Shown here piece by piece: positions 1 through 64,000 of a stretch of 64,000 bases of DNA (positions are counted from its first letter, which is position 1; the number at the start of each line of letters is the position of its first letter). Made by a program: the position numbers and the translations under genes. Below the pieces are notes generated by a model. That model ran no database searches. It saw only the letters and a list, made by a program, of their open reading frames with translations, and was not told where the DNA came from. The stretch is from Obrimoposthia wandeli (taxonomy: Eukaryota), in NCBI GenBank assembly GCA_977020255.1, contig CDROCS010001033.1, forward strand, positions 62,001-126,000, given 5' to 3'.

Positions 1-76
1 ATTTTAAAAATTATATCTTATTACATCTTGTTATCTTTTTTCTATAAACAAACCCCGTTTAAACTTATTGTTTCAA

Positions 77-349
77 ATGAATAATACTATAAATAGAGAC
101 AATGAAGTGGATCGTCTTGCCGACGAAATATTTTCTGGAAAAATTAGGGTTAAAGAAATTTTATCAGAATTAAAAAATAATGATATAACAAGAGATAACA
201 TTGAAATATTGGTTAGATCACACGTTATTCGAGAATTTAGAAATCGTACACAAATAAATAAAATTATAGCCAAATATTCATTAATTAATTTTTGTATTTC
301 ATCTACAATAGCTTTAACATTGTACATTTCAATAAGGAAACTTCTATGA
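77..349 (+). CDS. Small (about 90 aa) protein with C-terminal hydrophobic segment, upstream of the Polinton ATPase
   Basis: Open ORF ending SLINFCISSTIALTLYISIRKLL with a TATAAA upstream (42-47). It occupies the same position as 7388-7672 in copy 2. Confidence 0.5.
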   Translation: MNNTINRDNEVDRLADEIFSGKIRVKEILSELKNNDITRDNIEILVRSHVIREFRNRTQINKIIAKYSLINFCISSTIALTLYISIRKLL

Positions 350-386
350 TAATATAAACAATATTAAAAATGAAAGAGTATATGCA

Positions 387-965
387 ATGGAGCTAAATAA
401 TAATGCTGTATTTCAAATAGTTGGCCCAAGTGGAAGTGGAAAGACACATTTCGTCAGTAAATTGTTGCAAAATGAATCTCTTTTCAAATCTAGTTTCAAA
501 AATATTTATTGGCATCATGGTGGAGGAGGGGAAAGCGGGTTAACCAAAACACAAGTTTGCAAGTTGAAGGGTATAAAATTTATTGAAGGATTTGATGCAA
601 ATTGGTGTGAAAGATTGAAAAAAGAAGATGTAATAATAATTGATGATTTGTATGAGGAGGCTAACAAGGAATCGGACTTTAATAATTTATTTACAAAGAT
701 TGCAAGACATCGTGAAGTTACAGTTATATTTATCACTCAAAATCTGTTTCACCAAGGAGGTCACCATAGAACAAGAAATCTTAATGTACATTACTTAGTT
801 TTATTTAAAAATCCTAGAGATCAAACAGTTGTTGATTTTATGGCCAGACAGGCATTTCCTCAAAATATGAACTTTCTAGTTGATTCATTCCACGATGCTG
901 CTAAACAAGCACATGGGTATATATTTATTGACTTTACACAAAATAATAAGTTTTACCTAAAATAA
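387..965 (+). CDS. Polinton/adintovirus packaging ATPase (A32/FtsK-HerA-like), C-terminally truncated
   Basis: Walker A GPSGSGKT, Walker B IIIDD, FITQNLF and RTRNLNVHYLVLFKNPRD motifs. It ends after GYIFIDFTQ, where copy 2 continues with DCPDDFRVRTDIF. Confidence 0.9.
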   Translation: MELNNNAVFQIVGPSGSGKTHFVSKLLQNESLFKSSFKNIYWHHGGGGESGLTKTQVCKLKGIKFIEGFDANWCERLKKEDVIIIDDLYEEANKESDFNNLFTKIARHREVTVIFITQNLFHQGGHHRTRNLNVHYLVLFKNPRDQTVVDFMARQAFPQNMNFLVDSFHDAAKQAHGYIFIDFTQNNKFYLK

Positions 966-1420
966 TACATGCATATAATCACTCTGAACATAGAGGTCTC
1001 AAGGGAATGAGACCTGTTGATGTTACTAATAAAAACTCTATGGACATTTGGATGAACAGAAATAAAAAAGATAAAATTAAAAAAGCTAAATATAAGAAAA
1101 ACGAATATGTTCGAATTTCTAAAATCAGCTCTACTCCATTTATTAAAAATTGTGATCAGAATTGAAGCGATAAAATATTTTGTATAAGTAAAATTGATCA
1201 AAAGAGTAATCTAATAATGAATTATATTAAATATGCCTACAATAATATCATCCAGGGTAAATTTTACGAGCAAGAACTGCAAGTAATATCATATAAACCT
1301 AAGGTTTTCCGTATTCAAAAAATATTAAAATCTAAGGGTACTGGTAAACATAAACAATACTTTATTAAATGGTATGGTTATTCAAATCCAACTTGGATAT
1401 CAGCATCTAATATAATATGA
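945..1420 (+). pseudogene. Maverick integrase C-terminal region with chromodomain (disrupted)
   Basis: Translation gives VLPKIIHAYNHSEHRGLKGMRPVDV, YVRISK, QN*SDKIF, then chromodomain FRIQKILKSKGTGKHKQYFIKWYGYSNPTWISASNI. Contains stops and frameshifts. Confidence 0.8.
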
Positions 1421-1534
1421 ATTTTATGTATATGGTTTTAACTAGTAACGGATGCTCGAAGAGTAGGTAGGTGTGGCACTTCTGGAAAAAAGCCCCACCC
1501 CCTGAGGACAAAATGTATTTGTTCTACTTTTAGG

Positions 1535-1770
1535 TGACTCATCGATGACTCATCGAACAAAGACCATGACTCGTCGATGACTCATATCCTTTGTCTCCTA
1601 AAGTGCACATGACTCATCACGTGACCTCACAAGAGGTCAAGGTCATTTCAAGGTCATGACTCATTGCCTTTGATTCATTATACTCATCAGATGAGCCCAT
1701 GTGCGTACTATGAGCTCAAGGTTATTATAAGGTTCATGAGTCCATGTGCTCACCATGAGCTCAAGGTTAT
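1535..1770. promoter_or_regulatory. Cluster of TGACTCA (AP-1 consensus) and AGGTCA/TGACCT half-sites
   Basis: Five perfect TGACTCA between about 1536 and 1664, plus gaggtcaaggtca and tcaaggtca. Function is inferred only. Confidence 0.45.
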
Positions 1771-1773
1771 TAT

Positions 1774-2488
1774 AACATTAGAAATATCAATACCTTAATT
1801 GACTCTTAAGTTCTTAATGACTGTAATGATTTTATTTGTAGAATATTCATGATTGATATATCGTTAATTTCAGTTTAACATCTATGTAAGATTTCATAAT
1901 ATAGTAAAAATTTCTTTAGGTAAATTCTTGGATGTCAGACCAAGATCAGATCAAGCCTAATATATATAACTTTGAAAAGTAGAAAAATTAAATTTTTGAA
2001 GTCCACCCCTGAAGGTTAACCCACGAAGGTTTGACATTCTATCCACTTTGAGAGAACCTCCTTCGAATAACCATATTAAAGAATCGAAGAACAACCTTCA
2101 AAGAACCATCTCAAAGAATTATTTTAAAAGAACAAAATCAAAGAACTAACTTAATAGAACCATCTCAAAGAACCAGCTCAAAGAAGTAGCTTCAAGAATG
2201 AGCTCATAGTTGTGTGCTCATCAGGTTGTCCTTAAAGGCTTTATTCATGTTCTCAGTATGTGAAAGTTCCCATGGGAAAATCAGCATAGAAGAACAAAGG
2301 ACATCACGTGCACGTATGTTGCAAATAGTTGCAAATACTCGCAAATTGAAAATCACACAAAGGCATCACGTGACATTTTTTGTCTCGTCTCGGTGTGTGT
2401 GTGTGTTAATTTCTCTTCCCTGCCGCACACATTCACTCCGAAACAAAACAAGGCAGAGATTTTCTATCTCGTATCAGAGTGTGTATAC
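1774..2488 (+). repeat. Long inverted repeat, arm A (partner 9406-10105)
   Basis: Reverse complement of 9406-10105 matches almost base for base, from aacattagaaatatcaa to gagtgtgtatac. Confidence 0.95.
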
Positions 2489-2861
2489 ATTTGTGTCAAG
2501 AGTTATATCTTCATACAACTTCCAATTGGAGATTGATGAAAATGGCATTCTTCCTCAGATACCAACCAACAAAAACGGCTTAGTGAAATCTGATTTTGGA
2601 ACAATGCATAAAGTGTTGCTAAATTAAAATTATAAAATAGATAAAATTTCTTGTTCATAACCATTTCGGTCTTGCTAATAACTTGGCCGGTGTGGGCTTG
2701 GTGTGGGAATGTCAAATTCAGATAGCTCGGTGGTTCGCTCTAAAGCATGATATAGGTTTTATGTTATTAAGATTAAATAGAAGTGTTATAGAAATACGAT
2801 TGAGATCATTTACTTTATAATTCCATTCCGAGAAAAACGCAATTAAACGAGTTTATGGTCG
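2489..2861 (+). repeat. Dispersed 370-bp direct repeat (second copy 22657-23029)
   Basis: atttgtgtcaagagttatatcttcatac...gagtttatggtcg is near-identical at both sites. Confidence 0.9.
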
Positions 2862-3475
2862 TCGAGGAAAGCATGGATAGAGTTCATCTAAGTGCAAATA
2901 TTTAGTGTAATTTCATATTCAATTATCCAATGAGTATCGTTTGATAACAACAGTACAAATATCCTTGCATGCACTACCTTGCATTACATACCATATGAAT
3001 CACGCATTTCATCATGTAGTCCTCTTCATTCACATAAGTTCAAATTATAAAATACAATTGTCGATAAAACAAAATTACACTAGACGAATCAATAATGTGT
3101 TGTCTATTTTAATCTGTTTAATCCGTAATAGGGAATATAGTAGTTTGCCTTTCCAAAGAGCCAGACATGATGCATTGACACGAATAGTACTGGATGATGT
3201 AGCGAGTAAGTGTCAGAACCCCAAAATGAGAACATAAATATTTATGTCCAATCTGAACGTATCTGAATATTGTCAACATACGAGCAGACGATTTAAAAGC
3301 AGTCTTCGACCTGATAGGTTGTAAAAATAACTTATATGCATATAAATCTCTGCATCAGACTATATATGAAGAGATAAAGGATTTCATCTATACATATATA
3401 CTGAATGGAGCACCCAAGGCTGATTAGTGTGAAGCAAGACAATTATGGTTTTCTAGTGACAGACATCCTTTGGTG

Positions 3476-3584
3476 CTGGTATGATTTAAGAATTGCACAA
3501 CTGCGCCCATGTCTGTGATTCAGAGATCCATTACGGCAAAACCGAAAATACAAAGTAGCTGCAAATCGATCTACTGTTGACTTA
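3476..3584 (+). repeat. Short dispersed repeat (second copy about 30990-31103)
   Basis: ctggtatgatttaag...caaagtagctgcaaatcgatctactgttgactta is shared. Confidence 0.8.
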
Positions 3585-4337
3585 TTTGGTTTAAGAAGAG
3601 AAAAATAGTTTAGGAGGAGGTCCTTCGTATATTGTTCCATTCTCATGCTTGAAAGTGGGTGTTTATCCTTTGATTACGAATTTGTTTTCCTGAAGCGCAT
3701 AGTTGATTCCGAATTGAGTCAAGAGAATATTGATTCTCTCTTTATCCACAGAAGTCAAATTTTATATTTCAAAATCAAATTTAAGCGGCTTGATGTTGAC
3801 GGGGAAAATAAAATTATAGTTATGAGTTTTCTTCAAAAAGTGCATCTCATATTCATAATAAGTATGCATAGGTTGATATAGCTTTTCAAAATTCATATTG
3901 ACAATTATAATTTTAAATATTCAATTGTTTATCCTCTAAAGCTCAATTCTAATTGGTCGATATTCTTGTTTATGAAAATCGTTTAGTCTCAATTGGTTAA
4001 CATTCTTGTTTATGAAAATCGTTTAGTATTAGTCATATCCTTAAAGGGCTTACGTTCTTCGGTCACGCGCGTAGGACTTGTTATTGTTTGACTTGATGGA
4101 TTAATATTTTCTCTCTGATTATTTCTATTATAATTCATAAATTACTACCGGAACCTATATATGTACTAGCTCTACTTTGATTATTTTGATTATTATTGAT
4201 TATCGAAATATTGTTTATACTGCTTTATTTTTAAGACAAAGACATCACATGACTATTCTTGTGAATACTAAGAATGTTACTAAAAATAGATTTTCACTTA
4301 CTATATAAGCTAGACAATTTCATCATTCAATTTTGTT

Positions 4338-5334
4338 ATGACTACTAAATTTATTGCACATTATGTTTCGGAAAATGGAGAACTCAGCATTAGACGACGG
4401 CGTTTTGACAAGATTTCAAGAATAAATGAAAATATGATATATGAAGAAAGAAGATTAGATACATTACAAGCAAAGTTTACTGGTTTAGCGGATAAGAGAG
4501 CTTTAGCAAAAGCAGGATTTTACGGGCACGATGATTCGAAATATAATGTAATGTGTATTTACTGTCTGGGAGCAATATCGGAATGGGAGTACTATCTGAA
4601 ACCAATGAAGCGGCATCAGCTATTTTTCCCAAGATGCCCGTTTGTTTTGAAAATGAATGTTTCAAACGTACCAATAATTGATTCCAGCACCAAGCAAATT
4701 GATTTTGATTCTACTCCAATGGATAAAGTAGTTATTGTACGCAATAATTATTCTAATGATATTGAAACACCTACATTATCGATTTTTGATCATGTATATA
4801 TTTGGAATGATTCTTATCGATGTTGTTTCTGTCAGAAAGCAGTACCCCGACTTGAGTTTATTGATACTATGCCCGAAAGAATCTTTCATACTCGAGATTG
4901 TAAAGCATCTAGTATGGGAATCAAGAACGGATGTATTGTGGAATATCATATTAGTAATGATGAAATTGATGCTCAGATGGAAACTCGTCAAATAGTTTTG
5001 CTGAAACGTGATTATAGTCATGATAGAATCAAGGCCGTTTTAGTTAATAGATTTAAAACATTCGGTAACAAATATGATTCTATTTATGAGTTTATAACGG
5101 ATTTAAGATCTTTAGAAATAAAATCTGAGCCAAAACATCGTATAAATTATCTCGAGTACCTCTTACCAAATCCCGAATGTGTTGTTTGCATGAGCGATGC
5201 GATTTCCGTGGCATTTTTACCATGCGGTCACTTAAACACGTGTATTAAATGTTCAGATCGTTAAATGTCCATATTGCAAGACAATTATCATTAGACGAGT
5301 AAGAAATATTAGATTTCATAGCATAGGCAATTAA
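4338..5334 (+). CDS. iap: Intronless inhibitor of apoptosis (BIR + degenerate second Zn motif + RING), frameshifted in the RING tail
   Basis: BIR: RLDT..LAKAGFY..VMCIYC...EWE...MKRHQLFFPRCPFV. RING: CVVCMSDAISVAFLPCGHLNTCIKC. The ORF stops at 5264, but the last RING cysteines (KCPYCKT) continue in the +1 frame to 5334. Confidence 0.9.
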
Positions 5335-5400
5335 ACAAAGACATGCAATCTAAAAATAGATGTTCAAATAGTATAAATAGAAGAAATCAGTTTATAATAA

Positions 5401-5998
5401 TCAGAAATCCTACTTCACAATATCAAATTCGTGAATATTAATTACAAGGGAATGGTTGTAAGTAACAATCAACACTTACCATTTCGGACTTCGAAGCCTC
5501 ATCAGTATCGACTCAAGTGTGAAGGTTACACTATTATCCTTTTCAAATCTGGTAATTTATTTTACATTTATATATAATTATAATTTAGGTACATGCAGAA
5601 TAATGGGTTGCAAAACAGTGCTGGATGAAAGCAGTCTTCCTTTTGATATAAAAATCGAAAGAATCCAATCAATCAGTCTCAGTAGCAATCTAGAAACATC
5701 AATAAACCTGAACAAGATGAGTAAGAGTATGGCATCGGAAGCTGTTTACGAGACAGAAATCTTCCTGGGACTTCGATACGTCAAATACAATCCACTATGC
5801 GTGAAACTTTTTGCTAGCGGGAAGATTATGATACTTGGTGTTAAATCTTTAAACTATGAGTATCTGATTGAATGTATTTTGTTTAATATAGATCTTCACA
5901 CTTGTGTTATTTATTTCCTAAACCAAATAGTCGTTATGTGGTCTAAAAATAGATTTATCTTAGAGACAAAGACATCACATGTCATTACTTGCAAATAG
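5401..5998 (+). CDS. TBP-like (TATA-binding protein fold) gene with a 37-nt GT-AG intron at 5552-5588; start codon uncertain
   Basis: Splicing gives YTIILFKSG|TCRIMGCKT (cf. TBP LIFSSGKMVCTGAKS). The second repeat is VYETEIFLGLRYVKYNPLCVKLFASGKIMILGVKS (cf. YEPELFPGLIYRM..LIFVSGKVVLTGAK). Confidence 0.8.
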
Positions 5999-6112
5999 TT
6001 GCAAAAGTTGTAATGTTGCTAAAGATAGATTTATCTTAGAGACAAAGACATCACATGTCATTACTTGCAGATAGTTGCAAATAGTTGTAATGTGGTCTAA
6101 AAATAGATTTTT
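5927..6112 (+). repeat. Tandem repeat, about 76-bp unit x2.4, containing ACAAAGACATCACATG and TTGCAAATAGTTG motifs
   Basis: Directly visible. The motifs also occur at 4236-4251 and in the inverted-repeat arms. Confidence 0.85.
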
Positions 6113-6151
6113 CACGAGTTATAAACAATATTTTATTTGCTTTATCATAAA

Positions 6152-6250
6152 ATGGATGAAATTATTGAATGTAAAGAGGTTCAGGATGCATTAAAAGATC
6201 TTGCTTCAGTTATTCTTAATGCTTTAATTAGGAAAAATAATCATGAGTAA
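6152..6250 (+). CDS. Possible 32-aa peptide ORF (MDEIIECKEVQDALKDLASVILNALIRKNNHE)
   Basis: Short open frame right after the shared promoter-like cassette; no recognised homology. Confidence 0.25.
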   Translation: MDEIIECKEVQDALKDLASVILNALIRKNNHE

Positions 6251-6434
6251 TATTTATTTGTAGTTTATTTAACTCTTTAGGTTACGTCATCAATTTCATT
6301 TACATGAGATGTTAAGTACAATGTAAAGGTTGAATAATACTCCAATCAAATCACGCGGCTATGATGAAACTGATGCTCCAATGAAATCAAACCTCGTGTA
6401 GTATATAAGGGTAAATTGACTCTGAATTAATAAA

Positions 6435-7223
6435 ATGGAGAAAATCAATTCAGCATCACCAGCAGCAGCAACATCATCGCCAACAACTTCATCGCCAGCA
6501 ACATCATCACTGGCAGCAGCAGCAGCAACACTATCAGCAGCAACATCATCACCAGCAACAACAACAACAACAGTTATGAGAAGAGAAGAAACTATTGATG
6601 AAGTGATGATAGAAGAAGTTATTATAGATCCGATTATTGAAGAAGAAGATAAGAGACGATTAGATTTTTTAAATGCTTTGGCTTTTATGGAACCCATAAT
6701 AACTCATGCTTCCAGTATGGAAATGAACCATATGACCCATCTTTTTGATAGTTTGTTTAGTGCTAGATTTACTCAACTTAATGTAGAAAAGTTAAACAAA
6801 ACAAATATGAGTGAGATTTTAGTAAATCAAATATATATTGGTAATTATCGAGATGGGTTTGATGAAACTACACTTTTGAACTCCAATTTCACTCATGTAA
6901 TCAATACATCTATACTGGATAAGATATCTTATAAGAAATTAAAGTATACTTCTGTCTTTGTAAACTCAAAATTAGGAGAAACAATAATGAGATATTATAA
7001 ACAGACTAATAATATAATTAAAGAAACTATCGAAAATGGTGGTAAGATTTTAGTATGTGGTCATTATGGTAGTTTATATGCTGCTTGCATTGTTATTGCA
7101 TTTTTATCTCATTCGATGGGTGTTACTGCTGCTTCCAATCTTGTTAAAGCTAAACGGACTATTGCTGCTTCTAATGAAGCTATGTTTCATCAAATACGTA
7201 TTTTTAATCGCTATCATGTGTAA
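6435..7223 (+). CDS. Dual-specificity phosphatase-like protein lacking the HCX5R catalytic motif (pseudophosphatase), with Ser/Thr/Ala-rich N-terminus
   Basis: SEILVNQIYIGNY..FTHVIN..GGKILVCGHYGSLYAACIVIAFL..VKAKR..SNEAMFHQI follows the DSP consensus, but VHCxxGxSRS is replaced by VCGHYGSLYA. Confidence 0.85.
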   Translation: MEKINSASPAAATSSPTTSSPATSSLAAAAATLSAATSSPATTTTTVMRREETIDEVMIEEVIIDPIIEEEDKRRLDFLNALAFMEPIITHASSMEMNHMTHLFDSLFSARFTQLNVEKLNKTNMSEILVNQIYIGNYRDGFDETTLLNSNFTHVINTSILDKISYKKLKYTSVFVNSKLGETIMRYYKQTNNIIKETIENGGKILVCGHYGSLYAACIVIAFLSHSMGVTAASNLVKAKRTIAASNEAMFHQIRIFNRYHV

Positions 7224-7240
7224 ATTTTATTCTACTTTAT

Positions 7241-7328
7241 CTTTATTAATCAGTGTATTTATTAGTCAGTGTCTTTATTAGTTAGTGTCTTTATTAGTTA
7301 GTGTCTTTATTAGTTAGTGTCTTTATTA
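7241..7328 (+). repeat. 16-bp tandem repeat (ctttattagttagtgt) x about 5.5
   Basis: Directly visible between the DUSP-like stop and the next TATA box. Confidence 0.9.
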
Positions 7329-7387
7329 ACCAATCAGATTTCAGATGTATAGTATATAAACAGATTACTTTTTACTGCTTCTTCATT

Positions 7388-7672
7388 ATGTCTACTCCAA
7401 ACTATTTCAAGCAAGATGTTGACAAGGCGGTGAAGAACTTCATCTCGAAGAATGTCATAGAAGAAGATGTCCTGAAACTCATTGATGTTTCAAATCTACC
7501 CCTGGAGGAACACGTAAGAAGAATGGTGCACGACAAGGCAGTCAATCTTCTCATTCTGGGATACAATCAGAAGAAAGAACTTGCAAAGAAAGAAGAGAAA
7601 AGGAGCTTTTTCTACGAGAATAGTTTTTTATTGTTTCTTAGTGGATGTATTTTAATAAAATATTTTAAATAG
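7388..7672 (+). CDS. Small (94 aa) protein with C-terminal hydrophobic segment, upstream of ATPase copy 2
   Basis: MSTPNYFKQD...SFLLFLSGCILIKYFK, with GTATATAAA upstream; syntenic with 77-349. Confidence 0.55.
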   Translation: MSTPNYFKQDVDKAVKNFISKNVIEEDVLKLIDVSNLPLEEHVRRMVHDKAVNLLILGYNQKKELAKKEEKRSFFYENSFLLFLSGCILIKYFK

Positions 7673-7715
7673 TTTTGTCTTATAAACATTATCCCGATAA
7701 TCTAATATTTTTAAT

Positions 7716-8371
7716 ATGAACTTAAAAAATAATTCAGTTTTTCAGATTGTAGGTCCTAGTGGTAGTGGGAAAACACATTTTGTATGTAAATTACTGCAAA
7801 ATAATAAATACTTTACTTTTAAGTTTAATAAGATATACTGGCATTAGGGAGGAGATGGAGAAGCCGGTTTAACCAGTAAAGAGTTTAAGAAAATCAAAAA
7901 ATATAAAAAGTCATTAATGGATTCGATGATAATTGGTCTGAGCGATTACGTCATGATGTTATTGTTATTGATGATTTATATCAAGAAGCAAATAAAGAGA
8001 GTGCTTTCAATAATTTATTCACAAAAATAGCACGACATCGGGATGTAACTGTTGTTTTCATCACACAAAATCTATTTCATCAAGGAGGGAACCATAGAAC
8101 TCGTAAGTTAAATGTACATTACCTTGTTCTCTTCAAGAATCCACGTGATCAGACGGTTGTTGATTTTGTTTCAAGGCAAGCTCATCCGATAATAGAAAGT
8201 TCCTAATTGATTCATTTCAAGATGCAACTACTATTCGTCATGGATACATTTTTATTGGTTTTACTCAAGATTGTCCCGATGACTTTAGAGTTAGAACTGA
8301 TATATTCAATCCATCAGGAATTACCGTCTATAAACAAACAAAGAAACCAGTTTCTCGAAGATGAATTTTAA
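7716..8371 (+). pseudogene. Polinton packaging ATPase copy 2 (in-frame stop plus frameshifts)
   Basis: GPSGSGKT, IYWH*GG, VIDDLY, FITQNLFHQGG, YLVLFKNPRD; clear paralog of 387-965. Confidence 0.9.
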
Positions 8372-8789
8372 AAAGGAAGCTGTTAAATCTGAAGTTAAAA
8401 AATTGATTAAATCAGTTTTAAGTGCAAGGAAAATGGTTGCTCAAAAATCCTATAAGAAAAGAACTGTTGTTAAGAAATCTAGGAGTATTGCCTATTTCAA
8501 TTCTCTCATGCGTGCACCTGCTATTCGCCGCCCAGCTATTCTTAAATCATTCCCTACTTTTGTAATTGATGATTTACTTAATATGATACAGAAAATAGTT
8601 TCTGGTAAAATAATTGTCAAGGATAACATGAATCGGCATAAGAAACCTCTACTTGCTTTGTTTCACGCCAAAACACGGATCGGTAAACGTAAGTTACTTT
8701 ATAAGCAAAGTGGTGGATTTTTAGGATTTCTCGTACCAATTATTAGCTCAATAGTTGGTGCACTTGCTAGTAGACTAATAAAACGATGA
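8361..8789 (+). CDS. Basic Polinton core protein with adenovirus pX-like C-terminus
   Basis: Lys/Arg-rich protein ending KQSGGFLGFLVPIISSIVGALASRLIKR, resembling adenovirus pX (GG-ILPLLIPLIAAAIGA) with a possible protease site at xGG|F. Confidence 0.7.
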   Translation: MNFKKEAVKSEVKKLIKSVLSARKMVAQKSYKKRTVVKKSRSIAYFNSLMRAPAIRRPAILKSFPTFVIDDLLNMIQKIVSGKIIVKDNMNRHKKPLLALFHAKTRIGKRKLLYKQSGGFLGFLVPIISSIVGALASRLIKR

Positions 8790-8886
8790 TTATAAACATA
8801 AATTCGATTCAAAAATATGAATTTATATATGGGATCACATCCATCTATTCCTAAATTCAATATAAAAATCAAATCGTCTTGCTGTA

Positions 8887-9390
8887 ATGGAGAAAATATG
8901 GTTCGATCCAAGTTACACAAAACACTCAAAATTAGCAAAAGAGTCAAAGAAGGGGGGAAAGGAAACTCAGGCGTGGTTGAGAAATCAATTAGCTTACAGC
9001 TTAAACAAACCAATGAGACGTCGGTTCCCAACGAGATCATACAAAACAAGCGGCCCGAATGATTTATGGCAAGCAGATTTGATAAAAATGATTCTGTATG
9101 CGAGTATTAACGGTGGATATCGATATATTTTAACTTGTGTTGATGTCTTTAGCAGATTCGCGCGAGCTATTCCATTAAAGTCTACGTCTGGTATCGATGT
9201 TTTAGCTGCAATGAAGCTTTTGATTAAAGAAATAAAACCAAGAAATTTCCAAACAGATAATGGAAAGGAGTTTTATAATAAACATGTTGGAACACTATTG
9301 AAAAAACATAATATTAATCCTTACTCTGTATTTTCCCAATATAAAGCTGCTTTAGATGAACGTTTTAATCGAACATTTCCCCGGCATTGA
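8887..9390 (+). pseudogene. Maverick retroviral-like (DDE) integrase, N-terminus and core, truncated just after the catalytic Glu
   Basis: WQADL, YILTCVDVFSRFA, FQTDNGKEF, ERFNRT. The sequence breaks about 30 nt before the inverted-repeat arm at 9406. Confidence 0.9.
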
Positions 9391-9405
9391 GTGCTTCACT
9401 TGGTC

Positions 9406-10105
9406 GTATACACACTCTGATACGAGACAGAATATTTCTGCCTTGTTTTGTTTCGGAGTTTATGTGTGCGGCAGGGAAGAGAAATTCACACACACACACC
9501 GAGACGAGACAAAAAATGTCACGTGATGCCTTTGTGTGATTTTCAATTTGCGAGTATTTGCAACTATTTGCAACATACATGCACGTGATGTCCTTTGTTC
9601 TTCTATGCTGATTTTCTCATGGGAACTTTCACATACTGAGAACATGAATAAAGCCTTTCAGGACAACCTGATGAGCACACAAATATGAGCTCATTCTTGA
9701 AGCTACTTCTTTGAGCTGGTTCTATTAAGGTAGTTCTTTGATTTTGTTATTTTAAAATAAATCTTTGATATGGTTTTTTGAAGGTTGTTCTTTGATTCTT
9801 TAATATGGTTATTCGAAGGAGGTTCTCTCAAAGTGGAAAGAAAGTAAAACCTTCGTGGGTTAACCTTCAGGGGTGGACTTAAAAAATTTAATTTTTCTAC
9901 TTTTCAAAGTTATATATATTAGGCTTGATCTGATCTTGGTCTGACATCCAAGAATTGACCTAAAGAAACTTATACTATATTATGAAAACTTACATAGATG
10001 TTAAACTGAAATTAACGATATATCAATCATGAATATTCTACAAATAAAATTATTACAGTCATTAAGAACTTAAGAGTCAATTAAGGCATTGATATTTCTA
10101 ATGTT
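9406..10105 (-). repeat. Long inverted repeat, arm B (partner 1774-2488)
   Basis: Near-exact reverse complement of arm A. Confidence 0.95.
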
Positions 10106-11309
10106 GAATTGAAACTTGGAATATATCCAATATTAAATGTGATGTTTGGGTGATAAGATTTAATTTGCTCTAAAATCAATATAATTTATAAGATATTTGG
10201 GATATTATAAGACAACTAAGATGATTCATAATATTTTATCAATATAGTTTGTATTGATATTCATCGATTTTATTATGATTACAGAGTGTTATACTTATGT
10301 ATGTATTTCTATCATAAGAAAATTATAGCTAAAATAGATACTAGAGTAATCATCTGACATATCCAATTTTGCGGGGCATAATTCACTTATAGCAACGTAT
10401 AACAAATATAGTAAACATACCTTATTAGGTAGATAAATTGGAGTATAGTAATCCACTGGAGTTTGAATGTCTTCTTATTGACGGTAGATTCGCAAGTTGA
10501 TTGAGCAAGGAAATAGAACAAATATTAATATTGAATGTTTGTGCATGTGTATATGTGTGTTTGTGTGTTAATACTTACAAAAATACATGTACAATACTCA
10601 CAAAATATGTACAAGGTATATACAAAAATCTAATTATAAAACAATATCTCTATATTTTTTCAATTCCATATTGTTTATAATAACAACTATAGCTTTCTAA
10701 TAAATATCGGTGTAGAAAAATTATTTCTACTAATGATGTTCTAAAAGTATTTATGTATTCAGGAAATTAAAAGGAAATTATTGATAACTTATTTGTTAGG
10801 GATCAGGGTTGGAAGGAAGGCATTAAAGCATATTTACAATTTAAAAAATGATATAGAAGATGCTTCAGAGGATATATTACTTGGATGAAGAGAAATTAAC
10901 AAGGTGTTCAGGAAATTTATTTAGGTGATTATGAATAGGAGAAATTTGTGCTATTCAGAAATTATGGGAGTATGACATTTTTACCATACTGATGGAATGT
11001 ATTTTAGTACTCTGAAAGTTTCTGATACTGTGAACAAGTCTAAATGAGAAGATCAATAAGATATTATTTTACATAGATTTGCAGGCGCTTTAGCTAAAAG
11101 ACTGGAATTGATCCCAAGATTCTGTTTGAAGGTATTTGCGATATTTACAAACTCTATTTTGATAATCTTTGTCTCATTTTACCTCACTAGAATAAATAAT
11201 TCATTGAAGCTACTGATAGAAGTAGTATTCCGGGTAAATTAGATGTTCTTAGAAGGCTTCTACTTTTATACAATGCTTTTTGTTTACAAGAGGTTCTAGA
11301 ATTATTCTA

Positions 11310-11450
11310 GAAGATATATTTTCAGGAAATCTATGATAATTTTAGAAACTAATGATATATTCAGGAAATCTATGATAATTCTAGAAATTAATGATAGGTT
11401 CAGGAAATCTATGATAATTCTAGAAATTAATGATAGGTTCAGGAAATTTA
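11310..11450 (+). repeat. 39-bp tandem repeat (ttcaggaaatctatgataattctagaaattaatgatagg) x about 3.5
   Basis: Directly visible; a related inverted copy lies near 19720-19790. Confidence 0.9.
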
Positions 11451-11925
11451 CGGCATTTAATTGGTTAGAGAATAATTTTGTGGTATTTGAGAGGTTTAAA
11501 AAAATTTTTTTTTTAGTTGATTGAAAGTAACAAGGAGAGTTGGTGTATGTGTACATTCATCGACGAATGGATACAGCCAAGTATTTTTTCACGAAATATT
11601 TGCTGTCCATATCGTGATCATGGTGACCATTGCGCATATAAAAAATGTTTAAGTCTTTCTTATTAATACTTGACATGTAGATAAACAATTCTTCTAATTG
11701 GAGAAATAAAATTTTCATCCAATTACAAATACAAATGAACAATCCTTTTAATTGGAGGAAAAAAATATATTAAAATTAATATTATCAACCAAAAACAGAT
11801 AAACAATACTTCTCCATGGAGGAATAAATTCAATAATTTCATCCAATAAGAAAAGAGGATGTGTACATAAAATGTTGTATATAAGCTCACACCTTTTTCA
11901 TTTCAATCCCCAATATTTTGAAATA

Positions 11926-13053
11926 ATGAATATGGTGAGAACCTTTATTTTATTATTTCTTTGTTGATATTTATTATTTTAGATCACGTGTAACCTGTTT
12001 CCAACCTATTATGGGGCTTCGGCTCCACATGAAAGAGATTCCTGCATTGCGATAATGTCCGCCTACTATCGGACAAAGTCTCATGGGCAGGTATTCTTCG
12101 TCTGACCCTTCTGCAGAACTATGGAGGACAAGGAGTTTCGAGACTTCTTCAATGAACATCGAGATCACTTGTCCTGCTTCACGGCCAACAACAAGAAGAG
12201 GGTTATCTTGCAATTTGTGCACGATTCGCAGGTCGCTCCAGCTCCTGCCACTGTTCCAGTTGCAGCCGTTCAACCCGTTTACGGTCTTGCGATTCGTCCT
12301 TCTCTCCAGTCTCTCGATTCTGCAGCTGTGGCATCCACTTAAATGACTAACAATGAGTGGATGAACGACATCTCCCTAGAAGATTTTGAGGAGTTGGCGC
12401 CAGCAACCCAATTCTCGAACAATGACTGGATGAAAAATATCACCAAGTCAGATTTCGAGATGGAGCAGCCTCAGTGGAGCGACAACGGCTGGTTAAAACC
12501 ATCGAGGAATCCGATTTCGTCGAGTTAACAGACGACAGCATGATGGATTCTGTCAATGAAGACGACTTCCAACCAGCTACAGTTGATTCAGCTTCATCGG
12601 GTATTTTTTTATTACTATTTTTATAGCTATTTTTCTGATTATTTTTTAAAATTGTAATTTTTTTCAGGAAATATCTTGAGACAACCAATTCCGTCATCCT
12701 TGATGACAGCTATGCTTCCTCCATCGAGAGTGCCTACATCGATGTTTACACGCCTTAGAGGTAATAATTTAAAAATATATATATATTTATTAATATATTT
12801 CTTTCAGCAGATTTTTACAACAGTCGCTTCTCCGTCGGCAATGCTAGCTTCAACGCCATCAGCTACTACCTCATCTACTCCAACCTCAAATGCAACCCCT
12901 ACAAGCGCCATCGCCTCAACATATTCAGCAGCACATACTACAGCAGCACCTTCTACATCAGCTGCGATTGCCTCAATATCGGCAGCACCGACATATTTTA
13001 ATATAAATAGTTATCTTCCCATTCAATTAGGGAAAGTTTGTCAGCGACTGTAG
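11926..13053 (+). pseudogene. Decayed spliced ORF with micro-introns, repeated xxW(M/L)xxIxxxDF motif and Ser/Thr/Ala-rich segment
   Basis: GT-AG AT-rich introns at 11935-11982, 12601-12667 and 12761-12807/12810 separate GC-richer coding-like blocks. TATATAAG at 11878; stops and frameshifts present. Confidence 0.5.
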
Positions 13054-13222
13054 GAAGAAAGATGCGAGGCCAATTTCTTAATAAGGTACCACCAAAGCAA
13101 CGTAGGGAAAACGGTGCTACTATAAAGTATCACCTAAATAATAAATATGTTATAGTTAAGGTGCTAAAAATTTATTAAACGTAAGTGTAGATTCAAATAT
13201 TGAAAATATTTTAAAATCAGAA

Positions 13223-13741
13223 GTGACTAAATTAGGACAGGCTAAGGTTCAATTTTGCGCAACAGTGCAGTTTAAAAATGTCAATGAGGAGACTAAAACT
13301 TGGGTAATTTCACATAAAGCAACTGTTTTCTATGATAATTTTGTAACTGAAATTGGAAGAAACCTAGATGAAAAAATTGCTGATTATAGCGAGTTAAGTA
13401 GTGGATGGACTGTAGTTAGAATTCACGATGTTAGCTTTGTTCTAACAAAGTTCACTGACATGATATATCTTTCTGGGAGTTCATACATTACTTCACCTAG
13501 ATCTCTTCAACTTTCACGTTCCATTGTTAACATACAAAACAGTGATAACCTTTGCTTTCTGTATAGCGTGTTGGCCATCCTCAAAATGGGTGTAATTACT
13601 GTACATAGAGAGCGTGTCAGTAAATATACCCCTTTTTTAAATGAATTGCAGTATCATGGAATATATTTTCCTGTTAAATTAACTGCGATATCAAGATTTG
13701 AACATCTTAATAACTTGAGTATTAATGTATTACTTGAATAA
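13223..13741 (+). pseudogene. N-terminal region of Polinton/adintovirus-type protein-primed DNA polymerase B polyprotein (truncated)
   Basis: SSGWTV..GSSYITSPRSL..SIVNIQNSDNLCFLYSVLA..RERVSKY..IYFPV..RFEHLNNLSINV matches the pattern I recognise from invertebrate Polinton-type PolB ORFs. The catalytic polymerase domains are absent. Confidence 0.7.
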
Positions 13742-14579
13742 AGCATTAATTTATCCTTTAGAACCCTATATATATCATAAATTTCCTGAACATATCATTA
13801 ATGTTTATTCCATGTTTATATTTAGTATGATTATGTAAAATATTTAGACAATTGTGTAACACTATAGATAATCAATAAAGTCAAAGAGAAAATTAATTTA
13901 GGTTTAATTTGGAGGATTCTCTTTCTTGCAGCTCGCCGATTGTCCTCCATATCCACTCTTATTTTTTCAGCCAGTTGTCTTTGCTCTAATTCAATCTTCC
14001 TATTCCACTCCACGATCCGTCGTCGTTCAGCTAGCCGCCTGCCTTGAATCTCCACCCTTCGATTCCACTCGGTTGTAACAGCAGCGTACAGATTCTGATT
14101 TTCTTAAATATCCTTTCTTCTAATTTCTTCTATTCTCGTCACGAGACTCTGCATATTATTAAATTCCATGTTTTTATTTATGAAGAGGTAAATAAATTTG
14201 AACATATATATATAAATTTAAGATATTTTTATTGAATGACAAGTAAATGATATATTTTTATTTATCAAATGAGAGTTTATCATTTAATAAATCTATAACT
14301 AATCATTGAATTTCTATATAAATATACTTATCTTTTTGAAATTAAAGAAATTTAAAGACATGTATAATTTTATTATTAATTAATCCAATCACATTTGAAT
14401 AAGTTACATATTTTTTCAAATGAGGCATTATATTTTAATAAACTTCTCGTTGTATTTTAATATTACTAAATTTGTAAAAAAATCTAATATTTTTAAGTTT
14501 TTTTGAAATAAATATAAAAAAAATAAAACAAAACACATAAAATTATTTTTTACGAGATATATTTTTCCCAAAACATTTC

Positions 14580-16830
14580 ACAAAGTCTTCATTGGGATCA
14601 TCCTCATCGAAATCCCTCCGACTGTGTGTTATAGGAGTAAGCGGCACTGGCTCCTTATACGTCTATGGTCGCCCTGACTTCTTTTTCGGCTGCACCGGTT
14701 GCTGTGCAGCAATAGATCTTCCCTGAGGTTTTGGCAGTAGTTGCAGCAACGTTTTGGGAGGAGGTGCAGCCGATGTTGATGGCCCCGACAAAGAAGTTGT
14801 AGCCTTCCTCTTCCGTGTAGCTTTCTTCAATTTCTCCTCCTTCTCACGCTGAAGCTGGCGTGAGACCGCATCCTGCTGCCCTTGCAAATCTGGAAGCATT
14901 GCCGGTTGCGGGGTCTCCTGTTCCGCTAGCAATTCATCCAATCCAGCTTCATCTCAGGTTCTCTTCTGGCTGGTAGATGCTGTTGGCAGAGGAGAAGCAG
15001 TCTCCCAAGCCATAATCAAAATTTTGCTTATACTCAATGAAGCCCGTGCCGTCTCCTACAGGCGTCGTTGACTGGGTGGCCAACTAATCTCGATCGGAGA
15101 GACTGGTATCCTCTCGTATAAAATTAGCCCGTCGTCCACTGGATATGGGAGAATCTCCTGCTGGCCAATCTCAGCCTCAGAAGAAATAAGCATTGTGGTG
15201 CGACATTTTCTCTAGCACTTCGTCTTCCGCACCTCAGCTTGCTTCGTCCGTTTCTTGGGGGAAGGATAAATTTCTCCATATGTCTCCACAATTATTACAA
15301 CAAAAAACATTAATAAAACTTTTAATTAAATTTTTTATTAAAAATTATAATTAAATATTTAAAAAATTATCTCAATAATCGGATATGGACGTTTTTCCTG
15401 CCGCTCCATCGATACCTCGGTAGATTTGAACAGACAAGATTTACCGCAGCCCGCTTCATTCGTCTCTGCGGGAAAGAAGAAAGTTTCCCCCACGTCTCCT
15501 CAGTTAATCGTATTGGTTCCTGAAACAAAAACATCAATAAAATTTAAACATATAAATAATTTACCTCAATGATAGGCAGGTTAGCCTGTTTCACCAACTT
15601 GGCTTTCTTCCGATGGACCGTCTGGGTTTTGATTCGATGACGTCGCGGTTTCCAAACCGCCGCTTGCTTTCTATCCACCGGTTGAATAGGGGTCGCCTCT
15701 TCGAGAAAGTTTTCCTCCTATGTGAATTATTAAATTTAATATCTAATTTAAAAATAATTTACCTTAACATTATTTGGAGACGCTAGGTATTGGAGCTCAC
15801 TCCTTGACAGCTCCTGGCTGCATTGACTCGCCAAGTACTGCGGTTATTGAGCCTCTACCGTGGTCACAGACAGTGCCAAATTGAGTTGAAGTTTTTGAAA
15901 ATGAATTTTTTTTTTAATTTAAATAAATTAATAGACTAGCTTTATTCGTTATCTTTATTCTCCTAACAGCCCGTATCGGAGATTGCTGCCTTCTGAACGG
16001 TTCAGGCACCGTATTGACTGCTATTAGAGTTGGAGTAGCAAAGGGAGTGAGACCATCCCAATCGTCGGGGAACAGGCGCCACTCGTCCTAGTCAAATTCT
16101 GCCACCATCTTCTCGTTTGTGGCTGGGGCTCCGATACTTGGCTGTATCCATTCGTCAATGAATGGAGTCAATACCTCCTTCCCATCCGACGGTACTTCAT
16201 CCGTGAAGAGCTCCTCGTCTTAGTCTGGTGCGAGGACTATCCCCGGCTGAGACAGCGGGATCATTTTCCAGGGGCATTTGATTGCCGCCTCAAAATTGTC
16301 CGAGAGATTGAATCTCCTTGCTGCTACTGCCGACGTTTCAGTGTTCTGGCGGGGATATAATTTATATAATTCATAAAGTCATATATAGGGATTTAGTGGT
16401 AGTGGTATGGCACGTGCGGACAAATTGGTGAATTTCCGATATTAATGGTAAGCCAGGAAACGCAGAGACTTGCTCGAATTCGCTCTTGACAGAATTCAAA
16501 TATCCCGTACGCTTAATTCTCAATCGAATCCTGACTAGTCAGGTTGATATATTGGGATCTCTGTAACCCACTTATCGCGTCCATTGATTCTTCTCAGTTG
16601 AGTTGAGCTGGCCAATGGCGATTCTTCCAACAGCTCCGCTCTTGCTGCAGCTTCTCCTTCGTCTCCTTCGCTCACCACCGATGAGTCTTGACTAAGTAAG
16701 TCAATGTACTGCGATGGTGGTGGCGTTTGCTGTTGTACTGGAGAGAGATCCCGATACAGATGAACCTATATATCTTCATCCAAATCGACGTTGTTGTAGA
16801 ATGGTATTCTTGATTTTAATTTAGGAAAAA
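14580..16830 (-). pseudogene. GC-rich, low-complexity multi-exon ORF remnant with 45-nt introns; product unknown
   Basis: Minus-strand GT-AG introns at 15520-15564 and 15718-15762. TATATAAG..TCATT at 16855-16832; coding-like blocks (e.g. 14663-14941) with stops. Confidence 0.45.
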
Positions 16831-17297
16831 TAATGAAAAGAGGTCTCCTTATATACACAAACATCAGACTAACCCTCGTTTTGTCGTCCAATGATATCGG
16901 GTTATTCAAATAATTTATTTGAAAAATCTATAGGCTTTTCTCTATTTTTAACTACGTTTGAATGCGAGAATGTCATTGGATAAAAAAATATTTTATTCGA
17001 AAATAGTATTATTTTCTTCAGTTTTTGTTGACTGAGTTCAACGTCCAACAAGATCGTTTTAATCAAATAATTTATTTGAAAATTTATAGTATTTTCTTAA
17101 GTTTTTTGATGATGATTGAATACATGTATATCATTGGATTAAAAAATTATTAAAATTATTAATATTTTCTTGACTGTGCATATTTGGAGGGTATTATGTA
17201 AGAAAAACTAGATTTTTTTAAATGTATCTGAATATAAATACGTATAAGAAGAAAAAAAATCGCGTCCGCGGGGCTTGAAAAAAATTACTCGCGTATA

Positions 17298-17937
17298 ATA
17301 GTAATCAGACAAGTGTGGAAGCTAAAATCGTAAAGAATAACTATAAGCTAGAAACACATGTCGCTGATGACGTTCTGTATGTTGAAGAAAAACCTTTGCA
17401 AGATTCGAATAGTTCATACGCCAGTAACATGGACCTCAATGATATCAGTTTTGTGCCAGTAGACAGAGTCAACGAATTGTGCCAGTCTCACAATTTGTCA
17501 ATGAGTGATGAAGCTCACGACTACTTGAAGAGAGCCAGCACACAATTTCTGCATCACATATTGAGTCAGGCATTTATTGCTGCAAAAGCCAGAGATCTAG
17601 TCAATGAAGTCCTGCGTTCGGATAGACACAAGCTACGGATGATCCCGAATCCGGTAACATGCTAGTTACAAATTCACATACCGTTGACGGTATCACGAAC
17701 AGAACGTTGCAATCTTTAAGGGAATCAGGGACTACGCAAACATTGTTGCAAGAATTCATAAATATCAAACCAAAAATACCAGCGAAGATTATTGATCCGC
17801 CAAAGGAACAGAAACAAGTGAACCATAAAGTTCGTATCACCACCAAACAACTGATATTGGTAATACAAATGCACAAGGCCGCGGACCAGCTTACATGTCT
17901 GAGAACATTCAAGGACCTGCAGAACAAGATTGGATGA
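17298..17937 (+). pseudogene. TAF4-like histone-fold gene copy, 5'-truncated, with a 1-bp frameshift near 17660
   Basis: Near-identical to 33608-34248; aacatgct here versus aacattgcc in the intact copy. Confidence 0.8.
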
Positions 17938-18890
17938 CTCTTCCAAGTTACAATATCCTCTAAAACATTATTATATTCTACTACGTTGTATTACTTATTT
18001 ATTTATCTTAATTACGTATTTAGTAACCTCTCATCATATTTTGTGATAAAAAATGCAAATCATTGATCCAAACACAACGAATTATTGATGTAACAATTCT
18101 TTTGATGACTTCTTAATATTAATTCATTAAACTTCCACTCATTCAATATTTTTAGCATCTTTTAAAAATACGACTTTTATGTGTCTACCAATTCTCCCAT
18201 AAATGTTTTCTTATTAGAATCACTGATGGTTGTACTTCAAAAATCACTTGTGAATATCACCTGTAAGAACCAAAATTCATTATCAAAGGAAATGATGCCA
18301 TTTTCAGAAATATCAATTGATAAAACTAAATGTCCTCCCAATTGTATTTCAATTGAATATCAATATCAAGATAGAATGATACAAGATCGGACCAAGCGGA
18401 TTGGTAATTCATGTTCGGAAAATATTCGAATGAGCTAATAAATAAACGTTATATATTCATATCTTTATTTTCACGATTATAATTATTTATTAATATTTAA
18501 TAAGAAAGAAGCCTGAAAGTTAAGGTTATAAATATAATGATAGAAATATTGATATTTTTTTGAATCAGATGATTCATGAAACGATAGACAGAGAAATGAT
18601 AGTAATGAATAGTAATATGAATAAAATTGTGAGAAACTACGCTATCTTTAGAAATATCAAACCTATACCCAATGATGACTCAATCGTCAATGGCTACTTG
18701 ATAGAATGGATGTAGATGAATCAATAAAATACTTATGATGAATTACGTACATTATTGTTAAGTTCAAATAATCAAGGTTCTATCGGAATTTTACAACATG
18801 TGTAATGATATAGATGAAATGTGTATTATTGCTAATTTTGGTATAAGATTCTTTGAGAGAGTATATAGGATTATAACCTGTTATAATATT
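17298..18890 (+). repeat. About 1.6-kb segmental duplication of 33608-35190
   Basis: Colinear match from atagtaatcagacaag through the TAF4-like ORF and about 950 bp of downstream non-coding DNA. Confidence 0.9.
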
Positions 18891-18986
18891 AAGATAACTA
18901 TATTTAAAGAACTACCTTAAAATAATCTCCCTAAAGAACTACCTTAAAATAACCTATTTAAAAAAAACCTTTATAAAGTCATTGAT

Positions 18987-19320
18987 TGCATCATATATTG
19001 AGTCAGGCATTTATTGCCACAAAACACAGAGATCGATTCAATGAAGTCCTGCGTTCGGAGACACAATCTACGGAGGATCCCGAATCCTGGAACATTGCTA
19101 GTTACAAATTCACAAATTGTTGAGGGTATCACGAACAGAACGTTGCAATCTTTAAGGGAACCAGGAACTACGCAAACATTGTTGTAAGAATTCAAAAATA
19201 ACAAGACAAAAATACCAGCGAAGATTATTGATCCGCCAAAGGAACAGAAACAAGTGAACCATAAAGTTCGTATCACCGCCAAACAACTGGTATTGGCAAT
19301 AGAAATGCACAAGACCGCGG
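18987..19320 (+). pseudogene. Third, more diverged fragment of the TAF4-like gene
   Basis: tgcatcatatattgagtcaggcatttattgc...gaaatgcacaagaccgcgg matches 33860-34197, with indels and a stop. Confidence 0.85.
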
Positions 19321-20150
19321 TTTAGAACCGACACTTTACACTTTTGTCTATCTATATATTTTTATTACTCGTTTTGTGATTTTAAGGAATAAATGTTTCA
19401 AAAATACTTGTCTTTATTTAGAAATTATTTGTAATTACATAAAGTTGCAGGTATTTGCAATATATATCCAGTATGTGACTGTCTTCGTTACACACATGGT
19501 AATATATAGATTCTTGATGTAGACTTATTCTTTTCAATTAACTTACAAAATTTTTCAAATACGTGCGTCAACCAATCAGAATACGCACATACATTTATGT
19601 CAAATATAGCAAAACATGCACATCTTTACATGCATTTATCTCTAAATATAGACATGTACATCGACTCTTCTTGTTATTTTCAACTAGAGATTTTCCTCTT
19701 CTTAAAGCTCTCTATGATATTATCATCTAACCACCTATAGATTTCCTAAACATAACATTAATTTCTCATGTCATCATAGATTTCCTGAAATTTCTCTGCT
19801 TCCGAGTAATATCTTCTCTGAAGCATCTTCTAAATTGTTAATATATATATATGTGCTTTCCAATCATGATCCCTAACAAATAAGCTATCAATATTAATCA
19901 ATAATTTCTCGAACACATCAATACTTTTAGAACATAATATAGAACATATAGTTGTTATTATGATAAACAATATGGATATGGAATTGAAAAAGATACATAT
20001 GTAATGTTTTATAATTAGATTTTTGTATATTCCTTGTACATATTTTGTGAGTATTGTATTTTTGTAAGTATTGACACATACATGCACACAATAATCTCTA
20101 TGTTATATTTTCTTTGTTCTATCAACTTGTTCATTTTTGTAAGTAATCAC

Positions 20151-20587
20151 TAGGGCAACCAATATTATGCGCATATTTTTATGCGAAATATGCACATTTT
20201 TTTCCAAAAATATGCAGAAAAATATGCATTTTTTGACCGAATATTGACCGAATTTTCACGACGATTCGTCTAAATTTGTCCCTAATTTAGGGGGTACGAC
20301 ATGTTTTGACTAGAATTTCCAAAATATTCGTCTAAAATTGTCCCTAATTTTAGGGGGTACGACATGTTTTGAGTGAAATTTCCAGAAAAAATTTTACTAT
20401 CATTACAATCATTACTAATGAACCTTAAAAATTATTGCCTTTTATTACTAATAATTTATTTATTTAAACAAAAATATGCAAAATATGCATTTTTTTACCA
20501 AAACACAGAAAATATGCAATGATTACCAAAACACAGAAAATATGCAATATATGCAAAATATGCAAAATATGCATTTTGGTTGCCCTA
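20151..20587. mobile_element. hAT-type MITE, 437 bp
   Basis: 12-bp TIR TAGGGCAACCAA and a perfect 8-bp TSD GTAATCAC (20143-20150, 20588-20595). Subterminal AAATATGCA repeats and an internal tandem of about 60 bp. Confidence 0.92.
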
Positions 20588-21047
20588 GTAATCACACACA
20601 CATGCATACACACAATAGTTTCAATGTTATATTCAATCAACTTTTAAATTTTTAATTTCTTTGTTTTAAAAGTAATTAATTTTTAAGTAATTAGGTTTTG
20701 AAGAAAATTAATTTTTGAAGAAAACGTTTTTGGTGAAAATAATGTAAAAGTGATTTAAAAACTTTTTAATTTCGGCGCCAAAAAGTTTTAAAAATTTAAA
20801 CAAAATTTTGAAAAAATAATTTTTTTAACTTTTTGGAAAAAATAAATTTTTGAAGGTTTTTGACCCTTGAAGGTCCACCCTCGAAAGTCTAATCAAAGTC
20901 AGATCAACGCTGTTATATATAACTTTGAAAAGTAAAAATTTTGAAGGTTTTGGACCCTTAAAGGTCAAACCTCGAAAGTCTGACCAAGTTCTGGTTAAGC
21001 CTATTATATATAACTTTGAAAAGTAGAAATAAAATTTCAAAAAAAAA

Positions 21048-21382
21048 TCACCGAAATACTGTATTTAGCAAAAAAAGTATATTTTATCGGGTATACAGAT
21101 TCAAATAAAGAGAAACCCAATAGGTCAGTGTTGTTGAGGTTGAAAAGCAGAATGTGTCAATGAAATGGAAACTAAATTTTTAACAAGTTTTTCAATACTA
21201 CTATTCAAAAACTGAAGTGAATCGATGAATCCAATACACACTCCATCAATGTGCACGATCATTGTTTGGAATTTTTCACTAGACTGTGGAATCACCGAAA
21301 TACTGTATTTAGCAAAAAGGTATATTTTACCGGGTATACATATTCAAATGAAGAGAAACCCAATAGGTCATAGTGCTGTTAG
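21048..21382 (+). repeat. About 88-bp direct repeat pair (21048-21135, 21292-21382)
   Basis: tcaccgaaatactgtatttagcaaaaa...gagaaacccaataggtca occurs twice. Confidence 0.85.
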
Positions 21383-21956
21383 CACCTTCATTGAAATTAT
21401 GAAGCAAAGTTGATAGTTTGGAGAGTGCAGGTTGAATCATGTGACATCAATTTGGTTTAGAGAAGAAAAATACATGTTATCTTATTAGAAAAACTATTCT
21501 TGTTTCTCATGGTATCTCAACAGGAACTCTTATTACAAGCAACATATTTTTTGTAAAATGCAAAAAGTTTATTTGAAGTTTGTATGTGTCTTATTCATCC
21601 GACGAACGGGTTTTTGTCTGCATAAAATACGTTAACACGTTCATTGAAATGTTCTTAGATGTACAAAACTCGACATTTCTTCACCTATACGATTATTCGT
21701 AACAGACCAGACATGTTGTTTAACGGCGTGTGTAATTATATCAACTAAAATTAATAAAGACGACAAAACAGAACACAAATACAACAAAATCTCTCTAATT
21801 TCTAAAAGGTAAATAAGATCTTCCAAAAGTCAAATCAGAAATAAATTACGCACAGTGAAGCTACACAGTCGAATATGAACATAACTTTACAGGATTGCAG
21901 GAGAAATGAAAGAGGAATGTTGCAGTGTCCGGGAAGAGGACGCGGTGAAATGGCGG

Positions 21957-24900
21957 TCAGTTGATGTCGTCTCCGTCATCCTGCGGCTGGGATCCTTGGT
22001 CCCCCTCGGCTTTGGTGGCTGGTTTTTCCTCCACCTTCTGACTATTGGCCAGATCACGGGCCAGTTTGGCGTACTAAATCGGAGGGAGACTCAGGTAAGC
22101 ATCGAAGAAGCATATTGTGTGACATCGACAATGACCGTCTTTCATCACTGACAAAGTAATGGTAATCAAGTAATCAAGGTTTTAGTCATTGAGATCATTC
22201 AGCACAATTCTTACATCTCTCTTACCCACATTTAATTCCACCCAGAGCATTAATTGATTTTAGATTTTGCTATAAGAGTTCATTTGTTGTTAGTTTAGAC
22301 TTGTATCATATTTTACATTGGGCTGGGCCAAGCAGTGTTAAAGACAGAAATGAAGTCGAACTGACATCCTGTTCATCTAAATACCTGAGTCGCAGTAATA
22401 ACAACACTGCTTTATAAAGCTAACTCTTTGTATTTACGGACTAGGAATACAAGCACACACGGCACAACAGCGGTTATCAAATAGGTTACTATATCAGTTA
22501 AATTCAGTTCTTAAAAATAATATGTTAATGAAGATTATTCTTTGAAATATAGTGACTTAGAAAATTGTTATTATAACTGTATCTATACTAAAATTAGAAC
22601 ATTAGACAAAATGGTCATTTTTACTAACTTTACATTGCTTTATAGGATGACATGACATTTGTGTCAAGAGTTATATCTTCATACAACTTCCAATTGGAGA
22701 TTGATGAAAATGGCATTCTTCCTCAGATACCAACCAACAAAAACGGCTTAGTGAAATCTGATTTTGGAACTATGCATAAAGTGTTGCTAAATTAAAATTA
22801 TAAAATAGATAAAATTTCTTGTTCATAGCCATTTCGGTCTTGCTAATAACTTGGCCGGTGTGGGCTTGGTGTGGGAATGTCGAATTCAGGTAGCTCGGTG
22901 GTTCGCCCTAAAGCATGATAGAGTTTTTATGTTATTAAGATTAAATAGAAGTGTTGAGGAAATACGATTGACATCATTTACTTTATAATTCCATTCCGAG
23001 AAAAAGGCAATTAAACGAGTTTATGGTCGAGTTAAGTATGGATATTTAACCATATACAGGTTTTAAATAAAAGGTATTAACAAAACTAAATGCTTATATA
23101 TCACCAGTAAACATATGTACTAATAGACATTTTTATATATTTGTAGTAATTAGTTTAAAGTTTTATATTATAAAAAGAATACAAAATAATAAATAATTTG
23201 TTAACCTTTCAAGAAAGAATTGAAATAGTAACTTTAATGATTGAACGGAAATCCTCGATATCTATTATTAGGAAATGAAAGAAGGCTGATATATATTTCT
23301 TATCATCAAACGATATCTGCGATATTAAAAAATACCTTTGGATCTATTCTTACTCGTCAAATCCCCGAAGACTTTCAATTATAGAAGATTATAACAATTA
23401 AATAAAAATAATATGCGATAATAATGAATATACTTTTACACGGTTGATTTAAAATTCATTGGTATATCTCATACGACCGTTCATAAAATTCTTAGGAATG
23501 ATTTGAATATTAAGCCATATAAAATTTAGTTTTATCAAGCTTTGTATGACGAAGATTTTGCAGATAGGCATAGACATTTTACAAATTTTCTACCAAATGA
23601 CACATGTCAGCGTAGACGATATTTTGAGTTGTATCATCATAAATTTCAGGAAACAGCAAGTTCATTTATCGACAAGATGGGAGATCACTGATTACATAAT
23701 CAAAAAGACATACGCGAAAGTCTGGATATGGAAACGAAATCCCAAGAAAGTTTTAGCTTCAGAAGCAACTACAACTATTGCCGCAGTCTGCTCAAAACCA
23801 TGGAAGAAACATTTTTTGGCAGGTCGTTGCCGACTGATAATAATTTTATTCAGAAGACACGAACTTTATTATGAACGGCAGCCATGGCAGGAAGACAACA
23901 TACCATCATATGCGTCATTGCAGGTTTAGTGTGGCTCCTTAAAAATCGCAGAATTCCCACAAGAATAAACAACCATTACATATGCACCATCAAAGCCATT
24001 GCGGTCCAGTTCGTACATTAGAAACAAAATCCAGACGACAAACCAAGTCGGGATAAGGACATCTTACAAGCCACCACAAGGCCATGGATGAAGCTACTTT
24101 ATGGGGATATATGAAGGAGATATTTTGAAATACTATGATTCTATGTCCCTAAAAAATTCTTATCTGATGTGTTTCTTTTTCTGTAAAGTGATGCATGAAA
24201 AAGATGATTACTTGAAACTTTTAAAATAATTTCTGATACCATGTTTACAAACTAAAAGTGGATTGAAAACTACAGTTTTTCAAAATGATGGAGCCATCCA
24301 TCTTCATATTTAAATGTTTATAAATATTTTATCGGTATTCATAATATTAATAAATAATACACATCATTTGATTAATAAACATTAAGCAAATATTGAAATA
24401 TATCTCTAAGACACATATGGTCTTACAACTAGAAAATGCAACAAACTTTGATAATTCAAAATCCTTTTCAAAATAATTATTTATCTGCTTGCAGAAGTGT
24501 AAGAAGTTACAGTATATTATTTACGAATAAGCATTTATAAAATAAAGACTATGAATAGTAGGTTTATTTTATTTCCTAATCCCTTTGTAAAATTATGTAA
24601 ATATATTAAATTATGATCAAAGAAAAAAGCCCACGAACTTATGATATACCGACATTCTACATAAAAAAGAAAATTTTGTGAAACTAAATAATGTGTTTCT
24701 TGTCTTATTAAAAAAGACTTTGTTTAACTTATCAAAAATGTTTCTATGGTGTAAGTTAATGACAATTTAAAAAGTTATGTGATCAATGTTATGGAATTTT
24801 ATTGAATTTTATATCTTATTTCCTATGATGAAGAATATTATTATATCTTATGAAAAGGTTTTTATGGCTATGAATGTTATAAGTAATACAGTTATGTGAT

Positions 24901-27900
24901 ATCTAAAAATAATAAAAAATCTAAAAAATCAGTGGCCTTTACGGAATGTGTTTAACAACTGGAAACGATGGCAAAGCTCGAGCAGCGAAGATAAAAGTAG
25001 GAAGTAAAGAAGAGACCAAAGCGTTGGTAAAGTAGTGTAAGTTAAAATTCTAAAGGGATATATAAATATAGTTTGATCCTAGTTGAATCAAATGTGAGAG
25101 TATGTAAGAAGATGTAAATATATTAAATTACGATTAAAGTAAAACAGACCACAAACTTATGGTATACCGACATTCTACATAAAAAGGATATTTTGTGAAA
25201 CTAAATGATATGTGATCTTTGTTTTAAACAACACAAAAACAAAAATGTTTATATGGTGGTATATGAAAATTGTTATGAAAACAAAATGTTAATGTGAAAC
25301 GATTTATGGAAATTTTTTGAGCTAATATCATATGTTTAATGCTGAATAAAGTTATATCTTATGATTTTATGTTTGATTCTACAATGGATTTAATAAGGAT
25401 TTACGTGAAGATTTAAACACCCTTTATGGATTTGACTAATATTAAACAAATTTCATAAATATTGCAATCCAATTAGAATAAAGCTCTATAGGATAAACAT
25501 TTACATATTTGAAAATATTATTGTAAATATGAATAAAGAAAATCTCTAACAACGTGTACATAAGTATTATGAATATTTGTTGCATTTTTGAAGAAACATC
25601 AAAACTATAATTTAATTTTTCCTGTCAAAATAGAGTTTAAATTTGATCATCAGATTATCAGCTCCCTGTGGATTGTTGACTCCTATATGAGAAATAGTGG
25701 ATTAATATATTTTTTTATATTTATTTTATTTCAAAATAAAACATATTTTTTTAATTAACTGTAACGTAAAATATTTTTAAATAACTGCAGCGTAGATAAT
25801 TTCATTCAATCAATATATATATACTATCCAATATGACGGACAATACAATGATGATAAAAGTTTAATAAAGATTTAACACATCCGGTAATTCGAAGGAAAA
25901 TAAAATTGATAAAGAAAGATAGTAGAAAAAGTGATATGTCAATGGTTTAACGATATAATAAATTTTAAGGAAGTAATATTTGTGGATGTAGTCACATTTT
26001 CTTTAGATGAACCTCAGTATTGCCCCTCTTGAAAGTTAAATGAAGTTGGGCCATCTGATTTTTGTAACAGAAGACCACATAAAGGTTGTTATGGTATGTA
26101 TGGCTATACGCATAAATGGTTTATTAGGGTTTCAGAAAATAGTTCAATCAATAGCTCAAGATGTATTGACTTTTTAAGCGACCAACTTATTTCTAATCTT
26201 ACTTAACGATCAATTTTGCAACATGACACTTTTAACTTTTAGTTATAATTAGTGAGTAAACACCGGCAATATTTTACCGGTTATTACCGGTAATGAAAAA
26301 CATTCTATTTGCCGGTACTGGAAGCCTTATTACCGGTAATATACATTTATTTTAAATATTAGGAAAAACTTTTATTAATAGGCAGCTAGGTTATGTGACT
26401 TATGTCCTGGTTTCCAAATTGAAGTCAGTCACTCAGTCAGAGTGGTTGTGCTGTGCGTGATTTCTGCTCTCTGCTTGCCAGTGTCTCTGTATACTAGATA
26501 AATTTGAAAACGTTCATAACTTCATACTGAAGCCTAGCATAACTTCTTCATTATAGTACATTTGAATTCAATTTATTGAAAATTTTACAATCCCCCATTA
26601 TGAGTAAAAAGAAATCAAATGTGTGGCAGTATTTTTTAAGAAAAAGTAAAGACGAAGCAGAATGTTTACAATGCAAAAAAGGACTTAAATGTGTTGGCGG
26701 TTCAACTTCTGGCTTGAAGGCCCATACGAGTAAAGTTCATAATATAACTAGTGAAGATGAAACAGATCACTCTAGTAAAAGCATTAATAGTAATACTTTA
26801 GATAAATATTTAGCCAAGAAGTCTCTTGATAATGAAATTGCAAGAATGGCATGCAAGGATGGGCTTAGCTTTAAACAAATTGCATCAAGCGAATTTATTC
26901 AAAGACATTTGGCAACAACTGCTTATGACAAAATACCACCAAGTACTGGAACTGGTGTTAAAAATTCGGTTATAAAACATCATGAAACAGAGAAGGCAAT
27001 ATTAGCTAAATACTTCTCAAATCAAATTCAAAATGGCCGCTGATTTTCACTTACTATCGATGAGTATACTTCTTCACAGAATCGACGCTTCATGAATATT
27101 AATGTGCATGATAAGGATAAATATTGGTCTCTTGGACTAATAGTAATTTCAGGTTCTCTAAACAGCAAAAAAGTCACTACTCTTGTTAAAGGAAGATTAA
27201 ATGAATTTAATTTAGACTTACATTGCCATGTAGTAGGTGTTACTACAGACGGAGCTTCATTAATGGTCAAGTTTGGTAGAGAAAACCAATTTATTCATCA
27301 ACTGTGTCTTGCACATGCTTGTCACCTGAGTATTTGTGATATTTTCTATGGAAAAAAGCAACTTGTAGAAGAGGAAACGGAAATAACTAACACAAATGAG
27401 GAAGAATTAAATCACATTCTTGAAGATTGGGACGATTGTAGTATTCCTTTGGATATGGCATTTGTTAGTGAAGAAGTTCAACATGAAGACAGTCCTCTAA
27501 TTAATCAAGGTAACTATGATGAGATAATTTCAAAAGTTCGTAAAATCTGCAAGGCCTTTAGAAAGTCACCTTTAAAAAATGATTATCTGCAGGAGATTGT
27601 TAAAGCTAACATGAAAAAAGAGATGAAATTAATCCTGGATACCAAAACAAGATGGAATAGCACCATTGCAATGATTAAGAGATTTTGTGAACTGAAGAAA
27701 TGTATTCCTGCTGCTTTAAGAAGATGTGAAATTTCTGAAGTAATTACTGAGAACGAATGGAGATATTTAGAGGATCTTGTACAAATGCTCCGACCTTTGA
27801 AATTGTCATCAAGGGACTCTCTACAGAAGATGCTACAATTTTGAAAGGAGAACAATCAATGAAATTTGTTATGAGTGAATTAAAATCTCAAAGTTCTATA

Positions 27901-30900
27901 TTGGCTTTAAAATTAGAAGAAAGCTTGCATAAGCGCTATACATCAAGAAGATTGAAGACGGCAATTGGATTAATCAAGTACTTGGAAGACCCTGATATAT
28001 TACATGATTTACATCCAAATGATACGGCCGATCTTTTTCATTTGCCTACGCCTAAAAATGTCAAGAAACTGGCAGTAGCAACATTCAAAAGATTGTATAC
28101 ATTAAAGGTGGAAACTCAAGAAGAAGAAAGGTTTCACGACTATATCGAGGTCTTTCACGATTCTTCAGCACATGAAATTACTGATCCATTGCTTAAAAAG
28201 TATGAAGATGAAGTTACTAATAAAAATAAAAGAGTCAAGCTATCTCAGCCTTCTGATGTCAATCTAATGAATAAAATGAAATTTTATGAGGCAACTAGAA
28301 AGCGAACAGAAAATATTGAATTGCTGTATCAGTCATTGCTGACTATTAAAGCCACTAGTGTAGAATCAGAACGGGCTTTCTCTGCGGCAGGATATTTTTT
28401 AACTAAGCTTCGTTCACAATTAGCTCCAAAGACATTGGATGCATTGAGCTGTATGCGCTGTTTTTATAATAACAAATAATGCTTGGTTATTAAATAATAA
28501 ATTTATTATTTAATAACCAAAGGAAATTATAGTTATTATTAGTCATTTTTCAAAGTTTGTTTTGTTGCATCAGGAATGATTTGTTTTTTAATTAACAAAT
28601 AATGCTTGGTTATTATTAGTCATTTTTCAAAGTTTGTTTTGTTGCATCAGGAATGATTTGTTTTTTAATTTATTATTTAATAACCAAAGGAAATTATAGT
28701 TTTTACTAGTCATTTTTCAAAGTTTGTTTTGTTTTTTAATTTTCTGTTTGAGTTCAACTTTTGTTCGAATATTCAATATAAAATTATAATGTGAAAACTA
28801 AGTATTTTTTGTGAACTCCTTATAAATACGCACCTAAAAACTACCTATACAGCAAAAAAATAAATAATTAGGAAAAACCGGTAAATACCGGTAATGATAT
28901 ATAGCTGTCGGTAATTTACCGGTAATTGAAAACACCGGTAATGTTTGACCCCTAGTTATAATCAATTATGTTTGTGTTTGAATATACAATTGTTTAAATA
29001 CATAAATGTTGACAATAGAAAACTCGCAGTTATTTAAAAATTTATCAAAATTGTAATTTTTTCAAACTTTTATATAGATTTGATGTTATTAAAAATGAAC
29101 ATAATCATTTAACACTAATATGCAAAAATATGTACAAGTGAGTTAATACTTAATGTTGGATAATTCTATTATTTTGAAAATGAATTTTATAATTATAAAC
29201 ATCAAATATTATATGTAAATGGATTTGTTTTAATAAATTATTTATTAAAGGCACTAAGTTTGAAATATTAAATGATTATTAATACATTAAAATCACATTT
29301 TTTAAAATTTTAAGTGTAATAAAATTACTGTTTCGAATATACATTTATATAAATACATCAATATAGATTATGTAAAACTTGCGGTAAGTTATATATTTAT
29401 TAAAATTGTTATTTTATTGCGAAGAGTTTAAATTTTTCTTTAATTTTATTTCAATAAATTGTACTTTAATATTTTATTTTAAAAATGCGTTGTATAATTT
29501 TTTTTTCATTTTTTGTTTAAAAATAATTTGTATAAATACATCAAAAGAAGCAATGAAATCCGTACACTAAGTTAAATATTTACCCAAAATTGGGAAGTCT
29601 TTTATGAGTTTAGGAAGAGTTTATATTAAATTTTATGTAATTACCTTTTTTAAAAAGGTTTGTTATTAAATTAAAAATATGTACAAGTGAGTTAATACTT
29701 AATGTTGGATAATTCTATTATTATTACCACAATTTTGTATTTTTCGTTCTATTGACCTGTGTATTTATCCGTTTTTTTACATTTTATTGCGAGTATAAAA
29801 TCTAACTGCAGACCTGTGAACGACACAAGTTAATTGAACACAAAACTTCAGGCCACAAATAGACACAATTTTATTTCTTTATACAACCTCGAATTGACAT
29901 ACAAATAGTAACAATTTTAGTGAATTATAATTTTGGTGAAATATAATTATCTATAACACGCTTTATTGTAACATTACTGAATGGAGAGTTTGAAGACGAA
30001 AAGAATCTCGAATTTATCCACCGAACAAAAGACACAATTTCCTAGAATTGTGAAACTAGAGAAGACACAATTGCGGAGGTTTCTACAAAAATACCGTAGG
30101 AGCGATTAACTATTAGCATGAAATAGTTGTATTACAAAACAAAATCGACATGGTAATCCAGACTCATCACGGTCCTAAGTTCCCAACTGCGCTACATTTA
30201 GTATAAAAATAAGACAAAACGAGATCCATCCGAAAATCATCCAAAATTATTTATTTATAGTTTTATATGTGCCTGCAGTGAAATTGTCAACAAATGGGTT
30301 AGCAAAAATACATAAGCCAAATATAGTTTTAGACAATTTTCCAAATTTTGGATAGTGAATAATCCTGGAACAATGCTTGTGATGTATAGAGCTGCAATAA
30401 AATATTATTAGCGGTGACGCCTGTTAATTTGATTTTTGCATTGGCAACGTGTTTATTTTAGCAGCATAAGCAGCAAATGATTTACCAATGAGGCCTATAA
30501 ATTTTTTAGATTCTAACAAAAGCATATGATGCGGTATTCACTACATCGTCTATATGAAGAGAAATAATATAGATGGATGAACATTGAACAAACATTTGCA
30601 GCAATGTTCATGGGTAAATAATAATTTTACTACAATAAGAATATGAATAACTATATGAAAAATTATTTTAAAAAATCGAAGGTGTGGAGGAAAAACCCAG
30701 CAAGAAGATAGAACCTCGGCTGTGAATATTGTATCGAAAGTTAGATTGTTATAGAAATTAACTTTTTTTCATTTTCTTCCGAATGCTTTTGTTAGGGTTA
30801 GGATTTATTAAAAAAATAGAAAAAATAGAACCCTGAAACCAATGTTAAAGAGAAAAAAATAAATAAATACAAATTTTAATTAAAATAAAATCGAATGTAA

Positions 30901-33900
30901 TAAAATTAGAATAATTTTAGGACCTTGAGAGTTCATGTTTGTTGTGTAAGTGTTTAAAGAGAGTTTAAATTATTAGAAAGCCCCCAGAAGCTGGTATGAT
31001 TTAAGAGAGATTTGCACAACTGCGCGCATGTCTGTAACTCAAAGATTCATTACGGCAAGACCGAGAATACAAAGTAGCTGCAAATCGATCTACTGTTGAC
31101 TTATGTAATACATATATTTCTGATATCTCTCGACCAGGTTCGTTTTCGATTGTCGATGTAATGTTGATTGAATTTTATGGACGAGTTTGATTTCATTAGT
31201 ACATACTTTTAAGGTAGTAAATACCGTATGAAAGTAACTTGGTTAGTTGACAATGACAATAAATAAAACCACTATAGGTAGCTTTAGTAGCAATTACAGT
31301 TTTAAAGCATCTTTGCAATTAATGAACTATAATGTTCATATTTTACTTTCTTAAAATAAACATATTTGTAACAAATCTATTATATTTTTATGTATACGTT
31401 TATCTTCAAAATTTTCAGCATACCAATATTATTTATAAATGTATAACTTATTTTCGTAAATCTTAGATAATTAAACTCCCGCCTAATTTATGGAACAAAT
31501 TGAAAAGAATGTACGTACGTTGAAGGTTACTTAAAATTAAAAAGTAACCTCAATAGAAAGCACATAATTACATAGAATATTATTTAAGAATTTCGACAGG
31601 AAACATTGTATTTAGTAATATCTAAAAACGATGTAGACTGGGTGTTTCTGAAGCGGTTAAAGATAGTCATTGTGGCAATATTGACTTAAAAATAAGAAAG
31701 ATTAAAAAACTGAACACTTGGCTTGAGTATAATAGAAACATATCTTCATAATACAGGTATCTCATCTGAAATTAGTTCTTCAGAAGAATTTCGAATTAAT
31801 AACAATTTTATTAGTGTTCTTGAATCTGATAATAATGTGCAAAATAGAATATTGAAAGTTGATACTGATCATTTATTTGTGGAATCCGTTCTAAAACATT
31901 TTAATAATATGAGTATGAATTATTTCATTCAAAAATATAGGAGTAGTGAAATTAAGAAGTCATGAAAAACTTATGAAATTTTCATCTTCCTTGAAAATGC
32001 TACTTAAATAAAGTGACGGCGCAACTATGATTCCTGTGTCTTAGAATGAGAAATACTGCTTCGGCATAAAATCTCAAATCATCAAAATGTATGTATATGA
32101 ATTTTTGCTCTAGTTTCTGCATTTGTTCTATTGCATACATTTTGTGTTGCTATTTTAATAATTTGGGGTTTATGGACGCCGCTGAAGCACACCAGATTTA
32201 AGCATTCTCACATAGAATTATAACACGACGTTAGATAATTTTTAACATTGTCTATGAAACGCTGGTTTTGCTTGAACCACTAAACCCTATTTTGAGCTCT
32301 AACTGTTCTCGAAATAAACTTGCTCTATTCCTCTTAATCCCAAAGTTGTACACAGCCTCTGCAATTGACTGTACAGTAGTTATATTTGACTACATTTGAT
32401 GAATACCTTAAGAGGCATCAGACCCCATTCATCAACAAAACTATTTGGGTTCCTGCCAACATTACTAACACAAAATGATTCTACACTTCGAAACCTTGAC
32501 AATTATCAAGAAACTCAATACAAATATACAACTCTTCCACGGTTGCAGCTCTTATAGTCCATCAACTCATAAACACACACACACAAAAATGAATCAACAA
32601 TGGTCAATTGGCCAATGACAAACACTTTAAAGTGCAAACACAAAACATTCGGCTTCAATTGGCCAATTTTTATTGACGTAATCACATGATTCAGAAATTT
32701 GCATAATCCCTTTTTTATGATCATAATTTGTAGTTTAGAGTACAGATGATTAATTCTGTTCTAATTTGAACACTAACTGTTTCGTCAACTGTTTCGCGCA
32801 TTCACCTGAGACTATTAACGAACTTTATAAATTGGTTTCTTGTATTGTCGAAAGGTTCTTGGCAACATTAAACTTGACATATACTGCATAAGTAAAAAAA
32901 TTAAGATTTAGTTGTTTTTGTAGCCAACTTTCAAAACTTGGAGAATTGTTAAAAGTGAAACATTACGTTCAATTTTCTAGATGATGCAGTTGAAGACTTT
33001 TCAATTATCTCTCGAACAAATTTAATAACTTTTCTTTAAAAAGACAATCTATATGTGTATATAACGATTCTCTCACAAATGTTTTCTTATTAGAATAATT
33101 GATGGTTGATATTTGTTCCTCTGTTCGACCATTCCCAATTTAATGTCAATGTTAATCGAATTTATTTTTATTACATTTATGCAAATATTTCAAGTTAAAC
33201 TCAATAACTTCTTTTAAATAACCTTAATCATTCATTAAATTTAAAATATAAACTTCAATTTGTACATTATTTTTTATGACTTGTAATTGAATAAAAAGAA
33301 TAGTTTATTTAAACAAAAATATGCACAACTTTCAAATATTTTTATTTAAAATATTTTAGAGATTTTTTTACAATTTCGAAAAAGTAAAATATTTTTTGTT
33401 TGTTATTAATAATTTTACTAAAATACTAATGTAAAATAAAACTCAAGAATAAACAAATGAATATAAATCAAAATCGTGAAAAGAAAGTGAGTTATGTGAA
33501 AGGATCTGTCTCGTAAAATATTAAAAAACCAAAACGACCAAGTCCATCCAGAGATATGGAATGTGTTCCGATAAAGAAAATCAAGTTATCTTCTTATCAA
33601 AGTGTTGATAGTAATCAGACAAGTGTGGAAGCTAAAATCGTAAAGAATAACTATAAGCTAGAAACACATGTCGCTGATGACGTTCTGTATGTTGAAGAAA
33701 AACCTTTGCAAGATTCGAATAGTTCATACGCCAGTAACATGGACCTCAATGATATCAGTTTCGTACCAGTAGACAGAGTCAACGAATTGTGCCGGTCTCA
33801 CAATTTGTCAATGAGTGATGAAGCTCACGACTACTTGAAGAGAGCCAGCACACAATTTCTGCATCACATATTGAGTCAGGCATTTATTGCAGCAAAAGCC

Positions 33901-36900
33901 AGAGATCTAGCCAATGAAGTCCTGCGTTCGGATAGACACAAGCTACGGATGATCCCGAATCCGGGAACATTGCCAGTTACAAATTCACAAACCGTTGAGG
34001 GTATCACGAACAGAACATTGCAATCTTTAAGGGAATCAGGGACTACACAAACATTGTTGCAAGAATTCAAAAATATCAAGTCAAAAATACCAGCGAAGAT
34101 TATTGATCCGCCAAAGGAACAGAAACAAGTGAACCATAAAGTTCGTATCACCGCCAAACAACTGATATTGGTAATACAAATGCACAAGGCCGCGGACCAG
34201 CTTACATGTCTGAGAACATTCAAGGACCTGCAGAACAAGATTGGATGACTCTTCCAAGTTACAATATCCTCTAAAACATTATTATATTCTACTACGTTGT
34301 ATTACTTATTTATTTATCTTAATTACGTATTTAGTAACCTCTCATCATATTTTGTGATAAAAAATGCAAATCATTGATCCAAACACAACGAATTATTGAT
34401 GTAACAATTCTTTTGATGACTTCTTAATATTAATTCATTAAACTTCCACTCATTCAATATTTTTAGCATCTTTTAAAAATACGATTTTTATGTGTCTACC
34501 AATTCTCCCATAAATGTTTTCTTATTAGAATCACTGATGGTTGTACTTCAAAAATCAATTGTGAATATCACTTGTAAGAACCAAAATTCATTATCAAAGA
34601 AAATTATTCCATTTTCAGAAATATCAATTGATCAAAACTAGATCTGTACAATTGGATTTCAATTGAATATCAATATCAAGATAGAATGATACAAGATCGG
34701 ACCAAGCGGATTGGTGATTACTGTTCGGAAAATATTCGATGGATTTAATAAATAAACGTTATATATTTCGTATCTTTATTTTCTCGATTATAATTATTTA
34801 TTAATATTTAATAAAAAAGAAGCCCATTAAGGTTATGAATATAATGATAGAAATATTGATATTTTTTATCAAATGATTTATGAAACGATACACAGAAATT
34901 ATAGTAATGAATAGTAATTTAAATATATATACCTTAAAAAATTGTGAGAAACTACGCGATCTTTAGAAATATCATAATATCAATAATCAATGGCTACTTG
35001 ATAGAATGGATGTAGATGAATAAATAAAATACTTATGATGAATTACGTACATTATTGTTAAGTTTTAATAATCAAGGTTATATAGAAATTTTACTACATG
35101 TGTAATGATATAGATGAAATATGTGTATTATTGCTAATTTTGGTATAAGATTATTTGAGAGGGTATATAAGATAAGAACCTGTTATAATTTAAAGAATTG
35201 CATGTGGTCTTGTATAAGAGATGATAATTAATTTAACTTCCAAAACATCTAAATAATACATTCTTTTTCTAAATTTTCTTTACTATTACTACATTACTCA
35301 ACTTTATACTTCAAATCTCCATAACATATTATATTAGAAATATCATTAGGAGCTTCAATGATCAGCGACTTTATGCTGGTTGATGAGCCTGAAAGAACTA
35401 CTGAGACTGGACGTTGATAATAATATTTATAATTTCGGTGTTTCAATAATCAATATGTATCTACGGTAATATATGAATTTAAGGTATTTCGAAATTTCTC
35501 TGAAAGTTTTTGATAGAAGATTCATGAAACGATAGACAGAGAAATGATAGTAATGGATAGATATACTTAGATTTGTGTTTACTTATAAAATTTCGATTAT
35601 TGTTCTTTAAAACATTAACTTTATCATCTAACTCAAATATTATAATAAAACTCTTAATATCTTAGTTTTACAATGTTAACTAAAAGTTTATTTTATTGGT
35701 TAAACAACTACAACGTAGAATAAAACTCTTAATATCTTAGTTTTACAATGTTAACAACTAAAAGTTTATTTTATTGGTTAAACAACTACAACGTAGAATA
35801 TTTTTAAATAACTGCAACGTAGTTGAATTCAACAAATCAAAATTAATTTAGAAATTGATATATAAGATATATTGGAAATAAATATTAATTGTAAAGACTT
35901 AAAAATATAAAAAGTGACATCAAACACCTATAAAATACGAATGCTTAAGTGGAAAACATAGTATCGTGATTATTGTGATTGGCTATCTTATTTTTTAATC
36001 AAATTCTTGTTAAGTTAGTATTGATATCAGATTTATTTAGTGGACAGTTTTATTATTAAGATATTCGACTAACGTTACACTTTGGGCTCATAAAATTATA
36101 AATGCTGCTACAAGACCTTACTGTTAATACATCTCGGTACATATCATTCTGTAGTAATTTTAGCAAGTTTTAAGTGTGCTAAGTTAAATATAGTTATTTT
36201 AGCGAAATCGGTAGAATATTCATTCCGAGTTAACTCCCTTGTGAAATTCGTGTGCCCCCTAACATATAGATTAGCCGAGGGACAATCCACGTGACAATAT
36301 TCCACGTGCTGACAGATTCAGATGAGTATTGTCTACGTCGATTGGTCCCGTCTCTGTTTTATCGATATTCGATCTTGATATTGCTAGTCCCTGCCGACAT
36401 AAAAAGCTAACTCAACTGATAAACGTCCCACTCTGCGTTACATCATATCACACTAGCTTTGGGGTCCTACTAGCTATTATGTGAACACAACTCCTTGAAC
36501 ACACCACAAAACAACAAGACACAAAACCTTTAGATTTGAGACTAGAATTAAGTAGGATACGAACAGGTAGGCCACGTCCCTCTGTAAGCCCTATCGTTAC
36601 AGAACTCACGTTGGGGGCCTCCCTACGAGGATCTAATAGAAGAGTTTCAATTAGAAACCACAAATCATTATAAATTTATTTTCTAATTTTAAAATCTGAT
36701 TATATAAATATGTTAAAATTATGGAATTAAAAAAAATAAAAATTTTACTATTTATATTAAAAGATTTTACCTTGAAATTAAAAATAAATTTAAAATAAAA
36801 ATATAAAAATAAAGTTAGAAACAAAAAAAAATAAATAAGGATATTGGAAGGTCATGGGGAATTGGAAAAGTATAAATAGAAGCTGTGTAAAAATATCCCC

Positions 36901-39900
36901 AGAAATTTATGTACAGCGACCGAAACTTTATAAGAAACCAGAAGAATTATTTTATCGAGAAGAATTAATTTACGAGAAAATTGCCAGTCAGCGAAAAATC
37001 CCGAGAAAACTATTAGTTGCAATTAGCAACATTTCCTTACGCATCGTCATCGAAAAAAATAAATTATCGCCATCAACAAGTTTCCACGGTAACTTACTAT
37101 AAATAAGAATTGAAATTGATTCTCCATTTGCAGAAAAATATTCAAACAGAAATTGACAACACATTGACGGACATTGAACAACGTACGGATCTGGGACGAG
37201 GGATTTACCGGTAAGAACACATAAATTGTATTTTGCAAAATTAGCCTAGAAATTAAATAGTAATCAAATATTACAGGAGAAAATTCAGAGTTGCAACGTT
37301 GGATAGAGTTACAAGTGGGTAACCCAAATAATCGATTTCGGAAATAATTGGAGCAAAGAAACCAAAACTGAGCAACGTTAACACTGGGATCAAACACAGG
37401 AGAATTAAATATTGAATTGGTGAGAACACACGCATTACATACCATTTTTAAATTAACATAGTAAAGTTGAATTAAAGTATATTGAATTTGAGTTTGAAAT
37501 ATAGTGAAATTATTTGAATCAAAGTGTATTGAATTTAAACGTATAGTGAATTTACTGAAGTTAAACGTATAAATTAGTGAATTGAGAAACGTAAATTATT
37601 CATATTAAAACTTAAAATATTGAAATAAAATAAGCAAAGGATCGTCCCATTTTTCAGCGTGTTAGAAGTGATTCTATTGTATTAGACGTCCAACTCAAAA
37701 TTGTTAAACCATTTTAGTTGTGTTAACGTAATATAGTATTTCCTACAAATTGTCTAGACAATTTTAGTCACCAACCGTGTCGGCGTGAATACCCAAACAT
37801 ATAGGTTGGCCAAGAGACAACCACGGGATGGTACTCTAAGCACTGGGGTATTTGAGGATTGTTGTGTCCCAATATTACCGGAGTAGTATCGTTATCGTCG
37901 CTTGGCTCCGGCTCTTTTTCATATATTCAGTCTAAGTGACTAACTTGATTTACCCGAACTTTAACTTCTAAGTTCACATAACACCACATTATTTTTGGAA
38001 ACTCTACCAGTTGTTTGTGAACACAACTCGTTGAACACATCACAATACAAAAGTACAAAAACCTTCAGATTTGAGGTTAAAATTAAGTAAGACAAATATA
38101 GGTAGGCCACATCCATCTGTAAGTCATATCGCTACAGAACTCACGTTGGGGGCCTCCATACGAGGATCTAAGAGTTTCAATTAGAAACCCCAACAAATAT
38201 ATAAGTATGTATTATTCTATCCAGGTTAGAATATTACATTTTTATTCTTATATTTGACTAAATGTTATCTGAATTACCTTAACTTGTCCTCATACCCCGG
38301 GGGCTTTGTTCCAGAAGAGCCACATTTACCTACTAGTATTAACTCAAGTAGATGATTTGGTTATGAAAGAATTATATATTATGGGTCAAAGCCTATGAAT
38401 TCTAATGAAATAGGTTACTGTATTACAAGAAAAGAAATGCCAGTCATTGTGCATTTTACAGATTATTTCAAACACCATCTTTATGGAAAAAGATTTCGTC
38501 TTCGAACTGATCACAAAGCTTTAACTTCCATGCTTAAAACTAAAAAGCCAAACACCTCAATTCCAAAGTGGTGCAATCACCTGATAAGATGAAAACCACT
38601 CAAACACTGATGCACTTTTCAGAAGTAAATGTAGAACTCGTTTTCAATGCAAAACTAATCATGAAAATTCAAAAACTAGGAATCTGAAAACAAAAATTGA
38701 ATCACTTTATATATAGTTCAAAGTTGTGAAAATTGTCAGGAACGAAAAGCAGTAACAGAACAAAAGAATCAAATAAGGAATATTCGGATTATTCTTTTTA
38801 GTGTAGTTATAGATTTTTGTGGGTCATTGAAAACAACATATAATGGTAAAAATACATTAAAATAATAATTCAATTTAGTAAGTACATAGTTCTGAAAGCT
38901 ATAACTGATCAAAGCGAAAATGCAACAGCAACACAAAGTGATAAACTTAGTTTGTAATAAAATGAATTTACTGATTTGAGTACAAAATTAGACTAATATA
39001 AAAAAACATTGCCAATGTTGTACCAAAACTGTGAGTAGAATATGAAGTTAATTGAGTAAGGTCGTTTCTGTGGACAGTATAGGGGTCGTTCCAATGTAGA
39101 CCTAGCTAGACTACTAGACTGGATAGTAGAAGCTGTATCAGGTTTACCTTGTAAGTCTAACAAATAATGAGTTTTGATAAACCGTGTCCACACAACCCGT
39201 CAATCAATTTGGAGTTAAACTAGTAAATGATTTTTGAGTTTGTTAGTTGAGTTAGTATTCCAATATATTTCATTTTTTAAGCTATTTGTTTGAAAAACAA
39301 TATTTTGAATCGAATTCTTCATTAAAAATTACTATAAATTTTACATAAAGTTAAAACGAGTAAGTTTTAAATTTTATTAATTAATTATAGGTTATTGATT
39401 TTTAAAATAAAGGATGCCAAGAAAACATGATTATTTACATTTGCAAATAATAACATTGCATCAACATACAACAACAAAAAACAAATACCGAAATATCTGA
39501 TGATTTGGAATGTAATAAATCAACAGTTTCACGAGTTATTCAAAAATATGCAGAAACAGGTTCTAATAGATCAACATTTTCAAATTATGAACGCTATAGA
39601 ATATTAAATGAAATAGATTCTCATCATATGACATTGTTATGTGTGAGAAACCCAAGATCTAAAGACATTGAAATTCAACATCAAATGCAAGCTGAAGGAG
39701 AGGTAAGTCTTCTAACTTTTCAACGTGCTCTCAATTACGCGGAATGTAGAACTCGTTGGGCCTCGTAAAAGACAGTTTTAACTGATAATCATAAAGTAGA
39801 GGCTAAAATAAGCTTTAAAAAAATAGATAGTGAAGTATTTTGGATTGGAAAAGGTGCTATTAAACAAAGGTTGAGAAATGAGATAATGTTCCAATACCTG

Positions 39901-42900
39901 TCCGCTTAGTTGATATTCATGAATCAACAGATTAGCATTACAATAGGGTTGTTTTAAATCCCACAAGTGTCGTGATATCGTCATGTTTGTCATTTGGTTG
40001 TTTAGGACCAATAAGGGTAATTGAAGTACAAATGAATAGCCGATTCTGCTATTTTATCACAATTCGAAAAATTAAGGCTGAACAATAATGGTATATTATA
40101 TATATTAAAGAAAACTTCGGGCCATTATCAAGAAACAACTAAAACAACGTAAAATGAAAAGACAAGATATAATTAGAAATTTAACCAATATCTGATCGGA
40201 CAATACAGAAATAGTTCCCATGTATAAAAAAATTATAGAAAGTCTACCTAATCATATTGAATGTGTGATCGCCTCGAAGGGAGGTCATTGCAGATATTTG
40301 CTTTTTTAAAAATATTGTAGATTTTATGTCTGTATATTTATCTACATTATAATAAATCATAAATATTTTAAAAAATGTTCAATTTTGTGTTTTTCTGATA
40401 AATTTTAATAAAAATATTGTGTTGCAAACTTTTTGTCGCGTACTGTATATATATATATTGCAATAATTGATGGAATGACAATCACTAATGAGTGAATCTC
40501 AAGTTATGACTGGTTGCACAAAGGTTATAAAATGTCAAAAATTGTGAAAACTATTTCAAAATGTATCAATAACATTTATGATGAAAAACGTATTGAACTG
40601 TAAATTGTAAAGGATACTGTATTTTTACGTTATGTGTAACATCACATGTGCTTAGCTAAGACTCATTTACAGTTGAATGCCATGAAACACTATGAAACAC
40701 TCACGTCATTCTCCAGATACAGGAAGGTGCCGGATCGCAGAATCCGCTGGATCACCTCTCCATCACCGTTATTGTAGGCCTGCAACAACTGCCTCAGCGG
40801 ATCTGAATCGTCGTTGTCCAGCATGGATCTGGTGTGATCAGAATAGTGGAATTATCAAGCCAGAAACAGTGCTTCATAAACAAACTGATCTCCATCCGAC
40901 TCTGCATCCCCTTGTTAAAAGGGTCAGATTACGAAATCATATTAATGAGTTTCATTTTTTAAAGTATTAAAATTATACGGGCCTAAGCTTTTTTATGTAC
41001 TCGTTGAATAAACAGTTCATACTTTTCCGAATATGGCTGATTGTACCATATCTGGTACGAGTCAAGACTTCATTTTATATATTACAATTTCACAATTTTA
41101 CCATCTTTGCTTATTTCAGGACGGTTTCTTTTTGAAATAAAATGAAATTTCATTTAAATATACTTTAGACGACATTTTGACATTAAAACACCTTATAATT
41201 TAGTGATAAAATTAATACGATACTCTAAACATGTGTGAAAAAAGGTTAGGTCGGATTAAAGAGGGAATTTTACTGACAAAAAATACCTAGTCAGTCAAAA
41301 ATAGATTTGGAGTCGGAATACGAGAATCAGTGTAAAAAATCACTAACGTTAGCACTTAATTTATCTTTAATCAGTTCTCCAAAAAAAGGTCACATAAACG
41401 AGGGGGTCGGCCTAACAGGAGTAGACTGTAGCATAGACGAAAACTGGCTGGTTGACAATACAAAATCAATAGAATGTACAAGTATACAAAAGTGATCTTT
41501 TTCTTAACCAAATATAAGGACATATTATTTAATGTATAATGCGAGTAAATTTTTAATGTGATAAATAAATAAAATCATTTTTGTAATCGAAAAATAAAAC
41601 TGTTTTGAATTTGATTTTGTAAAATTGACTTTTGCAAAAATATGCACTCAAAATTTTAAAATGTCTAATTTCTTGTAAATGATTTTAAAAAATAGATGCA
41701 AAAAAGTGATTAAGTACGCACGTTTCCCTGCGAACACTGTAAAATAGTATTAATTGATTGACGTGTTTTTTTACTCAGTTTTGTTAACTGAAAATGCAAT
41801 TATTTGTAAAGATATGCGACGTGCAGTAAACTTGATCATCTAAATGACCCGTGAAATCTTTTGGGTTGGCCAAGCCAGCTCTAACAGAAGCACTGGGGTT
41901 CTTTAACGATCTAACTGCCGACATGTTGTTGTAATACAGTAGGTTTCTACTAAAAACCGTTAGACGGCATTCGTGACGAATTTTTATTTCCGCCCACTTT
42001 TTTAGATATTGCTATTGAAAATGCATTTACATAATATTCTAACGGATGTAGCTTATAATGAGTGAGTATTTCTCAAATCGTGAGTGGGATTCTATTATAA
42101 TTCCACTTCTGGACCCGGTTTATAATAAGAGGCTTACAAATTGTATAATCATATAACAAATTGATTTAAATCCAAAAAAATTAAAATTTACATTAAAAAT
42201 GTTACTGTTAAAAAATTGTTAGAGATATTCTATAACTGAAAATATAGAATTTATATTTTGAGCTCCGATAAGTCATAATGACGAGGTTTACGCCCTATAC
42301 GAAATAAGTTTTTTGTGCTTGTTACCGTGAGTTTATAGTAAAACGCAGTTAGCTGATAACTCCCCATTACATCAATGGTGATCACTGACCCGCTCATCTC
42401 CTCATAGAGTTTGGTGGCTGCTACGATGTCGTTGTCACGATGCAGGATGACGATGATGGCAGCGATCAGCGCCTTGCTGGCCTCGTGATTGACACCAGCA
42501 GCAGATGCCAGACGCATCTTATCACGCAGAGCAGCCACCACCTCTGCAGAGCTGGCAGAGCTCTCCCTCGCCAGCATCTTGGCTGCCAAGCCGGCGTACT
42601 CGCTCGCCTCACGCACGTTGTCCGTATCCTGTGCCGCCTCCGCGGAGAACCGGTACAGCCGACCAGCGGCTCCAGGGTGGGTCTGCTCAAGCTTCCTGCA
42701 TGAGAGACAAGACAAATGAATAACTTTAGTACTTCCTTTTCACGTTATTGACCACATTTGATTATTTAGAAAGAAAGAATCTTGAGCTGTAAATGAGCTG
42801 ACACCAAAATTATAATGAAGTGTTCGGTTAATCGGGATCTTACTGTATGGACATGATACAATACATTATTATATTTACAGATAACAACTTAATATTTTCT

Positions 42901-44981
42901 AATTTAATTCAAGCCTTAAGATGTGAACGAGTGTTAAGTATAAAAAATATATATAAATAAATATAAATCTATATATATTTAACTATATTTTATAAATAAA
43001 ATAAAATAAATAAATAAACTTTCTCACTATTTTGAACGAGTCCCATAAAAACAGTTTCGAAGCTTTGTATTTACAGAGTTTAAGGCGATGCTTACAATGA
43101 ACTAAATGACTGGTCCTGGCCAAAAAGCCTATCTAATTAGTATATACCTGGAGTATAGCAAACCCTGCAATAACTAATGTATTTTTATAGCAAACCGTTC
43201 TAATGGTACTTGGAATAAAATTGCTTTGTATATAGTGGTCATGCACTCAAAACGTTGATGTTGAAATGTTAAACACGAGTCAATTAAATTATGGTTAACA
43301 AGTCGAGGCCAAAAACTACTTTTAATTATTCTACAACAATCTTAAACTGATTTCAAGAAATTATTGACAAAGGTGTCCAAATTATTGATGAAATGTTCAA
43401 GTATAAAATAATTTTATTCCTAAAAAAGTGTTTAGTTTTAATGACATCTTGACATTTATATAATTTTTAGAAATCGAAGTTCCATGCTCTATAACATTGA
43501 GTGAGAGATATGAAGTCTTACATCACCTGTGCTTATCTGTGGACTGAGAAAATGCTTTTATGTACTAAATTTTTGCCGCTTGCGATGTGTATCCTATTTT
43601 CATATTTGCCTCACTTTTTATAAATAACTATTTCACAATTACAGTACTCTCGCCACACCCGTAGGAAAATGCTTGTAATAAAATATTAATTTTGCATTTC
43701 AATATGTTGTCTAACCTTTGATTTCATACACAAATAGTCTTGATGTACTTTATGACCACCATTGCAACTGGCGAGAAAAGGTTCTCAGTGGTGAAACAAA
43801 TAAATAATGTCCTCAGATCAACGAAATGCCGAAAGGGACTAGCTGTTATATCAAATGAAAACAATATGCTCCGCAATTTGCAATTCACAGATGTTTTGCA
43901 GATATTTGTTACCAATAAATTGTGTAAAGTAAATATGTGAATTATACTTTACTTACCATATAATAATGTTTATGCTTTTATTTATGTTGTATTGCACTGA
44001 CAAACTAATCAATAGAAATTCACAATATGTCCAAGAATAGATTGTATTAAACAATTATTGTTAAGAGTTATTTGAATTTTCGGCTATAGAAGAACAGTAA
44101 ACAGTCGGTAAACTGAAGAAATCTCTATATACTTATAATTTAATAACATGTTTAATTCAACATTTTATACAAAATAAGTAGCTGTATTGTAATAGCTTTA
44201 AAAAACGTTTAGTCAAAATACCGATTTAGGAATATTGATATCATATTCTCATAACTTGATTACCAAGCAATTAAGTGGTATTTCTAATATTTACTTTAGT
44301 TATAGACACTAAATTATGATCTTGGTCCCTTAGTCCTTGATATAGCGGCATTATACAGATATATTATTTTAGTAAGTAAATTAAGCACATTTTAACATAT
44401 TTCATAATTACTAACAGTATACAATTTTTAGAACAATAAACCGTGAACGTGCCTGCTCAAGCAGAATGTTATTGAATTTTAATTAATTACTTTCCGATGC
44501 GCTGCATCATTTGACAGGCCGCAGAGGCGGTGCCATTCACACGCAGCTGCGAGCCAGCTTCCAAAATCAGCTGCATTCCCCGTTCAATGTTTCCTTGATT
44601 CAGACAGATATCTGCTGCTGACTCTTGTGCCTTGGCAGCGTAGAATATCGAATGGTTTTTCTCGTGTAATTCTGAGACCTGCCAACATCGCGTTACAGTC
44701 AGTCAAGTATTTATAACACTAAATAAATCGATACATACTAAATAATTTCAACATACTTTCATTAAAATATTAATAGCATTTTCTAAATCCCCGCCAGCTT
44801 TAAAAGAATCAACAGCTGAACTGTAATAACTAATTGCACTATCGTAATCAGGCGACCATTTCATAAAAGACGTTTTTAAACTAAATATAATAATTTTCAA
44901 TTTGATTATTAAACACAAAAACCTTTTTTCAGCCTTTTTAACAAAATTATTTGCTTCTTCTATTTTGTTTCCACTTGACAT
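21957..44981 (-). CDS. NAPG: Gamma-soluble NSF attachment protein; exons 44981-44923, 44880-44757, 44678-44491, 42695-42390, 40828-40705, 22073-21957
   Basis: The spliced frame is continuous with GT-AG junctions: MSSGNKIEE..KAEKSLKTSFMKWSPDYDSA..FYAAKAQESA..NGTASAA..ILHRDNDIVAA..LRQLLQAYN..FLYLEND|YAKLARDL, colinear with human gamma-SNAP. Confidence 0.92.
23440..24300 (+). pseudogene. Mariner/Tc1-type transposase remnant, interrupted
   Basis: GISHTTVHKILRNDLNIKPYKI*FYQALYDEDFADRH (HTH linker) and FLIPCL..VFQNDGA (second catalytic Asp). Confidence 0.6.
24598..25370 (+). repeat. Diverged direct repeat pair (about 24598-24850, 25115-25370)
   Basis: Shared core gaacttatgatataccgacattctacataaaaa..ttttgtgaaactaaat. 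Confidence 0.7.
26250..28954 (+). mobile_element. hAT DNA transposon, 2705 bp, antisense inside the NAPG last intron
   Basis: Perfect 8-bp TSD GTTATAAT (26242-26249, 28955-28962). Imperfect TIRs TAGTGAGTAAACA / TAGGGGTCAAACA; ACCGGTAA subterminal repeats. Confidence 0.93.
26600..28479 (+). pseudogene. hAT transposase (BED finger, DDE core, dimerisation domain) with a stop at 27041-27043 and a frameshift near 27795
   Basis: VWQYF..CLQC..STSGLKAH, FSLTIDEYTS, VTTDGAS, CLAHACHL, TRWNST, ATSVESERAFS. Confidence 0.92.
29125..29722 (+). repeat. About 48-bp exact direct repeat (29125-29172, 29674-29722)
   Basis: aaaaatatgtacaagtgagttaatacttaatgttggataattctattatt occurs twice. Confidence 0.85.
30790..30988 (+). 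mobile_element. Internally deleted mini-copy of the solo-LTR family
   Basis: Starts TGTTAGGGTTAGGATTTA like 52695 and ends gagtttaaattattagaaagcccccaga like the family 3' end. No TSD. Confidence 0.55.
33556..34248 (+). CDS. Intronless TAF4-like histone-fold protein (230 aa), nested antisense in the NAPG intron
   Basis: DISFV..RVNELCRSHNL..DEAHDYLKRASTQFLHHIL..AAKAR resembles the TAF4 alpha1-alpha2 helices. After a long linker, KVRITAKQLILVIQ resembles the TAF4 C-terminal RVNLRDLIFCLE helix. Confidence 0.6.
   Translation: MECVPIKKIKLSSYQSVDSNQTSVEAKIVKNNYKLETHVADDVLYVEEKPLQDSNSSYASNMDLNDISFVPVDRVNELCRSHNLSMSDEAHDYLKRASTQFLHHILSQAFIAAKARDLANEVLRSDRHKLRMIPNPGTLPVTNSQTVEGITNRTLQSLRESGTTQTLLQEFKNIKSKIPAKIIDPPKEQKQVNHKVRITAKQLILVIQMHKAADQLTCLRTFKDLQNKIG
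35645..35795 (+). repeat. About 75-bp tandem duplication
   Basis: aataaaactcttaatatcttagttttacaatgttaac...caactacaacgtag occurs twice. Confidence 0.9.
36170..36662 (+). mobile_element. 3' part of an LTR of the same family (5' end not located)
   Basis: Carries the conserved 3' core and ends GAAACCACA; 36170-36260 matches 63917-64000. Confidence 0.7.
36711..38195 (+). mobile_element. Solo LTR, 1485 bp
   Basis: TGTTA...GAAACCCCAACA with a 4-bp TSD AATA on both sides; conserved 3' core. Confidence 0.8.
38395..39050 (+). pseudogene. Ty3/Gypsy pol remnant (RNase H and integrase pieces)
   Basis: ITRKEMPVIVHFTDYFKHHLYGKRFRLRTDHKAL, TDALF, CENCQERK, IDFCGSL; many lesions. Confidence 0.8.
39414..40445 (+). 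mobile_element. Tc1-like transposon remnant
   Basis: EISDDLECNKSTVSRVIQKYAETGS (HTH) and ESLPNHIECVIASKGGHCRY (C-terminus). Right TIR ...aactttttgtcgcgtactg followed by TA. Confidence 0.8.
42932..43033 (+). repeat. 102-bp AT-rich direct repeat, one mismatch (second copy 45158-45259)
   Basis: Directly visible; one copy is in NAPG intron 3, the other just upstream of the NAPG ATG. Confidence 0.9.
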
Positions 44982-46418
44982 ATCAAAAAAAGTATTATGC
45001 TATTTAAAATTAAAAGTCTGTAGTTTCTCATAAATAAACGTATTTAGAAAAATGTTTACCAAGAATAAAAAATAAATTAGAAGAAATAAATAAAAAAACA
45101 AATTAACTAATAGATTTCATACAAGATATTATAGATATTAAAGAAATTATAATATATTGTTAAGTATAAAAAATATATATAAATAAATATAAATCTATAT
45201 ATATTTAACTATATTTTATAAATAAAATAAAATAAATAAATAAAGTTTCTCACTATTTTAAACAAATATGCATTCATTTGAAAATTTATATCTAATGTAC
45301 AAAAATTAAATTAAAACAGTTATATACTTTTTGTTCATTTTCATTTGTATTTTACTTTTTTAAACATTATATATATTTACAATATTATTTTTTATTAATC
45401 ATATTTTAAAATTATTATTTGTATCTGTTTGACAATGTGAAAAAATCTTATGTACTATATAATGTATAATCTTACTCAAAATACTATTAAAATGGGGCAC
45501 TAAAAATTTTAACGCTTAAGTTGTTTTAATGAAATAATCTTCACATTATATAAATACTGAAACCTTTTAACTTCCTTAACATTAAATCTTTATAAAACCA
45601 ATTTTCGAGTAAAGAATTTAGCAAATTTATTAGCAAATTAGTCAAATGGATTACAAAATATAAGACAGAACTGATACATGGCCATGTAATTTCTTCATTT
45701 TTTGCCACTTCTAATAATTTGTCCCGTTTTTGTTAAAGATTCCTGTCAAGATTAGACAATGAAAATAAAAGAAAATAATTGTCATATAAGATCTACAATT
45801 AGTGATTCAATTCCTAAAAACAAAGAAAAAAATATAATTATATGGTTCTTTAATTTTTTAACATGCAGTTTTTATGTATAATAAAAGATATAACCCAATC
45901 GTATCAGAGTAGCAAAAATGATTCCACAGAAAGTCTCAACAAAATCGTACATCTAACAAGTGTAATAGTTATTAGGGTTTTTAAACTAATAGTTATTTTA
46001 TATGCGGCGACGCTAAGTTGTGCTAGATGTCAAAGAGTGAATTTGACGTAAATGTGAGTAAAAAAACTATAATGATGAATGGGGCAATTTGTCTTAGAAG
46101 TAAGTGTTCCAGTACACCTAAACTGCTTTTGGGAACGCGACGGAAAAGATAATAAATATTTATAAATTTGATGCCCTATGCCTTATTAACATAAAAATAA
46201 AACTGCAGCTTTTGAGTTAATAATTGTTTTATAAATATGTATTTTGACTGAACTCGAAACTGAACAATTTTGGTGATTCAGTCACTGTACCAGATCAAAT
46301 TACTCAACTGAGCAGGTTTTGAAAATTGAAACAACCTGTCAGAACAGAATTAGTTGAGATCGGCTGCTACTGCACTCCACTGAGGCTGATTACTCCCAAC
46401 TGAAACAACAACAAAACA

Positions 46419-47215
46419 TTGCCGATACTAGATCACTTTCAAAACAAAGATCAAACAAATGATCATAAGGCTGAAACCATCGCGAAGGTTTTAGTCGAAA
46501 AAATTATTTTTACTTTCGGTGCACCCCGAAAATTATTAACCGACAAAGGTCCTGAATTTATAAATAATGTATTAGCGTCAATAGCTGAAATTTTTCACAT
46601 AAAAAAGATCAATACAACACCATATCACCCTCAAACCGACGGATTAGTAGAAAGATTTAATAGAACCCTCGAAGATATGATGGGATCATACACAAACAAC
46701 AACCAAACAGATTGGGATTTACATATACCTCCATGCCTTTTTGCCTTTTTGCATATAGAACATCAGTACATGCATCTACAGGAGAAACATCTTTTTACCT
46801 TATGTGCCTCAGAGATCTTCAAATGCCTATTGACCTAACATTACTACAACCTACTACACAGTACCTAGAAATACCTGAATACAAAATAGAAATAAGAGAA
46901 AGAATAAAACTAGCATTCGAAAAAGCTAAATTATTTTTAAAAAACATACAAGAAAATTTCAAAGAATATTATGATAGAAGAACTAAGCCATCAAATATAA
47001 AAATTGGAAGTAAAGTAATGATTCACAATCCACAAATCTATGTAGAATTATCACACAAATTATCAAAACCATACAAAGGACCATATACAGTCATTAGTAC
47101 CAATGGAACTAACATAACAGCTAAACTCGACAATGAACCAAAATCAAAAGAAATAAGAACACATATGTCGAGAAATACCAGAGGAAAATACAAAAGTAAA
47201 AAGTCACAAATATAA
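46419..47215 (+). pseudogene. Ty3/Gypsy integrase core and C-terminus (5'-truncated, frameshifted by an 8-bp duplication)
   Basis: LLTDKGPEF, TTPYHPQTDGLVERFNRTL, YRTSVHASTGETSF, KLSKPYKGPY; gccttttt duplicated at 46735-46750. Confidence 0.92.
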
Positions 47216-47321
47216 CTTAAGATCAACTAACAATAATACTGTTCTACAAATGTTAACTATAAAAAACTCACAAAAACAAAACAAGACTAAATTGAGTCAT
47301 CAAACTAAAAATACAATAAAA

Positions 47322-48584
47322 ATGTCAATAAAAGAAATATGTAAAATAATGATGTTATTAATAATATATTTTACAGTAAAAAGTAACATAATAAAAGTAA
47401 ATGCTATAAACCTGAATGAAAATCAATTAATAGTAAAAGACGAAATAAATAGATACGACTCACAAACACATCTCATAAAAAATTTTGGACTTATTACAAT
47501 AATACCTGAAATCACATCAATAAAGTTGAAAATATCACTCTTTACAAAAAAATTAGGAAGAATTCAAATAATACAATCTGAAAAAAATCAAATAATAAAT
47601 ATTTACAAAATCGAATCAAAAAATTATATAATACCATTTTTAAGAACAGAAACACAATACAAAATAAGAGTTAAGTCGAATTTAAAGAATATAACACTTT
47701 ATGAAAGAATTATAGAAACTCACTTATACTTAACTTCAATATTAAAAACGACAGCAAAATATATAACAAAACATCAAATCATGATAAATTGGGAATTTCA
47801 ACTTAAAATAGATAATTTTGATAAAACCCTCATTAGAATTAGATATAGAGGATATAATGATCATTTTTGGAAAGACGCAGAAAAACAATTAGAAAAAACA
47901 CAAATCAGAACAAATATCACTATAAAAAATATAAGATATCCAGAAAAAATAATAATGGATAATAGAGAATATGTAATTACTAACAAACGAATAATGTATA
48001 GACTATGGGGACAACAATTTGAGACTTGTAAAAATCTAACAAACTTAAGGATTTTTGGAAATAAAATATCCAAATTATACCAACCTACGATTTTTTGTGG
48101 CCAATGGTCAGTAATTACAATTAAGAAATATATCAAAGAAACAACCATAAAACAAATACCACATACTACAACATTCACAACAAAGACTTATGAAATTACA
48201 AATCAAAGTAATATCACAGAAAATAAAACAATTAACAAACAATTAAAAACAACAAAAACAATACCCTATAAATCATTGAATGAAAGTCTAAAAATACACT
48301 TTAGTAAACAAAAATACTCAAAAAATATAAATAACATGGAAATTTTTATAACAATCATAATAATTGAAATCTTTACATTAATCATAAAAATAACATGGAA
48401 GGTTATTAAAGTAAAACATAACACAATTTTCAAAAAACTTTATCGGACTAAATATTGTGAACCACCTGGCCCATTTATGACATCCATCATACCTAGCTCT
48501 TCAAATTCATCTAACATATCAATAAATACAATAATTGAGAACAATAAACAGAAAATAGAAAAAATCTTTATAAAATTGTCATAA
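47322..48584 (+). CDS. Env-position type I membrane protein: signal peptide, two FN3-like domains, Thr-rich stalk, TM helix, cytoplasmic tail
   Basis: Signal MSIKEICKIMMLLIIYFTV; FN3 hallmarks YIIPFLRTETQYKIRVKS and YITKHQIMINWE..IRIRYR..W; TM MEIFITIIIIEIFTLIIKITW. Starts about 100 bp after the integrase stop on the same strand. Confidence 0.65.
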   Translation: MSIKEICKIMMLLIIYFTVKSNIIKVNAINLNENQLIVKDEINRYDSQTHLIKNFGLITIIPEITSIKLKISLFTKKLGRIQIIQSEKNQIINIYKIESKNYIIPFLRTETQYKIRVKSNLKNITLYERIIETHLYLTSILKTTAKYITKHQIMINWEFQLKIDNFDKTLIRIRYRGYNDHFWKDAEKQLEKTQIRTNITIKNIRYPEKIIMDNREYVITNKRIMYRLWGQQFETCKNLTNLRIFGNKISKLYQPTIFCGQWSVITIKKYIKETTIKQIPHTTTFTTKTYEITNQSNITENKTINKQLKTTKTIPYKSLNESLKIHFSKQKYSKNINNMEIFITIIIIEIFTLIIKITWKVIKVKHNTIFKKLYRTKYCEPPGPFMTSIIPSSSNSSNISINTIIENNKQKIEKIFIKLS

Positions 48585-48727
48585 GAAATACATGAATTGA
48601 AATACTAAAATAAAAACTAATCATAAAATAAAGTAATTATAATGTAGATAAAGGAAAGTGCGTATGTGTTTAGTTTAAATAGAAGATAGTAAAAAATAAA
48701 CTTAAAAACTTATTAACATTTTAGAAA

Positions 48728-49036
48728 ATGAGAAATTCAAAATTAGTACAAAATAATAGAATAAGATATAAGAGACAGAAGAAATGGGAAAATAAATTGT
48801 TGATAGAGAATATAAATCTGAGATCGCATTTAAAAGACAAGGAAATGGAATGTGAGCGAATGAATAATGCTTTTGACGTTGCAATTGAAAGACTAGAACA
48901 TAGCCAAACAAATCAGGAATTATTAGTACGACGACTCAGAGAAGCATTAAACTCTCTTGTATCGTTGAGATCAGTAATTAATCGTTTGATGGGATTTCAA
49001 CCGGGAGAAAGTGATGATTCCGGGTGTGAAAATTAG
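48728..49036 (+). CDS. 102-aa coiled-coil ORF, unknown function
   Basis: Intact ORF with a heptad-like charged/hydrophobic pattern and an acidic end. Confidence 0.5.
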   Translation: MRNSKLVQNNRIRYKRQKKWENKLLIENINLRSHLKDKEMECERMNNAFDVAIERLEHSQTNQELLVRRLREALNSLVSLRSVINRLMGFQPGESDDSGCEN

Positions 49037-49462
49037 TAAAATCCCCAGTGAGTAAATTAAAAAATAAAAGAAAATTGAGAATGAGTTTGGGCTTATGGCA
49101 TGTTTTTGGAGAGGAAATGTGTTTATGAATGGGTATTAATATTCATTAACTTTAGTTGAAATAGTAATAATAAAATTAAGAATAGGTAAAAAATGAATAT
49201 ATTAGTATAGATATGTATATATTGATATTGATAACACCAGTAATAAGAATATATATTAAAGAATGAAAAATTATATCTTGTTTATATACCTTGTTTGTTT
49301 GAACTTGTTACATGAAAAACTAAAATGATTTACAGACTTTTGATTAACAAAAAAGAGACAAATAAACTGACAAGAACATTTCATTTGATAGACATTTGAC
49401 AATTTTTTATATTTGCATGTAAAATCAACAATTTTTTTTTACTATATCTGTATATCCTACAG

Positions 49463-50590
49463 ATGAAATCAACAGACTCAAACCCACACCTGAACTGGAA
49501 AGTTGCTCCGCGGGGGAGGGGAGAGAAAACTATAAAGTTCGTCAAGCAAAGACCTGAAATGGCTTGCATGGCAAAATTCCTTTACGGAAAAATAAGGCAA
49601 TTCGAAACTAGAACGTTTAATGGAAAAAACGGTTCCAAAACGTTTGCAAATCAAACCCAATTACCCAATAAAATAAAATTGAGAGATACTCCCCGACGAA
49701 GCCTATTACTGAATAGCGTACAGGATAGGCCAACTGAACAAGGATTGTTAGAAATAATGGAGTTCCTACCAACATGCACAGATATTGAAATCCACGTGGC
49801 AAAAGGCCGTGGATTTCTACAACACAAAAGGCAAAAGGATTTTTCTATTTTATTATTACAAAATCATTCCTACCGATTGAAGAAACACCAGATAACACCC
49901 GACCTAAAAATCCGCTTATCTGGTGGAAACAATGTACTTTTCTTCGAGCAGAACATCAAACCAGAACCCGTTAAGATGTGTTACATCCAATTATCACCCA
50001 GTATTCCCCAAATGTTTTTTGTTTATTGTGAGATGGTAATAACAATGGAAAAACAGCCAACATTGGCAAGCGTCTCTATAATGAACAGGGAAGGAAAAGT
50101 CATCCTTAATACTTTATGTACCAGTAGAGAAAGAATTAGAAATTATGTAGGACGAATAACGGGATTAAGTGAGTACACATTAAAAAACCAATCGGACTCT
50201 AGGGATGTAATTACACATGTACAACAAATCCTTAGAGGAAATATACTGGTAGGAACGGGAATTACGAATGATTTAAAAGTACTAAGCATGAAAAAGTCAG
50301 ATTTCGTCACTTTAATAGATCTAGGAGCCACCAAGACCATTCAACAAGATTTCAATCAACAAACCAAAGTTGGATTGAAAAGAATGATTCTATATTATTT
50401 CAAACAGAACATACAGAAAAAGACCCATTCTAGTTTAGAAGATACGAAATGGACTAGAGAAATATACATCCGTAAAGCAAGCGAAATAAATGCTGAACTT
50501 GGGTCGATTTTCCCCTCACCTCGCGAAAGCATAGCTAATCTGCCTGAGGTCATAGACCTTTGTTCCTCTGATTCTGAGGACAGCCTTTAG
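49463..50590 (+). CDS. RRM-like + DEDDh (REX4/ISG20-like) 3'-5' exonuclease with C-terminal SIM-like motif
   Basis: VYCEMV..LASVSIMN..ITGL..ILVG..NDLKVL..LK..IQKKTHSSLED; upstream RSLLLNSV..KGRGFLQH; C-terminal EVIDLCSSDSED. Intronless, 375 aa. Confidence 0.85.
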   Translation: MKSTDSNPHLNWKVAPRGRGEKTIKFVKQRPEMACMAKFLYGKIRQFETRTFNGKNGSKTFANQTQLPNKIKLRDTPRRSLLLNSVQDRPTEQGLLEIMEFLPTCTDIEIHVAKGRGFLQHKRQKDFSILLLQNHSYRLKKHQITPDLKIRLSGGNNVLFFEQNIKPEPVKMCYIQLSPSIPQMFFVYCEMVITMEKQPTLASVSIMNREGKVILNTLCTSRERIRNYVGRITGLSEYTLKNQSDSRDVITHVQQILRGNILVGTGITNDLKVLSMKKSDFVTLIDLGATKTIQQDFNQQTKVGLKRMILYYFKQNIQKKTHSSLEDTKWTREIYIRKASEINAELGSIFPSPRESIANLPEVIDLCSSDSEDSL

Positions 50591-50890
50591 AGTAGTAAGA
50601 TATTTTACTATGCATCATTCATTAAATGTCTTATTGCTTGTGGATGTGAAAAGTATAAAATCAATGTTTTATTTTTTATCTTTGCATTAACAGACTAGAG
50701 TGATGTTGTTTTTAAAAAATCATTTTAGACAGACATACTTTAAGGGATATTCATTCTTCAATTTGTTGCAAACGTCAGAGGTCTGACTTGGTTTTTCCCC
50801 ATAGGATTGTTGGGTTATTAATTAATAAAATAATTAATAATTTAGTCAATTAAAATTGACATTTAAAATTGATCTAAAATGCCCACAATT

Positions 50891-51251
50891 AGGGAGGAAT
50901 GCCATTTCAGCCTCCGACGGGGTGGTCCCGTTTCGCCCTGCCGGGCTCGTCAGAGAGGCGGCAGAAAAATATTGATTGCGGAGACCTTTCCGCCCAGTTA
51001 TCTCTCTCTACTGTCCCGAGGGTCGCCTTTTGAAAATTCCCGGTTGCACGCGTGTGGGCATGTATAGCCGGGAATTACCAGATGCCACCAGAATTACCAG
51101 ATGCCAACCGCTAGCAGTGCAGTCGTCTCCCTCAGACCGACTTCTGCAACGGATTCCGATCTGTTTTGACGTCGTCATGTCATTAAATCTCATTGTGTCT
51201 CCCAAGAAGCCGAATTAGATGTCCCTATCCAGCTTTCTCTGTGCCACATCA
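50891..51251 (+). other. Candidate polypurine tract (agggaggaa) plus 3' LTR (TG...CA)
   Basis: Purine run directly before TG at 50900, then a GC-rich block with ATTAAA near 51182 and a CA end at 51251. No 5' partner in the window to confirm it. Confidence 0.35.
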
Positions 51252-52694
51252 GGGACGGAATTGTGTTTTTGCTTTTGTGCACTTTGTTGCCGCACAGGAT
51301 TATCACATGTTCCAGTTACGACCGGTCTTCTCCATCATCATCAAAGTGTTAACAATAAATTGCACTTTCATCCTCTAGTAACAACTTCCACAGTGGCCTG
51401 TCTCCCTGTTCTTCCTTCATCCCACATCACCATCACCTTGATACAGCCCACAAACACAATCTCTCTCCCACTGTGATGGCATTGGCAATTGTAAAAGTCA
51501 ACTCGATTACAGTTTTCTCTTCTGCCCATTCTACGCTAAAAATCACTAACACAGGAAACACAAATTGGTCTGATAAAGTGACTGTTATCCATCTCCATCC
51601 TGCAACTGCTGCCCTCTGTGCATCTGTGCCACATCAGTGACGGAATTGTGTTTTTGTTTTTGTGCACTTTGTGTAAGTATGTGTGCACGTTTTGCACCGA
51701 TTCTCGGTCTCCAATTTAATAACTTATCAACAATTTATGCCCTCCAATTTAGAATAATCAAATTCTTCTCTACCGCGAATTTGGTAAGAATTTGAAGCGA
51801 CTGATACTATTGGAAAAAATACAATTTAATAACTTATTAACAATTTATGCCTTCCAATTTGGAATAATCAAATACTTATCTACCATGTTTTTCATTACAG
51901 ATGCACTTCACTCTCAATACTTATCTCTATTGTTTGTGTGTTCGAGATCACAACTGTCTTCCGAGTCGAGTTAAACAGATGGGGAGGGACAAAAACATAG
52001 GTCCAAATTGAAGCTTAACCTGGGCTAAGTTCGTAAATTATTAGAACCAAATGCTATTAAAATACCTAACAATCATTTTATTTTTACAAATTTTATTTTA
52101 GTTGAATCTGTGCGTTTTCATCAAGCTGAATAGTGCATTTCTCTCGTTTTCCAGAATACTTGTCGATGTTTAATAGTAATCGTCAACTTTTTAATGTTTT
52201 GATTTTTTTTATAGATGTCATTATTTTCCTAAATAATATGTTTATTTGCGTTTTAATTCTAATTTGTGCATCTGCCACTTAACAATTTTAGCAACAATAC
52301 ACAGTGCTGATTTAAGAATATCTGAAAATTTCATAGAAAGTTTTCGAATATGATCATTTCTACAAAACATTTTTAACCAGCGAAGAATTTATTTTAACCA
52401 TATGGTGAAGTTCCAAATGAACAATTAAAATTGAATGGTTAAAATTAAACGTAAAGACAAAAAATAATAATATTTTAAATGCTAAATTAATGAAAAAGTA
52501 AAAAAGGTTAATAAATATTAAAATTATTTAACATAAAGTGACCTTACATGTTGACTACATTATTTAGTTACCAGGTAGAGAGAAAACATAGAGAATACTT
52601 ATAGACTTATGTACTTATAGACTCACTGGGAGAATCGTTAACTATTAAAAATCACTACTATAGAGAAAAATATACAGTGAAAAAATTATGATAG

Positions 52695-54320
52695 TGTTAG
52701 GATTAGGATTTATAAAATTGATTAATTATATATATAGGAAAAATAGAACCCTGTAAACAAGGTTAAATAAAATAAAAAAATAATAATTTTAAAAATTTTA
52801 AATTGAATTTAATAAGATTAAAATAAGTTTAAGGATCTTAAAGGTCATGTGTATTGCGTTATGTGTATAGGTAAGTTAAAAATCTAAAGGGGCCAGTTAC
52901 GAAAAGTTAAATTAATTGTATAAAAACCCAGTTACAAAAAGAAAATCAACTACAGGAAAATTAATTAACTTCAATTAAGAAGAAATTACAAAACATCAGC
53001 CTCGATGAGAACCGACTGCTGCCAGCCAGACTTGGTTGAAAGGCGAAGAGTCGGAATGCAGAGCAAGCGCGCTGGAATGATGCCAGCCGTCTAGCGGTAA
53101 GTGCACTTAAGTTAAGTGCAGTTCATTTATTATTTTCCATTGAGGAGCGAGACGAAGGCGCTGGGAGCTGGGTCGGCCGATTTCCAGTTCGAATCCGGTC
53201 GTGCTGTGAGCGGGACAGGAGCACTTAAATTGGGTAAGTGGATTCGTTGAGTTGAGTGCCTTCGGGATTGTGGCCTGAATAGTTTCAGAGGGGCAAAGGG
53301 GGAAATCATCCAATTGCTGAGGCCACTTGTGGAGGCCGAACCATTGGTAGATTGAGAAATCTTAAAAAATAAATCCTATTGGAGGTAAAATTTCTTATAA
53401 TAGACGGAAACTAGAGTTGAGATTTAGTAGAAATTATTGATCGTAATTCAATCAGATAAGCAGAGACATATATAATCGTTAAAGCCCTTTCTGGACAAAC
53501 AAAGGCGGATCTTGGTGAGAATTTTGTCTAGATAACTTAGAGAAAGTTTAAATTGTGAATTTATCTAAAAGTTGGAATAATTATGAATTTATCTTAAAGT
53601 TGGAATAATTGTGAATTATCTTACAGTTGGAATAATTGTGAATTATCTTAAAGTTTAAATAATTTTGGATTTATCTCAAAAGTTGAGATAATTTGTGTAA
53701 TTAAGAAATTATCTTAAAGTTTGTATAACAGTTGGTATAATTCCGAAAGTGACTTGTTATATTTAAAATTGGTACGGGGAAGAACTTTAAACTGGTAAAT
53801 TAGGTGAAGTTGGTTAAAAATAAGTAAAAGTTTTAGAACCTATATATTGAAGAAACCAAAGTTGGAACTAAAGAACAATTTAAATTAACTAGGCAAATTT
53901 GATTAAAAGACGTAAAATCAATAGAGGGTCATCTCTATTTATAAAGTGTTTGAGACTGATTGTTGTTAGACAACCTACTTGTCAACTTGTTAAATCATTT
54001 TTAGTTAGTAAAGTAATATAGAATTTTCCTACAGATCGAGTAGAGTTATTTCGGTTAACATAGGAATAGAAAAACACAAATCCCTCCCCACACCACACTA
54101 CACTACAACAAGGGAATCCTTTTAGTATCTTGTGCACACAACTCTGTACACATCTCGCACTACATTGATACAAAAACCTTCAGACTTGCGACTAAGTTAA
54201 GTAGGAAAAAACCTAAATAGGCCACATACATCTGTAAGCCCTATTGCTACAGAATTCACGTTGGGAGCCTCCATAAGAGGATCTATCTGAATCAAAGCAT
54301 TTCAAATAGAAACCCCAAAA
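52695..54320 (+). mobile_element. Solo LTR, 1626 bp, about 535 bp upstream of the YTHDC2-like ATG
   Basis: TGTTAGG...GAAACCCCAAAA with a 4-bp TSD ATAG on both sides; internal tandem repeats at 53560-53700; conserved 3' core. Confidence 0.85.
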
Positions 54321-54854
54321 ATAGTGACAAAGTAACGATGAGAATAATGAATCAAGAAACGACAAGAAGATTATATGGAACAGTAAGGAATTTGATGGAA
54401 ATTTGAAGAGCAATACAGTAAAATAAGAGTAGGAAAGGACAACATGTCGCAAAAATAAAAAAGTATAAATAATAAAACCCAATCTGTCACTGTTTACAGA
54501 TAATTTACACTTTTGTAATATCGATGCTCCACAAAGTATATATGATCCGTCACGGTCCCACCTTAAAACACAAACGATCAATAATTATAAGAAGCAGTCG
54601 TTTAGTTTGTACACTAGGAATTTTCTAACCCAAGCTCAAGTAGTTGTTCAGTCAACGATATTAAATAAAATTAAACATTTATTCCTTCAACAGGATGAGA
54701 ATATTTTAGCTGTGCCACACCGAAAGTATTATTTTTAAAAAAAGTAAATAAGGCAGGAATTTGGACAATTGTCATAAAACTTTTAAGCAGACCCCCATGG
54801 TAAGTTTAAAAAAACTAATAAGTATTGATTAGAATTATTTATTTATTTTATGAA

Positions 54855-57800
54855 ATGATTGGCGACAAAGAAGACATTCGAGGACTGTTATCATATTTCT
54901 TTGGTAGATTTAGAATTGATATTTAACTTTGATTTATTTAAAGCTTATGAACAGTCAACTCCGTTTATTGAAAAGTTTAACAAGGAAGACCCAGCAAATA
55001 TTGAATACGATGAAATAAAATTGGCCATAGTTCTGTCGTTGGAGAACTTTCTTCGAAGACCGCATTTAAATGAATTGAAATTCCCAGCATCGTTTTCTAA
55101 TGTTGAGAAAAAACTTGTTCAAATAGCTGCCAAGAAAATGGGTCTTAAGTATCAATTAACAAAGTTAAGTTTCTTTGTAATTTTGGTAGATTAATTATTT
55201 AACATTTGGTGATATTCAAAAGAATAAATTTTATTCAAACTTCGACAATATAAATATATTAAGCATTGCTTGTTATATCCTTTGTGGCCTAAAATTGTTT
55301 GTAGATATTTTAATTTAATATCTTTTTATAAAAATAATTTTGCTTTTAATTGTAGAATATAAATTTAACCTTTTTTTAGAAATAATAAAACATCATAGCA
55401 AAACCTAATTGTTAAATGTTGAAAGCTTTGTATATAATTTCACAAGGACAAAAAAATTCTATTTTTTCATATGCTTTATATAAGCTTGGGGTGCTATACT
55501 GAGACTCCTAGAATGTATTGAAACGAGTTGTTCCGATACCGCCCAATATGGCTCGTTATAAGTGGATTTGTTATTAACAGCAGATCTTTAAGAAACTATA
55601 CAAATCTAAAGTTGATTTACATTTCTTTCAATCTTAATTATATTTTCTGAAAACTATTCTTTTACATTGTAGACACTTACATTGATCTTTCTATAATTGT
55701 AGCCATATTTGATCCTAATTTTATACACACTTCAATCTTAATGTGGACATTCAAATTTCCCAGAAGACTCAATAGTCAGTCAACTTCATCTTCGAGTGGA
55801 CCCTCAACACAAATGGTGACAACTCCAACATTTGCTATTGTTGTTTACAAGCCTAATCTCTCCACCATTGTTTCACGAGCTTTAAAACTTCAGTTAACGT
55901 GGAACAGCAGACGAGCTATAGTTCAACTTCTCGGCTCCAATCCAGTTACAATGAAAGAAAGACAAGAATTCCAACAATTGCAATGCAAGCCTGATAAAGG
56001 TGCTTTAAATTTTGTGTATTCTAAGCATTTAAAAAAGGATCAATTAAAAAAAATCAGAAAATAATATATTATTTTTACATTAACCTATTTAATAAGATTT
56101 TCAAAATTTCCCTAATACCATTATTGAAAAATCGATTAAATTTTTAAAATTTTTATTAGTATTTTCAAAAAAGAATCTATGACATGAAAGAATAAATTGT
56201 AAAATTCCAAAATGCATAAGAAACAAACAAAAATAGTAAAAAATATGAACTTTTAAATGGATGATACAGTCTATTCTGGCTAATAAATGGCAGATTCACA
56301 CATGAAATAAAGTATGTAAAATATCTTCAACAATGTATAGTAAAATTTAAAAAATATTGAACAAATAAAAGTTAAAAGGTTATAAACAGTTGAATGATAA
56401 ATTCACAAGCATTACTGAGTTGGTTACACAATCTTCAGTTGGTAATCATTCACTGACTCTGCAGAGGGCAGAGATGACCGTCACCGCACCACTACTGGAA
56501 AGTTGATGGGCGCAGTGCCACAAGTACCCCAGAGTCTCTCACAGATGGCTCCGCTACCACAGCCAATGTGCTCCACCTCAGCAGCGGCACTGCACATAGT
56601 TGGAGGCGGGGATGGACTCGTCAGTCACCAGACCAGAGCTTCTCCGGAGCCACAGCAGCACGCCGTGTGGGCTGTCAGGGCGGAGATAATTGAGTCAGTC
56701 AGGAACAATCCCATCGTGATCGTGTTCGGGGCTGCAGGCTGCGGCAAGACCACTCAGATTGCCCAGGTAAGTGCTACGTGCTCCACATTTCCATAAAAAG
56801 GACCCTCACTGATTTATGCCAATCTTTTTTTATCTCAGATGATAATGCAAGACTGTGGACGCAGCGGAAAGGCGTGTCGCATGATCTGCACCCAGCCATA
56901 CGGACTGTGTGCACATGCAAACGCGCAATACGTTACTCAGAACCGTGATGAGAATATTGGTCAGACCGTGGGCTACCAAATTCGTCTTGAAAGCAAGTTA
57001 GTTCATATTTATTTTATGACTTGTGTAGTATGGTGTAATGTTATGCAGTTTGATGCAGTATATTATAATGTGGGACAATGTAGTGCAATGTGATAGTGAA
57101 CTTGCAGAGTGTCTCCACGAACGCTACTGACATACTGCACTAATGAAGTGTTGTTGCGCACGTTGTACGGCGACCGTGGCTTCCTTGCCGGCACGACACA
57201 CATCCTGGTGGATGAGTTGCAGCAGCGGTGTCGCCACGCGGACTTGTTGGTGGCTCTGCTGCGGTCGTTAACATCGACTGGCGGTTCTGGGACACAACAG
57301 CACTTACGCGTGGTGCTGCTCGTCACTTGTCCGGCCCTGCCATACGACCTGGTACCCACTGGTCCAGGTACTGCAGGTGGGAGGCCGTCACCCCGCACCT
57401 CCTACTTCCACCGACACGGGCACCAGCACCAGCAACAACAGGGGGGCAGCAGTCCGGTCAGAGAAGGCAGCAGCAGCAAACTTGTGCGAGTTCTCAGACA
57501 CTACTTTGACTACTGTCCCACCGTTTATGGTGAGTGAGTCTCCTCTTTTGCCTATTCACTCCTGACCATTCCACATCCATCAGTGAGGAAGCCCGTCCAG
57601 GACATAGAGGAGCTCTTCTTGGAGGACGTTCTACACATGGTTAACATCGCTGTCGACTCCCAGGACTCGGATTTTTCTGGTGAGTCGCAAACACTGCTAA
57701 ACTTGTTCACTGATCTACATATTTATTCTTAACTGCAATATCATGAAATCCCTACTATAGACAGTTCATTGTCCCACACACAATTCAGATCCCTTGCAGA

Positions 57801-60800
57801 AGGCGACATTGGAGAAGTGGCTGGCCTTTTGGCTTGAACGTGGTACTCATGGTCTCAACACACCGGAGCTTGGCCTCTTCTCGCTCTTCTACAAGCCTGC
57901 TGGAGTCAGTCCAAGCCACAGTGGTCCCGACGCTGGTATCTTTTCTCGGTACAGTTCTTCTGGCCCTACGTCGAGCAATAGTACCGGTGGTCAATACTGT
58001 GTGAGTGACGTCGAGGGAGCAGGGCCTATCAAAATATTTTACAATATATATATTTTTTCATATTGTCAATATACATTTTTAGGGAACATATTAAAAAATA
58101 ACATTGTTGGGATTTCAATTTGAAAACTCTTAAATAGATCCTCGGATGGAGGCCCCCAACGTGAGTCTATAGAAGTAGGGGTTGCAGTTGTCTGTGGCCT
58201 ACTTAGATTGTGCTTACCTGTCTCAATGTTTAATCTGAAGGTTTGTTTTTGTTTGTTTGTGGATGTGTGAAGAGCTGTGTATATGGCACCGGAAAATTCC
58301 CTTGGTGTGGTGTTATGCATGGAGGGTTGATTCTGACCTGATTGCAAGGGTTCGTTCAAGACAACACTCTAATGTAGGAAATCTTTATTTTCTAAACTCA
58401 CTCTAACTAGGTTCCTAAAATTTCAACAATTAGTCCTAACTAATTGGGGATGTCTTCGTATCGATTTTAATGTCTTAACAATTTTCAATTTGGACTTTAA
58501 CTCCTTTTTAAGATTTATGAATAAAATATGGGCAATTCAATTGAAGCTTTTAACGATTTTAATGATTTTATGAATAAAATGTGCGCAATTCAATTGAAAC
58601 TTTTAACTTCTTTTAACGATTTTATGGTTAAAATATGGGCAATTCAATTGAAACTTTTAACTTTAAATTGTAAAAATTATTCACTCAATTAAAATCAGTC
58701 TCTTGTATCCAATATATTTTATGACTTTAAATTATAAAAATGCTTCAAGCAAATTAAACTCTGTTTCAAATCAAATATAATTTCTTGACTATAAATTATA
58801 AAAATGCTTCACGCAAATTAAACTCAATCTCTAGTCTCACCAAGATTCGTTCCGAGTCGTTATTGATGAGATTCGGTCCGCGGTATGAGTTTCTCTAGGT
58901 CGCTTGGTAATGCGATCGGTCCTTCCTGTTCCAAGCTCCGTTCCTGTGTGTGTTGCTGATGGTAGTGGTTCCAAGAGAACTTCTTATATCGTTCCAACTT
59001 TTTCCTACTGCCAAGATTTGTTCCTGTATCTCTCCGGGACGAGCGAGTTTGAGCTGCAATTTATTTTTGCGGTCGATTCTGCGCGTTTCTTTTTCGTCAC
59101 ACTCAGCACTGGTTGCGCCCCGAAATTTTTCTAAGTGTTTTCCGCGACGTTTCTTGGGATAGCTCTAATGGATTCTGATAATGTAGACGTCTAGAATAAA
59201 AATAAATCAATTAGCTAATGGCTAAGTGCTTCTTATTTGGTTGATTCTCCTTTTCCAATTAGTGATTCTGCAATATAAATTTTCTGACCTTTGTTAGTTT
59301 CTTGAATAAATTCTTCTTTCGTATTATTTATTTTTATGGGTTTTTATGCTTGTAATTTTCCGGGCCCTTAATTTATTCTAACTTACCTATATATATCACA
59401 TCACACATGACCTCTCAAGGTCCTTAAACTTTTGATAATTGTATTATATTAATTTTAATTTCGATTTTATTTATTTTTAACCTTGCTTTCAAGGATTCAT
59501 TTTACTATTTAACAATTAATTATTTTTTTAAATTCATTAAATCCTAAACCTAACAATATATATTTCAAAATACCTGAAGAATACATAATATATACTATTA
59601 TTATATTTTAAAGAATAACTATTATTCTCCGATATTTCTATCGAAAATGTGTTTGCAAAATATACAAAATGAAACGTTAAACATGATCAAATTTTATGTA
59701 AAGAGAATCATGCAGCTGAATATAATAAGAATATTTGCAATACACTGAGCTGAAAACATATTAAAAAATTTAACAATAAGATATTTAATATAGCTGCTTA
59801 TGTCTAACAAATATATAAATTTGATTTCCAAGGTAGATATTATCCTTCGCAATATTTTCTGAATAGTAAAGTTTTAATAATTAGTTTTAAGCATTATTAG
59901 TTTCTTATATCCATCAGTAAATTTTTGTAAACTTATGAGCATAAATTTCAAGTATTCCATCACTATGTTTGTTATTTGAGAATTTGCTAACCAATTTGCA
60001 ATCATAATCATTGCTCCTAAGAAGCAATTACATTGTAGGTTTTAGTTACAAAAATAATTTTTGCCATGCAGAGCCAGATTGATTACGTCACCATATTCGA
60101 TGATATCCTTTGGTCAATATTCAGCCGCCAAGATATTGAGGATGTCGAGAATGAACAAGGTATTTCTGCTCTTTGAATAGTTTCCGAAATCTGAATGTAC
60201 CTGAAGTTATCATCACTTCAACAATGAATTACAATGATTTTATACAACCACAATATTAAATTGAGTCTTATTACACCGAAAATAACCAAATCAAAAGTCT
60301 CATAACTTCAAAACTTAAATTTCTCTTTTACATAACTTCTTAAATTTTAATAATTTTTTCTGTAAAAAAATTAATAGGTAAAAACCTGTTTTGAATTTAG
60401 CAAATCAAATTTATTTTTATTATTATTTTATATAATTTTGATTGTTTTCATTATATTTTCTCATAACAAAATTACTTTAATTTCGGTGTTATGAAAAAGT
60501 TAAATTTAACTTTCTCTCTTATAAAATTCGGAATTGAAGATTCAATGTTATGAATTTCGGTGTAATAAGAATCCACCCAGTTTTTGTGTCCATGTTGAGA
60601 AAATTTTGTATAATTTTACCTAATTTATTTCGCATGAATGTTTGGCAGAAGATAATATTTTTTTAAAATTACAAATGAATAAATGAATTATCTCAGATCG
60701 AAAATACGAATTGCGTATTTTTTTCTTCAGTTTTTTAGCACAATTAATTTTTTCTCCAAATTGAAATATATTTGTAAGCTCCTTCACACTTTCCCTTATT

Positions 60801-61720
60801 TTTGCTACCATTTCAGTTGGACTGTTTCTTGTCTATGGCGCTAATATATCCTTTTTATTCTCTATTGCCGTTTGATATGCTTCTCAGAGTGGGCTTTCAT
60901 AAACTAAATGTGAATTGGTGGTTTTCCTATGTGCAACCAGTCCAGCTCAACTGACTTCATTCGGAGTGATAATCAGGAGAGTGAGTTTTACGTGCTGAAC
61001 AAATGCAGCCATAAACTTGCGTCCATGACTATCGTAACATCGAGGACAGCGTCTACAAACTCTCGAATTTCGATATTCACGCAGACTTTAGATTGTTGAC
61101 AAGCGTTTCATCTTCTTTGATATCAAGTGTCCATCACAGTGGTGTAAAGCCGCACCTAGACTAAATATGCGCTCATGACTGCATAAATTCAGTCATTTTT
61201 TATAGTGAAAGGGCAGCTGGTGATTCGAAAACATCGACGTTCTTCCTTGTCTGAGAAAACGCTAAGAATACAGCAATATAGCATTTTCATGTTTAGGACC
61301 TTCAGCCTGATGATAGCTATCAATTGACAAAAATCTCTGTCTACGCTTTTTTCTAGTATTTTATCGTCACCTCTTCTTTATTTATTTATAATAAACTGTG
61401 AACCACACCTTATTTTACTTACTATGAAAACTCTAATTGAGTTTAGGCTCAAAATGTTAAAATCTGAGATCGTTTGTAAAGTCGGCTATAAACTGATTTT
61501 ACTAGTTAATTGTTAAACAAAAGCAAAACTAATCTGTTTACTAATCATTGTTCAGACCGTGACCCCAGTGACCCAAACAGCAGTGGGCTAGGGGAGGGTC
61601 TGGAGTGTTCGTATGGGGCCAAACCCGATTCTGGGCAACTGTGTCAGAACTACATGCGACTGATGTTCAATCTCGTCTCCAATGACTTCATCTCAGTCAA
61701 CCACAGACACCGCATTTCAG
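54855..61720 (+). CDS. YTHDC2: YTHDC2/Bgcn-like R3H-DExH helicase, multi-exon, continuing beyond the last exon seen
   Basis: R3H-like IKLAIVLSLENF..LKFPASFSNVEK, then LTWNSRRAIVQLLGSNPVTMKER, GAAGCGKTTQ, IGQTVGYQIRLES|VSPRTLLTYCTNEVLLRTL, FLEDVL and FNLVSNDFISVNHRH, colinear with human YTHDC2. Junctions include 54904-54943 (intron), 56766/56839 and exon 61556-61720; some 5' junctions are unresolved. Confidence 0.85.
58105..59556 (-). mobile_element. Solo LTR, 1452 bp, antisense in a YTHDC2-like intron
   Basis: Minus strand TGTTAGG...GAAATCCCAACA; flanks ACAT/ATAT (3 of 4 match); conserved 3' core. Confidence 0.8.
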
Positions 61721-61999
61721 GTGGGATCTCGACTTATTGCACATATTCTGTATATTCAGGAACCATGCATAAACTGCTACATTATTACATTTGACATTCT
61801 GACATTCTTCTCGATAATATGCAAGTTTCTGTTTATAAATATGAAGTCTTCTTTCTATTTGGAGCAGCTTCAAATTATGCATACATTTAATATTGTGAAG
61901 TATTCTACTTTTAAAACATTGAAACTGAGTAAACAACAGTTAAATCTGGAAAGTCCTTCTCTAATGCTAATTTAGGAAAAATTACTTGATCATTTCTAT

Positions 62000-64000
62000 T
62001 GTTAGATTAAGGAAAATTGAAATTAAGATAAATTATAATAATTATTTATACTAAAATTTAAACCTCAAAAATCTGTTAGAATTAAGAAACTAAAACTAAA
62101 ATAAGTAATAAATATTATTTGTACAAAAAATTCTACATTAAAAATCAAAGGTTAAAATAAATGTAATATTAAAAATTTTAAATAAAATGATTTTAAAACA
62201 AAATAAATTAAAATAAATTAGTACCTTGAAAAGGTCGTGTAAAAATGTATAAAGGATGAGTAAAAACAGTGTGAAAACGCCCGCAAAGAAGATAAGTCAA
62301 AAGTAAAAAGAAGTCAGAAAATCAAAGTATTCGCAGAAAATTAATAATTAAGTTGAAAATTTACTTGCTGAGAATTTGACAGACTGTGCGGAGGAGAAAA
62401 AACCATTAGTCTACGATCGAAGGAGAATCCATTAGTGAATCTGCATCGTCTCGTAAGTAGATTTTATTTTGTGCGAACCTAACCAGCTGCGCAGGAGACT
62501 CCACTCTGAAAAAAAATCCATTAGCAGCAGACTAAAAAGCACTCAACTCAGTAAGCTACGGGAAGCAGAAGGCATTTCCCATCTACAAAAATCAGGGTGA
62601 AATCAATTATCGTGTGAGAGTAACCACCTGCAGGAATAAGAACTCAGACAGAGTCCATTAGCCGCAGCTGAGTTCCACCGAGCAGCATCCAGGGAGCAGC
62701 AGCAGGACTGAACAGAGTGAGTTTTGCCATATATGCAAATTATTTTAAGACTAGTTGCAGAAATAATATCAAAATAGCAGAAAAAATCAAGATTCAAATC
62801 ATAACAATCGGAATTGATGAAACTTTGGAGAAACATTGTTAAAGTTATTAGAATTGGTAAAACTTTGGGGAAACATTGATAAAGATACTGGAATTGGTAA
62901 AACTTTGGAGAGACAAATTGAACAAGCGCGAGTAAACTACATCGATAAAGATATTGGAATTGATAAAACTTTCGAGAGACATTGATAAAGATATTCGAAT
63001 TGGTGAGTAAAATTATATTTTGAATTTCAAAAGCTTTATTGACTAAACATAATTGAATTGAAAAACGTCACAGATTTTAAAACATCATTTGAATTTAAAA
63101 AGCTTTATTGAGAAACATAGTTGAATAAATTCTACGTGAGAGTCTGATCATCTGTCGTAGGATACATCTCAAAACCACTTAGTGATCCTGAGAGAAAACC
63201 CAACGAGAAAATCGGAAGGTAATTTGAATTTTCTGTGTGAGAGTTGGATCATATGTTTTTTAGGAAAAACCTCTCAGAAAATCCATTAGTGTTCGTTTTG
63301 AGGATCGAGTCGCAGAACACATCTCCCAAACCACTTAGAGTCCGTGGATAAGGCCGAGGTAAATTTTGATATAAAAAGGAATTTATTTCCTAATAATTAC
63401 AGAAAAAATATCAGAATAGCAGAACAATTTGGAACTACGAATCAGGCAGACTATACTTGAAATTAAGCAAAGTTATTTGAATTTGAACAAAGTTATTTGA
63501 AGTTGAAGAAAGTTATTTGAATTTAAAGAAAGTTATTTGAGTTGAAAGGTTTGGAGGTATAAATCGCACAAATGGGAATTGGTGAGTAAAATTACATTTT
63601 AAATTGAAAAGCTATTGAGTAAAATTACATTTTGAATTGAAAAGTGTATTGAAGTAAATAATTCTTGAATTAAAAGTAAAACTTAGACTAAAGGAGAATT
63701 GATTTACGTTGATTGGAAAAGTGAAATTGTAAAAGTGAAATGACCATAATATTGTATAAGGGTAGAGATAGTATACTTTAGTAAATATTTAGATAAACGG
63801 GTAGTAAGACACGGGGAATAATTTGAAGGGTGATTATAGCAGAAGGCGTATCAAAATATACGCATAGAAAAGTGTCAACCCTATTGTGTATTTCTGTAGT
63901 AATTTTAGGAAATTCTAAGTGTGCTAAGTTAAATATAGTTATTCTAGCGAAATCGATCGAAGATTCATTCCGAGTTAACTCCCTTGTGACATTCGTGTGC
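62000..64000 (+). mobile_element. Further LTR-family copy running off the window end
   Basis: Starts TGTTAG; repeated gaattggtgagtaaaa motifs as in 36711-38195; 63917-64000 matches 36170-36260. Confidence 0.6.

Follow-up and report, generated by a model that had tools for sequence, protein, structure and literature searches.

Gene content of the locus

The window is a 64,000-nt stretch of the Obrimoposthia wandeli assembly GCA_977020255.1 (contig CDROCS010001033.1, positions 62,001 to 126,000 of the forward strand). Positions 3606-9377 hold a decayed fragment of a Maverick family, here called family A, that is about 91% identical to other copies (blastn against the G000 copies, tblastn map). 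On the minus strand lie a conserved ORF of about 129 aa, truncated here (3606-3896), which also adjoins TBP-like genes in metagenome Polintons, and part of the family A 71-aa ORF (4019-4138). All further features of the fragment are on the plus strand. A promoter module (GACATCACATG ... CTAAAAATAGAT) with a canonical TATATAAG at 4302 (4241-4310) precedes the IAP gene (4338-5340), which matches Pfam BIR (E 2.9e-11) and RING (E 3.6e-8) on 4338-5264; the frame is broken within the RING and the ORF ends at 5264. Another CTAAAAATAGAT motif and a canonical TATAAATAG (5372) at 5350-5380 lie 5' of the TBP-like gene, of which exon 1 (5416-5551, with a shortened first repeat and here without a start codon) and exon 2 (5589-5998, holding the second repeat with a YE(P)E-F-P-L stirrup; Pfam TBP, E 6.9e-10 on 5603-5998) are separated by a predicted 37-nt GT-AG intron (5552-5588). 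Tandem copies of the promoter module (5943-6110) are followed by a TATAAAC (6120) and a 32-codon ORF (6152-6250) between the TBP-like and DUSP-like genes; of 35 matches to this region (6120-6250) among the ATPase-anchored copies, 23 were identical.

Further downstream come a canonical TATATAAG (6402) with the DUSP-like ORF (6435-7223; Pfam DSPc, E 1e-11), and a TATA word, TATATAAACAG, with a 94-aa membrane ORF (7353-7672) that has a hydrophobic C-terminus and matches no Pfam family at cut-off. Each of the last three genes has its own TATAAAC: at 7681 before the packaging ATPase (7716-8361; A32-type, Pfam Pox_A32, matched in pieces and interrupted by a stop and frame breaks), at 8329 before a 142-aa ORF with a pX-like tail (to 8789; Adeno_PX weak, E 0.006 on 8361-8789), and at 8791 before the rve integrase (from 8887; Pfam rve, E 7.2e-14), which is cut at 9377. 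Pfam searches thus agree with the gene set, order and orientation originally predicted for 4338-9390, with an upstream exon and an intron to be added to the TBP-like gene. The compact TATA promoters proposed for the IAP, DUSP-like and membrane ORFs are also there, as TATA-like words 33-36 nt before the ATGs.

Element identity and surroundings

Family A elements are 16.3 kb long (natural copies 14.7-16.4 kb) and have inverted ends of about 550-750 bp that start with AGTAG. Perfect 6-bp target duplications were found in 5 of 8 copies and one with a single mismatch in another, and in 2 both ends were not found. The family has at least 150 copies: 150 of 150 scored matches to DUSP were full-length or nearly so, at 93-100%, and the same holds for IAP, TBP exon 2 and ATPase. 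A natural copy encodes pPolB (PF03175, E 2.5e-10 and 2.1e-14 on two parts), an adenain-type protease (Peptidase_C5, PF00770, E 0.0015, below the curated cut-off) and, at the expected position, two ORFs, of 409 and 340 aa, that are candidates for the double jelly-roll major and single jelly-roll minor capsid proteins, are homologous to ORFs of other Polinton-like contigs and match no Pfam family. The pPolB gene lies outside the window fragment. The original prediction of a Maverick/adintovirus-like element is supported: the family combines pPolB, an rve integrase (PF00665, E 7.2e-14), an A32-type ATPase and an adenain-type protease with inverted repeats starting from AG, 6-bp duplications and a size assessed against a range of 15-25 kb.

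Among 40 ATPase-anchored copies, 18 carry the IAP, TBP-like and dead DUSP genes together, so that the three are linked to Maverick core genes, as predicted, and are multi-copy rather than single-copy host genes. The cassette is partly or wholly missing in the other 22, which multiplied anyway. A repeat-mediated deletion of IAP and TBP recurs in other copies, with the promoter modules at 4241-4310 and 5943-6110 as its two ends.

Two long arms lie outside the fragment. The left arm (1774-2488, plus strand) is an inverted copy of a separate repeated segment carrying two promoter motifs, and the right arm (9406-10105, minus strand) is the same segment. We ruled out that they are terminal repeats of family A, since neither matches the family A element in the copies mapped and the right-arm segment forms tandem arrays elsewhere (C5183), in which it reaches at least 11.5 kb. 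The cassette motifs GACATCACRTG and TTGCAAATAGTTG were found in both arms; the predicted sharing of motifs holds, and the arms do not form the ends of the element. The terminus of a related Maverick, AGTAGG, lies at 1463-1520 (plus strand; 88% over 57 nt to the family A end), and pieces of another Maverick family at 77-1420 (plus strand) comprise a small ORF, an ATPase (75% to family A) and an integrase C-terminus with a chromodomain. The TBP-like gene of this other family is located just upstream of the window.

The IAP and DUSP-like genes

The natural IAP ORF is intronless and encodes 333 aa with both BIR (E 1.1e-11) and RING (E 2.6e-11) domains, arranged as an N-terminal extension, one BIR, a degenerate Zn-binding remnant, a UBA-like region and the RING; its best PDB match is BIRC2. 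Its dN/dS is 0.25 against a divergent subfamily and, within family A, 0.10 for shared variants versus 1.02 for singletons (p = 2.5e-4). Judging by its family, the protein probably acts as a ubiquitin ligase of the BIR-RING type and prevents cell death while the element replicates.

The DUSP-like protein has a low-complexity, Ser/Thr/Ala-rich N-terminus followed by a DSPc domain, and no rhodanese/KIM MAPK-docking domain was detected in it. Its P-loop, CGHYGSLH, is nearly fixed in 33 copies (CGHYGSLY in the window copy) and lacks CX5R; Gly stands in place of the catalytic Cys, His (in the window copy Tyr) in place of the Arg and Ser in place of the Asp, which are not the residues of an active phosphatase. 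With all three catalytic residues lost and no rhodanese domain detected, the damping of kinase or MAPK signalling that had been proposed for this protein is left unsupported. Compared with two copies of the divergent subfamily, the gene has a dN/dS of 0.31-0.37 (approximate Fisher p = 4e-7). That the gene is decaying, neutral cargo strikes us as very unlikely: the loss of the catalytic residues, a shared-versus-singleton test within family A that was not significant (p = 0.27) and the absence of the gene from family B would fit, and against it stand the dN/dS, the 26 of 33 copies free of stops and frameshifts, the near-fixation of the dead P-loop and a TATA of its own. Selection might instead have retained the protein as a binding module without catalytic activity, a suggestion that we make with considerable doubt, for which a role as MAPK decoy is conceivable and unsupported.

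Both genes are later additions to the Maverick under purifying selection. A Burro-like Gypsy resident in the same genome is an LTR element of about 19.7 kb with a single polyprotein, in which Gag-CCHC, ubiquitin-like (weak), Bcl-2-like (weak, E 0.09), mononegavirus-type fusion glycoprotein and protease domains are followed by BIR-RING, a second protease, RT, RNase H and integrase. An intact DUSP is present as well, with a dead one behind it. Gag, in-frame Env, BIR, two proteases, RT-RH-IN and LTRs place it with the Burro-like giant Gypsy elements, Burro having been compared by description. Of all sequences that we found, those of this Gypsy are nearest to the Maverick IAP and DUSP: the Maverick IAP shares 39% identity with its Gypsy counterpart versus 31% with the host gene (242 columns), and the Maverick DUSP is 29-33% identical to the active DUSP of the Gypsy versus at most 27% to 8 host DUSPs.

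There is about an even chance that the two genes derive from two intron-containing host genes and entered the Maverick as intronless copies through exchange with the polyprotein of this Burro-like Gypsy. The alternative, in which Maverick and Gypsy each captured both genes separately from host mRNA and the elements exchanged nothing, is a serious contender and the less likely of the two. Intron-containing host genes of the same build do exist for IAP (C2454) and DUSP (C934), and the trees do not reject such captures: support for grouping Polinton and Gypsy DUSPs was 37/91 and 54/85 with alternatives not rejected, the IAP trees gave no resolution inside the clade of host and element sequences, and the N-terminal half of the family B IAP leans to the host (21 versus 12 sites). 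Exchange is favoured by the presence in both elements of derivatives of the same two gene lineages, by an element-to-element identity that exceeds element-to-host identity, and by site patterns in the C-terminal half of IAP, the only half to do so, which support Polinton with Gypsy (29 versus 12 sites, p = 0.012).

The TBP-like protein

The TBP-like gene encodes about 150 aa in two exons. Its exon 2 is 50% identical to the metagenome relative P0008, to which exon 1 is identical at 22 of 40 residues. Family B shares the position of the 37-nt intron, though not its sequence, and the intron was absent from family C and from the metagenome proteins. The predicted model of P0008, which was folded in place of the window's own protein, has a pLDDT of 97.5 and shows the complete saddle of a TBP, in which the first repeat is shortened; it aligns with human TBP over 149 residues (Z 14.1, rmsd 2.6; top non-TBP match Z 6.7).

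Among 82 aligned members, three of the four intercalating Phe are kept (in 81 of 81 filled positions, 82 and 82), the fourth falling in the deleted part of the first repeat, and the stirrup Glu is kept in 80. Four positions, R46, M48, S/T70 and N115, differ from the cellular sequences in 81-82 of 82; we take them to face the DNA, and we assume the usual Phe and TATA-contact roles. This is not the residue set of a canonical TBP, and by its sequence the protein works like a TBP paralogue instead. Its exons have a dN/dS of 0.09-0.13 against the divergent subfamily, and the shared-versus-singleton comparison within family A was not significant (p = 0.63 and 1.0). Purifying selection was hence seen on all three genes in the dN/dS check that had been proposed.

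Of 80 metagenome loci with this TBP-like family, 17 have it next to genes of Polintons, and in other elements the gene occupies varied positions without IAP or DUSP. In the tree, 14 of 15 TBP-like proteins in a Polinton context fall on one side of a branch with SH-aLRT 98, apart from cellular and host TBPs. These data indicate that the TBP-like gene is an old gene of a Polinton clade, not part of one cassette with IAP and DUSP. Of the three-gene host-manipulation module that had been predicted, the linkage therefore stands and the unity does not.

Promoter words

In elements with a compact TBP, the word (C/T)ATAAAC lies about 35 nt upstream of most genes. ATAAAC, which had first been noticed on visual inspection of families A and B, both among the 9 elements tested, stood 15-110 nt 5' of an ORF start in 77 of 145 cases, the other 68 matches not being before an ORF; five control hexamers did so in 12/90, 30/167, 20/104, 16/84 and 23/112 cases (13-21%). 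All matches were on the sense strand in L091 (16/16) and L087 (10/10), and the word was at chance level in L403 and L133, elements with full-length TBPs. The word precedes 11 of 11 ATPases in compact-TBP elements and none of 15 TBP-like genes. Canonical TATA words, by pattern matches in family A, precede IAP (25/26), TBP (20/20), DUSP (29/33) and the membrane gene (25/26); across the 15 TBP-like genes, only 5 have one within 70 nt. Exceptions to a clean division between the two words are the family B IAP, which has TATAAACA, the membrane gene of the window copy with TATATAAACAG, pPolB, which carries both types of word, and the protease, which has neither. Compact TBP and ATAAAC map to one ATPase clade (support 93/98), so their co-occurrence counts as one event and not as repeated evidence.

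Interpretation

We lean slightly towards reading the locus as a decayed left-end block in which early genes were read by host TBP and the element's own TBP-like protein then switched on late genes. The IAP, TBP-like, dead DUSP and membrane genes would form the early block behind ordinary TATA words; the shortened TBP-like protein would then bind (C/T)ATAAAC, which it would favour over TATAAAAG, and turn on the packaging, integrase and capsid genes. The early/late timing and the pairing of protein and word are, on motif and residue patterns, evenly balanced propositions.

It is unlikely that the three genes form a host-manipulation module whose TBP-like protein poisons or redirects host transcription, for example by TFIIB titration, while a host factor reads the motif. 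Such a module would account for the retained C-terminal stirrup, presumably the TFIIB contact of TBP, and for the place of the TBP-like gene among host-derived genes, with a canonical TATA and a CTAAAAATAGAT module in common with IAP. The three Phe and altered family-fixed residues kept in 82 sequences fit DNA reading better than a decoy, and the gene occurs in many positions without IAP or DUSP; the promoter evidence, too, points to service of the element's own genes rather than to the originally proposed change in host basal transcription. We give a similarly low probability to (C/T)ATAAAC being a host Forkhead-type site or a variant poly(A) signal, with its link to compact TBP reflecting shared ancestry only. 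The Forkhead core fits ATAAACA, CATAAA and TATAAA are variant poly(A) hexamers, and motif and compact TBP do share a single clade. Yet spacing peaks 31-37 nt before the ATG, as for a TATA box, a base other than A follows in 28 of 82 cases and an A precedes in only 10 of 82, and the word also stands before the first gene of divergent units and within upstream ORFs, 5' of their stop codons.

Relation to known systems

Adintoviruses (Starrett et al., 2021; PMC8502044), as described in the accessible parts of that source, resemble family A in pPolB, rve integrase, ATPase, adenain, capsid candidates, pX-like tail, inverted ends and 6-bp duplication; the Mavericks studied here differ in the spliceosomal introns predicted in their TBP-like, protease and pPolB genes. 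Those parts already describe IAP and Bcl2 homologues in adintoviruses and have 'TBP' as a label in a MELD-virus figure legend, and we found in them no clade-wide compact TBP, matching promoter word, dead DUSP or sharing with a retrotransposon. The vTBP of beta- and gammaherpesviruses (KSHV ORF24; PMC12529657) likewise has a viral TBP fold, retains the conserved Phe and shows a DNA face that is altered and more polar; it acts in a six-protein complex on TATT promoters, with one section devoted to TFIIB-binding incompatibility. By analogy, the Maverick protein would be a late-promoter selector on a TATA variant; it differs from ORF24 in its length of about 150 aa, its retained stirrup, the lack of identified partner genes and its candidate word (C/T)ATAAAC, and the likeness is limited to the TBP fold and a sequence-level motif association. 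The best BFVD fold matches are TBP-like proteins of Nucleocytoviricota, which are longer (mostly 190-500 aa); those that were placed in the tree fall on its cellular side. These giant viruses encode their own RNA polymerase.

The co-resident Gypsy resembles the Burro giant Gypsy of planarians (PMC6431247) in its single polyprotein with BIR-RING and fusion glycoprotein; the word 'phosphatase' is absent from the available text of that review, and the Gypsy here has an intact and a dead DUSP. STYX and MK-STYX share with the Maverick DUSP the fold and a replaced catalytic Cys, by Gly in STYX; according to PMC8622459, STYX binds ERK although it has no CH2 domain. The Maverick protein also lacks the P-loop Arg and the general-acid Asp.

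A bolder reading, which we consider less likely than not, is that a broad Maverick clade has a one-protein switch, in which a TBP paralogue, shortened and rewired on its DNA face, would recognise (C/T)ATAAAC and turn on virion genes, and that in this genome the early block took its IAP and dead DUSP from a giant env-bearing retrotransposon. Capsid genes have supplied most of the case for a true viral life cycle of animal Mavericks; through the element's own TBP and its candidate promoter word, the timing of their genes can be tested by means of a single small protein and a motif of 7 bases. If true, these 'transposons' would have a herpesvirus-like early/late programme and a TBP paralogue specificity separate from that of herpesviruses, and the shared IAP and DUSP would mean that, within one genome, functional genes had crossed between the polyprotein of a retrotransposon and an element resembling a DNA virus.

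Anatomy and gene linkage of family A

In the 1.35-Gb O. wandeli genome (G000), the window (G000:C1033:62001-126000) carries the named genes in the same direction and in the order originally predicted, and its positions 3606-9377 are ~91% identical to the left third of a high-copy Maverick, here termed family A. The region is a genuine Maverick fragment. This copy is decayed: the IAP frame is broken within RING, exon 1 of the TBP-like gene lacks its start codon, the ATPase is fragmented and the integrase ends at 9377. For the DUSP-like gene, IAP, TBP exon 2 and the ATPase, we retrieved at least 150 matches each at 93-100% identity and (near) full length, these copy numbers being lower bounds (150 of 150 scored matches).

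Natural family-A copies span 14.7-16.4 kb and are bounded by inverted ends of ~550-750 bp beginning AGTAG, with a perfect 6-bp target duplication in 5 of the 8 copies examined. From the left, they encode three small leftward ORFs, IAP, the TBP-like protein, a 32-codon ORF, the DUSP-like protein, a membrane ORF and the ATPase, followed by a pX-tailed ORF, the integrase, capsid candidates of 340 and 409 aa that flank a 120-aa ORF, then adenain, a 169-aa ORF and pPolB. The 169-aa ORF bears an acidic DFE motif at its N-terminus and has no Pfam match; we take it to be nuclease-like. In the copy at C1071:1,181,030-1,185,090 (L033), spliceosomal introns are predicted after codon 2 of the adenain gene and, for pPolB, both at its start and further inside.

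Among 40 ATPase-anchored copies, 18 had all three cassette genes (IAP, TBP-like and DUSP-like). IAP and TBP were both absent from 9, of which 8 share breakpoints between repeated promoter modules, IAP alone was absent from 5, and the other 8 had different losses. Both recurrent deletions were also seen as joints in read contigs (4 runs from one sample, flat depth). In family B, a related Maverick (C3067, C3621), the order is TBP-like, IAP, small ORF and ATPase, without DUSP, and a Maverick family upstream of the window has the TBP-like gene without IAP or DUSP; the trio is therefore specific to family A. A homology between the membrane ORFs of families A and B was considered and rejected, as they do not align.

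We also observed a palindromic family-A derivative (C2574, C1312, C1346, C3154, C1323 and C2062, loci L194-L205; also C988) in which the nuclease-like ORF and pPolB have given way to the leftmost ~4 kb in inverted form, comprising IAP, TBP-like and part of DUSP. Breakpoints match in 6/6 fetched, which identifies one amplified non-autonomous subfamily. An inner-segment flip-flop was rejected, the two orientations being one element on either strand.

Long arms and other features of the window

The long inverted arms (window 1774-2488 and 9406-10105) were considered as family-A terminal repeats and rejected as such: they belong to a separate repeat, with 47 matches listed, of which the best ten lie on two contigs. 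The right arm itself extends past 10105. The predicted sharing of motifs between cassette and arms was borne out by two promoter-module words common to both. Tandem arrays whose ~7-kb unit combines Maverick pieces with the arm segment occur at C5183:4,000-36,000 and C1033:500-17,800.

Elsewhere in the window, the stretch at 11595-13741, after the right arm, holds remains of a nuclease-like ORF and of a pPolB N-terminus from a different Maverick. A repeat at 17298-18824 and 33608-35124 (16.3 kb spacing) contains a weak histone-fold ORF (17429-17662, PF00125, E-value 6e-4). A BED-finger ORF (BED, E-value 3.4e-7) and ORFs downstream of it occupy 26600-28479, and presumably resemble hAT transposase. 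At 46404-50590 lie an integrase remnant, which we assume to be Gypsy-type, a 475-aa ORF that includes hydrophobic segments, and a 396-aa ORF presumably akin to a DEDD exonuclease. Exons of an apparent host gene, in our reading similar to an R3H-domain DEAH RNA helicase, are found at 54859-57537.

The compact TBP-like gene

The family-A TBP-like gene has two exons separated by a predicted GT-AG intron of 37-38 nt (38 nt in 20 of 28 matches, the strict pattern being unmatched in the other 8). A single-repeat "half TBP" was rejected, since an upstream exon exists. In family B an intron of 36 nt with unlike sequence interrupts the same codon, and family C is intronless. The latter, a Maverick represented by L372, L373 and L375 (on C919, C1607 and C4059), carries a TBP-like gene of 144-150 aa divergent from pPolB. 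Unspliced relatives of 150-160 aa occur in metagenomes, and a profile search yielded 49 clusters at an E-value threshold of 1e-30. Polinton genes lie beside the TBP-like match in 17 of 80 metagenome loci, including ATPase, integrase or capsid in 11 of these, and none of the 80 loci had a match to the family-A IAP or DUSP.

The fold predicted for P0008, a metagenome relative, from an 82-row alignment is a TBP saddle (pLDDT 97.5) that matches human TBP with a Z of 14.1 and an rmsd of 2.6 over 149 residues; it supersedes an earlier model from 9 rows, whose second half was weak (pLDDT 65). The first repeat is shortened. In an alignment of 82 family members, three Phe are conserved, as is the stirrup of the second repeat. 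At four positions where cellular rows mostly have Val/Ile, Thr, Asn and Leu, 81-82 of the 82 members carry Arg, Met, Ser/Thr and Asn. We assume that these four positions face DNA, as in TBP structures.

A quick tree set 14 of 15 TBP-like proteins from Polinton contexts apart from the TBPs of cells and of the host (SH-aLRT 98). Here the host row from C238 was poorly extracted and 40% filled, so the comparison relies on the rows of two host paralogues and on the remaining cellular ones. On this tree, recent capture of the host's own TBP is rejected, and the TBP-like gene is, as judged from this phylogeny, an old viral lineage. The host has several TBP paralogues (C238, C968, C60 and C1092; L359-L368), two of them head-to-head on C238 and an intronless near-identical pair on C60 and C1092. 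Two Polinton-like contigs, L133 and L403, encode full-length TBP-like proteins (185-188 aa) and lack the promoter word described below; the L133 protein retains more canonical residues, and such a full-length stage is a possible intermediate. L401 and L403-L406 are Polinton-like contigs inside bacterial MAG bins and are likely mis-binned eukaryotic viruses.

Two classes of promoter

The compact TATA promoters of the original prediction stand for the IAP, DUSP and membrane genes of family A; these, and the TBP-like gene with them, have TATATAAG or TATAAATA. Examination of this claim brought to light a variant word, (C/T)ATAAAC, distinct from the TATA word TATAAAAG, ahead of most family-A and family-B genes; the family-B IAP carries the variant. 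In nine elements, including the two families where the motif was first spotted, 77 of 145 occurrences of ATAAAC lay 15-110 nt ahead of an ORF start with a peak at 31-37 nt, as against 13-21% for five control hexamers under the same criterion (p 4e-7 to 6e-11). In metagenome elements it occurred on the sense strand only (16/16 in L091 and 10/10 in L087), exceeding shuffles, and its frequency was at chance level in two elements with full-length TBPs.

The motif precedes the ATPase in 11 of 11 elements with a compact TBP (one with A at the first position), in 0 of 2 with a full-length TBP and in 1 of 4 that show no TBP; this single match lies inside the ORF as called, and these few controls (L400, L404-L406) are incomplete contigs. 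On the ATPase tree the 11 elements fall into a single clade (93/98), so that the association of compact TBP and motif counts as one co-occurrence. None of 15 TBP-like genes has the motif ahead of it.

These arrangements would fit a candidate early-to-late switch in which the TBP-like gene itself is started by host TBP and its product reads the variant word that serves the genes for packaging, integrase and capsid. Herpesvirus vTBPs, as described in the accessible part of PMC12529657, offer a precedent for such logic. The same word may instead be read by a host Forkhead-type factor, or may have a poly(A) role.

IAP and DUSP-like proteins

The family-A IAP is an intronless BIR-RING protein of 333 aa. 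In the DUSP-like domain, the catalytic residues Cys, Arg and Asp are replaced by Gly, His and Ser, which are nearly fixed across 33 copies; no docking domain was detected in this protein. According to the accessible text of PMC8622459, STYX, a Cys-to-Gly DUSP, is still able to bind ERK, and MK-STYX indicates that a catalytically dead DUSP need not do so.

Against a divergent subfamily, dN/dS was 0.25 for IAP, 0.31 for DUSP, 0.09 and 0.13 for the TBP exons and 0.07 for the ATPase, in a pool of copies picked by protein similarity; in this comparison IAP and DUSP are under purifying selection. Because of how that pool was picked, dN/dS was recomputed on ATPase-anchored copies only, and among the three genes the test within family A was significant for IAP alone.

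A word-index protein search at an E-value threshold of 0.001 returned no relatives of the DUSP-like domain (78 candidates) or of IAP (499 candidates), and the ESM Atlas gave DSPc and BIR-RING clusters at family level only. Scans of viral contigs with IAP, the Gypsy DUSP and the IAP, ATPase and capsid alignments gave no match, which left IAP and DUSP without outside outgroups; the phage collection likewise had no ATPase match. In a metagenome Polinton, a RING-only ORF (L087:1710-2168, PF13920, E-value 1.5e-6) lies directly before the ATPase and groups apart from the IAP RINGs.

A giant Gypsy element and the origin of IAP and DUSP

The search for host DUSPs returned at least 150 intronless DUSP domains, and all 30 fetched lie in one other repeat. 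This is a giant Gypsy, built like planarian Burro elements as these are presented in the accessible part of PMC6431247: a 19.7-kb LTR element (C399:422,090-441,839; L188, L186 and L187) with LTRs of ~740 bp and an open frame of 4,633 aa. Its polyprotein comprises Gag, weak ubiquitin-like and Bcl-2-like regions, a mononegavirus-type fusion glycoprotein, a protease, BIR-RING, a second protease, RT, RNase H, integrase and an intact DUSP, then a dead DUSP and hydrophobic segments.

The Gypsy and Maverick IAPs align end to end (E-value 9e-49). Host genes that share this build but are interrupted by introns lie on C2454 (IAP) and C934 (DUSP), and an exon search judged by score gave no closer host paralogue among the matches listed (at least 150). 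The Maverick IAP is 39% identical to the Gypsy and 31% to the host protein in family A, and 39% and 37% in family B; for DUSP, identity is 29-33% to Gypsy and at most 27% to host. Host gene and both elements group in the BIR (98/97) and RING (90/92) trees, with their internal order not separated, and IAP site patterns favour sharing between the elements in the C-terminal half only. DUSP trees (one built without the long row of the Gypsy second DUSP, both without the broken copy on C765) join Maverick and Gypsy weakly, alternatives not being rejected. On these sequence comparisons, an exchange of IAP and DUSP between Maverick and Gypsy appears the likelier origin, and the intact Gypsy DUSP is unlikely to derive from the dead Maverick copy.

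Relation to published elements

In adintoviruses, IAP and Bcl2 are reported and TBP is present as a figure label in the accessible part of Starrett et al. (PMC8502044). A 2026 preprint describes, in its accessible portion, Polintons with genes within the inverted ends and with transposon cargo (10.1101/2025.02.07.637071), host-gene cargo of nematode Mavericks is cited in accessible sections of PMC11131425, and pPolB classes are treated in those of 10.1101/2023.08.22.554363. Terms for TBP, IAP/apoptosis and phosphatase had no match in the accessible text of PMC11071308 and 10.1101/2024.03.25.586562. Literature searches, which covered mainly open-access papers, turned up neither the compact TBP family nor the promoter motif nor a Polinton DUSP.

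The three-gene list is a family-specific composite, and since IAP is already known in such elements it is less surprising than first judged. The parts worth following are the compact TBP with its candidate promoter word, and the IAP and DUSP common to a Maverick and a giant retrotransposon.

Follow-up and report, generated by a model that had tools for sequence, protein, structure and literature searches.

What can a DUSP gene do once its whole active site has been replaced, and how does such a gene come to be carried by a mobile element? The locus studied here raises this question, as an open reading frame in the window (the whole stretch of 64,000 nucleotides of Obrimoposthia wandeli DNA that was analysed) encodes a DUSP domain in which the catalytic motif has been replaced. 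We refer to it as the pseudo-DUSP, and its parts are as follows.

6435..7223, + strand: pseudo-DUSP ORF, open, 262 aa, intronless
6442..6581, + strand: 15-nt tandem repeat encoding a Ser/Ala/Thr low-complexity N-terminus with four S/T-P pairs (residues 1-50)
6630..6782, + strand: two predicted helices, residues 66-116, pLDDT ~68
6804..7220, + strand: DUSP catalytic-domain fold, residues 124-262, from the model and Foldseek
6966..6968, + strand: general-acid position, Ser178 (Asp in 147 of the best 150 of 402 relatives)
7053..7082, + strand: replaced P-loop VCGHYGSLYA, residues 207-216 (His at 215 in most copies)

Residues 133-258 match Pfam DSPc (E=1e-11, 45.2 bits versus a cut-off of 33.5), and the AlphaFold2 model of residues 119-262 has a pLDDT of 91.1 and a pTM of 0.88, with an input alignment of 65 of the 150 relatives that were picked mainly for short length and are active DUSPs. 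In Foldseek the model matches SSH2, DUSP22, MKP5 and STYX (2r0b) with a TM of ~0.86 and giant-virus DUSPs with a TM of up to 0.89, while the best solved relatives by sequence are DUSP19, DUSP10, and DUSP22. The open 262-aa frame with a DUSP fold that had been predicted is therefore confirmed by the ORF, the Pfam match, and the fold model; NCBIfam and PHROGs gave nothing beyond DSPc. The N-terminal 15-nt repeat differs in length among copies, with lower contig depth and joints at 6492-6529 and 6511-6469. No known family matched residues 66-116, and an atlas search with residues 48-125 gave a best score of 0.82, which is at most a lead. The homodimer prediction for residues 56-262, run without an alignment, scored 0.17 against a mark of 0.32. 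Directly 3' of the stop codon there is a 16-nt tandem repeat (7224-7344), the length of which is also variable among copies.

The active site was compared in an alignment of the query with the best 150 of the 402 relatives passing E 0.001. In these best 150 of 402 relatives the P-loop columns hold the canonical His in 142, Cys in 144, Gly in 149, Ser in 143, Arg in 148, and Ser in 142, and HCx5R is present in 136. Of the six active-site residues, none is lost in 125 of these relatives, one in 19, two in 3, and three in 3. Not one of the best 150 of 402 has lost more than three, whereas the pseudo-DUSP has lost all six (Asp to Ser178, His to Cys208, Cys to Gly209, Ser to Leu214, Arg to Tyr215, and Ser to Ala216); Gly212 of the P-loop is retained. 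Both marks of active DUSPs, the HCx5R(S/T) P-loop and the general-acid Asp, are absent. Residues 205-218 contain no Lys or Arg, and the Arg-positioning Phe, which is Phe in 143 of the best 150 of 402 relatives, is Met. We considered a shifted register with Cys208 as the nucleophile, which is rejected because a Leu follows six places later and the register is set by the conserved Gly212. A compensated frameshift over the P-loop is rejected as well, as the alignment is ungapped there and L206, V207, G212, and A217 are kept. The predicted change of VHCxxGxSRS into VCGHYGSLYA is correct, but Tyr215 is private to the window copy. The Asn that had been placed at the general-acid position was misassigned, as the Asp column corresponds to Ser178, one residue after that Asn.

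The genes around the pseudo-DUSP indicate what carries it.

1774..2488, no strand: left arm of a 700-bp inverted repeat, with 25 mismatches in 700 (3.6%)
4338..5264, + strand: IAP (BIR + RING) with a frame break within the RING; TATATAAG box at 4302
5519..5998, + strand: TBP-like ORF with one TBP repeat
6152..6250, + strand: 32-codon ORF behind a TATAAACA box
6402..6409, + strand: TATATAAG box, 33 nt before the pseudo-DUSP ATG (nearest variant place listed, 6410, is outside the box)
7388..7672, + strand: 94-aa ORF with a hydrophobic C-terminus, behind a TATAAACA box
7716..8340 (end approximate), + strand: A32-like packaging ATPase, broken, with a stop at ~7845 and frame breaks at ~7900 and ~8185
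8361..8789, + strand: basic 142-aa ORF with a weak adenovirus protein X match (E=0.006, below cut-off)
8887..9390, + strand: rve integrase fragment, cut at the right arm (Pfam rve, E=7e-14)
9406..10105, no strand: right arm of the inverted repeat, starting just after the cut-off integrase

Mavericks/Polintons (adintoviruses) share long inverted repeats, an rve integrase, an A32-like ATPase, a pX-like ORF, and an IAP (PMC8502044, partial text). Here the 700-bp inverted repeat brackets the genes; an AGTAGG-type end was found at 1462 only, with neither outer termini nor a target-site duplication recognized. Between the repeats there is no ORF of at least 80 aa for polymerase B, capsid, or protease, and a polymerase-motif scan was empty. 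Because these genes were not found between the arms, we conclude that the pseudo-DUSP sits in a truncated Maverick/Polinton-like element, not a complete one, that belongs to a very high-copy family. The pieces of the broken ATPase are 50-82% identical to the ORF at 387-965, which is itself above the Pox_A32 cut-off and is the ATPase of a second, diverged Maverick-like element at 1-1440. When the two ATPases are compared over 94 codons, synonymous change is saturated and the non-synonymous difference is 13%. This second fragment (1-1500) also carries a small hydrophobic-tail ORF and a decayed integrase-like stretch, and the AGTAGG-type end at 1462 belongs to it. The surroundings look like an AT-rich, repeat-rich animal genome, and the window copy itself is decaying.

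Other copies of the family were followed with contigs from four runs, all on a single sample from one study, mapped on 6200-8450 (25,395-31,998 contigs each); no RNA run was listed as containing the stretch. The summed contig depth in X1 is ~1e5-4e5, and the 32 long pieces listed have a depth of 4-16. The summed depth is not a copy number, and contigs with many local differences map less well; we read these values as a family of thousands of copies or more. The DUSP domain and the ATPase are covered to the same depth (2.9e5 versus 3.0e5), so the pseudo-DUSP is a regular part of the element family, and a one-off captured host gene is rejected. The variant places listed are 40 of 195, apparently those with the highest share (lowest ~0.6-0.7), and 11 of them lie inside the ORF. 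Among these 40, a single active-site row was found, at residue 215, where His makes up 99.5% of the X1 depth, not Tyr and not Arg; codons 178, 208-214, and 216 have no variant row among the same 40 of 195 places. The P-loop shows no depth dip, and no loose end among those listed. It is possible that a minority of copies carries the canonical motif or other alleles at the active site. Within 18 nt, the codons of this copy are at least 10 base changes away from the family residues, compared to a repeat divergence of 3.6% (P<1e-8 even at 5%). This is far past post-insertion decay, which places the loss of the active site in the replicating lineage. Single-nucleotide indels within the gene occur in other copies, at ~1-15% of depth at 6741/6742 and 4-7% at 7101. 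As for the check proposed with the original prediction, whether the dead motif is fixed or this copy is just mutated, the motif looks family-wide and predates the insertion. These data support a pseudophosphatase with a dead site that appears to be family-wide and older than the window insertion and with its fold kept.

The active-site columns are kept in 0/6 cases versus 13/19 for the other conserved columns, defined as those conserved in ≥85% of relatives (p=0.005; a stricter threshold gives 0.011), a comparison in which the choice of the 150 relatives by similarity to the query inflates the count kept at fold columns. The BLOSUM score is non-negative in 18 of these 19 columns. Among the six that are altered, one is the Arg-positioning Phe and another is private to the window copy. 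Hydrophobic columns are still hydrophobic in 35 of 41 cases. In the quick tree the end branch of the pseudo-DUSP measures 2.34 changes per column versus a median of 1.06, and it falls in no starred group of the quick trees. Of the 11 private variants of the window copy in the ORF, 7 change the residue and 4 are synonymous (omega 0.50, p=0.28); two private changes sit where most copies carry the family-typical residue. The consensus of a diverged subfamily (X4, 30 nt, 10 contigs, agreement 0.85) keeps 7/10 residues over 13 base changes. The chance probability for this stretch is ~3e-4 to 6e-4, and synonymous change is enriched in it; the X3 version is out of frame. With the break rate taken from the six other genes (4 breaks/3229 nt), a 789-nt frame would be open with a chance of ~0.38, or of 0.29 when TBP is scored as broken; four pairs of assumed rates give values from 0.39 to 0.03. 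In the window copy, four of these six genes are unbroken, with the integrase piece open only up to its truncation, and the ATPase breaks, like Tyr215, are absent from most copies. The original prediction had set the open frame against the decay of the neighboring ATPase. That decay is real (one stop and two frame changes), but the contrast carries no weight because an open frame is expected by chance (~0.3-0.4). We infer that selection retained the fold while the pocket was released, and the open frame in most copies, despite the distance from all relatives, would imply selection while the element was active.

The upstream boxes suggest a division among the genes. TATATAAG stands before the IAP (36 nt) and the pseudo-DUSP (33 nt) only (2/2). 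TATAAACA is found with genes of the packaging/core type (6 of 8 on the + strand of 1-10105; background rate 0.057), namely the two ATPases, the pX-like ORF, and three small ORFs, in each case 32-35 nt ahead of the start codon. At face value, TATATAAG would group the pseudo-DUSP with the IAP as an early, host-directed gene and not with the virion genes, with two genes as the basis for the promoter classes and with motifs chosen after inspection. The six ORFs behind TATAAACA (43-8800, + strand) belong to two Maverick-like elements with a TBP-like gene alongside, and the box may be an element-specific late promoter. A 60-nt motif is also shared upstream of the IAP and of the 32-codon ORF/DUSP (4213-4275, 5943-6005, and 6019-6081). 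Part of it recurs in the inverted repeats (2319-2344 and 9548-9573), possibly as an enhancer.

Several explanations other than a working host-directed protein have to be weighed. The captured DUSP may have lost its use and ride along in the element as a released remnant, with its fold residues not yet eroded. The long branch, the changes in 6/19 of the other conserved columns, an omega on the private changes that does not differ from 1, the 1-nt indels inside the gene in other copies, and an open frame that chance would give in the window copy all agree with this. We nevertheless consider it unlikely, if the least unlikely of the alternatives, as the losses cluster in the active site (p=0.005) and changes elsewhere are conservative. 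The protein is far from all relatives and yet has no stop or frameshift in most copies, from which we infer selection; synonymous change is enriched in the subfamily stretch, and post-insertion decay is expected for all genes of an inserted copy. Alternatively, the protein may serve as an adaptor, structural or in the virion, in the manner of the BmNPV PTP, which binds ORF1629 and acts without enzyme activity. A captured viral phosphatase as a virion protein has a precedent (PMC3320614, partial text), and the gene lies directly upstream of the ATPase/pX-like block. The pseudo-DUSP, however, lacks the TATAAACA box found before the ATPase, pX-like, and small ORFs, the BmNPV PTP is still active, and the AcMNPV PTP needs its catalytic Cys for its effect on behavior (PMC3471939, partial text), and we rank this reading below the remnant.

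The original prediction favored a decoy that ties up phosphorylated MAPK/STAT-like proteins in the manner of a STYX-like trap, which would act via the pocket or MKP-type docking. Like STYX, the pseudo-DUSP has Gly in place of the Cys, and Gly212 is kept in a loop whose backbone amides can bind anions (PMC4802042, partial text). One loose D-motif-like match (73-84) accompanies the four S/T-P pairs in residues 1-50, and a 32-row quick tree does not reject descent from STYX (p-AU 0.435). Against this, the Arg, Ser, Asp, and Arg-positioning Phe are all replaced. A trap for phospho-residues would need the P-loop Arg. This Arg coordinates phosphate, and in MKP7 the Phe positions the catalytic Arg (PMC4802042, partial text). 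STYX, STYXL1, and STYXL2 all keep Gly-Ile-Ser-Arg (PMC8269279, partial text), of which the pseudo-DUSP has only the Gly. The FXF-type docking segment starting helix 5 reads EAMF versus LNFM in MKP5, and Asp at the place of this first Glu disables MKP7 against JNK (PMC4802042, partial text). There is no rhodanese or kinase-binding domain (DSPc only in Pfam), the D-motif match arises in 9.7% of shuffles, and the sole STYX-like relative, P0105, ranks 111th among the best 150 of 402. The absence of a basic P-loop residue and of a kinase-binding domain, together with the Glu in the FXF segment, therefore makes a phospho-MAPK trap unlikely, and we place it just after the virion adaptor. The pseudophosphatase part of the prediction holds, with six active-site residues replaced; the STYX-type phospho-MAPK decoy does not, with no Ser-Arg and docking features missing, and this mechanism is its weakest part. 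A decoy that acts via surfaces outside the pocket is possible. The pocket may also have been rebuilt, with Cys208, His210, and, in most copies, His215 as a metal, redox, or small-ligand site. Three possible ligands do cluster in the P-loop of most copies, but a Cys at the His column is also found in relatives that keep the Cys and Arg (P0028 and P0041), and of all these readings a rebuilt pocket seems to us the least probable.

A phosphate-blind interaction module has an even chance of being the right description, in our estimate. The pseudo-DUSP would then be a DUSP-fold protein under an IAP-type TATA box that modulates host signaling, as an accessory gene of a high-copy family. Partners would be bound via surfaces outside the pocket, namely, the domain surface and the helices at 66-116. 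More tentatively, the protein might be expressed early, along with the IAP, from a host-type TATA box, and it could possibly damp host stress or death signaling while the element replicates. Anti-apoptotic genes are carried by Polinton-type elements (PMC8502044, partial text). A bolder version would have the IAP and the fully rebuilt DUSP, possibly with a Cys/His site, act as early-gene Polinton signaling antagonists; the DUSP would bind a host stress-kinase or death-pathway protein in a manner unlike STYX and would have aided germline amplification to thousands of copies. We regard this version as improbable, below the remnant and above the virion adaptor. If the pseudo-DUSP is a working gene, host signaling joins the functions served by the accessory genes of these endogenous viruses, and the protein would be a natural case of the DUSP fold being used without any phosphate recognition. 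With so many copies of the element, selection would be easy to test.

Neither pseudophosphatases nor phosphatases captured by viruses are new in themselves. STYX, STYXL1 (MK-STYX), and STYXL2 have, like the pseudo-DUSP, a DUSP fold without the catalytic Cys, which is Gly in STYX, and proteins of this family act through protein binding (PMC8269279, partial text). With Gly-Ile-Ser-Arg intact, STYX is one change from activity, whereas in the pseudo-DUSP the Asp, His, Cys, Ser, Arg, Ser, and Phe are all replaced; the STYX proteins are also host genes, and the pseudo-DUSP is element-borne. Judged by the motif test, the pseudo-DUSP is not a STYX-family member. The best sequence and fold matches are the atypical small DUSPs (DUSP19 and DUSP22), the MKP5/MKP7 catalytic domains, and the giant-virus DUSPs, in which the domain likewise stands alone. 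The pseudo-DUSP is 21-36% identical to the relatives listed and differs from these DUSPs in its altered FXF segment; no relative that is >36% identical was among the matches listed after a search of 1.84 billion representatives. The baculovirus PTPs (BmNPV and AcMNPV) are virus-captured, and their role can be catalysis-independent (PMC3320614, partial text), but their motif is intact and the enzyme is active, with catalysis needed in AcMNPV (PMC3471939, partial text). The only baculoviral entry among the closest fold matches listed is the Antheraea pernyi NPV phosphatase, at rank 29.

For the elements themselves, the searchable text of the adintovirus paper and one supplement mention IAP and Bcl2 and no phosphatase, the gene-map figures not being searchable (PMC8502044). 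The word phosphatase is absent from the main text of two preprints (10.1101/2024.03.25.586562 and 10.1101/2023.10.06.561300). The titles and abstracts listed by full-text searches of open papers name no DUSP in a Maverick, Polinton, or adintovirus, and an earlier description of a Polinton DUSP is possible. Word-based protein searches gave no relative of residues 75-262 among 262 candidates or of the pX-like ORF among 31 candidates. Locus searches for DUSP relatives found none in viral contigs (20 stretches) or metagenomes (59 stretches), that for the element ATPase found none, and that for the integrase gave one marginal match (L001). An orthologue of the pseudo-DUSP from another species was in none of these results. 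What appears to be new, within these searches and the 150 relatives compared, is the unusually complete pseudophosphatase, with all six active-site residues lost, in a Polinton-like element.

Elsewhere in the window, the ORF at 13160-13741 resembles what we take to be the region preceding polymerase B in Polintons. It has no Pfam, NCBIfam, or PHROG match, and there is no polymerase motif nearby. A 1.6-kb unit is repeated at 17298-19320 and 33556-35196 with 93% identity, and the ORF in it has a weak histone-fold match (E=5e-4, below cut-off). A hAT transposase is present in three pieces at 26576-28479. The stretch at 46419-50590 contains retroviral-type integrase pieces; behind these lie an unknown ORF of 444 aa and one of 375 aa that has an RNase T/DEDD exonuclease domain.

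Follow-up and report, generated by a model that had tools for sequence, protein, structure and literature searches.

Genes and features at the locus

Within a 64-kb stretch of Obrimoposthia wandeli DNA, here called the window, there lie in succession on the + strand an integrase fragment, a membrane protein with FN3-like character (ORF2), a coiled-coil-like ORF (ORF3), an ORF with a DEDDh exonuclease domain (ORF4), and a candidate polypurine tract (PPT) followed by a candidate LTR (Table 1). These ORFs, that is, exist and in the order given by an earlier, sequence-only reading. That reading counted ‘three extra ORFs after the integrase’, which holds for ORF3 and ORF4 as separate ORFs but not for ORF2, which, as judged from its sequence, is instead the out-of-frame tail of pol.

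Table 1. Features of the region, in window positions
Feature	Position	Strand	Basis or remark
Integrase core fragment, 5'-truncated	46458..46750	+	Pfam rve E 1.8e-5; second Asp and Glu motifs present
Integrase C-terminal part, GPY/F motif, other frame	46745..47170	+	46% identity to P0001 419-565
ORF2, out-of-frame pol continuation	47157..48584	+	integrase tail motif at 47208, then type I membrane protein
Internal signal-peptide-like hydrophobic stretch	47337..47393	+	hydropathy 1.78; presumed role
FN3-like beta domain(s)	47469..48125	+	relatives-only profile; family-level Pfam/PDB support
Transmembrane anchor	48336..48392	+	hydropathy 2.32; Thr/Ser/Asn-rich stalk before, ~60-aa tail after
ORF3, 102 aa, basic N-terminus and coiled-coil-like segment	48728..49036	+	ORF scan, heptad register
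ORF4, 375 aa, from ATG	49463..50590	+	RRM-like region and ISG20/REXO-type DEDDh exonuclease
RRM-like region in ORF4, unproven	about 49691-49927	+	beta-alpha-beta-beta-alpha-beta pattern by eye
DEDDh exonuclease domain in ORF4	about 50012-50473	+	Pfam RNase_T; ISG20 alignment
Candidate polypurine tract	50891..50899	+	then TG at 50900
Candidate 3' LTR	50900..51251	+	TG start, GC 45-60%, TATA-like box 51061, ATTAAA 51182

The integrase is read in two overlapping + frames, 46404-46838 and 46664-47215, with a first frame break near 46745 and a second between about 47170 and 47207. Homology begins only at about 46458, which leaves out the HHCC zinc finger and the first catalytic Asp. Among 120 related pol proteins (P-numbers), the core piece is 61% identical to P0001 (331-431) and up to 67% to P0009, and the C-terminal piece 44-48% identical to its eight best relatives. 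Given the rve match, the GPY motif and 46-61% identity to P0001, this is a Gypsy-type DDE integrase with a GPY/F module. The gag/RT half was said to be missing, and indeed the copy is 5'-truncated with no RT in the window; the order PR-RT-RH-IN, absent from the window, is present in the near relatives P0003 and P0006, with RT-RH-IN in P0004 and P0009. The extra ORFs were described also as open and the integrase as broken. The integrase does have two frame breaks and ORF4 is open, but the contrast is weak because a frame break cuts off ORF2 too and one catalytic residue is missing from ORF4.

The ORFs share one strand, and the A-richness of the region is borne out by an A-over-T skew of 0.255 across 46458-50590, as reached by none of 516 overlapping windows elsewhere in the 64-kb window. 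Host genes, split by many introns and with GC-rich gene-body exons, flank the element region, and the window holds also adintovirus-like and hAT genes, which are used below as a composition comparison.

The PPT+TG motif occurs in the window (128 kb, both strands) four times on the + strand and not on the - strand, and at the candidate PPT its junction falls where GC rises from about 23% to 50-60%. The proposed PPT-LTR is plausible but unpaired, with no partner LTR or second element copy in the 64-kb window. The LTR's right end is not fixed, with possible CA ends at 51248 or 51251 and a 6-nt inverted match to its start that also ends at 51481. The upstream flank (46100-46460) is unrelated to either the LTR candidate or the downstream flank. 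A repeat at 52720-52870 was rejected as the element's 3' end; it is a dispersed repeat, and past about 170 nt its three copies diverge. Scans for Rfam families, tRNAs and bacterial promoters gave nothing informative.

A membrane protein at the end of pol

ORF2 spans 475 codons, a length equalled in 0 of 1000 shuffles. Its KYNLR motif stands 46 nt past the H-x-x-R integrase end; in six relatives the spacing is 14-17 residues, and in P0009 it is 30. Such a motif arises by chance in 26 of 20000 shuffles. ORF2 also gives a weak hhalign match at this place in the relatives. In six of the ten nearest pols (P0003-P0008) the integrase continues in frame into a signal-like stretch, FN3-like repeats and a membrane anchor; that anchor is inside the same ORF in five, and in P0004 lies beyond one in-frame stop (locus L001). 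P0009 has a different anchored tail, and P0001, P0002 and P0010 show neither FN3 nor anchor in the available sequence. Among the remaining 110 pols the median tail is 83 aa, with tails exceeding 250 aa in four and an anchor in two of those four.

The relatives' order is kept by ORF2, that is, tail motif, signal-like stretch, FN3 motif and then anchor, and a comparable hydrophobic stretch is found 42-50 residues past the integrase end in P0003, P0004 and P0006. Tails across the clade are only about 14-39% identical, and in leave-one-out profile tests each of the seven rows outscores at least 99.6% of shuffles. The integrase-FN3 link thus holds across a clade, with related pols carrying the tail in frame; a lack of association with the integrase in other copies, named earlier as grounds for refutation, is therefore not what is found for ORF2. 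In a quick integrase tree (67 of the 120 proteins plus two window rows, with no named reference elements and no outgroup), both integrase pieces group with P0001-P0010 (12 rows) at an SH-aLRT of 93, below the threshold of 95; the 53 proteins left out are mostly lower-ranked, near-identical spider sequences. Of the 78 loci from a GTDB scan, only two resemble members of the clade: L001 (4.7 kb) and L002 (1.9 kb).

That ORF2 carries one FN3-like domain is well supported by sequence comparison, with a second, read by eye only, probably present. The designation ‘FN3 membrane protein’ stands through relatives and profiles, but FN3 goes undetected by Pfam or PDB in ORF2 alone. A profile built from relatives only finds ORF2, with 3 of 2000 shuffles scoring as well (18 of 2000 without composition correction). 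All eight PDB matches to the family profile are FN3 proteins, each a weak match (E 0.48-1.4), and Pfam fn3 is seen in three of seven aligned family members (best E 4.8e-4) and not in ORF2 itself. The FN3 E-F motif, L-x4/5-Y-x-hydrophobic, is present, and in an atlas comparison ORF2 lies near fn3 clusters at 0.90, with recognition below threshold. Alone, ORF2 had 0 matches among 1.84 billion representative proteins and no pairwise BLAST match to any relative's tail; the PDB sequence search of its FN3 piece gave chance matches only, and against a full-tail profile 12 of 1000 and 54 of 1000 shuffles did as well. Single-sequence AlphaFold models of ORF2 (pLDDT 31) and ORF4 (31-32 together with ORF2) were unusable, with Foldseek on those models giving nothing at E<=0.001.

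Between the signal-like stretch and the anchor there are seven N-glycosylation sequons, and the ~60-aa tail resembles that of P0003 (11 of 2000 shuffles), which is one of six tails compared. A signal-like stretch, ectodomain and membrane anchor adjoining pol is the arrangement by which errantiviruses are recognized. No fusogen family (F-type or gB-type) matches ORF2 or six aligned relatives, however, and ORF2 has no R-x-x-R (furin) site, no fusion peptide that was seen, and only two ectodomain cysteines. Of the suggested ‘retrovirus-like lineage with its own surface protein’, what remains is a Gypsy type with a surface protein after the integrase, but without fusogen features.

ORF3 and ORF4

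The length of ORF3 is marginal (37 of 1000 shuffles), and its best heptad register is 67% hydrophobic. It has no family match above cut-off in Pfam or NCBIfam, and none among the 120 related proteins. The open frame of ORF4, by contrast with that of ORF3, is equalled in length by 0 of 1000 shuffles (49400-50590, 396 codons). Its RNase_T match (E 1.8e-7) reaches 32.3 bits against a curated cut-off of 24, and its best PDB match is ISG20 (E 4e-6). Aligned with ISG20, ORF4 keeps three of four acidic residues along with the His; the first acidic position of the ExoI motif is not acidic, and the exonuclease, from its sequence, is probably inactive in this copy. The label ‘RRM-like/DEDDh exonuclease’ is good for its second half, with a DEDDh domain above cut-off, but the RRM is unproven: that region yields atlas leads at 0.77-0.84, a sole, ACT-like match in Pfam (E 0.023), and in the PDB sequence search chance matches only, with no RRM. 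Atlas look-alikes of ORF4 as a whole combine RNase_T and RRM (0.83-0.85). A sequence search with ORF4, confined to candidates of near length, gave no match among 1605.

Position, strand bias and splice-like signals all suggest that ORF3 and ORF4 quite likely belong to the element. Both are found, on the same strand, between the membrane-protein gene and the PPT-LTR. The A-skew of 48585-50590 is matched by none of 558 outside windows, and A-over-T at fourfold sites is nearer to that of the element than to that of host exons (p 0.008-0.017) or of the adintovirus-like and hAT genes (p 0.03-0.04). There is also a long intron-free ORF here, while the host is intron-rich. An acceptor-like site precedes the ATG in both, i.e., AG at 48723-48724 for ORF3 and CAG immediately before the ATG for ORF4 (background 33 of 1192 and 23 of 1102 ATGs), and GTRAG falls no more than 15 nt past both stops, i.e., as donor-like GTGAG at 49048 and GTAAG at 50595 (background 88 of 4483 and 61 of 4240). 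Either signal at that level is seen in none of ten other mobile-element ORFs in the window; an ad hoc score was applied to the signals only after they had been spotted, and the two acceptors rank just 7th and 15th among 258 AGs.

An alternative that we consider unlikely is that the element consists of integrase-FN3 and LTR only, with ORF3 and ORF4 inserted later and separately, or carried as cargo captured from the host or a DNA transposon, in the 3' region of this one copy. The composition of ORF4 is indeed intermediate: its fourfold sites are less A-rich than those of the integrase and ORF2 (0.42 vs 0.60, p=0.0015) and in A fraction indistinguishable from adintovirus-like or hAT genes (p 0.5-0.6), and the spacer before it has no notable skew (299/590). 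No relative of either ORF, and no link of either to an integrase, was found among the related proteins or the 78 loci, and there is no second copy in the window; L001 and L002 both end no further than the membrane protein, and none of the 78 loci matches ORF2 or ORF3, with one chance-level match to ORF4 (E 0.024). Exon-like splice signals would suit host-type genes, and DEDDh nucleases are described as cargo of KolobokD DNA transposons (PMC9587614). However, there is no poly(A) after ORF4, nor are there convincing terminal or target-site repeats around ORF3-ORF4. Unlike internal host exons, ORF3 and ORF4 each have their own ATG and stop; the strand bias is continuous from the integrase to the end of ORF4; and KolobokD nucleases, as described, are TREX/ERI1/Exuperantia-like, whereas ORF4 is ISG20-like (PMC9587614).

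Proposed roles and known systems

Our best explanation is a decayed Ty3/Gypsy LTR retroelement copy that has lost its 5' part and comes from a clade in which pol, by comparison of its members, runs past the integrase into a type I membrane protein with FN3-like repeats. We hold this to be somewhat favored by the sequence, a judgment covering jointly the element, the FN3 tail, an attachment role and ORF3/ORF4 as accessory. The internal signal-like stretch would direct the C-terminal part of pol into the ER, where cleavage, or else an extra aspartic protease as some relatives place there (after the integrase in P0001 and P0005), would release integrase cytoplasmically, with the glycosylated FN3 protein remaining membrane-anchored. 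That protein may serve in attachment or adhesion for particle uptake or cell-to-cell passage, a role for which we see the balance as even, and attachment is likelier than fusion because there is no fusion peptide or furin site. ORF3 and ORF4 would be accessory genes, probably expressed from spliced messages as their sequence signals suggest. ORF4 would be a captured ISG20/REXO-like 3'-5' exonuclease, predicted most likely to trim or protect element RNA or cDNA ends, or instead to blunt small-RNA silencing.

Paramyxo- and herpesviruses have two-protein entry systems. The FN3 protein, analogously, might be the receptor-binding half of a two-part entry, with a true fusogen encoded ahead of the protease, in the 5' half that this copy lacks, an idea that strikes us as rather improbable. 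P0011, next out in the tree, does carry a viral fusion glycoprotein upstream of its protease (PF24664, E 8.7e-75; class not assignable from the PDB search), and env has been described as lying between gag and pol in Burro (PMC6431247) as well as in elements of nematodes, bryozoans and flatworms (PMC13524379). P0011 is without an FN3 tail, however, and none of the FN3-tailed sequences extends upstream of the proteases, so the two have never been seen together. Somewhat less probable still is a captured cytokine-receptor-like or adhesion-like module, acting as host-cell decoy or signalling modulator and unrelated to spread. Atlas look-alikes of ORF2 are FNDC4/5/9 and gp130-family receptors (0.87-0.90, leads only), tails are exchangeable in this neighbourhood, with other anchored ectodomains in P0009, P0036 (weak Ig match, E 0.024) and P0050, and Burro is described as carrying host-regulatory cargo (PMC6431247); but the protein's env-like position and topology do not vary, as would suit a role on particles or at the surface, and its cytoplasmic tail is short and differs between members. 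Host genes present in single copy next to an unrelated piece of integrase are very improbable, and for ORF2 largely refuted by sequence, for even with no second copy in the window and host genes on either side, ORF2 opens with the motif of the integrase tail and matches the tails to which related integrases are fused, and the flanking host genes are many-intron with GC-rich gene-body exons.

Extending the favored retroelement reading, we tentatively suggest, as possible though short of probable, an undescribed invertebrate retrovirus-like Gypsy clade. In it a host-derived FN3 adhesion protein, cut from the end of pol, would occupy the env position as a third type, either by itself or together with a fusogen encoded upstream. 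Alternatively spliced cassette exons would, as in complex retroviruses, give accessory proteins as well, among them the element's own RRM-DEDDh exonuclease, countering small-RNA silencing. The copy is a decayed fragment, its value being as a pointer to a family. An integrase-FN3 fusion kept despite such low tail identity suggests another retroelement route to other cells, and the FN3-tailed clade bears on how envelopes arise from host genes. Should ORF3 and ORF4 prove fixed, spliced accessory genes, they would provide an invertebrate parallel to complex retroviruses, with a nuclease class, DEDDh, not found in LTR elements in the literature searched. At abstract level, with Repbase, subscription journals and supplements outside its scope, that literature described neither an FN3-type protein in the env position nor a Gypsy-element ORF of ISG20/REXO-like type.

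In nematode Cer1/Cer7/Cer13 and Atlas, pol and env share one ORF, and the surface protein is released by cleavage from the C-terminal end of the polyprotein; these env proteins are viral-type fusogens, unlike the FN3-like ORF2. Errantiviruses, as here, are described as combining a Gypsy-type pol with a signal-peptide, ectodomain and anchor protein in env position (PMC13524379), whereas the present ectodomain is FN3-like and poor in cysteines, has neither furin site nor fusion peptide, and in relatives is in frame with the integrase. As the metazoan errantivirus survey of Chary & Hayashi is described as classing Gypsy env as F-type or gB-type fusogens and taking env genes of these types as baits (PMC13524379), it would miss elements whose surface protein is of a cell-adhesion type; ‘fibronectin’, ‘FN3’ and ‘exonuclease’ are absent from its main text. 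Planarian Burro/GYPSM1, compared by description only, similarly has a Gypsy polyprotein, an in-frame membrane glycoprotein, captured host-like domains and accessory ORFs, but its env follows gag, precedes pol and is similar to viral fusion proteins, with no FN3 or exonuclease listed (PMC6431247).

KolobokD shares with this element a DEDDh exonuclease but, as described, is a DNA transposon with a DDD/E transposase (PMC9587614). Host REXO5/SDN-type and ISG20/REXO4 exonucleases have the DEDDh core in common with ORF4, which differs in reaching only about 30 bits, in having no introns inside the ORF and in its absent catalytic acid. Bdelloid rotifers have LTR elements, Juno/Vesta/TelKA, whose additional ORFs at the 3' end encode DEDD exonucleases, membrane proteins and coiled-coil proteins and are said to be expressed through spliced messages (PMC5408684, Rodriguez et al.). 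Their nuclease is described as DEDDy (RNase D-like), generally with one ORF3 per family (PMC5408684), and Juno/Vesta are recognized by a DEDDy ORF3 and a dUTPase between PR and RT; P0003 and P0006 show no dUTPase match, and ORF4 here is instead DEDDh, ISG20/REXO-like with an N-terminal extension, and one of two ORFs following an FN3 membrane protein.

The end of pol and its relatives

Five forward-strand frames are present across 46419-51251, and the sequence-only reading took these as a broken Gypsy-like integrase followed by three extra ORFs. The integrase is indeed present and broken: it is split over two overlapping frames (Pfam rve match, E 1.8e-5), the two pieces being 61% and 46% identical to the pol protein P0001, and because homology starts only near 46458, the zinc finger, the first catalytic Asp and everything else in the 5' half are missing. 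The copy is dead, i.e., truncated, with two frame breaks and an incomplete nuclease site.

The first of the supposedly extra ORFs, ORF2, had been described as a separate FN3 membrane ORF. Judged from its sequence, it is instead the end of pol. That is, it overlaps the integrase frame and bears at its start a K-Y-N-L-R motif, 46 nt past the last conserved integrase motif. Motifs of this type are found 14-17 residues past the same point in six of the ten nearest pols listed (30 residues past it in P0009), and arise by chance in 26 of 20,000 shuffles. The length of ORF2 is matched by none of 1000 shuffles.

Relatives were gathered with the P0001 integrase as query, which matched 661 proteins, 120 of which were listed and compared. 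In a quick integrase tree of 67 of those 120 proteins, plus two rows from the window, both window pieces cluster with P0001-P0010, the nearest listed pols (SH-aLRT 93). In six of these ten (P0003-P0008) the integrase runs in frame into beta-rich repeats plus a membrane anchor, with the anchor of P0004 lying past one in-frame stop, as seen in the locus L001. P0009 possesses an anchored tail of another kind, P0001 two aspartic proteases after the integrase, and P0002 and P0010 short tails without beta-rich repeats or anchor. Among the remaining 110 listed pols the tail exceeds 250 aa in four, two of which have an anchor.

Searched alone, ORF2 has no match in Pfam, in PDB or in a set of 1.84 billion representatives, nor does any relative's tail align with it in BLAST. 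A full-tail profile is suggestive only, as 12 of 1000 and 54 of 1000 shuffles do as well. A first-repeat profile, built from five relatives by a fixed cutting rule (chosen after the tails were seen) and from an alignment which excluded ORF2, picks out ORF2 at the expected segment; 3 of 2000 shuffles score as well (18 of 2000 without composition correction). Pfam fn3 is matched by three of seven aligned ectodomains (best E 4.8e-4), and the seven-row profile retrieves from PDB, at E<=10, eight chains, all eight being FN3 proteins (E 0.48-1.4), that is, fibronectin, tenascin, titin and monobodies, the latter being FN3 scaffolds. An atlas comparison of ORF2 points weakly in the FN3 direction. By these profiles the ORF2 tail is FN3-like; the protein has a signal-like stretch, one anchor, and an ectodomain with seven sequons and two cysteines, and no R-x-x-R site is present in ORF2.

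The comparison thus far shows a Gypsy-type integrase from a clade in which pol is extended by a type I membrane protein of FN3-like kind. Both the original observation and the proposal of a retrovirus-like lineage with its own surface protein stand in part: FN3-pol fusion is supported at the clade level, but ORF2 is not a separate extra ORF.

An aspartic protease domain also follows the integrase in P0005, and P0006 has extra such domains, apparently in tandem at its start. The Gypsy pols P0036 (weakly Ig-like, E 0.024), P0050 and P0009 have differing membrane-anchored post-integrase tails, which suggests that surface modules have been captured repeatedly at this position. Eukaryotic Gypsy integrase contigs occur in many GTDB bacterial and archaeal assemblies (L001-L078), most simply read as contamination; P0004 itself is labeled as a Turicibacter protein.

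The two downstream ORFs and the 3' end

The last ORF, ORF4, has an RNase_T domain above the Pfam cut-off and aligns best with ISG20, upholding the DEDDh exonuclease originally proposed; it retains the His and three acidic residues, but has no acid at the first acidic position. Its RRM-like region was recognised by visual inspection, and the leads for it are no more than weak. ORF4's length is matched by 0 of 1000 shuffles, ORF3's, marginally, by 37 of 1000.

Because no relative of ORF3 or ORF4 was found among the listed pols or the GTDB loci, nor any of ORF4 in a protein search, the case for their membership in the element is indirect. They are positioned between the pol tail and the polypurine tract (PPT) candidate, the A-skew of 48585-50590 is equalled in none of 558 windows outside, and their fourfold-site A-over-T is closer to the element than to host exons. 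Neither a poly(A) tail nor flanking repeats were seen at ORF3-ORF4. Both have an acceptor-like site no more than 3 nt ahead of the ATG (background about 2-3% of ATGs), scoring 14 and 15 versus 9-17, on the same scale, for eight host acceptors chosen by eye, and both have GTRAG within 15 nt past the stop (background about 1.5-2%). At that level, neither signal occurs in any of ten other mobile-element ORFs in the window. This pattern was spotted before it was tested, and the score was devised ad hoc. The probable reading of ORF3 and ORF4 is as accessory genes expressed from spliced messages. At fourfold sites, integrase plus ORF2 is more A-rich than ORF4 (p=0.0015), and no notable skew is seen in the spacer 5' of ORF4, which is consistent with later capture or independent insertion.

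As for the suggested PPT-LTR, a purine tract and TG do coincide with a sharp GC rise at 50891-50901, a motif that occurs four times in the window, but no LTR pairs with the candidate within the window.

Genomic setting

The animal DNA of the window is rich in AT (GC about 30%), and the element is situated between two intron-rich host genes, one on each side. Both genes have AT-rich 5' exons versus GC-rich gene-body exons (fourfold GC 0.27 vs 0.60), and one SNAP gene intron is apparently only about 42 nt. The TBP-like and phosphatase cargo of the Adintovirus/Polinton-like cluster looks unusual.

Features of the window
Feature	Position	Strand	Observation
Adintovirus/Polinton-like cluster	336-13741		ORFs: A32-type ATPase, BIR-RING apoptosis inhibitor, TBP-like, dual-specificity phosphatase, adenovirus core-protein-like, rve integrase
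Inverted repeat	1774-2488 / 9406-10105		about 700 nt, inside cluster
Duplicate	17298-18824, 33608-35124		about 1.5 kb, 93-99% identity; ORF with weak histone-fold match, E 0.007
hAT transposase	26543-28479		broken; zf-BED and dimerisation domains
Gamma-SNAP-like host gene	40686-44981 (about 40.7-45.0 kb)	-	PDB gamma-SNAP match, E 0.014
Integrase fragment	46458-47170	+	
ORF2	47157-48584	+	
ORF3	48728-49036	+	
ORF4	49463-50590	+	
PPT candidate	50891-50899		
LTR candidate	50900-51251		
Bounded segment	51238-51672		degenerate coding-like sequence on - strand; bounded by 50-nt direct repeat (96%), overlapping candidate LTR end
DEAH helicase host gene	54859-57680 (about 54.9-57.7 kb)	+	MLE/DHX9-type matches, E 1e-5
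Short dispersed repeat family 1	30802-30956, 52689-52881, 59376-59555		
Short dispersed repeat family 2	36465-36664, 38015-38199, 54117-54323, 58103-58280		

Possible workings and known elements

Going by how polyproteins generally behave, the tail would be directed into the ER by its internal signal-like stretch, cleavage would free the integrase, and the glycoprotein would reach the cell or particle surface, there to bind a partner cell. This glycoprotein is unlikely to fuse membranes by itself. A fusogen may have been encoded by the missing 5' half, by analogy with P0011, a pol which adjoins the FN3-tailed clade in the integrase tree and which lacks an FN3 tail but encodes, in the same frame and ahead of protease-RT-RH-IN, a viral fusion glycoprotein (PF24664). 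ORF3 and ORF4, if read from spliced messages, would serve as accessory genes, with ORF4 acting on RNA or cDNA 3' ends or else against small-RNA silencing; the same roles are proposed, as hypotheses, for rotifer nucleases in PMC5408684.

Those rotifer LTR elements combine DEDDy nucleases with coiled-coil and membrane ORFs (PMC5408684), and KolobokD DNA transposons (PMC9587614) carry a DEDDh nuclease of a subtype other than ORF4's. No FN3-type case was found in the literature searched, a scope that lies outside Repbase, subscription journals and supplements. Burro (PMC6431247) has an in-frame env located between gag and pol. In PMC13524379 the env of animal env-carrying Gypsy elements is described as an F-type or gB-type fusogen, and the words fibronectin, FN3 and exonuclease are absent from its main text. 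Compared with the errantiviruses, from which it differs in showing no such fusogen, the element in the window would work like an env-carrying Gypsy element.

Follow-up and report, generated by a model that had tools for sequence, protein, structure and literature searches.

An open frame of 420 amino acids lies at positions 47322-48584 of the 64,000-nucleotide stretch of Obrimoposthia wandeli DNA analysed here (assembly GCA_977020255.1, contig CDROCS010001033.1, positions 62,001 to 126,000; hereafter the window), and raises the question of what a protein with the appearance of a cell-surface receptor does directly behind the integrase of a retroelement. An earlier note on this DNA had read the frame as a captured receptor that is expressed on its own in the position of env, and had proposed cell-to-cell spread, attachment or superinfection exclusion as its role.

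The window holds the 3' end of a Ty3/gypsy element

Comparison by blastn with fuller copies delimits a 3' fragment of a Gag-Env(gB)-Pol Ty3/gypsy element on the forward strand at 46451..51007, with alignments that start at 46451-46459 and stop at 50962-51007. The window copy is a fragment only, cut inside integrase at its 5' end and missing Gag, Env, protease and RT; at the other end its 3' LTR is truncated, leaving about 200 bases (50808..51007), which begin with TG and match both LTRs of the copies C430 and C2383. The integrase core and C-terminal part (46451..47215; Pfam rve, E 1.8e-5) carry frame breaks, and appear as two integrase frames upstream of the 420-residue frame, hereafter the module, and as three frame segments in tblastn of L001. 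The end of integrase and a linker (47157..47321) are in frame with the module without a stop, within an open frame that spans 47157-48584. It is because of the breaks in the integrase part that the module looks like a separate ORF in the window.

Two further ORFs lie 3' of the polyprotein frame and belong to the element: a coiled-coil-like ORF of 102 amino acids (48728..49036), which is 87-99% identical in 16/16 fuller copies, and a DEDD-family exonuclease ORF (49463..50590; Pfam RNase_T, E 1.1e-6), which occurs in the same 16 copies, in one of them just as a 24-residue piece. In the window, a pyrimidine tract and an AG stand immediately 5' of the exonuclease ATG, like a splice acceptor. Exon-like frames at 42251-44990 on the reverse strand, one scanned exon of which has no Pfam match, may resemble gamma-SNAP, and the element fragment lies about 1.5 kb upstream of their apparent start. 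Other mobile elements probably account for a long inverted repeat pair (1774-2488 and 9406-10105, separated by about 7 kb) and for a pair of long direct repeats (17298-18824 and 33608-35124, 16.3 kb apart).

A gB-type Env lies upstream of Pol in fuller copies

When the 1.35-Gb assembly was searched with the module protein, 6626 first-look candidates were obtained, a figure that does not represent copy number. The 100 candidates that were scored are 87-100% identical to the query and, crowded by copies as this set is, include nothing outside the element family. The layout of the element was established by taking first ten of the copies with the longest frames. In fuller copies, one frame encodes Gag, a hydrophobic signal, a stretch that matches PF24664 (Monjiviricetes fusion glycoprotein, a class III gB-type Env; E 3e-88), a TM segment, protease, RT, RNase H, then integrase, and runs on into the module without a stop. 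Unbroken natural copies measure 2082, 2189 and 2911 amino acids, the last with an intact frame from before Gag through to the tail of the module, and the element as a whole comes to about 13 kb with a frame of about 2900 amino acids. Copy C430, the one copy looked at for these features, has 1220-bp LTRs in direct repeat that are 99% identical, TG...CA LTR ends, a primer-binding site starting TGG and a 4-bp target-site duplication. Gag of the window family has no Pfam match and was assigned by its position, by CCHC-like motifs and by the Gag matches of relatives; BIR, MATH, Bcl-2 and ankyrin domains likewise gave no Pfam match in the family.

The element thus has the Gag, gB-type Env, PR-RT-RH-IN domain order of the gB-type GAG-ENV-POL errantiviruses. 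Given that the PF24664 Env sits between Gag and protease in the fuller copies, the module is a second membrane protein and does not stand in for env, as had been supposed. PF24664 has no match in the module itself, and a profile of the gB-type Env found no PDB sequence below E 0.25. The earlier note had also named a match to an F-type or other env as the outcome that would overturn its receptor-like reading, and that reading survives the comparison: neither Pfam nor the PDB sequences contain a similarity of the module to baculovirus or paramyxovirus F, and the fold search with its first domain returned no F at E 0.001. As a separate observation, two types of the N-terminal half of Env (about 90% DNA identity; L023-L058) assort with otherwise 98%-identical elements, and synonymous changes dominate between them (21 N : 96 S).

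The module is read in frame with integrase

Among 30 copies selected by the C-terminus of their integrase, the frame continues from integrase into the module signal in 26 and to the end of the module in seven. Read-through from integrase is likewise seen in 12 of 20 copies selected by the module, with breaks at scattered places, and in 11 of 20 copies of the divergent module type B (see below); all these counts derive from read-on lengths. The nine remaining type B copies are interrupted at varied places, mostly by single-base changes in A runs, which would fit decay or assembly error rather than a programmed shift. Contigs from two sequencing runs span all 30 bins, with no GT..AG joint among the 15 listed.

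The Met at 47322, with which the frame seems to begin in the window, is replaced by Ile in types B and C and in some A copies, and the relatives P0004 and L104, described below, have no Met between the end of integrase and the hydrophobic segment. What had been taken for a stand-alone ORF is therefore the C-terminal part of the element polyprotein. An internal signal sequence, presumably cleaved by signal peptidase, appears to be the simplest reading of this Met-less junction, and we hold with high confidence that the architecture is that of one polyprotein, with the module C-terminal after integrase.

The module has a type I membrane-protein design

Hydropathy predicts an internal signal sequence at residues 1-27 (47322..47402; 1.78 over 19 residues on the Kyte-Doolittle scale), with a putative cleavage site, and a single TM helix at residues 339-359 (48336..48398; hydropathy 2.32), whose position is kept in types A, B, C and D. 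Between them lie domain 1 (residues 44-133; 47451..47720), a beta-rich domain 2 (residues 136-272; 47727..48137) and a stalk (residues 273-335; 48138..48326) with 22% Thr and three N-x-S/T sequons; the whole module has nine sequons, seven of them before the TM helix. The tail of about 60 residues (48399..48584) is Pro-rich and contains a PPGP motif that is kept in types A, B, C and D. Neither RxKR nor RxxR occurs, and the highest 19-residue hydropathy of the ectodomain is 1.31, which leaves no candidate for a furin site or fusion peptide. In these respects, a type I membrane protein with an FN3/Ig-like ectodomain and without the features of a fusion protein, the module is as first described. 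The TM helix carries a charged residue at its centre (Glu in types A, B, C and D, but Lys in one C copy), through which it could pair within the membrane.

The segment that had been likened to the start of a C-type lectin falls within domain 2, and this reading is without support: no lectin family is matched in Pfam, the Cys at residue 236 is lost in most type B, C and D copies, and the two Cys of the window ectodomain, one of which is not kept across types, do not provide the disulfides expected of such a domain. Relatedness to known proteins was not evident either. The module matches no PDB sequence and no Pfam family, with only PF22384 appearing at E 0.008, below the cut-off; a word search gave no homologue near its length or longer, and none was found among 1.84 billion representatives.

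Domain 1 is predicted to form an Ig/FN3-type sandwich

AF2 modelling from a single sequence reached a pLDDT of 30.7. Since MAFFT placed the units of the relatives in inconsistent registers against domain 1, folding relied on ten natural copies of the family only. With these, domain 1 was modelled as an eight-strand sandwich (seven strands plus one N-terminal strand; pLDDT 57-74 by block) that shows the seven-strand order A-B-C-C'-E-F-G of FN3. The earlier note had named the lack of any FN3 fold as refuting its reading, and for this domain a sandwich fold was obtained. The model aligns with FN3 domains over 75-90 residues at Z 7.2-8.5, among them Sevenless (Z 8.5, rmsd 4.6, 86 aligned) and IFNAR2 D2 (Z 8.3, rmsd 2.4, 75 aligned). 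DUF3244, CBM56 and GH2/glycosidase sandwiches tie with these matches (Z 8.0-8.9), the range over FN3 and other Ig-like domains being 7.2-8.9. Foldseek returned nothing at E 0.001, with the best FN3 match at E 5.5e-3 (TM-score 0.54 by target). A planarian nidovirus polyprotein, the top viral-fold match (E 1.3e-3), was rejected as an artefact of the unfolded half of the model, with an rmsd of 33.

Motifs and profiles add to this picture. The tyrosine corner of FN3 domains, L-x-P-x-T-x-Y, is represented in domain 1 by Leu107 and Tyr113, with the Pro replaced; across the domain alignment the Leu is invariant and the Tyr nearly so. The strand-B Trp is missing. Pfam fn3 (PF00041) does not match the window protein and matches 3/13 and 3/14 aligned members weakly (best E 0.012). 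ESM Atlas features indicate FN3 both for the entire protein and when the ectodomain is taken by itself (0.90-0.92, with 147-180 of 256 features in common), matches that the tool itself grades as weak. A profile built jointly from domain 1 of five family sequences and from nine units of the relatives, the alignment of which presumes that they are homologous, matches 62 PDB sequences at E <=10, with anosmin-1 as the best (8e-5); judged by their names, nearly all of the 60 matches listed have FN3 domains. We conclude that domain 1 is predicted to be an Ig/FN3-type beta-sandwich, for which FN3 is favoured by the tyrosine-corner motif and is not uniquely best. Of the two FN3-like segments originally proposed, the first is thus retained as an Ig/FN3-type sandwich at scores below the usual significance cut-offs. 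The second, domain 2, did not fold (pLDDT <50) and is without profile support, since 116 of 200 shuffles reach its score against the profile of the relatives' units; it may be called FN3-like by pattern only.

Module types are exchanged on a near-identical backbone and kept by selection

Five or more types of the module, divergent or mosaic (among them A, B, B', C and D), are present in the genome, with ectodomains that are 59-90% identical on a Pol that is 97-99% identical. Type B is 53% identical to the window protein, and its integrase 97-98%. Forty further loci comprised 11 of type A, five of type B, 11 others and 13 without a module in the stretch, five of these 13 being from another family; the other types include C (67% identical to A), D (77% identical to A) and B'. 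Block-wise identity shows that D equals A in front and C behind, and that B' differs from B by a replacement of the first half of domain 2. Between A and B, the ectodomain is 68-69% identical, and stalk, TM and tail 22-47%, with the stalk lowest (22%); the corresponding dN/dS is 0.28 for domain 2 and 0.87 for the stalk. The exonuclease ORF is exchanged among copies like the module, at 34-92% identity versus 96-99% for the polyprotein DNA.

Comparison of the window copy with five other copies gave dN/dS values of 0.21-0.33 (bootstrap upper limits 0.40-0.54). All 15 pairs of copies are below 1, with no sign of positive selection. Across 33 copies, variants shared by at least two copies number 44 N : 34 S (ratio 0.31) and singletons 150 : 39 (ratio 0.93), a difference that is significant for the module (Fisher p 2.5e-4) and for the two domains alone (4.3e-4). 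The lower ratio among shared variants argues that the module is maintained in replicating lineages, under a constraint looser (0.31) than that on RT (0.02) or Env (0.06). These values come from simple counting, which ignores transition bias, and Pol singletons give 0.4-0.5 by the same procedure; copies were chosen as best matches, and the sample therefore leans to the less decayed ones.

The post-integrase layout recurs in distant relatives

A query of Env and protease retrieved 13 database proteins of 1251-3771 amino acids. Eight of them reach the end of integrase, and all eight continue in frame with a hydrophobic segment, an ectodomain of 100-375 residues, a second hydrophobic segment and a tail. 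Among four metagenome loci, three reach integrase and show the same layout (L102 being the same element as P0004), and L101 and L102 also carry exonuclease and coiled-coil-like ORFs, in either order. In RT-RNase H, about 1 change per site separates these relatives from the window family, in a tree of 14 sequences with a poorly supported base, and the layout is therefore old. An extra signal-FN3-like-TM module lies between two protease-like domains in L101 (4700-5400), so the module can sit at more than one place in the polyprotein. In P0002, P0003, P0005, P0007 and P0010, an aspartic-protease-like domain is added between integrase and the module signal; the window family has no such added domain. 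A search of a genome-contig collection yielded 28 pattern matches with no relative among them, and one viral-contig match proved false, lying in a phage.

The ectodomains of the relatives consist of one to three repeats, with a C..L.P.T.Y pattern, which contains the tyrosine-corner motif, in six of eight. Ten of these units are related to one another, and when they are left out lineage by lineage, nine of the ten score above all 100 shuffles. Their profile scores 7.8 bits against domain 1 of the window protein (0/200 shuffles), 13.4 bits against the type B ectodomain (0/200) and 4.8 bits against the whole window ectodomain (2/200). In the other direction, a window-family profile of types A and B did not score above shuffles against any of 12 relatives' tails, and hhalign of the two alignments gave a probability of 0.5%. 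P0010 and P0012 have a short Cys-rich ectodomain in place of the repeats, and the ectodomains of L104 and of a giant family do not score against the unit profile; the slot is therefore better conserved than its content.

This second, giant Gag-gB-Pol family has one frame of >5300 amino acids (C76:450401-470400 and C6390:34601-54600, both on the reverse strand, and eight more copies, L081-L100). Two protease motifs are present in it, and integrase is followed by three beta-rich repeats, a phosphatase of the dual-specificity type (PF00782, E 1.3e-38, in two stretches) and several signal/TM modules; the following ORF has a Cys/His pattern that looks RING-like by eye.

Possible functions of the module

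Translation of the single frame would yield Gag, Env, Pol and the module from one polyprotein. The two internal signals and two anchors predicted by hydropathy would leave Gag, Pol and the tail in the cytosol, with Env and the ectodomain of the module inside the ER lumen, signal peptidase would release the module at its internal signal, and the module would be made in equal amounts with Env and on the same membrane. There it could be carried on particles and bind a host surface molecule, with the module types differing in receptor or cell preference. We give about an even chance to this reading, in which the module is a second, variable type I membrane glycoprotein that accompanies the gB-type fusogen and likely serves to attach to target cells. 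It is suggested by a predicted glycosylated sandwich pair on a stalk that is kept by selection and exchanged as cassettes, and among the three roles first proposed, attachment fits best. The gB of herpesviruses depends on partner glycoproteins, and it is typical of viral surface proteins that the receptor-binding glycoproteins vary on a backbone that stays constant; counting against an attachment partner, rhabdovirus G and baculovirus GP64, which belong to class III too, work without one. Given that the coiled-coil and exonuclease ORFs are also exchanged, exchange in blocks may characterise the 3' region as a whole and not signal a receptor race. A bolder and more tentative proposal is that of a widespread gB-type Ty3/gypsy lineage with a two-glycoprotein entry system in one polyprotein, in which internal signals release both a class III fusogen, encoded ahead of Pol, and an FN3-repeat attachment protein, encoded behind integrase, the latter protein being swapped as allelic cassettes that set tropism.

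Other functions would account for part of these data. The module might act as an immune or signalling decoy, a cytokine-receptor-like membrane protein that is displayed by the expressing cell, sequesters a ligand or obstructs a host receptor, and forms an anti-host cassette with the exonuclease. Tandem beta-sandwiches and Pro-rich tails would suit this role, cytokine-receptor entries are among the ESM Atlas matches, the giant sister family encodes the phosphatase PF00782, and the near-tied fold matches include IFNAR2 D2 (Z 8.3), an IL-20 complex chain (Z 8.0) and a poxvirus IFN-gamma-binding protein (Z 7.8); these, however, are tied with glycosidase and DUF3244 sandwiches. A C-x-x-W motif ends domain 2 in the window family and in P0011, at what we take to recall the WSxWS position of cytokine receptors, but it is the only mark of the class I receptors: WSxWS itself is absent, and domain 1 has no Cys where four are expected in D1. 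The number of domains also varies from one to three among relatives, protein sequence searches found no cellular homologue, and we consider a decoy unlikely. An assembly or trafficking role, in which the module tethers Pol or the assembling particle to the membrane, acts as a chaperone for Env or attracts budding factors by way of its tail, with the ectodomain secondary, is in keeping with signal and TM positions that are kept in 8/8 relatives while the ectodomain is replaceable, and with Pro-Pro motifs in the tails of six of the eight, including PPxY in P0010 and P0012. The window family, however, has PPGP and not PPxY, and types A and B agree best in the ectodomain, which makes this role rather improbable. 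Superinfection exclusion or receptor interference, where the module of resident copies blocks entry of elements of the same type and the types are interference groups, could explain why several discrete types coexist in one genome under purifying selection within and between types. Selection, however, is seen on variants shared between copies, and near-neutral singletons give no sign that resident copies are maintained; we regard interference, which would be compatible with attachment, as quite improbable. Finally, a separately expressed captured receptor that replaces env would agree with the window taken by itself, where the frame opens just 5' of a Met and no env is present. The gB-type Env of fuller copies, the continuity with integrase and the non-conserved Met render this original reading highly improbable.

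Relation to known retroelements

GAG-ENV-POL errantiviruses with an HSV/gB-type ENV are known from Nematoda, Bryozoa and Platyhelminthes (Chary and Hayashi, eLife 2026; PMC13524379), and share with the window element the Ty3/gypsy Pol, the gB-type Env between Gag and Pol and many near-identical copies. The window element adds the in-frame signal-ectodomain-TM module after integrase and the coiled-coil and exonuclease ORFs. The words 'fibronectin' and 'exonuclease' do not occur in the main text of PMC13524379, nor 'fibronectin', 'fn3' or 'exonuclease' in seven supplementary files, and its elements may carry the same module unannotated. The giant gypsy elements Burro/GYPSM1 of planarians (Arkhipova and Yushenova, 2019; PMC6431247) are similar in having one very long polyprotein with accessory domains inside and an in-frame env between gag and pol that matches mononegavirus fusion glycoproteins; that review names no FN3 or post-integrase membrane module. 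Weak Bcl-2 and ankyrin matches, as in Burro, are found in the relative P0006, whereas the window family is smaller in element and frame and is without the BIR, MATH, Bcl-2 and ankyrin matches. The original Burro description by Grohme in 2018 reportedly includes predicted TM segments in Burro ORFs, so that the TM part may already be known from that work.

Nematode belpaoviruses, Atlas virus among them, encode Gn-Gc in a Gag-Pol-Env polyprotein (PMC9094657), and thereby resemble the window element in a single polyprotein that ends in membrane glycoproteins and in a division into attachment and fusion proteins. Atlas virus, however, is of the BEL/Pao type, with a class II fusogen and both glycoproteins after Pol, taken together from a phlebovirus-like source (PMC9094657), whereas in the window element the fusogen is of class III and precedes Pol, and an unrelated FN3-like protein follows Pol. 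The gypsy-like Vesta/Juno elements of bdelloids likewise have, 3' of pol, ORF3 types that encode a DEDDy exonuclease, a coiled coil or a small TM protein (PMC5408684). There, the accessory ORFs are separate ORF3 alternatives that mostly replace env (PMC5408684); in the window element such ORFs occur alongside a gB-type Env, and the TM module shares the reading frame of Pol.

A literature search over the text of papers, largely open-access ones, found no published description of an FN3-like membrane module after integrase. While Gag-Env-Pol elements themselves are known, what is described here is an old, conserved and locally variable second membrane protein in gB-type Gag-Env-Pol retroelements. 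The module is a direct candidate for how gB-type retrotransposon envelopes choose their target cells, and types A, B, B', C and D offer natural variants on a near-identical backbone for comparison. In these elements, the frame after integrase constitutes a cargo slot for membrane proteins that is overlooked when domains are annotated as Gag, Env and Pol, and an ORF in the position of env can encode an accessory protein when env itself lies further upstream. Given the thousands of first-look candidates in the genome, the module could, if expressed, be a notable product at the cell surface. If the two-glycoprotein reading is true, a retroelement would have the plan of a herpes- or paramyxovirus envelope, and FN3 would serve it as the scaffold for receptor binding.

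FN3 proteins of cells and of the assembly

Cellular type I receptors with FN3 domains (FNDC4/5, cytokine receptors, Sevenless, receptor phosphatases) share with the module the order of signal, FN3-like domain or domains, stalk, TM and tail. The nearest Atlas clusters score 0.87-0.92 with the module, and domain 1 aligns at Z 7-8.5. The module differs from them in having no sequence-level homologue, in missing the strand-B Trp and in being encoded inside a retroelement polyprotein.

Searching the O. wandeli assembly with the ectodomain of P0011 found nothing. In the same assembly, 20 places with PF00041 were inspected, and no donor gene was identified among them; 15 are long frames on bacterial contaminant contigs, and the remainder lie in apparent host multi-exon or single-exon genes. 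Two multi-copy FN3-coding sequences are near-identical on many contigs (C1624, C4460, C3145, C5552 and others; L071-L074) and could be host gene families or duplicated segments. The assembly also holds gene-dense bacterial contigs (for example C2905, C1902, C372, C665 and C5118; L062-L070, L075-L080), whose gene types we take to be those of Flavobacteriaceae.

Follow-up and report, generated by a model that had tools for sequence, protein, structure and literature searches.

A beta-helix/DEDDh exonuclease gene and an antisense hammerhead motif in an envelope-carrying Gypsy element of Obrimoposthia wandeli, with a possible role against small-RNA silencing

Organization of the locus

The window, that is, the whole stretch of 64,000 nucleotides analyzed here, contains the 3' part of a Gypsy LTR element whose features are listed in Table 1. 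The accessory gene is a genuine ORF of 375 codons, and its product matches Pfam RNase_T (E = 1.1e-6). Its best sequence matches among solved structures were ISG20, ISG20L2, and plant SDN1, which agrees with the REX4/ISG20-like nuclease domain described in an earlier sequence-only reading of this DNA.

Table 1. Features of the element copy in the window
Feature	Position	Strand	Basis or remark
3' pol remnant (integrase), two frames	46454..47215	+	Pfam rve
Membrane-protein-like ORF, one hydrophobic helix near C-terminus	47250..48584	+	Hydropathy peak 2.3
Small ORF, 102 aa, coiled-coil-like by eye, between polyprotein and nuclease gene	48728..49036	+	
Predicted splice acceptor: pyrimidine tract, then CAG abutting ATG	49430..49462	+	Sequence
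Accessory gene: beta-helix domain, DEDDh exonuclease, and disordered tail, 375 aa	49463..50590	+	
Double-stranded beta-helix domain, AlkB/cupin-like, aa 31-168, without conserved metal triad	49553..49966	+	
ISG20/REX4-type DEDDh 3'-5' exonuclease domain (predicted), aa 183-346	50009..50500	+	
Codon 188, first catalytic position, Tyr solely in the window copy	50024..50026	+	
SIM-like motif with acidic/Ser tract, aa 362-373, predicted disordered tail	50546..50581	+	
3' LTR, starts TG, ends CA	50808..51899	+	
Type I hammerhead ribozyme motif, antisense to genes	50910..50959	-	Cleavage predicted between 50916 and 50915, 108 nt into the LTR

Searching the genome with the accessory gene gave 109 scored matches among 5,805 candidates, and relatives used as queries added further sets. 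At least 109 copies of the gene lie inside LTR elements, which confirms that it is element-encoded. Upstream of the gene, 20 copies had gag, a Monjiviricetes/gB-type fusion protein, protease, RT (reverse transcriptase), RNase H, and then integrase, in this order. Twelve copies were followed further; both LTRs were within the fetched DNA for seven of them, with LTR pairs 91-99% alike. The LTR ends are TG...CA, and 4-bp target duplications were readable in six copies. With its PR-RT-RH-IN order, a gB-type envelope gene between gag and pol, and TG...CA LTRs with a duplication, this high-copy element is a Gypsy element of the GAG-ENV-POL gB type, and the accessory gene is its last gene. Assignment to Troyka was rejected, as that group has CG...CG ends, a 3-bp duplication, and no env in the accessible part of its description (PMC12440569), whereas our element has TG...CA ends, 4-bp duplications, and env.

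The window copy is 5'-truncated; it begins within the integrase at about 46454 and is frameshifted there. Alignments of other copies start at 46454, and those copies continue upstream into RT, protease, env, and gag. The membrane-protein-like ORF is continuous with pol in another copy (725-aa frame), and similar tails, recognized by eye and without a BLAST match, end the polyproteins of the metagenome contigs L088 and L091. The small ORF occupies the equivalent place in allele D elements (see below) and in L088. Past the integrase, the polyprotein closes with a second membrane-protein-like region, after which comes the small coiled-coil-like ORF (47250-49036; L088, L091), and these 3' modules seem to be exchanged between subfamilies too.

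Other features were observed elsewhere in the window. Polinton/Maverick-like pieces (A32 ATPase, BIR-RING apoptosis inhibitor, TBP-like, dual-specificity phosphatase, adenovirus pX-like, and integrase) are found at 336-9390, most of them between the long inverted repeats 1774-2488 and 9406-10105. A repeated element with a weak histone-fold ORF is present at 17279-17937 and 33517-34248 (+), a broken hAT transposase with a BED finger at 26543-28479 (+), and a pair of 106-bp direct repeats, 98% alike and 2.2 kb apart, at 42932-43037 and 45158-45263. Exon-like frames of a DExH helicase lie at 56446-57537 (+); by eye they are presumably YTHDC2-like. The assembly appears to include bacterial contigs (CRP-like and cupin proteins).

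Domains of the accessory protein

The confident predicted model of the protein has as its N-terminal domain a double-stranded beta-helix that, compared within the larger model, is nearest to AlkB-family proteins and spans aa 13-168; profile comparison gave a cupin-like profile for the same domain. The sequence-only reading had proposed an RRM here. This did not hold: besides the beta-helix in the model, hhalign gave 1.0% for an RRM, and neither this protein nor any of 26 relatives had a Pfam match in the domain.

AlkB/2OG-Fe(II) oxygenases are recognized by an H-x-D/E...H iron triad and a 2OG-binding Arg. In an alignment (not a superposition) of 31 sequences, we found no conserved H-x-D/E, distal His, or 2OG-binding Arg in the beta-helix domain, and only Y41, P68, and H111 were nearly invariant. 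The domain is likely non-catalytic because it has a single conserved His and none of these other residues. In this it differs from the AlkB-family oxygenases (Ofd2, ALKBH6), with which, as with cupins, it shares the fold.

The nuclease domain has a DnaQ-like fold, and the closest solved relative is ISG20. The DEDDh fold and motifs are those of ISG20, ISG20L2, REXO4, and plant SDN1, the last of which degrades small RNAs according to its PDB name. The element protein differs from these enzymes in its low identity to them (about 22-28%), in being element-encoded, in its N-terminal AlkB-like domain, and in its separate branch. At family level, the accessory gene is predicted to encode an active ISG20-type 3'-5' exonuclease.

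The pyrimidine tract and CAG before the ATG are kept in alleles A, B, and C. Their position directly before the start codon suggests that the gene is expressed from a spliced subgenomic mRNA.

Tyrosine 188 is private to a decaying copy

In the window copy, motif I is VYCEMV, with E190, D270, H322, and D327 kept, as the sequence-only reading had described. This copy lacks the full catalytic set owing to Tyr188. Asp was present at this codon in 29 of 29 other close loci, and the five catalytic positions (D-x-E, D, H-x4-D) were kept in 29, 30, 30, 27, and 30 of 30 copies. Across all alleles, codon 188 was Asp in 71 of 74 locus rows (some of which overlap), Asn in one, and Tyr in two, both of which are the window copy. 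At position 50024, another base made up 99.5-100% of the contig depth in four runs from one sample, a figure not independent of the assembly. Four of the five catalytic residues were invariant in 26 of 26 distant relatives.

Eight of the nine private changes of the window copy are amino-acid changing; over the 30 copies, the corresponding ratio was 158 to 70 for singletons and 21 to 20 for variants present in at least three copies. Between alleles, dN/dS was 0.05-0.15 where dS was unsaturated. Tyr188 is post-insertion decay of a truncated copy, atop a selected gene, and on these grounds we predict that the family, which keeps all five catalytic residues, is catalytically competent. The suggestion of a nuclease-dead binder therefore fails, since the Tyr is private to a decaying copy and the gene is under purifying selection. 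The window copy is a relic that tells nothing about any nuclease-dead form.

Alleles, relatives, and age of the gene

The genome has four alleles (A to D), about 93, 62, 59, and 43% identical to the window protein. Compared with the window, allele B elements show 87-100% identity immediately upstream of the gene, only 55-75% within it, and about 90% after it; for an allele D element, the identity in pol is 91-97%. To judge by these identities, the accessory-gene cassette is being swapped between elements.

The same two-domain protein was found in 26 public proteins. Among five metagenome loci, the two long ones have the gene behind gag-env-pol polyproteins of 3,012 and 3,207 aa, the RT of which is 60% identical to that of the window's element family. 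A quick tree was made of 91 nuclease domains, 30 of them with the beta-helix and 61 from the remaining matches. A branch with SH-aLRT 98 separated the 30 beta-helix rows and five others (four of these five are short and may be fragments) from 56 cellular-type proteins, including annotated REX4. By this distribution the accessory gene is old and lineage-wide, and the fusion of an AlkB-like beta-helix to an ISG20-like DEDDh domain is a marker of an old clade of Gypsy elements that carry an envelope.

These data also dispose of the idea of a captured host gene drifting neutrally, or an ordinary host REX4: the domain is REX4-like, but dN/dS is about 0.1, the element proteins have their own side of the branch, and the intron-split host REX4 is on another contig (C325), so that this reading is refuted and keeps practically no probability.

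The SIM-like tail

The protein ends in VIDLCSSDSEDSL. The motif VIDL[TC]SSDSED is present in alleles A-C with only conservative changes, and the linker before it drifts. Some copies have exactly VIDLT, which is the SIM of PIAS1 (PMC4907222). Thus a PIAS-type SIM core ([VI]-[VI]-D-L-T with an acidic/Ser tract, in a disordered region) is found in these three alleles, of which A and B have the motif DNA in common by exchange. It is absent from allele D. Eight of 27 distant relatives are nearly without a tail; the strict motif occurred in two of the other 19 tails (0.6 expected) and the loose one in six (3.9 expected). The motif is not conserved across the protein family, and the SIM claimed from the window copy stands only as a SIM-like motif of alleles A-C. 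We regard the tail as probably a local add-on and as a putative SUMO binder; the link to SUMO is weak.

An alternative in which this tail has the main job was also weighed. The protein would be a SUMO-directed decoy that mainly binds silencing complexes through its SIM and uses the nuclease domain as a scaffold for binding RNA, which corresponds to the nuclease-dead version of the sequence-only reading. The exact VIDLT shared with PIAS1, the conservative changes, and the disordered tail speak for it. Selection on all five catalytic residues speaks against it, as do the absence of the motif from allele D and its scarcity in distant tails, and we consider it very improbable.

An antisense hammerhead motif in the LTR

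The minus strand from 50959 to 50910 folds as a type I hammerhead, with a CUGANGA and GAAA core, a UH cut site, and three covarying stems. In 18 variants chosen as distinct, 99.6% of cells paired, compared with 33-52% in slid controls, and both sides had changed in five of 15 pairs, across all three stems. The core pattern had 4,653 exact matches genome-wide and a control pattern had none. The 120 loci of the element search contained the motif 63 times, and 70 unrelated loci contained it once. Among the first 30 core places, 20 aligned from the LTR start, one partly, and nine only at the core; the latter are likely a divergent LTR type. Nine of the 30 had the nuclease gene upstream, on the strand opposite the ribozyme, and one had the reverse arrangement, from a neighbouring copy.

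Other results were less favourable. No hammerhead model of Rfam matched at E<=1, the hammerhead fold of the 50-mer exceeds the minimum energy by 1.1 kcal/mol, and z was -1.2 for an 81-mer. The five metagenome loci had no hammerhead within their contigs, outside which the LTRs may lie.

In 94 motifs, GCC before stem I was kept in 92, GGC in loop II in 86, and UGA after stem I in 91, and this conservation suggests a small pseudoknot in the hammerhead. The LTRs of different subfamilies have in common only the first ~155 nt, hammerhead included, and their ends; the remainder is wholly different, and this subfamily-specific portion holds short tandem repeats.

Comparison with known systems

There are precedents for nucleases carried by LTR elements. 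A DEDDy exonuclease, ORF3, is encoded by the Juno and Vesta LTR elements of rotifers and by Terminons (PMC5408684) and is listed elsewhere as a known accessory domain (PMC6338049). According to the accessible parts of these papers, ORF3 resembles our gene in that it encodes a 3'-5' exonuclease with intact catalytic residues and lies behind the pol of an LTR retroelement. Our gene differs in being DEDDh of the ISG20/REX4 branch rather than RNase D-like, in its fusion to a beta-helix domain, in coexisting with an envelope gene rather than replacing it, and in having several swappable alleles.

GAG-ENV-POL gB-type errantiviruses are known from nematodes, bryozoans, and flatworms (PMC13524379). 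Like these and planarian Burro (PMC6431247), as far as the available text describes them, our element combines a Gypsy pol with a gB/mononegavirus-type fusion protein encoded between gag and pol, and it has LTRs and is present in many copies. The main text and seven supplements of that errantivirus survey name no exonuclease, cupin, or hammerhead.

Hammerheads have been reported in non-autonomous plant LTR retrozymes, Penelope-like elements, and animal retrozymes (PMC7229834; bioRxiv 10.64898/2026.07.22.740005). In those portions of the two sources, as here, the hammerhead lies inside a terminal repeat, and the type I topology is that of animals; the cases described are non-autonomous or non-LTR, whereas the hammerhead here lies antisense to the genes in the LTR of a Gypsy element that is coding and carries an envelope. 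Neither a beta-helix/DEDDh gene nor an antisense hammerhead in a coding Gypsy LTR was found in titles and abstract openings; Repbase, subscription journals, Sacco et al. 2022, and preprint supplements may hold them. Within that range, we came across no published account of this architecture or of any hammerhead in the LTR of a coding Gypsy element.

Possible functions of the nuclease and the hammerhead

The anatomy, meaning gene order, copy number, the catalytic set of the family, purifying selection, allele swapping, and the structure and orientation of the hammerhead, is close to certain. A role against small-RNA silencing is plausible, and the antisense hammerhead of the LTR, which the sequence-only reading had missed, is a better hint of it than the SUMO motif. 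Our preferred explanation is that the family's nuclease and the predicted hammerhead destroy the antisense RNA precursor of the host's silencing small RNAs; we give this whole statement, anatomy and mechanism together, a probability of about 0.4.

In such a mechanism the accessory protein would be made from the spliced mRNA. A host transcript reading backward through the 3' LTR would run into the hammerhead while still 108 nt short of the internal region, and the cut would leave the antisense coding part uncapped. The weakest steps come next: the nuclease would clear the cut antisense RNA or the small RNAs, the beta-helix domain may serve as a non-catalytic RNA grip, and the SIM tail of three alleles might bring the protein to SUMO-rich silencing sites. 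In flies, piRNA immunity against an envelope-carrying Gypsy element begins with insertions that lie antisense in host transcripts (PMC13226689), and a selected, allele-swapping nuclease beside a hammerhead would fit the same conflict. We infer the link between nuclease and ribozyme from their neighbourhood alone.

Several points count against this explanation, namely the Rfam null, the non-minimum fold, the metagenome loci without a hammerhead, and a SIM that is not family-wide. In addition, DEDDh enzymes are not expected to start from a 2',3'-cyclic phosphate. Such an end is what hammerhead cleavage leaves, by the accessible text of PMC7229834, and rotifer elements have the DEDDy ORF without clear tracking of copy number in what is available of PMC5408684. 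The fuller version, a two-part anti-piRNA device in which the antisense hammerhead of each LTR cuts backward read-through and a swappable nuclease, SUMO-steered in some alleles, destroys the remains or the small RNAs, we consider unlikely.

The strongest competitor, itself somewhat unlikely, is an aid to replication. The nuclease would trim 3' ends of the element's RNA, tRNA primer, or cDNA, and the hammerhead would have a separate job, for example freeing unit-length antisense RNA between the two LTRs or stopping an LTR antisense promoter. It gains from a gene that is old and lineage-wide, with a hammerhead and SIM seen only in this genome, and from ISG20L2, which processes structured RNA by its PDB title. 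However, most Gypsy elements replicate without such a gene, and alleles just 43-62% alike swapping on one backbone are a poor fit to a core replication partner. The same role has been proposed for the rotifer DEDDy ORF3s (PMC5408684, accessible part).

Restriction of competitors or of the element itself is decidedly less probable. ISG20 is an antiviral nuclease, and an ISG20-like enzyme could act against rival elements or viruses by destroying their RNA or cDNA, or could limit the element's own copies. The closest solved relative and the multi-allelic cassette would suit this, as would the restriction of LINE-1 by cellular DEDDh enzymes (PMC10123124, in the part available), but self-limitation fits poorly with so extremely abundant a family.

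The sequence-only reading erred in its headline of an RRM and a dead nuclease and was right to point to an unusual accessory module; nor is this an ordinary host REX4 ortholog. It has long been asked whether animal transposons actively resist piRNA silencing, and concrete candidates are few. This element family offers two small and separable ones, a 50-nt ribozyme positioned where it would cleave antisense read-through RNA and a nuclease that is under selection and swaps alleles. Apart from any anti-silencing role, the family adds a domain fusion and a hammerhead in a coding LTR element; if the two-part anti-piRNA device is real, an animal retroelement would itself be equipped to counter the initiating step of piRNA immunity.
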